Shown piece by piece: positions 1 to 38,195 of a DNA stretch of 38,195 nt (positions are counted from its first letter, which is position 1; the number at the start of each line of letters is the position of its first letter). Source of the stretch: Rhizaria sp. SCN 62-66 (Eukaryota); the NCBI GenBank assembly GCA_001724265.1, contig MEDY01000007.1:124001-162195 (forward strand), read 5' to 3'. The position numbers and the translations under genes are program-made. The notes under the pieces are model-generated. The model had not been told where the DNA came from, ran no database searches, and saw only the letters and a list, made by a program, of their open reading frames with translations.

Positions 1-1
1 C

Positions 2-481
2 CGCAACCTGCAGCTGCTGCTGGAGCGCAAGGACGGCAACTACGCCTTCCGTCTCCAGAAGGACCGCGTCTACTACATGTCCGAGGCCGTGCTCAAGATT
101 GCCGTCGGCGTGCCCCGTGACAATCTGGTCTCTGCTGGCACGTGCTTCGGCAAGTTCACCCACTCCGGCCGCTTCCGCCTCAACATCACCGCGCTCGACT
201 ACATCGCGCAGTTCGCCAAGTACAAGATGTGGATCAAGCCCTCCGGTGAGATGAACTACCTCTACGGCAACAACGTTCTTAAGGCCCACCTGGGCCGCAT
301 CACCGAGAACACCCCCACGCACCAGGGCGTGGTCTTCTACACCATGGCCGACATCCCCGTCGGCTTCGGCGTCTCCGCGCAGAGCACGCTCGACTGCCGC
401 AAGGTCGAGGCCACCGCCATCGTCGGCTTCCACCAGACCGACATCGGCGAGTATCTCCGTATCGAAGAGAACCTCACCTAA
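2..481 (+). CDS. NIP7: 60S ribosome biogenesis protein NIP7, 5'-partial (frame open to window edge)
   Basis: Frame 2 reads [28 protein letters not shown]...[21 protein letters not shown]...[29 protein letters not shown]...[16 protein letters not shown], matching NIP7/PUA-domain motifs. Ends TAA at the family's usual C-terminus. Confidence 0.96.
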
Positions 482-920
482 ATTCCGCGCTATCTCGTTG
501 CAACATCAAAGCACGTCCTTGGCTGCTGTTGTTGCTTATGAAACGTAGTCAATGTTGTCTGTTTTTTTTATAAAAGAAGTAAAACACTTGTTGTGGTGTG
601 ATTATGATTATATTAATATGATGCGCTGTTAAATAGCCTAGCAAATCCTCCCTTTTTTTGTACGCATACATACATACACACACATTTATAAACACAAAGG
701 CTGGAGTAATGCGCAAATCGAGATTAAAAAAAGCACGAGACTGTATTGTACTTAATCAAACGATACTGGCCTCCTCAAAATCACACTTCATGTACATGAC
801 ATAATAAATACGTTGCGGTATATCAAAACAAAACTCACTCACACAGAAACATACATCACTCGTCCTCAGTCAACTCTGACTTCGCAGTCGCAGTCGATCA
901 GCTAAGTGCACGCCTCGCGC

Positions 921-2637
921 TCACGCGGTCTTGGTCATGAAGAACTCGACGGTCTCCTCGACCGTGGCGGCGGGGCGGATGAGCTCGAGCTTGATCTCGG
1001 CCTCCTCGTCCACGGTCCCGTCGGCCTTGAAGGTCTCGGTGAAGCAGTAGAGCGCGGGAGCTTGACGGCAGTTGTAGTACGACCACGCCGAGTGGAAGTA
1101 CGCGCCTGTGTCGTGGAACAGCACCAAGTCGCCCTGCTGCGCAGGCGGCAGCGGGCGCTGCGAGGGCGCAATGACGTCGTCGATGCAGCAGGGGCCTGCG
1201 ACATCGGCCGGCAGCAGGAGCTCCGTGCTGTCATCGGCGGGCGGGAACGGGGAGCCGTCGGCGCGCAGGGCCGTCACGCGCAGCGGCCAGACCTCGGGCT
1301 TGTACACCGTGCGGACTGCGATGTCGGCGCCCGCGTGCTGGAGCAGGACGCGGCGCCCGCCCGCCTGCTTGACGTACTCGACGCGGCTCGCGATGAAGCC
1401 CTGCTTCGCCAAGTACCGACGGCCCTGCTCAGTGATAACGTTGTACTCGCCCGTAAAGAGCGCGGGGCACGACGCGCGCAGCTCGGCGGCCCAGTCGGCG
1501 AACGCGGGCGTGTTTTCCTCGCTGGCGAAGTTGACTGGCAGACCACCGCCGATGTCCACGGTCGCGATCTGCTTCGCCAGGCCGCGGGCGACCGCGGAGG
1601 CGTTGACCTCGGCGGCAAACGACAGCATAATCTCGATGGCCGACGCGAGCTGGCGCAGCGAGTAGGTCTGGGAGCCCGCGTGCACGTGCATGCAGTTGAG
1701 CCAGGGGCGCGCGGCGTAAGCGGCGAGCACTTCGGCGCGCAGCTCGGTCGCGGGGACGCCGAACTTGGACCAAGGCTTAGAGACCGAGTGGGTGACAATG
1801 GCGCCCGCACCGATCTGCGTGTTGAGGCGGATGCCGATGAGGGAGGTGGGCAGCGCGCCGTCGTGGCGGGACTGGTAGTCGGCCACGGCCTTGTCGACGC
1901 GCTCGAGCTCCTAGATATGACGAGATATAACACAGCAAAAAGAAGATGTTAGGACGTAAAAACACAATAAAAAAGTTATTTGTTGATTATAATCAAAGGC
2001 GCGGAAATAAAATAGGATGATGTAAGTATTTAAAAGCAGTATCATTGTTATTGATAGAAGAACGCACCTGGAGGTTGTCGATGGTGAGGCCAACGCCCCA
2101 CTCGAGGGCCTGCGCAATCTCGCGGTGGGTCTTGGCGGGCGAGTCGAGCATAATCTTCTTCGGGTCGGGCTGTCCGCGGCGGGCCATGACGAGCTCGCCC
2201 AGCGACGCGGCCTCCGAGCCCGCGCCCGCGGCGGCGCCCGCCTGGATGATCCGCAGCAGCGGGTTCGCCTTGGTCGCCACCGTGTGCAGGAAGTGCGCCG
2301 GGAAGGCGTCCTGGGCCTCCTTAATCTGCGCCTGGAACTCGGTGAGGCTCCAAATCATGGCCAGTGGGGAGTCCTCGGTGAAGATGCCCTGCTTGACGGC
2401 GGCGCGCATCGCACGCAGCTTCCAGGGGGCGCAGTCGTTGGGGCCTGCACCGTGCTCGTACGCGATGGGGACACCAGTCGGGATGACCGTGGCGGAAGCG
2501 GAGGATAAGGAACAGGACATGGCCGCTGCGGAAAACGGGGCCACATGACGGGAGCGCAAGAGGAGCGGGCGCAGGGACGCAGACGCGGTCGATGATGACG
2601 CCAGAGAAGGCAGCGAACGGAGGCACGTACGAAGCAT
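921..2637 (-). CDS. Group IV PLP-dependent decarboxylase (diaminopimelate decarboxylase-like), about 519 aa, possible mitochondrial presequence; exons 2637-2068 and 1910-921
   Basis: Motifs ATKAN (PLP lysine), EAASLGEL, DSPAKT, SKFG, HVHAGSQ, DIGGG, TEQGR, AGPCC, DTGAY. Intron 2067-1911 (GTGCGT...TAG) joins IDNLQ|ELERV in phase 0. N-terminus is Arg/Ser/Leu-rich and acid-free. Ends TGA. Confidence 0.88.
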
Positions 2638-3145
2638 CGGATATACGCGTGCAGAAGAGCAGTGGAGTTATGCAAAGAAGTGGATAGCAAACGTGAGCCA
2701 CTTACACACGATCGCAGAAAAGAGCACCGAAAAACAACAGTCTGGTACCACTCAAAAAGGTGGTTGAAAGTTGCGTTTTCGCTCGTCGTCGTCGGGTTGT
2801 CGGTCTTCGGTCGGTCTGGTTCTCAAAAATTTGTTCGACCGGTCAGCTGAGAGGAGACAACTTTCCACTCTTGGCAGGTCAATCATGCTCTTGAACAATA
2901 CCAGAAGGGCTATGGTAAACTTACTATTTTTTTATTAGTTGTTTCTGATTTATGCCAAAACGACCATCCTTCCTGACGGACTTATCCCTTACAAATCCCT
3001 CCTTCTTTGTCTCCTTCCTCTGCCTCTGCAGTGTGTGGCACCTTCGTGTGTCTTTGTGAGTGCAAGGCCCCTTCCCTTTTCCTCTCGCTCGCGTGTTACC
3101 CCGCCCGTGCGACGGCTTTTGGTTGTCCCTTTCCTCTACACAACA

Positions 3146-4753
3146 ATGCTCCCTCCACAGCCGCATCCTCGCGGTTGTGCAGGCTCCTTCGCCCTCAACC
3201 AGCAAAGGAGTCAGAGCACTGGTCACTCCACCAACAGGAAGGCCAGCAGCGCCAGCTCCTTCGCGATCGTTTACCTCGCCCTGCTCGTTCTGCTTGCGCT
3301 TGTCTCCGGCGCGTCCGCGTTGTTCCCCGCCTCCACCGTCGCGATCCCGCTCTCCGTAGCGGAGCAAGAGGCTGACCTGGCCGCCGAGCTGCGCCGCCTG
3401 CCCGCCGCGACCCCCGCCGTGCTCGCCACCGCCTCCGCCGTCCTCGCGCACGGCAACGGTGACGCGGCAGAGCGGCGCAGTGCCGCGGCGCCGACGCGAG
3501 AGGCGATGCTGCACCAGTGGAGCTCGTTCTTGCTGGAGAGTCTTGCGGTCGCGCGCCGGTCGCCGAGCAAGCCCAAGACGGTGAGCAACAACTTCGTCAA
3601 CAAGAACAACAACTACAAGCAGAAGAAGGCCGCCGCCGTCAAGAACATTAATGCCGCGCTGAACAACAACATGTTTCCGCCTATTTCCGGTCACTTCCAG
3701 CCCCGCAAGTGGGCGTTTTCGTCATCCTCGGTCACGCCCCACCCGCCGTCGCGGCTGTCGGCGACACAGAATAGCAACATCTACAACTACGACGCCAACA
3801 AGCTCTCCGCGCGGTACAAGGAACGCGAGCAGGGCCTCCCGCCCTCGTTCTTGTCCACGCAGTCCACCGCGGGCGCCCCGAAGACCATAGACTCGAGCAA
3901 CCCCAGTCTGCCGGACAACGAGATCCCTGCGGGCAGCACGACACCGCCGCCCGGCGGCTCGCAGGCGCCCAAGCTCACTGAGGGCGACCAGGCGCCCACA
4001 GCCAGCGTTGGCAACGGCGTGGGGCAGTTTGCGGAAGCCGAGGGCGCGATGCCGCCGCTTGGCTACTTCATGCAGGTATGTTCTGACGCAATCATAACCA
4101 CTATTTGCGTCAATTAAATTCGATATTGACGTGCGGGACAGAAAATAATATGTTGATGTGTTCACTATGTGTATTTTCTGATTAGATTGCACTTTTTTAT
4201 TCATATTACGTGATGGTGTGATTTATGTTGTGTCTTATGGTTCTTTGCTCACCCTCATCTTTTCTTCCCTTCGCTTTGGTGTCGCTGATTGACCTGACTT
4301 GTTTAGACGCCCGAGTGCGACGCGGCGATGCGCGTGTGGATGGAGCTGTGCGCGTTCGCCTCCCCTGAGGGCAAGAAGTCCCTCTACTGGCACGGCAAGA
4401 ACGACACCCACTTCCCCCCGCGGCAGCCCAAGCTGGCGGAGCCGGCCGGCACGCCCATCGGCACGCCCGTCGCCGTCATCGACCCCAACACGGGCGAGGT
4501 CAAGCAGGCGGGCATCATGTCCACGGTCGAGGACCTCACCTCGGCCGAGTACATCGGCAACATGATCACCAACAACAACGCCGAGGCCGAGTTGGGCGAG
4601 AACTCATACGCCAAGCAGCAGGAGCGCCTCTTCAAGAACGGGACCATCGGCGCCAACGCGGGCAAGGACGGCGCCGCCGCGGGGGGCGCGGCTGCGGGCG
4701 GCTCTGATGCCGGCACCGGCGCCGGCGCTGGCGCTGGTGCTGGCAAGGGTTGA
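3146..4753 (+). CDS. Hypothetical secreted or membrane-anchored protein, about 458 aa; exons 3146-4075 and 4307-4753
   Basis: GC3-rich codon use, hydrophobic segment FAIVYLALLVLLALVSGASA, intron 4076-4306 (GTATGT...TAG) joining YFMQ|TPECDAAM, Gly/Ala-rich tail. Ends TGA. Start codon uncertain and no family recognised. Confidence 0.75.
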
Positions 4754-5214
4754 GACAAGGGTTGATGAATATGATAAGTTGTGTAGACGTGTGAGCGCTT
4801 TGGCTGGCGCGGTAGGGCCAGTCTTTCCTGTGGCATAAGCACAGAAATACAGACGTGTATCTTAGATAGCTCTTCATTTTATGTGGCATGTGGGAGCTTT
4901 CTTATCGTTATCTTGCATTCATAAGATGTATTCATATGATGTTACACATCATGTGAATCGTGTCGGTGTTGAAAATTTCTTTTGAGATGGCTACATCAAC
5001 CGGTCAGTGTAACTCAAATAAAACTGTGTATTAATAAATGAAGACCTTTCATGAGCTCGCCAAGAATCAGCATAGTTGGCCTGAAATGCAAGCGCACGCA
5101 TAAGCTGCTGGGTCTCAACACCAAGAGTTCGAAGCGTCGTCGTGGCCCTCTGGAGTCGTAAATAAGACGAAAGCCTTCGAGTTAAAGTACGAATCATACA
5201 TAATAGCTTGGCAC

Positions 5215-7515
5215 TCAGAGCTTAACGTGCCTGTTGCCCCCCTGCGCACCGGCACCGGCGCCGGCGCCCGCACCAGCGCCACCGCCGCGGGGCTTGTTGT
5301 TGTTGCTGTTGCCGCCGTTGCCAGCGTAAGGCGCCGACGTCTGCGCGCGCCCCTGCTGCTGCTGCTGCTTACCACCACCGCCGCCGCCGCCGCTGCGCTG
5401 CTGCTGCTGTTGTCCGTGGCCGCCGCGCGCGCCCGGGCCCTGAAATCCGCCGCGGCCGCCCCTGCCGTTGTTGTTATTGTTGCCGCCGTTGTTGTTGCCG
5501 CGGTAGGACGCGTGTCCCATGCGTCCGTCCCTGCCCACAGTCACCCCCGCGGCGCCGCCGGCACCTCCGAGAGCGCCGGAGGCGGCGCGCAGGGCGGGGG
5601 TCGTGGCGCTGCCGCCGGCGCCGGCGTTAGCGGTGGCCATGGCCGTGGCCTGCTGAACGGGGTCCAGCGCGGCGACGCGGTCGCGGCTGAGACACACGCT
5701 GAGGCGCGCGTCGTTGCCTGCGGTGAGGAGAGGGCAGTCCGCGGAGGCGGAGGGCAGCCAGTCGACGGCGCGGACGAGCCCGCGGTGAGCGGTCGAGGGC
5801 GGGACCACCCACAGGGGGTGCACGCCCGAGGGGGAGAGGTTGCTCACACAGAGGGCGCCGCCCGAAGACGCTGTTGTCGGTATAAGATGAAACAAAACAA
5901 AGAAACATGCGATAAAGATTGTTTGATGAGTGAAGATCTGTGACGATTAACATGAATTCGTCATATTTAATTCATATTTAATTCCGTGAATGTGCTGTCA
6001 ATATCAATTTGCGACGTACACATGACGACGCGCAGCACCTCGGCCTCCGCGTCGTATTGGCAGTCGACCACGACGGTCATGCGGTACTCGCAGGGCGCGA
6101 TGGAGCGGTTCTGCGCGTCGACGAGCACGAGCCCAAGCCCGCCGTCGGCGGCGCCGGTTGAGACCACGGACACGGAGCTGGGCAGCGTGAGCGCCGCGGC
6201 CGACGAGTAGAAGGTCATGCCCTGGCCGCCGAGCGTGCCGGCGTCGTGCTAGCAGCAGGACGCCGCGACGACAACGCCGGCGGCGCCGGACGCGGAGAGC
6301 GTGTGCGCGTCGGCGGCCGCGGGGGAAGAGGAGGCGAGCAGCGAGTTGAGCTGCTCGGCGTCGGCCTCGGCGCCGGAGGGGAGCAGAGACGCGTGAACCG
6401 GGACGGGGTCGAAAGTCATGCCAGCATCGGAAGCTAAGCCGCTGTCGCTGGCGTCAGTGTCGGCGTCAACGAACTCGCGGTAGCTAAGATTGTGGGTGAG
6501 TGCAACAAAGTAACAGAAAATGAGAATATATTAATGTGAGCAATTTGAGCGAGTGACTGAGAGACGTGACAAAGATACAGCCTCAAAGCATAGATGTTAT
6601 AAAATAGAATATCAGTATAAATACGTACAATTCGTCGTTGTCGAACTTCGCGGTGGCACAAATGACGGCGTTGACGTCGTCCCTGATGGTGTTGAACTGG
6701 CTCACCAGCTCGCACTCGTCGATGTTCCACAGCGTCACAGTCGAGGCCGGGGAAATGGCGTACAAAAACCCGTTATCGGGACCGAAAAAGCCCATCTTGG
6801 CGACGGGCTGCTCAGTCGGGAGCGTGTTGTCGAGGCAATCGTCGAGCGAATCACCGTTGACCATCTGCTCTAAGTCGAAGCAGTTGATGAAGGTGTCCTC
6901 CGACCCCGTGAGCAGGTACCCGGGGCGCGCGGGGTGGAAGCGCACCTGCGTGACCTCGTCCGTGTGCACGTCGGTGCACTGCCCGACGGGGGCACGCGGG
7001 TAACGCGTGTCGAACACGGCCACGGAGGGCTTGCCGCCGACCGCGAGCGCTGTGCCCAGCAGGTCGGCCGAGAAGAGCGGTTCGAAGGCCGGCAGACGCG
7101 CCGTGAGCTGCGGGGCGGCCTCGCGCGTGCGCACATCCCACACGGCCGCCACGCCGTCGGCCGAGGCCGAGATGAGGAGGTTGTTGCCGTTGGGCGCGGG
7201 GTCGGGGTTGCCGCCATTGCTCCACACGAGGTCGTGGACTTGGTCGCCGTGCCCGCGCAGATCGCGGTCGAACGACAGCGAGTCCGTCGCGGCGTTAAAC
7301 ACGTACAGCTTGATCAGGTTGTCGGGCGTGGAGGACGTTGCGACGAGGCGGGAGGCCTGCGAGGCGGCGAGCGCGGCGGCGTAGGACGGGACGCCCGCGG
7401 TCACGGCCTCGGTCAGGGCGAGGGAGCACACGTTGGTGAGGTAGTTGTTGTTGAAGGAGGTCGTGATAGCCATCTTGGGCGCAAACGCGCCGAGAATGGC
7501 GGCGGAGCTGCTCAT
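5215..7515 (-). CDS. WD40-repeat protein (WDR89-like), about 668 aa with one in-frame TAG; exons 7515-6629, 6483-6020, 5870-5215
   Basis: WD repeats GHGDQVHDL...SASADGVAAVWDVR, DVHTDEVTQVRFHP...LLTGSEDTFINCFD and AHRGLVRAVDW...LTAGNDARL. Introns 6628-6484 and 6019-5871 (both GTACGT...AG) are phase-consistent. Exon 2 has TAG at 6251-6249. Ends TGA. Confidence 0.82.
6249..6251 (-). other. In-frame TAG within exon 2 of the WD40 gene
   Basis: Reads tcc tgc tgc TAG cac gac gcc (SCC*HDA). Frame is open and GC3-rich on both sides. Confidence 0.8.
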
Positions 7516-8044
7516 GGACACAGACAGCAGACGCTTAAGTGCAGGGATGAAAGCACTGTGGAGTGGGGAAGGGAAGGTGGGGACTGCTGCGAGCCAGAGT
7601 GTTCGTGCGATGGACGCAAAGATGGAATATATGATGTGAGACACATTTCTAAGAGCAAATAATAACAAATTCAATATTTCACAACATATACTTCCTATGA
7701 CTTTGGTAACAGACTGTTTGACGATCATATTATGGCTCGCTGAAGGCTTGAAAATCGCATTGCGCGGTCGCGCAGCGTCTCAGCTGCCACCACCAAAAAG
7801 AAAAACGACAACTGCATCAGCACCTACTACAATCTCCTCAGTGCGCGATACAACGGCACAAATCGATTGTTTCAAGTGGATTAATCGGATATAATATAGA
7901 CAATAAAGCGATCTTTATGAATTCGTGTTTATTATTGCATTCCTGACACATATAGGCCTTCATTGGCCCTCTCAAAGCCGCGAGTGACTGCTGGGAATCA
8001 GTCGTTCAGAACTCGTCTTACAAGCTTTCTGCGTCCCATTGCGC

Positions 8045-8617
8045 TCAGTCAGTCTCGTGGAAGGCGGCAGCAAGGGGCACAAACTCCCGCATCGCCTTGT
8101 GCACGTACGCCGTGTCGTGTGGGTCCTTGTCCTTGCCCCACGTGTATAGCTCAGTGAAGACGCCGTCAACGTGTGCATTCACGACGCTGGCGCTCTCCTT
8201 GCCCTCCTCCGCGCCCGCAGACGCGCCCGCCAGCCCGCGGCCAGGCAGCCCCGCGGCAGCGGGCGCGCCCTGCTCAAGCACGACGCCGATTGTGTCCTGG
8301 GGCAGCGCGAGCTTGAGTCCCGTGAGCCCGCGGCCGCGCAGCGCAGCCTTGTAGATGGTCTTGTCGTCGGCGTAAGTGACTGTGGACACGTACTCGGGCG
8401 CGTCAGTGGAGATGGAGCGCTCGCGGACAACGTGCGGGGCGGGGCGGAAGAAGGCGGAGACGTTGGCGGGGCCGTCGTGCGAGATGGCGGCGGGGATCAG
8501 GTGCACTGGTGACTTGCGGAGGCGGCGGAGCTCTTTGGCAGACGACGGGAGAGGGAACGCCACGGGCTGCGAGAGCGCGGAGAGCGCAACATCATCGGTC
8601 AAGTCAGAGCTACTCAT
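8045..8617 (-). CDS. RNASEH2C: Ribonuclease H2 subunit C, 190 aa, intronless
   Basis: Motifs VHLIPAAISHDGPANVSAFF, AALRGRGLTG, LPQDTIGVVL, FTELYTWGKD and EFVPLAAAFH. Ends TGA. Confidence 0.9.
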   Translation of the reverse strand: MSSSDLTDDVALSALSQPVAFPLPSSAKELRRLRKSPVHLIPAAISHDGPANVSAFFRPAPHVVRERSISTDAPEYVSTVTYADDKTIYKAALRGRGLTGLKLALPQDTIGVVLEQGAPAAAGLPGRGLAGASAGAEEGKESASVVNAHVDGVFTELYTWGKDKDPHDTAYVHKAMREFVPLAAAFHETD

Positions 8618-8859
8618 TGCGGAGAAGCACTGAAGGTGGGTGGCAAAAGAAAACAAAGCACGTTAAAAGCGCATGGAAGGAATGGGAGGAAGTGAACAGG
8701 CGAAGTGAGAGATTGGGCGCGAAGCGATGAGCACTTGTGTGATACGAAAGAATTACATCGTCAATAGCCGCATAATTTTGTTCATAATCATAAAACACAA
8801 AATCTCGTTTTTATCTATTATAGTACTCACACAGGTCGCGCTCTTACGGCACAAAAGCC

Positions 8860-11800
8860 ATGTATCGTCTCGGCGCCCGGACTCTCTGGACCTCACGGTC
8901 CCTGGCGGCCGCAGCCACGGCCCCACCGGCACCCACTCGCGCCCACCCTGCCATCCCCGCGAGCCTGACGCTTTCCATCACGCCGCCTGTGACGGCTGTG
9001 ACTGTGCCGCGTCGTGTGGATGCGCTGGCGCGTCGGTACGGGCGGCAGCGCCGACCCAAGGTGGTCGTGCTATCGGGCGGCACCGGCGTCGGCAAAACGG
9101 CTCTTTCACTTCTGCTCGCCGCATCGCTGCCCGGCGGCGGCGAGGTTGTCTCCGCAGACTCGATGCAGGTCTACCAGGGACTCGACATCGGCACCGCCAA
9201 GGCGTCGCGGGACGAGCTGGCCGCGCTGCCGCATCACTTGATCGACATCGTTGCGCCGGGCGGCGACGACTACTCTGCTGCACGCTTCCACCGTGACGCG
9301 ATGACCGCGATTAAGGTTCGTCATAGCTCATTATCTCTACATGTATTTTTGCTGTCTTGATATGTTGGTTCATATTCTGAGTTGTATTGATCTATCCATG
9401 TTGTATCTTGCTCAGCATCTACGTTTGCTGACTCTGTGACGTCATGTAGGACATCATTGCGCGCGGCAAGACCCCGATCATCGTCGGCGGCACCGGCCTC
9501 TATCTGCAGTGGCTGCTGTTTGGTCTGCCGCGGTCCATGGCAGGACCCGGCACGCGCGCCGAGGACCGCGCCGCCACTGACGCCGCCGTCAACTCACTGC
9601 TGCAGCTGCTGCCTGAGATGGAGTCGGCCACGGGCAAGCTGCGGAAGCAGCGCAGCGCGCTCACGGTTATTTCGCACGATAACAGCATCAACAATAACAA
9701 TAATAACAATGCACCGGCCGCTTCTACTCAGCAACAGCAACAATCCGCCACGGCAACGCCTCATAGTGAGACTGTGACTGAAACTGCAGCTGAAACCGTG
9801 ACTGAGACTGCGCCAGCGTCTGCGACTGAGACTGAGGCACAGCAGAGCGGTGATGACCTCTCGCGCTGGCACGCGGCCCTCGCCTCTACGGGCTGGTCCC
9901 CCGCCGTTCTCGCCTGGATCGACTCGCTCCGCATCCGCAACGACCGCTACCGACTCACAAAGGCGTTGTAGCACTGCGTGCGCACTGGCGGCGCGTTCGT
10001 TCCCGACGCGTTCCGCGCGCAGACCACGCAGCGCGGGGCGGGCGTCAGCGCGCTGCGGCGTGGGGAAGGCCCGCTCGACGCTGTCGAGTGGAGCCCCGAG
10101 GCGCTTACATCGGCGAAGGGGGAAGCGGGCGCGAGCGGGGATGCGGATGTGCGGCGCTGGGTCAGTGGGCAAGGCATTGTGAGTACTGGGGTGACCGTGA
10201 CTAAGATGCTCCGTCCGAAGCAAAGTCAGTTTGTGCAACAGCAAAACAAGTCAAATGCTCGCAACGCCTCCGCTGCACGCACAGTTGACGACTGGCTTGA
10301 TGCCGGCCTGCCCTTGCGTTCCCACGCTAGCGCGGACACTGTCGCGCACGTGAACACGAACAGTCCCGTCAGCAACGCGCTCGCTGCTGATGATAACGAT
10401 GGCGACGATGACGCCGCGGGCCTCGTGCACTTCGCTGACCCGCGCCTGTTCTACCTGCGCCTCCCGCGGCCGCTGCACTCGCGCATCGTCGACCTGCGCT
10501 GCGAGGCCATGCTCACCGCGGGCCTCCTGCAGGAGACTCTCCTGCACTCGAGTCCCACCGCGCCGGGCACCGCGGGGGGCGCGCTCCCGGCCGGGTCGGC
10601 GCGCGCCAAGTCGATCGGCTACGCGCAGGCGCTGGGGTTCTTCGAGAGCAAGGTCGCCCTGGACGCCCTCGCGGGGCTAAGTAGTCCTGATGTAAGTACC
10701 TCGTCGCCCAGTGTAAGCAATAGCTCGAGTGACGCCTCTGATATGAGTGAGCCGGGTGCCAAGCTCATGGGGGCTGAAGGAAGCAATGATTTTAGGCTCA
10801 CGAACGCTGTCTGGGCTGGACTCTATGTCTCACCTCGATCGCAAACTCCGTCTCTAGAGACCGACTTGGGCAACACCTCACCGTCGCAGTTGCAGTCACT
10901 GCAGTACCGTCCCCCTGCCCCCGCACCCGTGCTCCAGCTCTTTGGCCGCTTTCTGGGCGAGTTCCAGCGCGGCACGCGCGCGCTGGCCCGCAAGCAGGCG
11001 GCGTGGGTGCGCGCGAGTCACGTGTTCTACGAGCTCGACGTGCCCGTCTCGGCCGCGGGGTTCCTGGAGGCCGTCGGCGAGTACGACGCGCGGGAGGAGC
11101 GCGCGGCGCAGGACCGCAAAGATCGCGAGAAAAAGAGCAGCAAAAAGAAGAACGGCAACAAAACAGCAAGTGATGATGCCAACGATATCGCTGCAACTGT
11201 TGCCACTCTGAACAGCTGTTCTGTTTCCGCGAGCAGCGCTGCCTACAACGCCGCTGTCGCCGCTGTCGCCGCCGGCTGCAGCGGCCTCCCGTCGATCTGT
11301 CCGCTCTCCCCGTGCGCGTGCGCCGCGACCCCCGCCCGGCGCCGCGCGGCCCGCGCCGCCGCGCTGGCCGAGGCGGCGTTGTGCCCTCCGTCGCACGTGC
11401 CGCTAGACGTGCTGGCGCTGTCGCACCCGGACTTCGCGGCGGAGCACAAGGCGGCGCTGCGGCGCGCGGCCGGGGAGGTGGCCGACAGCGTGGCGATGCG
11501 GCAGGGCGCGTGGTGGGACAGCGTGATGCCCGCCAAGGCGAGGCTCGAGGGCAGGGAGTGGGGGGCCGAGTGGGGCCACGACTCAATCAACAGCGACACT
11601 AACAACTCGACCATGAACAGTAGCGAACAGAACGGTAGCAACGAGGAGAGTGAGTCGAGCCTCCCTGTGAGTGCGGTAGCAGCGAACTCCGCTCCCAAAC
11701 GTGCAAAGAAGAGCGCGCTTGACCAGGAAATGAAGACGTACATCCCGATCCCGCTTGTGTACACGGAGAAAGACGTTATCATCGGTCTCCGTGGTGCGCA

Positions 11801-12209
11801 GTTGCCGTTCAAGACGCAGGCTAAGGTGGCCGCGACGCCAGCGACAGCTCCTGTGTTTGCCGCAGCGGCAGCGGCGCTGACAGCGAACGATGAGAGCATC
11901 GCTGATCTTGCTCGTGATCCTTCTGCGAATGTTGACAGTAGCTTTACCGACGCGGCCGTGACAACGGACAACGACGCTGTTTCGGCTGCCACGAACAATT
12001 ACGCAACTAGCACTGCTGTCAGCCGTGGCGCCTCTATCGCCGACCATATGTCTGCCTCAGAGACACTGTCGGGCGAGGCTAGCCAGTTGATGCGTGAGGT
12101 CAAGGTTTTGTGGACCACTCTCAACGCTAAAGCGAAAGCCAAGGTTACTACTAACAACGCTAACAACAACAGCAACGTTAGCAATGAAGTCAGCAAGCCA
12201 CTAATGTAA
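8860..12209 (+). CDS. miaA: tRNA dimethylallyltransferase (MiaA/plant IPT9-type), about 1071 aa with one in-frame TAG; exons 8860-9315 and 9450-12209
   Basis: P-loop [41 protein letters not shown] and [10 protein letters not shown]. After the TAG come [19 protein letters not shown] and [11 protein letters not shown]. Intron 9316-9449 (GTTCGT...TAG). Ends TAA. Additional in-frame introns in the low-complexity inserts cannot be excluded. Confidence 0.9.
9969..9971 (+). other. In-frame TAG in the conserved NDxxRxxRALE motif of the tRNA dimethylallyltransferase
   Basis: Reads aag gcg ttg TAG cac tgc gtg cgc act ggc. ORFs 9537-9971 and 9978-12209 are in the same frame. Confidence 0.9.
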
Positions 12210-12952
12210 CACAAAGATACTTTAGATTTAATAACTCGTTATTTAGACACCTTATTTATTAATATTCGTCGAGAAAGGCATATACAGTCTGGAAAATTGC
12301 TGAAACAAAAGAAGATTGTGTGTATTATTGTTCACGAGTGCGTGTTGCAGATGAAACAAGACACTTGCACTCACTTTCAGTTCCACAAACACGTATAGCT
12401 TCAAAACAAACAAAAATGAAGTGATATGCGAAAGCACAGTGCAATCACACGCACACGTTGTGCGTTATTGCTGCTGTCACAGTCGCATTCACTCTTGTTG
12501 TCGCGCGCGCGACTCAGGTGAAGACCACGAAATGTACATGTTGAGACAAAGAGACAGGAACTAAAGAGAGATGTGCACAATAGTAAAGATTAAAATGTAA
12601 AGACAAGTTGCGAAAAGCTGAGAGATGATAAGTGAGCAAAAGAATAAGGAACAAAACTGACGAATATAAGATTAATACACTGGTAGCTGAGGTAATATTA
12701 AGAAACAAACATGCCTACGTACATGCTGCATAGTACAACACCGTCTTTCATACAAAACGTCGGTAAATAAACACTAGAGATAAAGGTATAGCAACGAACA
12801 AATCCAATACTATTTTGAAAAAATATGATGTTTGGCAGTTAAAAACTCGTATGATGATAAACCGTTAACAGAAACAAACGACAGTTTCGTAACACAGGAA
12901 ATCACAAAATGACGGTCTCACTGCGTTTATCATGCGCACTCAGTCACTCCAA

Positions 12953-15900
12953 TCACTCGCCGCGAGTGACCTTGGCGTCGTATGCGGAGTAGGGGTCCAT
13001 GGGCGCAACCTCAGCGCCGCCAAGCCTCCACTTGGGGTTGAAGCGTTTGTAGGCCTGGATGGTGAGCACAGCCGCGACCACCGTAATCATGGCCAGCAGC
13101 ATCCCCATGCACACGGCGAGCGACACCGCGGGGGCGAGTTTGTCGCACGCCGCCGTGCGCGCCTGGATCCACAGCGGCTGCGTCAGCGCGCAGTCGAGCT
13201 GTCCGCCCACGGCCGCGAGCGCTCTCTCCGCGCTGGCTTCGGTCGCAGTGATGCCCTTGAGCTGCGCCGCGAAGGCCGCCGTGGGCGTGAGCGTGGGGAC
13301 CGAGGACAGCGCGGTGACGATGGCGCTGGCGTTGATGCCCTGCGCCTGCAGCAGCGCGGCAGGCGCGAGAAGAGCGTCCACCACGGCGGGCGCGGCGCCG
13401 TCGCACTCGAGCAGGTACGATATCGCAGCCGGCACGTCGACGTCGCTCGTGAGACCCAGGAACGGGAAGTCGGCGGCCTTGAACGTGACGTCGCCCAGCG
13501 CGGTCTGGATGTGCGTCACAGGCACGTCGCAGTGGTCCGCGGCCACGGCGGCAAGGGGCAGCTCGACCGCGGAGAGCGCAAAGAGGAGGATGGCGCACGC
13601 GACGAGCGAGTGGCCGGCCAACATCGTGAGGCGCGGCCACTCGAGGAAGTACGACATCGCGGCGATAAAGGCGAGGATAAAGGGCATGAGCACGAGCACG
13701 TTCATGAAAAGCAGGCGCGTGCCGTCCCACTGGTCCGCGTCGTCCTTGATGTCCTCGCGCGTGTCAGTGTAGCTCGCGTACGTCTTCTCCACCGAGTCGC
13801 GGCGTGGGGCGACAGACCGCAACAGCCCGGCCGACAGGGCCTGGCGCCGCGCCAGCAGCGCGTGAGGCACCGCGGCCGCCAGGTCGAGGTACGCGGCCAG
13901 CTGCACGCGCGTCACCGTCGCCAGCGGCGCGCCCTTGACGGCGCTCGCGCTCGCGCTGGCGGCGGCGGCGTCGCGGATGTCCGTGAGCCGCGCGGCGCGG
14001 TCGGCCGCGGACTCGGCCTCGAGCGCGGCCGCGTCGGCGGGCGCGTCGGTGACGGGCGTCGAAGTGGCCAGCGAGGCCGGGTCCGCGTCTGCCTGCGCCA
14101 GCGCGTAGTCGTTGCTGTCGGCGAGCACGGCGAAGGCCTTAAGCCCCGGGGACGAGGCCGCCCCGAAGACCGGGGCCGCCGCGGCCTCCAAGTCGGTCAG
14201 CGCGGTGCCCAGCGGAGCCGCGTCGGAGAACGCGTACATGTCCACGCAGTCCGGAAACGGCGTCGTGTCGGACGCAGAGCTGGACGCGGTGGCGCCGAGC
14301 AGGCCCGTGTCGAGCACAGCCACGGCAGCGGCCTCGGCCGCGGACGCAGCGGTGGCGAACGCGGTCAGCTTGGCGCCCGCGGCCACGCCCGCCGCGGCGA
14401 CGGCCTCGAGCGCAGCAGTACTTGCACTCGCGCCGGAAGACGTCGAGGAGTACGGCAGCGTGACGGGGGACGGGTATGAGGCCTGAACGGATGTCTTGGC
14501 GCTGTCGATGGCGGTGACGGTGGCGTTGGCCTGCGAGACCGCGGTGGCGAGTCCCGCGGCGACGGCCTCGAGCGCAGTGGCCGAGGGCACTGTGAGCAGA
14601 CCGACGGGATACGATAGCTGCGACACCGCCGTCGTGATGGCGGTCACGACCGAGGCGGCAAAGCCACCCGAGGACACGAACACGGCGTCCGCCAGCGCCA
14701 GCGCGGTCTGCGTCGACGACACGGCCACGGCGAGCGCCGGCGCGCGCTCGTAGACGGAGCTGTAGGGCGCGGCGATGCCGTTGGCGTAATCGGTGATGCC
14801 CGCGAACGCGGCCGCCAGCGCATTCTCGGCCGCCGTGGCCGCCGTGGTCGCCGTGGCGAGGTCAGCCTGCAGCGAGGCCGCGAGCAGAAACAGCTGCGAT
14901 GACGCGCCCAGCGTCGAGCTGACGCTGACCGTGCTGTTGGGGCTCGTGTCGACGAGCTGTGTGATGGCGAGCGCGATCGTGAGCGCCTGCGACGCGGCGT
15001 CCTCGGCCGCGGTCAGCGCGGTCTCCGCCGCGGACAGCGTCGCAAAGCCGGCGGCGTCGAGCGCGGCGAGCTCGGCGGTCGCCGCGGCAGCCGCGTCGCT
15101 GGCGTCCGCGGCGGCGGGCGACGGCAGCGGCAGCACCGTGGACACGGCGCTGGCGAGCGCCACGGCCTCCGTCCCGGCGGCGTCGGCCGTGGCCTGGAGC
15201 GAAGAGATGCCGGACGCCGCGGCGACGCGCGCGGCGTAGTCGCCGCCGGTCAGCGCCGACGCGGCGGGCGCGGGCAGCGCGGCGGCGAGCGTGTGCAGCG
15301 AGGCCGCGGCAGGGTAAGCGGCGGGGAAGCACGCCGCGTCGGACAGTGCGGCTGCGGCGGCGAGAATGTCGTTCTCGATCGTGTCTGCGTCGGGCGCGGG
15401 GGTGCCAGTGAGGTAGTCCGACGCGGTGGCGATGCGGGCGAGCGACGCCGAGAGCATGGCCAGCTGTGAGCGCGTGGCCGTGGCGGTCGACGTGACGGAC
15501 GCGAGCAGCATGCGCAGAGCTGCCACGGCGGAGCGCGCGGCAGAGGCGGCGGACGCGGCAGCCGCGTAGTCGGGCGCAGCGGTCGTCGCGGCCGAGATGG
15601 CGGCGGTCAGCGCGGCGGAGGCGGCGACGGTGACGGCCTTGAAGGCGCGAAGCTGGGCGCCGAAGAAGGTCGTCGTAACAGTCTCTTTGACGGGGTCCGT
15701 AGCGGTGCCTGCGCCGAGCCCGTCGCTGCCGGTGAGCCCAGTGTTGACGTCGCGCGCGACGGGGCGCACCGTGGCCTCGAGCAGGTCCAAGTATCCCGCC
15801 GGGTCGGTATAGTTGTTCGCCGCCACGGCCGCCGCGGACGCCGCGACTCTCGTGCCGCGGGCGGCCGGGAGCAGCGCGAGGTGGGCGAGAATCAGCGGGG

Positions 15901-17857
15901 TAACTGTGCGCAGGTAGTCGAGGTCCTGGTCCGCGGCGGCCTTGTTGATCTCGTCGCTGTACTGCTGCAGCGCCGCGACCGACAGCACGCCCGTGCTCAC
16001 GCTCGAGCTCGACGAAGAGCTCTCTGTGAACGACGCCAAGATGGTGTTGGTCGCGCGCAGCGCCGCGTCCGCCGTCACGGCCCCGCGGGCGACTGCGGCG
16101 GCGTGGGCCGTCACGGTCGCGCCCTTCCCCGAGGCCGCGGAGGAGCTGTTGAGGGCCAGTGGGACGGACTCGACCGCGGTGAGACTGGAGCCGCTGGCCG
16201 ATGAGACGGCAGTGGCGGTCACATACACAGCGCCGGCGCCGAGCGCGTTGTAGTAGTTGGCGGCCTCCCAGACCACTGCCACGTCGGCGGCCGTCGTCGC
16301 CGAGGTCGGGACGGTCTCGAGCGCGGCGCCCGCAGCGGAGACCGCGCTCGCCGCGGCCGCCAGCGCGGGTAGCGCCGTGTCGCGCGTGGCGTGCGCGAGG
16401 GCGAGCGCCTCAGCGGCGCGCGGAGCGTGGCCGAAGCTGCGCGCCGTGCCGCCGCTCTCGACGTCCTGCGTGTCAGTCAGCACTGCGAGCGCGGCCGCGG
16501 CCGTCGCGGCGGACGGTGACAGCACGGCGGTCGCGGCGAGCGGGTGTGCCACGGCCTCCAACTGCTGCAGCGCGGGCGTGGCCGTCTGCAGACAGCTCCC
16601 CCAGTCGGCGATCACGGCCGCCGCGGCGGTGACAGCGGCGGCGGCGACGGCGTCGTCGTCGGCCGGGTCGGGCGCCGTCGCGTTGGACGTGGGCGCGGCG
16701 GGCAGCGCGGAGACCGCGGTGGCGAGCGAGTCCGCTAGCGTCGTCGCGCGGTCCCCGGTCTCGGCCAGCGTCGTGAGCAGCGGCGAGAAGGCGCGGTAGT
16801 AGCTCATGACCGAGTCGGAGCTGTCATACACGTCGTCGATGGCGCGCGAGAGGTCGACGTTGGCGGTCCACGCGAAGGCGCAGATGGTGCACATGCCACC
16901 CGCCAGCACCAGCAGCGTAATCGTATAGCCGCGGGCGGCGCAGAGCGAATGGTAGCGCGTGGCGTGGTTCTTGCCGCCCGTGCCGCAGGCGCGCATGACG
17001 CAGAAGACAAACCAGAAGATGCAGAGGGCGCCCGCGACCACGAGGTTGACGAGCCACATGGTGCCCAGCGAGCCGAAGTACGGGTCGCGCATCAGGCCCG
17101 AGAAGGTCCACGTAACCTCAGAGAGCGGGCGCGAGATGTGGTGGCGGCTCAAAGTGACCTCCGTCGTGTTCGTCGTGTCGGTGTCAGCGGTGTCGGAGTC
17201 CGCGGTTGTGCCGGTGCTGTCCGAGTCCGACGATGGGGATTCCGACGAGGTGGGTAGCACGGGGGAGCGCGCGAGCGAGCGGACCAGCTTGACGGCGCCG
17301 CTGCCGGGAGCGGAGATGTCGCTGACCCAGCGGGACGTGAGCGCAGCCGAGTCGCGCAGGTCGAGCGGGGAGAAGGCGACGCTGGCGGCGGCCGCGGACT
17401 GGGGATGAGGCGCCTGCGAGCTGCTGGAGCGAGAGCGCATGAGCAGGAAAGAGCTCTCAGCGGTAGCGTTTACCTCAGCGTCATCGTCAGGGTGGTATGC
17501 GGGGGAGTGCAGCGCTGTCGTGGTGAACAGAGATGACTTGTTGAAGTTCGCCGCTGCAGTTAAAAGAGGAGGCGGGGGGCGGACAGTCGCAGTCGCTGTG
17601 GCGGCGACTGCGGTCACAAACGCGGTGCCGGGAACGCAAAACGCGCTGCCGGGGACAGAAGGGTCCGCGGAGATGCAGTGGCGAGCGACAGCGGCGGAGG
17701 CAGAGGCAGCGGAAGAGGCGGCGGCGGAGGCAGCAGCAGTCTCGAGGAAGAGAGGGCTGTGCGCAGAGGCAGCGACTGCAAGTACGAACAACACAGACAA
17801 ACCGAGAAGCAGACCAGCGGCAATAAACCGCGGTCGTGGGGACATGCACGAAGGCAT
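12953..17857 (-). CDS. Large signal-peptide plus five-TM protein with prominin/tweety-like topology, about 1634 aa, intronless
   Basis: Signal-like FIAAGLLLGLSVLFVLAVAASA; TM1 followed by a Cys-containing loop (FCVMRAC); TM2 ending AWTAN; very long Ala-rich loop; TM3/TM4 followed by ADHC; LDC...ACD before TM5. First ATG at 17857. Ends TGA. Confidence 0.72.
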   Translation of the reverse strand: MPSCMSPRPRFIAAGLLLGLSVLFVLAVAASAHSPLFLETAAASAAASSAASASAAVARHCISADPSVPGSAFCVPGTAFVTAVAATATATVRPPPPLLTAAANFNKSSLFTTTALHSPAYHPDDDAEVNATAESSFLLMRSRSSSSQAPHPQSAAAASVAFSPLDLRDSAALTSRWVSDISAPGSGAVKLVRSLARSPVLPTSSESPSSDSDSTGTTADSDTADTDTTNTTEVTLSRHHISRPLSEVTWTFSGLMRDPYFGSLGTMWLVNLVVAGALCIFWFVFCVMRACGTGGKNHATRYHSLCAARGYTITLLVLAGGMCTICAFAWTANVDLSRAIDDVYDSSDSVMSYYRAFSPLLTTLAETGDRATTLADSLATAVSALPAAPTSNATAPDPADDDAVAAAAVTAAAAVIADWGSCLQTATPALQQLEAVAHPLAATAVLSPSAATAAAALAVLTDTQDVESGGTARSFGHAPRAAEALALAHATRDTALPALAAAASAVSAAGAALETVPTSATTAADVAVVWEAANYYNALGAGAVYVTATAVSSASGSSLTAVESVPLALNSSSAASGKGATVTAHAAAVARGAVTADAALRATNTILASFTESSSSSSSVSTGVLSVAALQQYSDEINKAAADQDLDYLRTVTPLILAHLALLPAARGTRVAASAAAVAANNYTDPAGYLDLLEATVRPVARDVNTGLTGSDGLGAGTATDPVKETVTTTFFGAQLRAFKAVTVAASAALTAAISAATTAAPDYAAAASAASAARSAVAALRMLLASVTSTATATRSQLAMLSASLARIATASDYLTGTPAPDADTIENDILAAAAALSDAACFPAAYPAAASLHTLAAALPAPAASALTGGDYAARVAAASGISSLQATADAAGTEAVALASAVSTVLPLPSPAAADASDAAAAATAELAALDAAGFATLSAAETALTAAEDAASQALTIALAITQLVDTSPNSTVSVSSTLGASSQLFLLAASLQADLATATTAATAAENALAAAFAGITDYANGIAAPYSSVYERAPALAVAVSSTQTALALADAVFVSSGGFAASVVTAITTAVSQLSYPVGLLTVPSATALEAVAAGLATAVSQANATVTAIDSAKTSVQASYPSPVTLPYSSTSSGASASTAALEAVAAAGVAAGAKLTAFATAASAAEAAAVAVLDTGLLGATASSSASDTTPFPDCVDMYAFSDAAPLGTALTDLEAAAAPVFGAASSPGLKAFAVLADSNDYALAQADADPASLATSTPVTDAPADAAALEAESAADRAARLTDIRDAAAASASASAVKGAPLATVTRVQLAAYLDLAAAVPHALLARRQALSAGLLRSVAPRRDSVEKTYASYTDTREDIKDDADQWDGTRLLFMNVLVLMPFILAFIAAMSYFLEWPRLTMLAGHSLVACAILLFALSAVELPLAAVAADHCDVPVTHIQTALGDVTFKAADFPFLGLTSDVDVPAAISYLLECDGAAPAVVDALLAPAALLQAQGINASAIVTALSSVPTLTPTAAFAAQLKGITATEASAERALAAVGGQLDCALTQPLWIQARTAACDKLAPAVSLAVCMGMLLAMITVVAAVLTIQAYKRFNPKWRLGGAEVAPMDPYSAYDAKVTRGE

Positions 17858-18679
17858 GCGAAGGATACAGGAGGGCAAGCCGACCCTGACTGAGGATGTG
17901 GGAGAGAGAAGGAGAACCAACAAAGATGGGTTTGTGCAAAGTTCTTTGAGTTTCGACTGCTGTGGAAGGACAATGAGAAGTCAAAAGAGTGTGATTAGAA
18001 TTTTGTAAATCAAAATAGTGTGACTCGTATAATTTCACCACGTTGCATCATATTCACAGGATATAGAGCGTAATAAAACCATTTTGAAGAAGAACAATGC
18101 ATGTTGAATGTGTGCGGGGGATGCGCCCAACGAATGGTAGCTTGCGCGCTAATAATATCCTTTCGGGCAAAATCGTCGTGATATAGTGTAAATCGTTACG
18201 GTTATATTCTGATATTTCATCAACATCCGATTTCCCCGACTCAAGCACCTTAAATTTCATGCAGGAAAAGGGGCCCTCCTCTCTCTCCATCGACCGATCG
18301 TTTTCGGCCAGTCTGTCAGCATGCAAACTAGACTTGTGGTGATAACGAAAAGAGCTTCGATATGCGGTATAACAAAGGCATACCGTTATTAACCTCAAGA
18401 TTCAGCGCGCTTTAAGTACTTTTTATTTAAAATCGTGAATTATTACTGTCAGATCAAGATCTTTTCAAGATTGTGTATCACCATGAACCCTCAAAATTTA
18501 GTTTGGGACGCAAGCTTAGATTATTTCTTCAAGTGGCCTACTGCTCCCGAGTGCCCTCCACACCATTGAGAGCAAATTATCGTCATAGAATGATGCAATT
18601 CAGCCACGTTGCCAGGAGCTCAAAGCTGCGTGCTGTCGTCGGACTTGCTGTCACGACGAAGAATGAACGGTGACGACAA

Positions 18680-19440
18680 TCATAGTCTTACGAATCTTGT
18701 GTGGTTACTCCACCAGCAGTCCCATAGGGGTCGCAGAGATGCAGCGTGTTGACATCCCAGAGCAGACGTCAAAAGTCGTCTGAGCCCACAGTTATGCCAC
18801 GCGTCTGACCTGTCGGGAGGAGCGCAAGAGCAATCTTTGACCTGCCCCAGCAACAGAGCAAAGTCACGTCCTTCTCCTTCGCAGCGAGCAGTGTGAGCAC
18901 TCGCGCTTTCGAGCTGCAAGCTCGCCACTTTAGCCTCGGCCAGCGCACACGCGATTTCAGCCTTGCTGCACGAGATGTCTCAGCTACAGCCAGCTTCGCC
19001 GCTGCCCCGTCTTAACCGCTGGAGAAAGCAGCCCTCACAGCAGCCTCAGCCGGGGCCAGTTGCAAAAGCTCGACACTTATCCCTGCGCACTTAAGCTCCG
19101 CCGTTGCCAGATTGAGCGCAGTGTTGGCCAAGGTAAACTCGGCTTCTGGAACGAGACTGGGGAGCCCACGCTTCGCTGCGAAGAGTTGCGCCGAGCCCTT
19201 GATAGCCAGCTGGGTCGAGGCAAAGCCGACGGCGTCCGTAAGGGTTGCCAGCAGATTGTTATGCGACTCTGAGTTGCTGGGAACATGTTGTGGTTAAATG
19301 AACGCAACGGTGGTGGCCGGAGCTGAACCTAAAGATGAAGTGTCCTCGGCGGAGGCACTGTGAAGCTCACCATTAAGGGGACGCTTGCGCGAGCTTTTTG
19401 TCGTGCTTGGACACTTACAATCCTGTGACATAGTATTCAT
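18680..19440 (-). pseudogene. Probable decayed protein-coding gene of unknown family
   Basis: One frame from ATG 19440/19431 reads protein-like (KSSRKRPL...NNLLATLTDAVGFASTQLAIK...ANTALNLATAELK) but has TAA at 19296-19294 and 19014-19012, then an apparent frameshift near 18965 into KAEIACALAEAKVASLQLE. GC is intermediate. Confidence 0.4.
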
Positions 19441-20013
19441 CAGTCTGTTGAATTTTAAAATCAAGATATTTTGCGGAAATAGGAGCTCATGAGCTCTAGG
19501 AAGGGAAGAACACGAGTTGGTACACGTGCACTGAAGAGGCCTTCGCGGAACAAGTTGTCACAACACGCGCAGGAACAATGCAAGACAAAAAGTAATCACT
19601 TAATATACAGCATGTATAATGAAATTAAATAATCTTACTTGCTCGTCGTTCAAGGACATCTATACAAGTTGAGCAACATATCTCTTCGCGGTCAATGGTC
19701 TCTAGTTCTGGGTGACCGTAAGACGATGGTCGTGTCAACTTGCTAATTCAAGAGGATGTATCTCATCACAAAATCCGTCAGGAAAGATACCAACCAACTC
19801 TCTGTGATATATCTTGCTTTTTGTGTCTGTCTTGTCAATTAAACATCTAACACTCATAACTCACCTCTCTACGACTCACTTTTGTTTCCATTCCTCACTC
19901 TCATCACTGTTCCCTGATCAGTCGTTACCTCGGCCCCCAACAGCGCGACACGAAGGCGCCCAACGCTGTGCTGTCAACGCTGAGGCTTGGCGCGAGTCCT
20001 TCCACTCTTAACG

Positions 20014-22434
20014 ATGTCTGTCATCGCCTCAGGCTTTGACGGCGTCGAAGTCATCGGTCCGTTCCGCTTCCCTTCATTCACGAACAAATCTCTTCCTGGT
20101 ACCTTCTCATATGAGTAAAACTCACTGCTTTTGTCTGCATTGTGTATCTGCGTTATTGTCACAGACATTAATCTTGAAAAGCTGCTCGCCTGGTTGGCGG
20201 AACGCTCCCTCATTGCCCCCAACGCGACGGAGCTCGTCAAGGCTCTGCACAACCACATCCGCTCGCTACTCGCCTCCGTGCCGCAGGAAACTAAGCCGGA
20301 CATCGCGCCGCTGCTCTTTCCGCACGCGCCCGCACTTGTTGCCGCTATACTGGCGTCCGACTCTCCGGCCACGCTTGCCAACGCCACAAACCCGGCATCC
20401 TCATTCATCGCATCCGTCTGTTCGTCAACATCGTCATCGTCGTCGACGGCGTCGCTGTCGTCGTCGGTCGCGTCCGAGGCCGCAGCACACAGCATCTCCT
20501 ATCCGGCCTGCCTCGCGATCACCGCCGCGCTTGAGCGCCACACGACCGTGCGTCTGCGCCGCCGCGCGCGCACCCTGCTGGGGTATCCCGCGACGCCGCT
20601 GTTGCGCTCCTGGACCGCAGTGGCGACCGCGTACGAGACCAAGAACCTCTTCCTGGCTGAGGCCGCGCGCGCGCTCTCCGCGCTGGCGCTCACCGCGCTC
20701 CCGGCCGGCCAGCGCGCCGTTGCGGCGGCCCGCAAAGCCGCCGCGGAGCGTGACGCGCGCGCTCTGACGCTCGCGGCGGGGGCGGCGCGCGCGGGGCGGG
20801 CCTTCGACGCCGACGCGGCCGCGGCGGGGCTCGAGGCAGAGGCGGTGGCCAGCGTGGCGCAGGCGGCCGCGCACGAGGCCGGTAAGATTACCGCAAAGGC
20901 AGACGCGGCTGTTGCTGCAGCCACAGCTGCACTAGCAGCAGCTAACGCAAACGCAAAGAACAGTGCCATAGCCAATTCGACCGCGAATGCGGCGACGTTA
21001 GCTGCGGCTGCGAGCAAGGCTGCCGACGCCGCGGACGACGCGGCCGCGGCCGTCGCCGCGCTGGCCCGGGCCCCGCCGTCTGCGCTGCCCGCCGTGGTCG
21101 AGGCTGCGCTGGCGCGCTCCAGCGGGGGCCGCACGCACGCGCTGCTGCTCGAGGTGGCCGCGCAGACGCGCACGGCGGGCGTCGCCGCGGCCGCGCTCTA
21201 CTACGGCGAGTGGGCGCGCCGCTGCGACGGCGCGGCGGCGACTGCCGGCGACTGCGAGCAGAAGCAGTGCGTGCGCGACTGTGGGCAGGACGCTACTGCG
21301 GAGGGTGACTGTGAGCGCGGAGCGATAGCGAGGCTGCGGCACGTGCTGCCGGCCCTGGCTGCGGTGCTCACGCAGAGCATTGGCGAGACTGTCACAGACA
21401 CGGCGCCCTCTGCGAACAACGCAAAGTCTGCAAGTGCGGCTGTAACCAGTGGCCGTGAGCAGCGGCAGACTGACGGCGGCGACTGTGGTGATATTGACTG
21501 GGGCGAGATTGGGTTTGATGTCGAAGCAGACTCGACAGTCGCCGCTGAGAGTGACAATAATAATGCGAACATGAAGAATAACACAAACAGTGCTGGCGCT
21601 GGAGAGATTGACTGGAACTTTAGCGTGATCGAAGAAAACGACTCTTACTCGAATGACTCAAAACTTGCGGACTCTAGTTCGACTCTTGTTTCTTCTTCTG
21701 CGTCAGCTGAGAACAAAGATAAGCCTCGGCGACTTAACTTATGGCTCGCCGAGTCCCGCCACGCGCTCGCCGCGGACCTCACTGAGCTCGAGTCCTTCTA
21801 CACGATGCGCCTGAGCGAGATCCAGAGCAACGAGAAGGCGACGGCTGCGGGCATGGCGTTGAGTGGCGTCATTGCCGCGTTCCTGCCCGTTGCGACAATC
21901 AACGTTGCTGCGCTGCTCGATGAGTGCACCGGAGCGAACGACAACGCAACTAAGGCTAACGGTGACAGCAGCGATAAGACCGCTGCGTCCCCGTTATCCT
22001 GGCTCCGGTCCGACGCCGCTGCGGCGACCGCTGCCACCGCGCCCGGCGTCATCCTTCTCACCGACACCTCGCGGATGCAGTCCTGGTTGTCCCAGTCCGT
22101 GGCTCCCCCTCTGCGTGCACTGACCCAGGGCTCTGGCCCGCTGCAGCAGCACCTGCTGCTCACCGTCTCGGCCCGCGCGCGCGCAGCGGCCGCGGCGCGA
22201 CTGGCGCAGGCCGCGCTGCAGGGCCCCGCGCTGGCGGCGCGCGCTGCGGCCGCGGCGGCGCGGGCTGCCGCGGCGCGCGCGGAGGCCGCGAAAGAGACCG
22301 CAGAGGGGGAGGGCGTGCGGCGGCGCGCGAAATAGCTTAAGACGAGTCTGGAGGACGCGCTGGGGAGGATTATCAAGAAGAAAGTCAAGCTGTTTGTCGC
22401 TGCAGAGTCGACAGCGGCGACCGGCGACGAGTGA
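20014..22434 (+). CDS. CDK5RAP3: CDK5RAP3/C53 (UFMylation adaptor, ER-phagy receptor), about 770 aa with one in-frame TAG; exons 20014-20056 and 20165-22434
   Basis: N-terminal IDINLEKLLAWLAER (intron 20057-20164, GTCCGT...CAG, phase 1), YETKNLFLAEAARAL, IDWG/IDWN motifs, RHALAADLTELESFYTMRLSE, LQQHLLL, and C-terminal AK*LKTSLEDALGRIIKKKVKLF. Ends TGA at 22432-22434. Confidence 0.88.
22333..22335 (+). other. In-frame TAG in the C-terminal helix of CDK5RAP3
   Basis: Reads gcg aaa TAG ctt aag acg agt ctg gag. The 32 codons after it resemble the family's conserved terminus (TKELQKLIEADISKRYSGRPVNLMG-like). Confidence 0.78.
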
Positions 22435-22949
22435 TGTGTGTCTCTGCTTACAATATCAGAAAGGTTACATAGAAACAAGATTCGATTTTTACACAAGTTG
22501 TTTTACAAATTTGAAAAATACATTTGTTTATTTTACTATTGGCTTTAAGTTTGAACAAATATGTGGCGTTAATTTTCTGTTGCAGTTTTGTCTTGACGCT
22601 TTTGTCACCACACATTGTCCTTCCGCAACATCAGTTGTTGCTGCTCGGTTTTGTTAAGTTGCAAGCTTTGCTGTAGTGGTCGCAGCAATGCGGCCACAGC
22701 TAGTCAAGCCACAACATCACACAAACGAGCTACTCCGACTACGTCAAACGCGCAGCCGTCAAACTAAACTATCATTAGACCAGTGACACAACGTTATCTT
22801 GGGTCGTCGCTCACATCGTACTCTCAAACAAACAGACAAACGAAAGGAAGAAAAAAAGCATGTTCTTAAAACATATGCATATCTTTTTCAAAACACAAAT
22901 TTACACCAGCATTCCTTCAAACGCATTTAGCCGCGGATCTAAGTGGCAC

Positions 22950-25900
22950 TTACTCGTCAGCGACATCGGCAACGGGGGACGCGACGGCGGAGTCCGCAGC
23001 AGGGGCCTCGGCGGCAGCGGCGGCAGCAGACTCAGCGTCAGCGGCAGGGGCAGCGACAGGGACGGCCTCAGCAGGGACAGCCTCAGCAGCGGCGGGGGCA
23101 GCAGCCTCAGCCTCAGCCAACGCCGGCTCAGCAGCCTCAGCGGCGGCGGGGACGGGCGAGGCAGGCTCAGCCGCCGCAGCAGCAGCATCAGCAGCGGAAG
23201 CAGAAGCAGCGGGAGCCTCGGCCTCGGCAGCAGCGGGGGCGGCGACAGGGGACGCGGGGGCCGGCACGGGGGAGGCGGAGGCCTTAGGGCTGGCAGGCGC
23301 CGCAGGCTCTGCAGCAGCAGCAACGGGAGCGGGGGCCTCAGCGGCAGCCTCAGGGGCAGCGGGGGCCGCCTCAGCCGCAGCCTTGGGGCTAGCAGGCGAG
23401 GGCGCGGGCGCGGCGGCAGGGGCAGCCTCGGCAGCCTCGGCGGCGTGAACGGGCTGGGCCTCGGCAGGGGCGGACTCGGCAGCGGCCTCGGGGGCAGCGG
23501 CAACGGGCGCCTCTGCAGCAGCAGCGGCGGCGGGCTCAGCCTCCACACCAGCGGGAGCGGCCTCAACGTCGGCGGCCGCAGTCGGCGCCTCGCCCTGAGC
23601 GGCGGCGGCGGCGGGGTCAGCAACCTCACCATGGGTGGCAGGCGCCTCGGCAGCAGCCTCAACAGCAGCCTCGGGGGCGGCCTCAGACGCAACAGCGGCG
23701 GCTGCGGCGGGGGGCGCGAGGGCGGCCAGGTCGAGCGGCAGCGGGCGCAGGGTGACGAGGCACGGGGCGCCGTCGGCACCGACGATGGGCTCGCCCGTCG
23801 CCGACGAAGTCAGCGGGGCCTGGAACTCGTTCGCCTCCTGAAATAGCAATAGTGAACACAGAGGTAGCATAGATGTGAGTGAGGAATCATGGAGAACAAA
23901 AATCATGTAGAGTGAGTTCACATAAATGTGATCAATGCTGTTCATCTAGATATCGCGTGTTTAGCGTACCTGGATCTCGGTGGCCGACGCGTACTGCGCG
24001 GCGAGCGCGGCGACGTCGATGTCGGCCCAGCCCAGCAGGCGGTCCGTCTTGACCTCGAGCGCGGCCGCAGCAGCCGCAGCAGCCTCAGCGGCAGCCGCAG
24101 CAGCGGCCTCAGCCTCGGGACCCTCGGCCGCAGCGCCCTCGACGGCGGCTGCGGCGGCAGCAGCAGCGGCGGCGGCGTTGGCAGCGGCGGCGGCGTCCTC
24201 GTCCGACACGTCGAAGAGCGAGAAGCGGTAGATGGTGGCGGTGCCGCGCGGGAGCTTGATCGCAGCCTGCACGGGCGCCGGGAAGTGCGGCGACGCGTTT
24301 CCGGGCACGATCGCGGTCTGCGCGTAGTGCTCGAACACAGCCTCCTTCTCGGCAGCCTCGCCGTCAGCGGCGGCGCTGGAGGACTCGGCGAGCGCGTAGA
24401 CCACGCACATGGGGTTCACGGTCCCGCGCTCGGGCTCCAACAGCGGCAGGTTCGCGCACGAGATGGCGAAGCGCACCGCGGGGATGGTGCTAATGTCCGC
24501 GTGCGCGGGGTCTGCAGCGGCGGCGGCGGCGGCGGCCTCGGCGGCAGCGGCCTCGGCGGCAGCAGCGGCGGCGGCGGCCGAGTCCGCAGAGTCTGTCTCG
24601 GTCGCGGCGGGGCCCGATGCGCCGGCGGGGGGCACTTCGGCCGTGGCCTCGGACGACGCGGACGCCGCGGCCGAGGCGGCGACGGCGGCGACGGCGGCCT
24701 CGGCGGCGAAGCTGCGGTAGGGGAACTGCGGGACGTCGCTGCAGAGCGTGAGCACGAGTTCGGCGTGTGTGTCCGCGCCGGCGCCGCTGGGCACGGGCGC
24801 GCCGTCGTTGCCGACGAGCGGCAGCACGAACTCGCGGGGCCCCGCGGGCGTGAGCACGGCCTCGAGCGCGTCGCGCAGGTCGACCTTAACCGAGGCGAGG
24901 ATGTCGCGCTCCGAGATGGAGCCGCTGTCCTCGACGTCGAACACGGTAAAGCGGTACGTGATGGGCGCGATCACGGGGTCGTACTCGAGCGGCGCGACGC
25001 TGTGCTCGTCGTACACCGGGTTCGCGCTCTGCTTGACCCAGTCCGACTGGCCCGCGATGGCGTACATGCCCGTCGCGTTGTCCTTGCGGTACACGACAAC
25101 AAGCGACGACGTTGACGCGGGCAGGTGGCGGCACGAGAGCCGGAACGCCAGCGACTGCGACGCCGCGAGCGAGGCCTCGACCGCGGCGGCGAGGTCGGCT
25201 GGGCTCGCGTCAGCGGCGTTGAGCGGGCCGCGGGCGCCGCGCGCGCCGTCGCCGCCGTTAAGCCCGTCCGCGGAGGACGAGGACGACATGGTGACGGGCT
25301 CGGCCTCGACGGGCGGCGGCACGGGGAACACTGTCACGCGCACGTGCGCGTCCTTGAGGGGCTCGCCGTGGCGCGAGAGCGGGGCCGTGAACTGGCGCTG
25401 CGTGTTGGAGGCGACGGTGACGAAGGCCTCGGCCAGCAGGTCGGCCTCATCGACGCGCGACAGCCAGTCGGGCTGCGCCGCGTCGGCGACGTCGTAGAGC
25501 GCGAGGCGCAGGCGCTCAGGGCGCTTGGAGTAGACGTGGACGGGGATGAGGCCCTCGAACGCGGGGTCGTGGTCGGGCACGCCCTTGGGCTCAGTGTGGC
25601 CGATACCGATGGTGTACTGGTCGTTATCGTCGGCCACAGAGCACACCACCACGGGCTCGCACTTGCCCGAGGCCTCGGAGACGGGCAGGTTCACGGCCTC
25701 AATGCCGAGCTCGGCCAGCGAGACCACGCCGACGGCGGAGGCGCGCAGCGACACGGTGGCGCGCGGGATCGGGGAGCCGGAGGCGTCGAGCAGGGCCAGG
25801 TCGATGGCGCCGCCCGCGCCGCCGCCGGCGCGGAGCACGGTGTAGAGGTCGACGACGGCCTCGCCGAGGAGGTTGCCGTCGTGCGGGGCGCGCTCGTGCA

Positions 25901-28507
25901 GCGGCAGCACGTCGTAGACGGCGATGCGCAGCGAGGACTTGACGTCGTCCTCGTCGGCGGGGGCGTCGACGAGCACGTCCTTGAGGAACGACAGTGCCAC
26001 GGTGGGATCGGTCGAGTCGGCGAGGCGCTCGGACTGGGCGATGAGCGTGTCGTGCTGCTGTGTGTCGACGTTCTTGGCGTAGACGGCGACAACGGGCAGC
26101 GACAGGCCTTGCCAGTCGGAACGGCGCAGGCCGGACGCGCGGAAGCGGAGGCAGATCTTGTCCTGCGGGTCCTTGGGCGGGTACGCGGGGCGGCGCGGCG
26201 GCATGTGCGTGGCCTCGACCGTGAGCACGACGCTCTCGCCCAGCAGCTCGTTCTTGAGGTTGCGCAGCTGCAGCGTGAGTGGGTCGGACCTCTTACCCAC
26301 GGGCACGGACCACAGCGAGTACTGCTCCACGGGCACCTCGGGCACAAAGCCGGACATGTCCACGGCGCCCGTCGCCGGGTCAGGCGTCTGCGTAGCCTGA
26401 TAGGCCTGCGCCTGCGCCGCGACCACGGCTTCGGCATCGGCCGTGGGCAGCGAGGCCACGAACGACGACAGCGGCGCCGTCGCCCAGCCGACGAGCGCCT
26501 TGGACGGGTACGTGGGGTCGAACTCCTCAGCGTCGTACACAGCGAACTTGAGCAGACGCGGGAGGTCGGAGTAGAACTCGACGGGGATGCCCTGTGCGAA
26601 CACGGGGTCAGTGGTTCCACGCTTCACCTCGGTGGTGCCCAGCGGCACGAAGGTGATCTCGTTAGCATCCTGGACGGACACGCACACGATCGAGTCGGAG
26701 CGGCCCAGCGCCTCGATGAACGGCAGGCTCTTGCACGAGATCTGGAGGCGCGTCTGGTGGCGCGAGCCGGGGAACTTGGACAGGCGCGCGTTGCACATGA
26801 GCGTGCCGGGCGACGCGCCAACCTCCTGGCTGCGTGCGGTGAGCGGGTACACCGCGACAGGGGGCTCGGCGTGCGCGGCCGCGGCCTCGCCGCCAGTGGC
26901 CTCGTAGATGTGGCTGAGGTCCACGACGACGGAGCCGGTGATAGCGGCCTCGAGCTGCTCCGCAGTCTGCGTCGCCACGTCCACCTCGGAGTCGAAGTCG
27001 TACACGCACAGCAGGAACTCGGACGAGTGTTTGACCTTGGGGGCCTCCTTGACCAGCGCCGCGGCCTTGGCGAGGTGCGCAACGAAGTCCTCGCTGGGCG
27101 CGCCGACCTGGGCGTCGACCACGGACGTGATCTCGTCCTCCTCGCGCTTCTTGAGGTCCGCGTTGAGCGTCACGCCCAGCACCTCGGGGTCCAGCTTGAA
27201 GCTCGTGCTGAAGACCGGGTTCAGCGGCGTGCAGTTGCGTTCCGTCGTGCCCAGCAGGCGAACGAACTCGCCCGTCACGGGGTGCGTCGGCGCCGCCGTG
27301 GCGCCGTTGGCGCCTCTCAACGCGGCGCCGCCGGCGCTGCCGTGGGCGCCGCCGGCCGGGAGCGTCTGCGGCGGGCGCGCGTAGAGTGCGACGACGGGAA
27401 ACGAGCCCGCCTGCGCGTCCGACTTGACGTGGTCCTCGAGGGCAACGCTGAGGTAGAGCGTGAGCAGCTCCAGCGGCGGGCGGCGCAGGCGCTCCTTCTC
27501 GAAGGCGGCCTTGCGCCGGGCCTGCTCCTCGAGCAGCAGCTTGCGGCGGGACTTGCGCTTGCGGCCGCCGCGGGAAGCGTCGGGCGCGAGGTCCATTCTG
27601 GACAGCATCGCCGGCTCGGGCGTGGTCTGGGAGAGCAGGCAGTTGAGGATGTAGTTGATCTTGGGCGGGTTGGGGAAGGCCACCTCGAAGCGGATCTCGC
27701 CGTCCTGGAAGATCAGGAATACGGGGCGCGGGGAGTCGTACGACGTGAAGCGCTCGAGCTTGGGGATGGTGATCGAGTCGCCGCGCAGAGGGTCTTGGAG
27801 GAGCGACTTGGAGAGCTCGTCGAGGCCCATGTCGGACGAGGAGGAGGAAGAGCCGGAGCCGGAGTTGAATGCCGGGGAGAGACCGCGGTAGGTGGTCTTG
27901 GTGCTGCGCTTGTACTCGTCCTCGGGGGAGAAGCGCTCCGTCTCCTTGCGCTTGAGACCAGCGTCGTCGGTCTCGCGCTTCTTCTTGGCCTCCTCCTGCA
28001 GGGCCGCGGTGGTGTCCTGCACGATCTTGGCGACGTTGATGGTGAGCCACGAAACCTTGTCCTCTGCGTCATCGACAGAGAGCATGAAGCTTTGGATGTT
28101 CTGCGTGTACGACGCGCATGAACCGAAGAAGGAGTTGTATACCTCAACGATCAGGATGCGGTGGTCCTCGAGGTGCTTGAGCCAGTCCTGGACAGTATTC
28201 ACAGGTGTGCGATAGTCCTTGACTAGCTGGTTACCACGGGAAGCCTGTTAGCACGGCGCAACAGCGAAGTGGGTCGATGCAAGTAGAGTTCAAAAGGGGT
28301 TGATAGCAGTGAGAAGAGTCTCATGTGTGCTACAAAGTCATAGAAAGATTATAGCAGGCAAAAGGCAGGACGGGAGCAGGTTTACGAACGGTCTCATGAA
28401 AGTCGGTCGGCGCGTCGAGAAGGAGTTCAACTCAGCCCAAGTCGATCGTCAAGCGCGCCAAAAATTAAATATTACGTAGAGCCAAACACAATTTGTCGAC
28501 GTACCAT
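22950..28507 (-). CDS. Multi-C2-domain protein (six copine-type C2 domains, no vWA domain) with Ala/Pro/Glu-rich tail, about 1720 aa; exons 28507-28505 (inferred ATG-only), 28244-23970, 23837-22950
   Basis: Six repeats of the pattern ISCxxL...GxTE...NPVF...FxVYD. Intron 23969-23838 (GTACGC...CAG, phase 0). Acceptor GCTAACAG at 28245 and upstream ATG|GTACGT at 28507-28499. Ends TAA. The first exon is uncertain. Confidence 0.82.
22960..23715 (-). repeat. Low-complexity imperfect coding repeats (AAEAAPA / PASP-type)
   Basis: Recurring GCC/GCT/GAG/CCC codon units encoding about 250 aa made almost entirely of Ala, Pro, Glu, Ser and Val. Confidence 0.7.
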
Positions 28508-29231
28508 GATTTCTCAGCTATGGATACAGGAATATCCCCTTAGAATGCAAAAGAAATATTTCTCCCTGCCGTTACCATGACCTCCCCGGCCCACCGCTTT
28601 AAAGCAGGTCGCCAACTAGACCGAGCTGCTAGCGACCGTGGGCGTCTGTGGAAGCGAAGTAACCCTGCAGAGTGCACAACCGCGGGCTAAATGAGGACTT
28701 AACTTGCGTTTCATTACTATCTTTTGAATAATAATACGTCTTGATGTGGTTTCTTAACTGTATCTTTCTGGTCAGACTCCATGACGGATTCTTTAGGCAG
28801 AACTATCTGTAACGGATCTCTCTTTTCTCGCTCGCCCTCCATCAGGCGCCCGTTGCTTTCGGTCTCCAAGCGACTCCCTCGTGAAGCAGCTCGCTCCTTA
28901 TGGAGTGTTGACTAGTGCTTAGTAATGCCCTGGAGTATTTTCAGGCTAGGCCACGGTTATATCTCTGGATCCCTATATGAACCCCGTCATCTCACCCTGC
29001 CTTGGTCGCCTCTCATCGCCTCTTGCTTCTAACCTGCAGGAACAGCTTCCCCAAGCGTCTCCTTCACCAAACCACTCTTTGCTGGCAACAGCGTTCCTCC
29101 TTAACACACATCCTTACCGCGGCTTGGTGCGTGACGCTCACTTCGCCACGACATCTGTCCGTGTTGTCACAGTCAGTGTCACTCACACAACTGCCAGCGT
29201 GCGCTTTCACTTCCCTGTGACTGACTGACCA

Positions 29232-31193
29232 ATGGACCCACTCAACGACCTTCTCAAGGTCGACTACACGACCCTCACCAACGTGTTGCGCGACATTCTT
29301 GCTCGTCTCCGCGATCATGAGGACAAGATCATCACCCTCGAGTCCTCCAACGCAGAGAAGGACCGCCAGATCGCTCTCTTGACGGAGCAGGTGCGCGATG
29401 GCAGCCAGAAGATCGCCGACATGGGCGCCCGCGTCGCGCTCGTTACCACGCGCATGGACGAAGTCAGCAAGGAGACCGAGGCCAACTCGGCCGCCATCGG
29501 CGGGCTGCAGACGACGATGACGGACGTGCTGGACCGCCTCGACAGGCTCGAGCGCGCGGGCGGGCTCGGCGGCGCGGGCTCGCTCGACTCGCGCCTCACG
29601 GAGCTAGAGAAGCGCACCGCCGGCCTGGACGGCATGGCGGAGCAGATTGCCGAGCTTCGCATCAAGAAGGCGGACCGCGACTCGGTTGACGCGGCCGTCT
29701 CCGCGATCGAGGAGACGCTCGCGCGCATCCAGGAACAGCTCGCGCGCACGACGGCGATGCTCAAGGACCAGCAGGGCTCGATCCGCTCGCTCGAGGCCCT
29801 CGCCAATGCTGGCGGGCTCGCGGGCGGCAGCGGCGGCGACGGCGACAACGGCCGCTCTGGCCGCGACCGCGGCAACCTGGACAACCTCTACGTGCTCAAG
29901 TCGCTGTGGGACTCCGAGCTGTCGGACCTGCAGGAGAAGGACTCGCTGGCCGCGGCCGAGATCCGGAAGCTGTGGCAGGCCGTGCGCAAGCTCAAGGAGT
30001 CGGACGACGAGCTCCACGAGGCCGGCGCCGTGCGCGACGCGCAGATCTCGGAGTTGCGCCAGGCGCTCGCGGCGCTGGGCAAGCTGGTCAACGCCGTCAC
30101 GGACCGCGTTAACGAGTGCGCCTCGCGCCGCGACTTGCTCGCGCTGCGCGACGACCTTATCAAGCAGATCCGCGAGGCCGCGGGCGCGCTCAAGGAGCAC
30201 CTCAAGAAGGAGCTGCGCCGCTTCGAGAAGGACCTCATCGACTACATCGGCGAGCGCGGCGGCGCGGGGAGCGACCAGACGGAGACAGCGATCGGCAAGG
30301 TGTACTTCCGCTGCCTCACGTGCAACCAGGTCACCGGCTCGCAGCACGGCCCGCACTCGCGCACTTTTCAGGCGCAGATGGGCATCCCCGTCGTCGGCGG
30401 CAACGCCGGCACTGGCGTGTCGATCCCCACCTCTTCTGCGGGCGCGCTGATGCACCAGCGTCCCAGCACCGCGGGAGCGCTCTCGGCCATCGCGCAAGGC
30501 GGCATGCTAATCGAGCGCGGTGACGACCTGACGCTCCACGGCGCTGACGGGCAGGTCTACAAGGGCCGCGAGGACCCGATCGTGCACTTCGCCTCGCCCG
30601 CCGACTCGGTCGCGGCCCCTGCGCTCGGCTTCGGCGCCTCTGGCGGCGTCTCGGCCACTGCGGCGCCGTCCACGGCGGCGGCCGGTGGCAGCGGCTTCAG
30701 CAGCCGCGCCGGCAGCGGCACCTTCCGCGTGCTCTACACCGACAAGGATGCCAGCGGCGGCGGCAACGGCGGGCAGCTCTCGCACCGCGGCGCGCGCCCC
30801 GCGTCCTCTGGCGTGTACAGCAGCAGCATGGGCCCTGGCGTGACGTACGCGCCCGCGCAGCCCTCGGCCGCGGGATCCCCGCCGCGCTCGCATCTGCGCC
30901 AGCGCCAGCAGGCGCTCACGCAGCAGTTCGCCAACACCGCGACGGGCGAGGTCGCGCCCGCGTTCGGCGGCCCGCTCGCGGCCACGACGCCCGCGCTGCC
31001 CGACGGCACCGCGGTCGGCGGCCCGCTCGATTACCGCCAGCCCTCCGCAGGCGGCAGTAAGCAGCAGCCGCAGCAGCAGTTCAACGCCACCACGCAGCTC
31101 GGCTCGGCCCGCGGCAACGGCGCGAACGGCGGTGGCAACGGCAAGAAGACGCTGCCGCCCCGGCCGTCGACGTCGGTAGGGCCCAGACTCTGA
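29232..31193 (+). CDS. Coiled-coil protein with FRCLTC motif (QRICH2/DUF4795-like), 653 aa, intronless
   Basis: About 330 aa of heptad-like sequence including KKADR, then KVYFRCLTCNQ and a disordered tail with RPSTA/RPASS/RPSTS motifs. Strong codon bias. Ends TGA. The family assignment is tentative. Confidence 0.75.
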   Translation: MDPLNDLLKVDYTTLTNVLRDILARLRDHEDKIITLESSNAEKDRQIALLTEQVRDGSQKIADMGARVALVTTRMDEVSKETEANSAAIGGLQTTMTDVLDRLDRLERAGGLGGAGSLDSRLTELEKRTAGLDGMAEQIAELRIKKADRDSVDAAVSAIEETLARIQEQLARTTAMLKDQQGSIRSLEALANAGGLAGGSGGDGDNGRSGRDRGNLDNLYVLKSLWDSELSDLQEKDSLAAAEIRKLWQAVRKLKESDDELHEAGAVRDAQISELRQALAALGKLVNAVTDRVNECASRRDLLALRDDLIKQIREAAGALKEHLKKELRRFEKDLIDYIGERGGAGSDQTETAIGKVYFRCLTCNQVTGSQHGPHSRTFQAQMGIPVVGGNAGTGVSIPTSSAGALMHQRPSTAGALSAIAQGGMLIERGDDLTLHGADGQVYKGREDPIVHFASPADSVAAPALGFGASGGVSATAAPSTAAAGGSGFSSRAGSGTFRVLYTDKDASGGGNGGQLSHRGARPASSGVYSSSMGPGVTYAPAQPSAAGSPPRSHLRQRQQALTQQFANTATGEVAPAFGGPLAATTPALPDGTAVGGPLDYRQPSAGGSKQQPQQQFNATTQLGSARGNGANGGGNGKKTLPPRPSTSVGPRL

Positions 31194-32721
31194 GCGAGCG
31201 AGTGATGAACCTTCCCGACTGAGTGAACAGAGTATGTCAGGAGTTCGCTACTCTGCGAAGCTGTGATATATGTGTATGTTCTAAAGACAGGGTTCTCCTC
31301 ACTGTAAAGATGTTGATGTGCATCTTTTTTCTCATTATAATAGCTGTAGCTTTTTTTGTGTTTGATTGAATTTGTGCTTTGATTTTGTTTGCTTTCCGGA
31401 CGTGTCGTGTCAATTGTGACCGAACTGTAGCGCACTAAAAGACTCCAACAACTTCCTGCCTGCAAGTGTGGGATGTTGCTGTTAATCAAAAGATCATTTC
31501 TCGTTTTTCTGTTCTCCGTCATGCGCAGTGCTGTGCTTGTGTTCAGCTCTGTTTGCGTTGACACAGTGTGTGCTTATTTTAAGTGACTGACAAGCTGTGG
31601 TCAGAGTCTTTGGTGACTGTCCTGATCACGGCTGTGGAGGCAGTGATGGCTATAGGGAGAGATCCAGAGAGAGTAGGACATTCCGAAGACGGAGCCTTGC
31701 TTTTGCTGTTCCTTTTGCAGCTGTTACAGCTGTTACCCGTAGCTCGCTGTTGCGACCCTTCCTTTGTTACAGTTATATTTGTAGAGATATTCAAGGGTCA
31801 ACGAAGATATGTGAAGAAATTGAAATGATATGATAAATAAAACATTAAAATATATTTCACCAGTCGACACAGCCCCCATTTGCTTTGATTCGGCCCGTTT
31901 TTGCCGTGTTATAGTGGCGCGACGCGTGCTTGCCGCACTTGTGGTGGGACTCGACCGAGGCTGGCCGGTCTCTACGGAAGAAAAGATGCCCTCAAAGGAG
32001 GTCACTACATCGAAGAAATAGCATTACGCGTCTGAAAACAAGGTCTTAGTGCTGTGTTTTATTATTCGTCATTTGACGATTTTTCTCCACATTTGCTCTA
32101 CGTCCACTATCAGTCGTCTCCTAGCGGTGACTCCATCCCTCACTGCGACTGAAGAGGCTTAAACTGCACGGAGAATCTACCGGCGTATCCCGTCTTCCCG
32201 CGCGCTTAAGCCGATTTCCATTGCATATGTTGTTTATCATCTTTTAATGTTTTTTAATATCAGCATTGATAACTTAGGCAACTTATGTACCCCTGCTTTA
32301 TCGCTGCAGAAACCCTCTCGGTCTGCAGAGGAAGAGCTGAGCCCCTCGAAAGCATCTACTCTTCCTGCCATTCGCAAGGCATCTGAGCTCCGCCTGCCCT
32401 CTTGTTTCTTACCCCTCTCATGGCTTACATTATTTTATCTTGTGGTGGTCTCTTGTTTCCATAGGTCTCTTTCTAAACAAAGTTTCGCTGTCATTAGCTC
32501 CGTTCCTCGCTCTTGGTTGCTTCCGCCTTCGCTCCTTCAGGCTCTCTCGCCTCACCCCTTCTTTTTCCTCTGCTAAGCCAGTGGCCTCTCCTCCGCCTTG
32601 CTCAGCCCACCGCTTCTTCCGTCTGCGTTGAACCATCTTTTTATCTCCCGCTCTATTGCTCTCCTGCGCTCTCGCTGTGTCTAAACTCCCACAAAGTCTT
32701 CAACTAAAACAGAGTTACACT

Positions 32722-34709
32722 ATGTCCACGGTGCCCCCTGCTCCGGCCTCCGCGCCCGCTGCCATCGCCGCCCCCGCCGCCGCAAACCCGCCCGCCTCCA
32801 GCGCCAGCGGCCACGGCGCCGACGACACCAAGCACGATGCCGCCGCAGTCAGCAACAACTCTGCTGCCGCAGCCGCAGCCAAGACCGCCCCTGCCGACGC
32901 CACAGCCGCCGCCGGCGCCGCCGAGCAGCAGCAGCAGCAGCAGCAGGCCGGCGGCGCGGTGGCCCCGTCGTCGTCGTCGTCGTCGCGCGCGCCCCGGCGG
33001 CGCGGCGAGCGGTCCAAGGTGCACGCCTTCAAGGTCAACGGTAGCCGGTTCATCATCGACGCCCGCTACGCGCCGATCCGCGCGCTGGGCCGCGGCGCGT
33101 ACGGCGTCGTGTGCTCGGCGCAGGACACCGACACCGACGCCAAGGTTGCCATCAAGAAGGTTCAGTCGGGCTTTGACGACGTGGTCGACGGGAAGCGTAT
33201 TCTCCGCGAGGTGAAGATGCTGCATCACTTCCGCCATGAGAACATCATCGGGCTGCTCGACGTCGTGGACCCGCCGCCGGGACACCCGTTCGACGACATC
33301 TACCTCGTGCTCGAGTACATGGAGACGGACCTGCACAAGATCATCTACAGCAAGAACGAGCTTACCGACCACCACATCCAGTACTTCATGTACCAGGTAC
33401 GCCCTCTAAAACGCACAGATCTCATCAAATCTTAAGTATTAGGAACTAATATTTGGACAGTTATGCTTGATAACACTAATTTGAACATATATTCCAAAAC
33501 TGTTCTGAATATCTTTGGTATCATCTCACAAAAACAATGATTGTCTCTTTTATAAACTTTTGCTGCTGTTTGTTTTGTTTGTTCCGCTCGCAGGCTCTGT
33601 GCGGCCTGCTGTTCATCCACTCTGCACACGTTATCCACCGCGACCTGAAGCCGTCGAACATGCTGGTCAACTCCAACTGCGACCTCAAGATCTGCGACTT
33701 CGGTCTCGCGCGCGGCGTCAAAGAGGCCGTGGAAGACAACGATCTCACAGAGTACGTCGTCACGCGGTGGTACCGCGCGCCCGAGGTGATGTACAGCGTG
33801 CAGGAGTACGGGTACCAGATCGATGTGTGGGCGCTGGGGTGTATCCTGGGCGAGCTGCACGGGCGCACGCCCTTGTTCCCCGGCGAGGACTACATCAAGC
33901 AGATGAACCTCATCTTCGAGGTCCTGGGCACGCCTTCCGAGGACGACATGCGCTTCATAAGCAACGGCCGCGCGCTGGCCTACATCCGCTCGCTGCCGCC
34001 CAAGCCCAAGATGCCGTTTTCGCGCATCTACCCCAACGCGTCGCCGCTTGCACTGGACCTCCTGGAGAAGATGCTGCGGTTCAACCCCACAACGCGCATC
34101 ACCGTCACCGAGGCTCTCGCGCACCCGTACTTTGCTGACCTGCGCAACCCAGAGTTCGAGACGGTGTGCGCCAAGCCGTTCGACTTCAGTTTCGAGGCCG
34201 TGCCCGCGAGCAAGGAGGTGCTGCAGCAGTTCATGTGGGACGAGGTCTACGACTTCCGGCCCTGGCTGCGCGGGCAGCGCGGCGAGGGCCGCCCTCGCGG
34301 GCCAGACGGGCTATCGTCCTCCGTCACCGGCGGCGTCGGCGTCGGCGACGGCGTCTACGAGGGCATTCCGCAGCCGCCGCCGCTGTCGGTGCCATCGAAC
34401 AACAACAACACCGGCGCCGCGGGCGGCGCTGGCGTTGGCAACAGCGAGAGTGGCAGCGAGGTCGGGACCGCTGCCAGCGCCAGCACTAGCACAAGCAACC
34501 ACAACGGCGGCCACAGCAACGGCAGCGGCGGCGGCAGCGGTCACAACGCTCCTGTCGCCGGCTCTGCGACGAGCTCTGCGACTGCAGCGACGTCGACTGC
34601 GAGTGTTCCGGCGGTCGACCCCAGGGCTGCCAGCACCGCGGGCGAAACGGCCGCGGGCGAGCGCATGGCCGGGCTCGCGGGGGCGCCGCCGGGCACGCCG
34701 ATGAAGTGA
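32722..34709 (+). CDS. Mitogen-activated protein kinase (TEY type), about 596 aa; exons 32722-33396 and 33594-34709
   Basis: GRGAYGVV, VAIKK, HRDLKPSN, DFGLAR and TEYVVTRWYRAPE. Intron 33397-33593 (GTACGC...CAG) joins FMYQ|ALCGL. Ends TGA. Confidence 0.97.
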
Positions 34710-35623
34710 GCGCGGAGTCAAATGACTGTGAGAGCGTCAAATGACTGGGAGTTCGCGAGTGACTGTGAGCAGGCGAGTGGACTGCGCTTGTGTGAAGAAA
34801 TGGGTCGAAAGTGCATGCCTCATATCTTCTTCTTTTTTTTAATCATCATAATAACGCGACAAATTAGTAATAATATGTATCGGGAATCAATAATGTGTGT
34901 ATCTTTTTGTTTTTTTAACAGCATAATGAAACTACGAGTCTCTTAGATCCAGTTATCAAAGAAAAGTACGGGCCTCCTTGTTTAGATTTTAAGTCTATAT
35001 CCACGTAATCGTAAAGATTATGAATCATATTACGGAATACAACTACTGTTCAACATCAGCTAAGCTTGTCTTTGCAATATCATGATCAGCGCACTTCGAC
35101 GTCACAGTTGGACTTCACCATATCCGTCTGCTGCTTTGAGAATTTGGAGATCTAAGGCACAAAATATCGCCAAGCAAAGATGTACTCAACTAAAAACACA
35201 TTAACATTATGTATAATGCATTATTTTTTCAATGATTTTTGCATGGCGCCTGAAACAAGCGTTTTGGTTCGGAACAATGGTAGATGAATGGACAAGCACG
35301 AGCAGACTCGGCGAGCTCCCTTGAACAATCATATCCTGTGAGGCATGTTTCGCAGTGGGAGGAATATTATTACACGCTTAAAGATATTGCGTCAGACTCA
35401 TATCCTTTTCACACTGAAATGTCCTGTTGACGGACTCTGTATTGCTATCTACGATCAAAGGTGACCTGTTGCCTCGGAAATGCAGACGTCACCTTGCTCA
35501 CCTCTTAGACTCGCTCTTACGTCACCAAAGCAGTGCATGCCTCTGTTACCTTTTGGAGTTGATACCCCTGCGCTTATCCTTGTTTGTATTTTCTTGATTT
35601 TCTCCAAAACCCTCTGCATAGTG

Positions 35624-36892
35624 ATGCTCGGCCCGCCTTTGTCGGCCGCAGCAGCCGAGATGAGACATCAACGCAACCGACCTCGCTCCCGCGCGCAGTC
35701 CCGCACTCTATCTTCGACCCCCGCGCTGTCAGCACTGTATTTCCTTTGCTACCTCGCTTTTTGTGTGCTCGCTATTATCCCCACGGCCCGCGCTGCCGCC
35801 CCTCTGCCCCCGTACGTGGTCACCCCGCCCTACGCACCCTCCAGCGTCGGCGATAACCTCGCTGAAGCCACCGATTCCGCTGCCTCTGCGTCCTCAGTCA
35901 GGAACACGGGCAGCACCAGCAACGCCGCCTCTGCCGCTCCGGCGTCTTTTTGCGACGAAGACCCCGTAGCGGGCTTTTACCCCGACTGGAGCGACGAGTT
36001 CGACGGCACCGAGCTCAACACGACGCACTGGACTTACATTGACGGCTTCGAGAGCCAGTACGCGTGGGCCTGCGGCCGGTCCGCCTACTGCACGCCGGAC
36101 AACGTGCGCGTGCGCGACGGCGAGCTGACGATCACGGTCACGGACACGCCGCGCGGCAACCTGTCGTTCTCGTCGGGCGGTGTCTCGACGCAGTACACGC
36201 ACACTTTCTCGCGCCACCGGCCGTACCGGCTCTGTGTGCGCGCGCGCTTGCCCGGGATTGTGGGGCTGATTAAGCAGAACACCACGAAGTACAACGCTGG
36301 CTTTCTGCCTGCTGCGTGGATGCCGTCAGTGGACGGCTGCGTTCCAGACGACGGCGAGGTACGCTTAAATTCATCACCATCATGAGTACTGATACCAGGA
36401 CTTTTTTGTACGGGTTAGTGGGACGAGGGAAATCTCACACAAACGACTCTAAACTCACAATCTTCTCTCTCGGCACTCGATGCTTTTGTCTTGCTTTGTT
36501 GTTTCCACTCATAGATTGATATTGTGGAGTCTTACGGTGTCCACTTATCCCCTGAGTTTGCCTATCACTATACAACCCGGGGAAAAGAGAAGTGCAAAGT
36601 CCGGGACAACATCAACACCATGTGGACGCGCTTCTCCGATGTGCTGGCGACTGACTATCAGGAGTACGCGATCGAAGTTAACCTAGACTCAATCACGGTT
36701 GCTCTCAACGGAGAGAAACGCTTTGTTGTGGAGAAGACTGAGAAAAAAACACCAGAATTCTTTGACAAGGAAATGTTTTTGATGCTTAACTTTGCGTACA
36801 AGATTAAGCTCTACACACCAGATGTAATTTTAGATGAGCCTAACGCAACATATTCCATTGACTACGTTCGGGTTTCGTCGAAACGTCTTTAA
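35624..36892 (+). CDS. Secreted GH16 glycoside hydrolase (beta-1,3-glucanase/laminarinase-like), about 370 aa; exons 35624-36358 and 36515-36892
   Basis: Signal-like LYFLCYLAFCVLAIIPTARA, WSDEFDG, NVRVRDGELTI, FSSGGV, RARLP and GFLPAAW. Catalytic E|IDIVE is split by intron 36359-36514. Ends YSIDYVRV then TAA. Start codon uncertain. Confidence 0.88.
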
Positions 36893-38195
36893 AGCAGCAA
36901 CGCCCGAAAGCGAGAAGCTTTGAGTAAATGCTCAATCAAGATTGGTCCGCGAATGCGTTTCAACTCTCTTTCCTGTTAATTGGTGGGTTGTGGAAAATTC
37001 TACCTTGTATGCTTCGTTCTATAACTTGTACTCTGACTCTTCTTTGTTATGCACTGTCAGTAGTTGATGCTGTTCCTGTGGTTACAGCTCCGCCTTTCTG
37101 TTTCTCTTTTCTTTTCATGAAACGTTTCTCATATTGAAGGCAAACGTTGATATCACCACTGTCTATATAGTTTTTTCTCTGTGTGGTGTTTTATCTTCGA
37201 GATTGTTATGTTTCATGACAATTTAAGATCCTAAGCCTTTAAATTGTACAAATGTACTGTACAATAAAAAACGTACACGAATTCTTTTTTCAACGAAGCT
37301 CTCTTCAGCACAGATAGAAGTATCAACGAGTGTACATGTTGTAGCTGATAATAGATAATGAGATGAAACAGCACAACAAGTTGTGAAGCTCACTTTTGAT
37401 GGCATTGTGTCCCAGCGCAGCTGTCAATCTTGAACGGCGGCGGTTGTCGCGACAATGACTTTGCTGTGAGCGCGGTTGTTTTGCATGTGGAGAGTGCCGC
37501 GCGAACACGATGCTATCACTCTGTTGGTGTACACTACTCGTGTGCTGCCTTATATTAAGTACGGACTAGTAACATGTGGTTTGTACTGCCCAAGTTCGAC
37601 CATGATAGTTAATTGAAAATGTTGTATTGCTCTTTGAATCATTATATCTCTTGAATATGTGTGTACTCATGTATGCAAATGAACAAGCGGATTCAATCGT
37701 AAAACTGCAATTTTATAGCTAATCCATCATGTAGATGGCCATTATCTTGTATCAATTATGCACACAACGCCCCGGCCATCTACATAACGCCCCTTAATGG
37801 AGTGTTAACGGGTTTGACTGGTTGCCCATAGCTTTTTATGTTCAAATATGTACGGTTTTGTGCGGTTTCATGGACTCTGTCAAAAATCGTTGTGCGTTGA
37901 AATCATAGTTCCGCAAGAGCAACGTAGCGAGGCTAAATAAGATCAGAATTACGGTGACCAAATGATGTGGTGTTGTTAATACTGACACTTAAAGATTTTC
38001 AGGCCATTACGTTTATGTATTAATATTACTACTATTATAATAATAGTACTGTACTACTACGCAGAAGTAGTCATTTAAACCTCGTTTAAAACCCTGAATG
38101 CTACATTTTTTTCTAATCTGACGTAATATTGTACTAGTAATACAAGATACGTGCCTCATCTTTCTCTAGTTCTCAAGAACAACAACAAACATGTG

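What the first reader, a model, noticed from the sequence alone, without database searches (positions are those of the whole stretch)
5215..22434. Candidate non-standard nuclear genetic code: UAG read as sense (Glu or Gln) while UAA and UGA remain stops
Seen in sequence: three unrelated, otherwise intact genes each carry one in-frame TAG (6251-6249, 9969-9971, 22333-22335), with no frameshifts or in-frame TAA/TGA. All 12 gene models end in TGA (8) or TAA (4), none in TAG. Established knowledge: UAG-only reassignments are rare (Leu in the rhizarian exLh, Gln in the fornicate Iotanema, Leu/Gln in some phyllopharyngean ciliates). The UAG=Glu cases I know also reassign UAA (Blastocrithidia, peritrich ciliates, ciliate PL0344). 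Inference: two TAGs sit at typically Glu columns, so UAG=Glu with UAA still a stop is possible, which I do not know to be described; Gln fits too. Usage is very low, 3 in roughly 8,800 codons by my count, as expected for a recent codon capture or a disfavoured codon in a GC-rich genome. Standard annotation would split or truncate these genes.
Basis: partly seen in the sequence, partly recalled or inferred. Interest (0 to 1): 0.93.

Follow-up and report, generated by a model that had tools for sequence, protein, structure and literature searches.

The report
Stop codon TAG read as sense
An uncultured wastewater eukaryote seems to translate the stop codon TAG as an amino acid, probably glutamate, while still ending its genes with TGA and TAA, a version of the genetic code that I could not find described.

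Summary
The window is nuclear DNA of an unidentified eukaryote from wastewater or bioreactor metagenomes, with GC-rich exons and AT-rich GT..AG introns. My 12 spliced gene models hold 8,740 codons. Their only internal stops are three TAGs (6251-6249 minus strand, 9969-9971, 22333-22335). All 12 genes end in TGA (8) or TAA (4), none in TAG.

The TAGs are not assembly errors: contigs from two other studies cover them without a difference. Homology continues in frame after each TAG:
- WD40 gene: E=2e-22 to the closest relative.
- tRNA isopentenyltransferase: MiaA motifs follow the TAG.
- CDK5RAP3: tail E=1e-6.

In the transferase, 5 of 6 strain SNPs after the TAG lie at third codon positions.

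Residues at the TAG columns are Glu in 36 of 37 MiaA, Glu in the closest WD40 relative, and Ser in the only CDK5RAP3 relative. Best reading: UAG is a rare sense codon, probably Glu, with UAA and UGA still stops.

No tRNA, eRF1, RNA or genome-wide data could be reached. All three TAGs precede C, so leaky, context-dependent reading is not excluded. UAG-only reassignment is known for Leu, Gln and Ser. I found none for Glu.

The parts
6249..6251 (-). In-frame TAG no. 1, in exon 2 of the WD40-repeat gene; context TGC TAG CAC
   Evidence: Aligned with Glu of the closest relative P0007. Run X3 contig 9 covers it with 0 differences.
9969..9971 (+). In-frame TAG no. 2, in exon 2 of the tRNA isopentenyltransferase (IPPT/MiaA-type) gene; context TTG TAG CAC
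   Evidence: Aligned with Glu of the R-x-x-R-A-L-E motif in PDB 3crm. That column is Glu in 36 of 37 bacterial MiaA. Run X4 contig 18 covers it with 0 differences.
22333..22335 (+). In-frame TAG no. 3, codon 738 of 770 of the CDK5RAP3 gene, 32 codons before the TGA; context AAA TAG CTT
   Evidence: Aligned with Ser of relative P0015. The tail after it matches the C-terminus of P0015 (E=1e-6). Run X4 contig 24 covers it with 0 differences.
5215..7515 (-). WD40-repeat gene: exons 7515-6629, 6483-6020 and 5870-5218; stop TGA at 5217-5215; 668 codons
   Evidence: Pfam WD40 and beta-propeller families. Splice sites, frame, start. The part after the TAG matches P0007 at E=2e-22.
8860..12209 (+). tRNA isopentenyltransferase gene: exons 8860-9315 and 9450-12206; stop TAA at 12207-12209; large low-complexity inserts
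   Evidence: Pfam IPPT before the TAG and after it (profile 152-220, E=0.0017). A MiaA profile matches exon 1 (1.3e-31) and exon 2 before and after the TAG.
20014..22434 (+). CDK5RAP3 gene: exon 1 20014-20056, intron 20057-20164, exon 2 20165-22431; stop TGA at 22432-22434
   Evidence: Pfam CDK5RAP3, 2.4e-27. Model. G+C is 0.57 between the TAG and the TGA and 0.26 after the TGA.
479..481 (+). TAA stop of NIP7 (gene runs off the window start)
   Evidence: The Pfam PUA domain ends at residue 153 of 159. G+C goes from 0.63 to 0.39. The extension has GC3 of 0.47.
921..923 (-). TGA stop of the Orn/DAP/Arg decarboxylase-like gene (2637-921, one intron 2067-1911)
4751..4753 (+). TGA stop of unnamed gene 3 (3146-4753, intron 4076-4306)
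8045..8047 (-). TGA stop of the RNase H2 subunit C gene (8617-8045)
   Evidence: Pfam RNase_H2_suC matched to profile position 132 of 133.
12953..12955 (-). TGA stop of a 1,634-codon Ala-rich membrane protein gene (17857-12953) with no TAG in frame
22950..22952 (-). TAA stop of the C2-domain gene (28085-22950, intron 23969-23838)
   Evidence: Pfam C2.
31191..31193 (+). TGA stop of a coiled-coil protein gene (29232-31193)
34707..34709 (+). TGA stop of the MAP kinase gene (32722-34709, intron 33397-33593)
   Evidence: Pfam Pkinase.
36890..36892 (+). TAA stop of gene 12 (35624-36892, intron 36359-36514). It has a GH16-like E-I-D-I-V-E motif across the splice junction; that label is recalled, and Pfam gave no hit.

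Best explanation
In this eukaryote UAG is translated as an amino acid, while UGA and UAA end translation. What is shown: three otherwise intact, conserved genes need their in-frame TAG read through to make the conserved downstream parts. The TAGs are fixed in every assembly I could see. No gene here ends in TAG. What is inferred: the amino acid is most likely glutamate. It would be delivered by a tRNA-Glu with anticodon CUA, one base change from the CUC isoacceptor that reads GAG, the dominant Glu codon. A CUA anticodon pairs with UAG but not with UAA, which would explain why UAA remains a stop. The release factor eRF1 would have lost or weakened UAG recognition. The codon is very rare (3 of 8,740 codons, under 1% of putative Glu codons) and is seen only before C. 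This fits a young or still incomplete reassignment in which decoding may compete with termination.
For: 1) The TAGs are real and fixed. Contigs from two other studies cover all three with 0 differences. Proteins predicted from other assemblies break at the same places: P0005 ends at TAG3 (4 contigs) and P0014 starts just after TAG2 (another strain). No longer, TAG-free allele appeared in three searches of 5.8 billion proteins.
2) Each gene continues after its TAG. The post-TAG1 part matches P0007 at E=2e-22. After TAG2 the frame stays open for 745 codons and carries MiaA profile positions 194-225 and 265-284 and Pfam IPPT positions 152-220 (E=0.0017). The 32-residue tail after TAG3 matches the extreme C-terminus of P0015 (12 of 24 identical, E=1e-6).
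3) Coding composition runs across the TAGs. GC3 before and after is 0.94/0.97, 0.88/0.88 and 0.85/0.73. After most real stops G+C drops, to 0.26-0.55 over the 12.
4) There is purifying selection after TAG2. Of 6 SNPs in strain X4, 5 are at codon position 3 and 4 are synonymous. There is also an in-frame 3-base insertion.
5) 0 of 12 genes end in TAG (8 TGA, 4 TAA). As a rough baseline, 3 of 13 MAPK relatives from other eukaryotes appear to end at TAG.
6) Amino acid. The TAG2 column is Glu in 36 of 37 MiaA and in PDB 3crm. The TAG1 column is Glu in the closest relative.
7) No unusual RNA structure follows the TAGs (z = -0.12, +0.28, -0.66).
Against: - There are only three codons and 12 gene ends. 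With 0 of 12, the 95% upper bound for TAG-terminated genes is still about 22% (my calculation).
- Usage is 0.034% of codons. That is far below established cases such as the rhizarian exLh, with 384 in-frame UAG in 71 genes (PMC5304391, passage).
- The TAG3 column is Ser, not Glu, in the only relative found.
- TAG3 is 32 codons from the end, so a recent tolerated truncation is conceivable for that gene alone.
- All three TAGs are followed by C. C starts 23.8% of codons, so 3 of 3 has p of about 0.013, a post hoc test. This could mean context-dependent leakiness rather than a clean reassignment.
- No tRNA or Rfam family lies in the window.
- eRF1, transcripts across the TAGs and peptides were out of reach.
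- The organism is unidentified.
Confidence: 0.6

Rival explanations
1. UAG is still formally a stop codon but terminates poorly in this organism. The three sites are leaky, context-dependent readthrough sites (UAG followed by C) decoded by near-cognate tRNAs, with no dedicated tRNA and no true reassignment.
For: All 3 TAGs are followed by C, which starts 23.8% of codons. In-frame TAG is extremely rare, 3 of 8,740 codons. C after a stop codon is known, from my recall of the readthrough literature, as the weakest termination context.
Against: Three of 12 genes would depend on readthrough for most of their protein. About 80% of the IPPT and about half of the WD40 protein lie after the TAG. No gene ends in TAG. 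The two informative columns are Glu, whereas near-cognate reading of UAG is expected to give Gln, Tyr or Lys (recalled). No structure follows the TAGs, and the downstream triplets CAC, CAC and CTT do not fit the CAR-YYA readthrough motif (recalled).
Confidence: 0.2
2. UAG is a sense codon but encodes Gln or Ser rather than Glu, as in the UAG-only codes already known.
For: The TAG3 column is Ser in P0015. UAG-only reassignments to Gln and to Ser exist (PMC11687900, passages). Gln is chemically close to Glu, and CAG to TAG is a single transition.
Against: TAG2 sits on a column that is Glu in 36 of 37 MiaA. TAG1 is Glu in a relative that is 61% identical over the WD40 part. The TAG3 column lies in a coiled-coil stretch where the flanking residues also differ.
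Confidence: 0.2
3. The transcripts are edited at these sites, for example UAG to UGG by A-to-I editing as in some filamentous fungi or UAG to CAG by U-to-C editing, so the ribosome never meets a UAG.
For: No RNA contig that I could see covers any of the three TAGs, so the mRNA sequence is unknown. Only TAG, never TAA or TGA, interrupts the frames.
Against: Homologous columns are Glu, Glu and Ser, not Trp or Gln. Editing would not explain why no gene ends in TAG.
Confidence: 0.05
4. The three genes carry nonsense mutations (pseudogenes or null alleles), and the downstream sequence has simply not decayed yet.
For: TAG is one mutation away from the commonest codons here (GAG 382, CAG 247, TCG 242, AAG 228, TAC 165). 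Random nonsense mutations in this genome would therefore mostly create TAG. TAG3 removes only 32 residues.
Against: The TAGs are the same in all assemblies seen, in runs dated 2015 to 2025, and no intact allele was found. There is a third-position bias of SNPs and an in-frame indel after TAG2. GC3 is 0.88-0.97 after TAG1 and TAG2 in a genome whose non-coding DNA is AT-rich. There are no frameshifts and no TAA or TGA in 8,740 codons. Three of 12 neighbouring single-copy housekeeping-type genes are affected.
Confidence: 0.04
5. The TAGs are assembly or sequencing errors.
For: None found.
Against: Contigs of runs from two other studies (X3, X4) cover the three TAGs with 0 differences.
Confidence: 0.01

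Closest known systems
UAG-only reassignment in the rhizarian exLh (Leu) and the fornicate Iotanema spirale (Gln), Panek et al. 2017, PMC5304391 (passages read)
   Same: A nuclear code in which UAG is sense while UAA is kept as a stop. It was detected as in-frame UAG in conserved genes. A tRNA with a CUA anticodon is the predicted decoder.
   Different: The amino acids there are Leu and Gln; here it is probably Glu. Usage there is high (384 UAG in 71 genes for exLh), against 3 in 12 genes here. The genome here is GC-rich and comes from wastewater.
UAG-only reassignments in phyllopharyngean ciliates (Leu in three TARA MAGs; Gln in Hartmannula and Trochilia). The same paper lists Protocruzia (Gln) and the green alga Scotinosphaera (Ser). 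McGowan et al. 2024, PMC11687900 (abstract and passages)
   Same: UAG is sense, UAA is retained as a stop, and the cases were found by mining metagenome or genome data.
   Different: None of the listed cases is Glu. The present contig has long AT-rich spliceosomal introns and GC-rich exons, uses TGA as its main stop, and gave no sign of being a ciliate. Its lineage is unknown.
UAG = Glu in codes that also reassign UAA: peritrich ciliates (UAR=Glu), Blastocrithidia (UAR=Glu, UGA=Trp; PMC12153298, abstract) and the ciliate of McGowan et al. 2023 (UAA=Lys, UAG=Glu; PMC10553269, search listing only; also a passage in PMC11687900)
   Same: UAG is probably read as glutamate, presumably by a tRNA-Glu with a changed anticodon.
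   Different: Here UAA terminates 4 of 12 genes and never occurs in frame. UGA terminates 8 of 12. The genome is GC-rich, whereas Blastocrithidia's change is linked to AT-richness.
Programmed or leaky stop-codon readthrough (TMV-type UAG CAR YYA, recalled)
   Same: UAG followed by C at all three sites.
   Different: No motif match and no downstream structure. The sites lie in the middle of essential domains, not before optional C-terminal extensions (TAG3 excepted). TAG is absent as a terminator.

Membership tests
UAG-only stop-to-sense reassignment (UAA and UGA kept as stops) | In-frame UAG inside conserved genes, with homology continuing in the same frame | tested here: met
   Met in 3 of 3 sites: E=2e-22; MiaA and IPPT profile hits after the TAG; E=1e-6.
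UAG-only stop-to-sense reassignment (UAA and UGA kept as stops) | UAG not used at genuine gene ends | tested here: met
   0 of 12 gene ends are TAG. The sample is small; the 95% upper bound is about 22%.
UAG-only stop-to-sense reassignment (UAA and UGA kept as stops) | UAA and UGA function as terminators | tested here: met
   8 TGA and 4 TAA ends, most with a G+C drop after them. Extensions past the TAA stops have GC3 of 0.38-0.47. The NIP7 and RNase H2C domains end at their stops. There are 0 in-frame TAA or TGA in 8,740 codons.
UAG-only stop-to-sense reassignment (UAA and UGA kept as stops) | One consistent amino acid at UAG columns | tested here: inconclusive
   Glu in 36 of 37 MiaA, Glu in the closest relative, Ser in the only relative. 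There are only three sites.
UAG-only stop-to-sense reassignment (UAA and UGA kept as stops) | Cognate tRNA with anticodon CUA | not testable with these tools
   No tRNA in the window. No genome is held. No other contig of the organism was found.
UAG-only stop-to-sense reassignment (UAA and UGA kept as stops) | eRF1 N-domain changes that weaken UAG recognition | not testable with these tools
   The eRF1 gene is not in the window, and no genome is held.
UAR = Glu codes (peritrich type, NCBI table 30; Blastocrithidia type, table 31; table numbers recalled) | UAA also read as Glu | tested here: not met
   0 in-frame TAA. 4 of 12 genes end at TAA with non-coding composition beyond. Given GAA:GAG of 36:382, only about 0.3 in-frame TAA would be expected, so the gene ends carry this test.
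Programmed stop-codon readthrough | Stimulatory downstream context or RNA structure | tested here: inconclusive
   C follows the TAG at 3 of 3 sites (post hoc p of about 0.013). Folding energies equal those of shuffles, and the downstream triplets differ.
Stop-loss A-to-I mRNA editing (UAG to UGG) of filamentous fungi (recalled) | Trp at the homologous columns | tested here: not met
   The columns are Glu, Glu and Ser.

The most novel reading that the evidence does not exclude
This is a nuclear genetic code in which UAG alone has been captured for glutamate while UAA and UGA remain terminators. It would be caught at an early stage: UAG is under 1% of Glu codons, occurs only in the weakest termination context (before C), and sits in a GC-rich genome, where AT pressure cannot be the driver. 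If so, it would be the first UAG-only = Glu code. It would also be a rare snapshot of a stop-codon capture in progress, in an organism that recurs in wastewater reactors.
Probability: 0.35. Interest if true: 0.9.

Novelty: new variant of a known kind. Interest (0 to 1): 0.78.

Why it matters
Nuclear code changes that separate UAG from UAA are few. Per PMC11687900 they are to Leu, Gln and Ser. A Glu version would add a new code table.

Standard annotation would truncate or split about a quarter of the genes on this contig. The public protein predictions P0005 and P0014 already show that.

The very low codon usage and the uniform C after each TAG would make this organism a natural test of how a stop codon is captured. 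It could tell codon disappearance apart from an ambiguous intermediate, and it does so in a GC-rich genome. That is the opposite of the AT-driven Blastocrithidia case.

The organism turns up in reactor and wastewater samples of several studies, in runs dated 2015 to 2025. Material for genome, tRNA, eRF1 and proteome work should therefore be obtainable.

Tried and rejected
- Whole genome: none is held for the window.
- Other contigs of the organism: the metagenome scan with the MAPK found no identical locus. Its best hits, L001 and L002, are 80% identical in the MAPK and share no other window gene. L001's MAPK seems to end at an ordinary TAG. Genome and viral collections gave no relative of the C2 protein.
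- RNA evidence: the polyA metatranscriptome contigs of X5 that were listed do not cover any TAG, and no intron joint was listed. So neither transcription across the TAGs, splicing nor editing could be judged.
- Wider homologues: word-based searches for CDK5RAP3 and IPPT returned only the organism's own truncated predictions. The full HMMER search gave one relative, P0015.
- PDB comparisons: searches with whole proteins found nothing. The CDK5RAP3 C-terminus and a 46-residue IPPT piece found nothing useful. A two-sequence profile touched human CDK5RAP3 only weakly (E=2.6), and not at the TAG column.
- Taxonomy: the Atlas look-ups gave only generic eukaryote clusters. The top NIP7 cluster is mostly Euglenozoa, which I do not treat as placement. 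Cluster members carried no organism names.
- Earlier findings of the scan: nothing on this genome or on look-alikes. The two hits by words concern a bacterium and a phage.
- Tiny introns hiding the TAGs: rejected. The flanks are GC-rich coding sequence that aligns with homologues without a gap at the TAG.
- Pyrrolysine: rejected because the columns are Glu, Glu and Ser.
- The 'GH16' label for gene 12 is not backed by Pfam.
- The 2-kb stretch 18000-20000 showed no convincing gene that might end in TAG.
- Supplementary files of the papers were not opened. They may hold codon tables that bear on how low UAG usage can be in established reassignments.

Full report
WHAT THE WINDOW IS. The 38,195-base window has no N. 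It alternates GC-rich blocks with AT-rich stretches. The GC-rich blocks are exons with GC3 of 0.86. The AT-rich stretches inside genes are 9 spliceosomal introns of 108-231 bases with GT..AG ends. Their donors are GTGCGT, GTATGT, GTACGT (twice), GTTCGT, GTCCGT and GTACGC (three times). No whole genome is held. The stretch occurs in bioreactor, wastewater and activated-sludge runs of several studies, dated 2015 to 2025, so the source is an uncultured eukaryote of such systems. I could not name its lineage.

GENE CONTENT. I modelled 12 genes:
- NIP7, Orn/DAP/Arg-decarboxylase-like, a WD40-repeat protein, RNase H2 subunit C and a coiled-coil protein.
- tRNA isopentenyltransferase (IPPT) and CDK5RAP3.
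- A C2-domain protein and a MAP kinase.
- Three genes without Pfam hits: unnamed gene 3, a 1,634-codon Ala-rich membrane protein, and gene 12.

CHECK OF THE OBSERVATION. After splicing, every model is a multiple of three in length. The only internal stops are these three TAGs: TAG 3, TAA 0, TGA 0 in 8,740 codons. The other TAGs in the long open frames are intron acceptors or lie upstream of the start. The 12 genes end in TGA (8) and TAA (4), never TAG. G+C drops after most of these stops; it does not drop after the gene-12 TAA and drops only slightly after the RNase H2C TGA. At the three TAGs, GC3 stays at 0.94/0.97, 0.88/0.88 and 0.85/0.73 before and after. Reading on past the four TAA stops gives GC3 of 0.38-0.47. 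The NIP7 PUA domain and the RNase H2C domain end just before their stops.

NOT AN ARTEFACT, NOT A SEGREGATING ALLELE. Contigs of runs from two other studies cover the TAGs without a single difference. These are X3 record 9 (5000-7580), X4 record 18 (8499-10065) and X4 record 24 (22284-23023). No variant is listed at any TAG position, although X4 is a slightly different strain with SNPs elsewhere. Proteins predicted by others from further assemblies break at the same places. P0005 (4 contigs) ends at TAG3. P0014 (ENA, one residue different from the window) starts three codons after TAG2. No longer, TAG-free version turned up in three searches of the 5.8-billion-protein collection.

THE TAGS MUST BE READ THROUGH.
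- TAG1 (WD40 gene). The closest relative, P0007, is 61% identical over the WD40 part. It aligns across the TAG at E=9e-33. The 93 residues after the TAG alone match at E=2e-22. A third exon follows.
- TAG2 (IPPT). The frame stays open for 745 codons after the TAG. A profile of 37 of the 38 bacterial MiaA fetched (one was dropped for length) matches exon 1 at 1.3e-31. It matches exon 2 before the TAG, and after it at profile positions 194-225 and 265-284, the A-K-R-Q-x-x-W stretch. Pfam IPPT matches positions 152-220 after the TAG at E=0.0017, which is below its gathering score but collinear. In strain X4, 5 of 6 SNPs downstream of the TAG are at codon position 3 and 4 are synonymous. A 3-base insertion keeps the frame. 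Under neutrality, 5 or more of 6 at one codon position has p of about 0.018 (my calculation).
- TAG3 (CDK5RAP3). Only 32 codons follow, so an open frame alone proves nothing. However, these residues match the extreme C-terminus of the one relative found, P0015: 12 of 24 identical, E=1e-6 for the tail alone. G+C is 0.57 between the TAG and the TGA and 0.26 after the TGA.

WHICH AMINO ACID. TAG2 falls on the last residue of the R-x-x-R-A-L-E motif. That column is Glu in 36 of 37 MiaA and in PDB 3crm. TAG1 aligns with Glu in P0007, in an otherwise variable loop. TAG3 aligns with Ser in P0015, in a coiled-coil stretch where the neighbours also differ. Glu is therefore the best guess, and the evidence is thin. 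Gln, and given Scotinosphaera also Ser, cannot be excluded. GAG is the main Glu codon (382, against 36 GAA) and is one change from TAG.

MECHANISM (INFERRED). A tRNA with anticodon CUA reads UAG but not UAA (argument in PMC5304391, passage). A tRNA-Glu(CUC) would need one anticodon change to become such a tRNA. The release factor would have to spare UAG. None of this could be tested: there is no tRNA or Rfam family in the window and no further contig of the organism.

AN ODDITY. All three TAGs are followed by C (TAG CAC, TAG CAC, TAG CTT). C starts 23.8% of codons, so the post hoc p is about 0.013. The 12 real stops are followed by G seven times and by C once. This suggests that UAG decoding may still compete with termination, which would mark a young or ambiguous reassignment, or plain leakiness. 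No stable structure follows the TAGs.

RIVALS.
- Leaky readthrough without reassignment is the serious one. It is discussed under Rival explanations.
- Editing cannot be excluded without RNA, but the columns are not Trp or Gln.
- Pseudogenes or null alleles are contradicted by fixation, by third-position SNPs, by coding composition, and by the absence of any frameshift or other stop.
- Assembly error is excluded.

COMPARISON WITH WHAT IS KNOWN. UAG-only nuclear reassignments are reported for Leu (rhizarian exLh and three phyllopharyngean MAGs). They are reported for Gln (Iotanema, Hartmannula, Trochilia, Protocruzia) and for Ser (Scotinosphaera). These come from PMC5304391 (passages) and PMC11687900 (abstract and passages). 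UAG = Glu is reported only where UAA is reassigned too: peritrichs, Blastocrithidia, and the ciliate with UAA=Lys and UAG=Glu. The sources are PMC11687900 (passages), PMC12153298 (abstract) and PMC10553269 (search listing only). Four full-text searches gave no report of UAG alone read as Glu, nor of such a code in a wastewater protist. A fifth search only traced the Scotinosphaera citation. The library does not hold most subscription journals, and supplements were closed.

VERDICT. The reading 'UAG is sense, UAA and UGA are stops' is supported for this locus at about 0.6, and Glu is the most likely meaning. It is a new variant of a known kind of code change and worth a targeted genome, tRNA, eRF1 and proteome follow-up.

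Noticed in passing
window 5871-6019, 6484-6628, 9316-9449, 20057-20164, 23838-23969, 33397-33593, 36359-36514, 1911-2067, 4076-4306: All 9 introns have donors of the form GT-N-C/T-G-Y (GTACGT, GTACGC, GTGCGT, GTTCGT, GTCCGT, GTATGT). They are AT-rich (low-G+C stretches overlapping them have G+C of about 0.33-0.43) and sit inside exons with GC3 of 0.86. Five of the 9 acceptors are TAG. This composition contrast could help bin the organism's contigs.
   Followed up: partly
window 6249-6251, 9969-9971, 22333-22335 and the next base: Each in-frame TAG is followed by C, while the 12 real stops are followed by G (7), A (2), T (2) and C (1).
   Followed up: partly
window 18000-20010: This is a 2-kb stretch between two divergently transcribed genes with no convincing gene. 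A moderately GC-rich core (about 18680-19300) has roughly 100-codon open frames on both strands. Strain X4 carries 16 SNPs and a 5-base insertion between 17995 and 19859.
   Followed up: partly
window 9450-12206, 12956-17857, 20165-22431: There are very large low-complexity inserts (Ala-rich, Asn runs, Thr/Glu repeats) inside conserved proteins. The IPPT is about 1,070 codons, against about 310 in bacteria.
   Followed up: no
P0007 (relative of the WD40 gene): The relative's predicted protein reads through an intron at what appears to be the same position as window intron 6484-6628. It is also Ala-rich, so a related GC-rich species with conserved intron positions exists in a JGI metagenome (33.6-kb contig).
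   Followed up: no
L001 (20,681 bases of a 317,756-base metagenome contig): It carries an orthologue of the window's MAP kinase (80% identical, with the same long N-terminal extension). It has 52% G+C, no intron at the window's intron position, no shared neighbours, and an apparent ordinary TAG stop.
   Followed up: partly
window 5290-5420: A GCC/GCT-type triplet repeat in the last WD40 exon attracts hundreds of unrelated metagenome contigs. It produced spurious joints and depth peaks in the read layout.
   Followed up: no

Follow-up and report, generated by a model that had tools for sequence, protein, structure and literature searches.

In an uncultured, intron-bearing, GC-rich eukaryote from wastewater bioreactors, the codon UAG would act as a rare sense codon, with glutamate as its most likely residue and with UAA and UGA as terminators of genes. 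This reading, which best explains the sequence evidence as a whole, is given a probability of about 0.7. Its support is confined to three codons in one window of 38,195 nucleotides (the whole stretch of DNA that was analysed), where in-frame TAGs are aligned to residues of conserved proteins in three genes: a MiaA-type gene, a WDR89-like gene and CDK5RAP3. As the second and third of these codons fall in conserved genes elsewhere in the window, a single chance lesion is a much less likely account than a reading of TAG that applies throughout the genome. Of the 38 1-kb bins of the window, 27 have a GC content of 57-75% and the remaining 11, AT-rich spacers among them, one of 40-56%; the GC3 of the open reading frames examined is 0.65-0.92. 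Metagenomes of several studies, from reactors, wastewater, biofilms and fuel cells, contain at least partial matches to the source organism.

A TAG within the catalytic domain of a tRNA dimethylallyltransferase gene

The first TAG lies in a gene that is, by its sequence, a tRNA dimethylallyltransferase of the MiaA/IPT9 type, with a predicted enzyme activity. Exon 1 (8860-9315, + strand) begins with an ATG and encodes an arginine-rich N-terminal extension followed by a P-loop (G-G-T-G-V-G-K-T, which follows the G-x-T-x-x-G-K-[ST] pattern and is aligned with the P-loop of the homologues). It is followed by an AT-rich, phase 0 intron of 134 nt (9316-9449, GTTCGT..TAG), which is placed by the collinearity of the Pfam profile (positions 48 and 50) and by a profile of our own, and whose joint connects ..M-T-A-I-K to the start of exon 2. 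Exon 2 (9450-12209) carries long low-complexity inserts and ends at a TAA stop (12207-12209). Three pieces of the gene match the Pfam IPPT profile (PF01715), all above its curated cut-off of 23.6 bits: exon 1 (54.2 bits, profile positions 1-48), the beginning of exon 2 (57.9 bits, positions 50-131, and up to 63.9 bits with E at the TAG) and the C-terminal half of the domain at 10419-11060 (26.5 bits, positions 155-220 of 243). Against a profile that was built from 11 database homologues, the protein of the spliced gene aligns over residues 21-511 (HMM 3-275) as a single collinear domain that scores 198.3 bits. The homologues were drawn from an HMMER search of representative sequences with positions 9450-10040, which returned 16 matches, most of them covering the first ~50 residues only; P0006 and P0014 (repeats unrelated to MiaA) and P0013 and P0017 (which end before the motif discussed below) were excluded.

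The gene has in common with the MiaA/plant IPT9 type the P-loop, the three collinear IPPT pieces and an N-D-x-Y-R motif, and shares its C-terminal motifs with eukaryotic IPT9-like homologues. It differs in the length of its product, which at ~1,070 residues exceeds the 142-603 residues of the MiaA/IPT9-type matches (P0006 and P0014 left out) because of the low-complexity inserts, and in the presence of one TAG inside the domain. Other searches returned little: exon 2 had no match at E 0.01 in a sequence search of solved structures; a scan of metagenomes for MiaA relatives gave 588 pattern matches and no confirmed one; and a word-indexed protein search with MiaA and CDK5RAP3 returned the organism's own reading frames only, an uninformative result since low-complexity words swamped the matches.

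The TAG itself (9969-9971, + strand) stands at about codon 326 of ~1,070, some 30% into the protein, and 745 further codons are open behind it; the frame through the domain is thus broken by this one codon under the standard code and open if TAG is a residue. It lies in a conserved motif (9939-9992), with ten residues before it and H-C-V-R-T-G-G after it. A first-pass annotation of this DNA had placed the codon at the ‘RALE’ position of the enzyme, with half of the catalytic fold downstream and with the spacing to the following TG kept if TAG counts as one residue, and the profile alignments bear this out, with the same distance to the next S/T-G. TAG aligns to the E of the motif N-D-x-Y-R-L-x-R-A-L-E, it fills a single column opposite the consensus ‘e’ of NdwYRlkRaleillesgg in our own profile with no gap, and the C-terminal IPPT match continues in the same frame. 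The later motifs that had been described as intact (RCEAML, IGY and ARKQ..W) are likewise present and aligned to the same profile. Among the 11 homologues the column at TAG holds E in five, A in two, D in two, V in one and Q in one, and is therefore not invariant.

Two conventional ways around the codon were considered and rejected. Since TAG occupies exactly one column inside the conserved motif, a GT..AG intron that ended there would take part of the motif with it, as the first-pass annotation had argued in setting aside a splice acceptor; and a frameshift does not apply at any of the three sites, where the same frame runs on past the TAG. The loss of motif residues also weighs against correction at the RNA level, by which an edit such as U to C (to yield CAG) or an unconventional excision would restore a sense codon. 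What leaves room for this idea is that RNA contigs cover none of the three TAG sites. Those from run X7, a polyA metatranscriptome (a kind of library that can also hold DNA), cover 10012-10211 and 10875-11202 of the MiaA gene, both 3' of the TAG, and over the stretch examined no joint was seen. Site-specific editing of nuclear mRNA of the U-to-C type is not known as a general mechanism, and RNA-level correction as a whole seems very improbable.

The TAG at 9969-9971 is real DNA and is present in at least two strains. Logan contigs of runs X2 and X3 carry it without a single difference over the record 9898-10829 (the two records are identical and may be one data set), and a contig of X4, from another study, carries it over the record 8499-10065, again with no difference. 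Elsewhere in the MiaA gene X4 differs from the window at six sites and by one 3-base insertion, and thus represents a distinguishable strain; 3' of the TAG its changes, six in number only, comprise four synonymous and two non-synonymous substitutions, alongside the 3-base insertion, which is in frame. In a public protein collection the enzyme appears as two reading frames, P0004 ending at the TAG and P0001/P0002 starting just after it, the latter on 2 and 5 contigs; similarly, the CDK5RAP3 reading frame P0003 ends at its own TAG, without the C-terminus, on 4 contigs. The TAG of the WDR89-like gene recurs in an independent JGI contig (L001), which shows no difference over 200 bases, the TAG among them. 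An error of sequencing or assembly at 9969-9971, which would have to recur in two further studies, one of them with a distinguishable strain, can be given almost no weight.

Two further genes with an in-frame TAG

The WDR89-like gene lies on the - strand. Its first coding exon (6629-7515, with the ATG at 7515-7513) belongs to the same reading frame as P0021, and is followed by a phase 2 intron of 145 nt (6484-6628, GTACGT..TTAG), whose in-frame joint ..D-N-D-E-F-Y-R-E-F-V-D matches the relative P0022 on both sides. The next exon (6020-6483, with a probable donor GTACGT at 6019-6014) contains the second TAG (6251-6249). This exon aligns to P0022 with an E value of 9e-33 and 46% identity over 157 residues, and the alignment spans both sides of the TAG, which stands opposite a glutamate in this closest relative. 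The family motif V-D-C-Q-Y-D follows in the same exon, where ~77 further codons are open, and a 16-residue motif past the TAG corresponds to residues 319-334 of Ectocarpus WDR89 (E 7e-5). The last exon region, which reaches a TGA stop at 5217-5215 (5215-5865, with an approximate acceptor), matches residues 343-385 of the same protein (E 0.009).

The best named matches of the WDR89-like protein are from stramenopiles. A stramenopile placement of the organism was considered and then dropped, because in a tree of 20 rows the window sequence groups with P0022, P0023 and P0026 in a clade of its own (96/94), which lies outside the clade of oomycetes plus brown algae (99/95). A search of the Atlas with NIP7 yielded nothing that helped to place the organism. 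A scan of metagenomes with P0022 returned a single 1.9-kb contig of the same organism, and the relative's own 33.6-kb contig was absent.

The third TAG (22333-22335, + strand) lies in the main exon of CDK5RAP3 (20155-22434, the 5' limit being approximate), 32 codons before the TGA stop at 22432-22434. The piece before the TAG alone gave no family match in Pfam. With the 32 codons after it (22336-22431), which form the C-terminal end of the family profile, positions 379-498 of 502 are matched, collinear with an earlier match at 220-376, and the full-length protein scores 96.4 bits instead of 90.4. The GC-rich coding composition persists to the TGA and then falls. A search of solved structures with the full-length protein found human CDK5RAP3 only at E 0.26, and with the tail alone returned designed repeat proteins only.

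Codon counts, gene ends and the residue at TAG

How rare the codon is, and how genes end, was read from the window as a whole. A codon-usage scan gave 33 rows, of which the 21 that were the best-scoring frame at their place were kept as coding segments. Their 8,810 codons include three TAGs, no TAA and no TGA, and no frameshift was found in them. Six TAGs fall in these segments in all, three of them internal (9969, 6251 and 22333) and three at segment edges (9447, 1913 and 23948), where they adjoin AT-rich introns. The internal TAGs thus make up 0.034% of codons, against 424 GAG plus GAA codons, and would account for ~0.7% of glutamate codons if read as glutamate. Among the roughly 11 gene ends that could be read, eight are TGA, three TAA and none TAG, a small sample in which the lack of TAG is weak evidence by itself. 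A Pfam domain that finishes a few residues earlier pins down three of these ends: the TAA of NIP7 (just past its PUA domain) and the TGAs of RNase H2C and CDK5RAP3. Neither of two further comparisons of composition counts as evidence: a test of codon usage in 30-codon flanks failed to tell sense frames from antisense ones (the TAG at 14106, which is antisense, ranked second), and a listing of GC3 in the flanks is uninformative because the antisense frame shares its third positions.

The counts can be set against the idea that the three TAGs are nonsense mutations, in young pseudogenes or truncated alleles whose function has been lost or is supplied by other copies. Under the standard code such codons would by default be premature stops, and since GAG, CAG and AAG are abundant and one step away, nonsense mutations would most often produce TAG. 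Three separate lesions among ~13 genes would be needed, however, all of them TAG, with no TAA, TGA or frameshift in the 21 coding segments. Moreover, the frames stay open behind all three (for 745, ~77 and 32 codons) with family motifs intact 3', and two strains share the MiaA TAG while differing elsewhere mostly by synonymous or in-frame changes. Nonsense mutation is accordingly judged improbable.

The residue was approached through the family profiles. Short pieces around the TAGs gave no match in Pfam; at the MiaA site, the column check that had been proposed in the first-pass annotation gave IPPT scores of 63.9 bits for E, 62.1 for Q, 61.9 for K, 61.5 for S, 61.4 for D, 61.3 for A, 60.9 for Y and 60.4, the lowest value, for L and W. 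This order agrees with the earlier expectation of Glu or Gln in preference to Leu, Trp or Tyr. At the CDK5RAP3 site the scores were 12.2 bits for E, 11.6 for Q, 11.2 for K, 10.9 for D and 10.7 for R, and a fill with S, A, Y, W, L or X gave no Pfam match. Glutamate is thus first at all three sites, by 0.6-1.8 bits over glutamine at the two scored with Pfam and by the residue of one relative at the other. The residue at TAG is probably glutamate, on the strength of three sites, a few bits and a MiaA column with E in 5 of 11 homologues.

The same scores bear on a standard code with a ‘leaky’ UAG, in which near-cognate tRNAs (typically for Gln, Tyr or Lys) would read through part of the time, and three genes would tolerate or use readthrough, with full-length protein at reduced yield. 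Glutamine is indeed the second-best residue at two sites, and the use of TAG is very low (3 of 8,810 codons). The base after the TAG is C at all three sites (CAC-TGC, CAC-GAC and CTT-AAG), with CAC at two, and C after a stop is the leakiest context in eukaryotes. It is also part of the UAG-CAR-YYA type of programmed readthrough known from plant viruses; the window sites resemble this type in the C, and twice in the CAC, and differ from it in that the full CAR-YYA motif is absent and the sites lie within conserved domains and not at the ends of genes. Typical readthrough produces optional C-terminal extensions behind a stop near the end of the protein, whereas the MiaA TAG lies within the catalytic domain and that of the WDR89-like gene in an internal exon; the CDK5RAP3 TAG alone is near a gene end, and it is followed by the C-terminus proper to the family. 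Three of ~13 genes are hit, no gene ends in TAG, and glutamate, the best residue throughout, is not expected from near-cognate decoding of UAG. A leaky stop is therefore unlikely, if a more serious contender than mutation.

A probable glutamate UAG among known nuclear codes

If UAG is sense, the MiaA gene would be intact and its mRNA translated through codon 326 into a mitochondrial-type tRNA dimethylallyltransferase of ~1,070 residues with long low-complexity inserts. By analogy with other UAG-reassigned organisms, decoding would call for a glutamate tRNA with anticodon CUA, derived from tRNA-Glu CUC, and for an eRF1 that is blind to UAG yet still recognises UAA. ARAGORN and Rfam found no tRNA or other RNA genes in the 38-kb window, nor is eRF1 among its genes. 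Ciliates and trypanosomatids probably differ from the window organism in intron, contig and GC features; in the latter, the GT..AG introns that were measured span 134 and 145 nt, and contigs carry several genes.

Nuclear code changes that separate UAG from UAA are few. Those described in the literature searched comprise leucine in exLh, a rhizarian, and glutamine in Iotanema spirale (PMC5304391), serine in Scotinosphaera, leucine or glutamine in phyllopharyngean ciliates and glutamine in Protocruzia (PMC11687900). Like these, the present case has in-frame UAGs at conserved positions of several genes, with UAA and UGA as the sole terminators, and came to light in sequence data, the organism being uncultured. 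Unlike them, the residue indicated is Glu rather than Leu, Gln or Ser, the genome is GC-rich, and the putative reassignment is read here from codons. The codon is also far rarer, at ~0.03% of codons as against the 384 UAGs in 71 genes given for exLh in section 6 of PMC5304391. Glutamate is the meaning of both UAA and UAG in peritrich ciliates and Blastocrithidia, and of UAG beside a UAA for lysine in Oligohymenophorea sp. PL0344, according to PMC11687900, PMC12153298 and PMC10553269. The window organism resembles these codes in a UAG that is probably glutamate and departs from them in its UAA, which is reassigned there and here ends at least NIP7 and MiaA.

In the literature searched, UAG alone stands for Leu, Gln or Ser, and an organism in which it alone stands for Glu was not found there. 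The fuller claim, that the code is one not yet described in which UAG alone has passed to glutamate, with UAA and UGA still stops and the change at a very early stage, falls a little short of an even chance. The same joint reading, held just as tentatively, would make a GC-rich, free-living eukaryote of wastewater reactors the bearer of that code.

In practical terms, gene callers truncate or split the genes of this organism at TAG, and since it recurs across metagenomes of several studies it should be recoverable. A further case in a GC-rich organism that is not a ciliate, with very low use of UAG, would bear on whether reassignment needs the prior loss of a codon and on how eRF1 can tell UAG from UAA; if true, it would provide a natural test case for the capture of a stop codon while it is still rare.

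The in-frame TAG of the MiaA gene

The tRNA dimethylallyltransferase (MiaA) gene begins at ATG 8860 on the plus strand, where an arginine-rich extension precedes the P-loop, contains a single intron of 134 nt (9316-9449) and ends at TAA 12207; its frame across 9969-9971 (+) reads [21 protein letters not shown]. The first-pass annotation had placed this TAG at the position of the RALE motif, with the spacing kept as for one residue and half of the catalytic fold downstream. Matches to the Pfam family IPPT are found in exon 1, at the start of exon 2 and past the TAG at 10419-11060, where profile positions 155-220 of 243 are matched at 26.5 bits (cut-off 23.6). A HMMER search with 9450-10040 as query against 1.84 billion representatives returned 16 matches, 11 of which were built into a profile; P0004 (the organism's own ORF), P0006 and P0014 (unrelated repeat proteins) and P0013 and P0017 (fragments ending before the motif) were left out. 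The spliced protein aligns to this profile as one collinear domain (198.3 bits), with the TAG on the motif's consensus E column and the spacing to the next S/T-G unchanged, and the description is therefore correct. The annotation had also proposed reading the family-profile column at the TAG; among the 11 homologues it holds E in five, A and D in two each, and V and Q in one each.

The protein is about 1,070 residues long, versus 142-603 in the matches read from sequence as MiaA/IPT9-type (P0006 and P0014 left out), because its conserved blocks are separated by long inserts of low complexity at 9650-9840, 10140-10420, 10680-10900 and 11100-12200 (+), with runs of N, Q, T-E-T-A, S and A.

The TAG is present, in surroundings that show no difference, in Logan contigs of runs X2/X3 and X4, the last belonging to a separate study that followed after eight to ten years. 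Over window positions 8000-13000, X2 and X3 have identical contig records and depths despite their different studies and years; the same data were probably deposited under both, and the two are therefore counted as a single witness. X4 is a distinguishable strain that carries a 3-base insertion at 10412 and, between 10607 and 10838, six substitutions, of which four are synonymous and two non-synonymous; five of the six fall at third codon positions of the TAG-spanning frame. These differences are concentrated in one low-complexity insert. Public ORF calls are likewise consistent with the TAG, in that P0004 stops at it and P0001/P0002 (on 2 and 5 contigs) begin at a GTG two codons past it. The in-frame TAG is thereby confirmed as real; an artefact ranks below every other rival considered here.

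Internal TAGs and gene ends across the window

The window, 38 kb of eukaryotic nuclear DNA, recurs in metagenomes that several studies obtained from bioreactors and wastewater. Its exons are rich in GC (GC3 of the ORFs measured, 0.65-0.92) and its introns and spacers in AT; introns follow the GT..AG rule, and their donors include GTACGT, GTACGC, GTATGT and GTTCGT. Pfam matches comprise NIP7, an ornithine-decarboxylase-like gene, a WD40 protein, RNase H2 subunit C, MiaA, CDK5RAP3, a C2-domain protein and a protein kinase. No tRNA gene was found within the window, and an Rfam search of it gave no match. The top coding score belongs to a 1,675-codon open frame (12953-17980, -; GC3 0.88) without a Pfam match. 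Two stretches, 18000-20000 and 37000-38195, are at 40-50% GC nearly devoid of coding signal, and unusually long as spacers in an otherwise gene-dense window.

A coding scan trained on the codon usage of the window's own supported genes gave 33 rows, of which 21, each the best frame at its place, were kept and 12 were lower-scoring overlapping frames. The kept rows contain six TAGs, of which three stand at edges adjoining AT-rich introns, those at 9447 and 1913 being acceptors and that at 23948 following a GTACGC donor and an in-frame TAA; the other three, at 9969 (+), 6251 (-) and 22333 (+), are internal. The 1,428-codon C2-domain ORF (-) ends within 23940-23970 at a TAA directly after a GTACGC donor, and the same frame reopens 5 codons past the TAA and stays open for a further 331 codons (22950-23945); an intron probably lies here, with the gene continuing beyond it.

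The CDK5RAP3 ORF (20119-22335, +; 90.4 bits, best stretch profile 220-376) ends in the TAG at 22333, past which 32 GC-rich codons run to TGA 22432 and then AT-rich DNA. Adding these codons raises the score from 90.4 to 96.4 bits and the matched stretches from two to three. By themselves, the 114 residues leading up to the TAG have no family match; joined to the 32 codons, with TAG as E, they match profile 379-498 of 502 (12.2 bits), and the family's C-terminal end therefore lies beyond the TAG.

In the WDR89-like gene (-), a phase 2 intron (donor GTACGT at 6628, acceptor TTAG at 6484) precedes the exon 6483-6020 that holds the TAG at 6251-6249. A search with the protein gave 28 matches, some named WDR89; the closest relative, P0022, an environmental ORF that runs through its own introns, has 61% identity over the WD part. 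P0022 aligns with 157 residues of the TAG exon at 46% identity (E 9e-33); the alignment extends to either side of the TAG and has Glu opposite it. The 16-residue motif 3' of the TAG matches residues 319-334 of Ectocarpus WDR89 (E 7e-5), and the next exon residues 343-385 (E 0.009). Around this TAG, a JGI metagenome contig of the same organism (L001) is identical to the window at 200 of 200 bases.

Gene ends were taken by reading each segment to the next TAA or TGA, setting aside those past a donor site. About 11 resulted (TGA 8, TAA 3, TAG 0), three of them anchored by a domain finishing a few residues before, namely NIP7 (TAA), RNase H2C (TGA) and CDK5RAP3 (TGA), and the remainder judged from ORF end and GC drop. 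Across 8,810 codons in the 21 segments there are three TAGs and no TAA or TGA, versus 386 GAG, 38 GAA and 252 CAG. The base after each in-frame TAG is C (codon CAC in two), which at n=3 may be chance; after gene-end stops it is mostly G.

Sense codon or leaky stop

The annotation's interpretation of the MiaA TAG as one residue, not a true stop, gains support from the collinear frame and the further internal TAGs at 6251 (-) and 22333 (+). The simplest account is that UAG is translated as a regular sense codon, with a probability of roughly 0.7. The main rival, leaky termination at UAG without a dedicated tRNA, is in keeping with the scarcity of TAG and the following C, but agrees poorly with TAGs placed within a catalytic domain and in an internal exon, with the lack of TAG terminators, and with Glu as the favoured residue. 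Three young pseudogenes are less likely than leaky termination, and RNA-level correction of the TAGs less likely again.

As to the residue, whole-protein Pfam scores at the MiaA site are highest with E (63.9 bits), followed by Q 62.1, K 61.9, S 61.5, D 61.4, A 61.3, X 61.2, Y 60.9, and L and W 60.4. At the CDK5RAP3 site E (12.2) is followed by Q 11.6, K 11.2, D 10.9 and R 10.7, and S, A, Y, W, L or X give no Pfam match. In our own arithmetic, adding these bits to P0022's Glu under ordinary substitution scores puts E ahead of Q by roughly 4 bits and of K and D by about 5, a lean towards E over the three sites rather than proof. The specific assignment of UAG alone to Glu is tentative, somewhat short of an even chance. 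On the sense-codon reading, the organism would use UAG as a rare codon, probably for Glu, and terminate at UAA and UGA only; by analogy with described cases, this would involve a tRNA with anticodon CUA and an eRF1 sparing UAG.

Lineage and relation to described codes

Brown algae and oomycetes head the named WDR89 matches. The WDR89-like protein of the window has 37-61% identity by search to the environmental relatives P0022, P0023 and P0026, and 66% to P0022 over 221 tree columns. In a 20-row tree these four form their own clade (96/94), outside both the oomycete and brown-alga clade (99/95) and the fungal and amoebozoan rows. With few labelled rows and no root, the tree places no lineage; the grouping apart from all named sequences suggests an unsampled one.

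In the described codes that reassign UAG only, it is read as Leu in a rhizarian and as Gln in Iotanema (PMC5304391), and as Ser in Scotinosphaera, Leu or Gln in phyllopharyngean ciliates and Gln in Protocruzia (PMC11687900). UAG as Glu is described only together with reassigned UAA, in peritrichs, Blastocrithidia and a ciliate with UAA as Lys (PMC11687900, PMC12153298, PMC10553269). Searches of main articles in the open full-text literature turned up neither a case of UAG reassigned to Glu on its own nor a code of that kind in a eukaryote from wastewater. Provisionally, pending genome-wide data, a code in which UAG alone probably stands for Glu, in contrast to Leu, Gln or Ser in the described UAG-only codes, would be new among the UAG reassignments of the literature searched.
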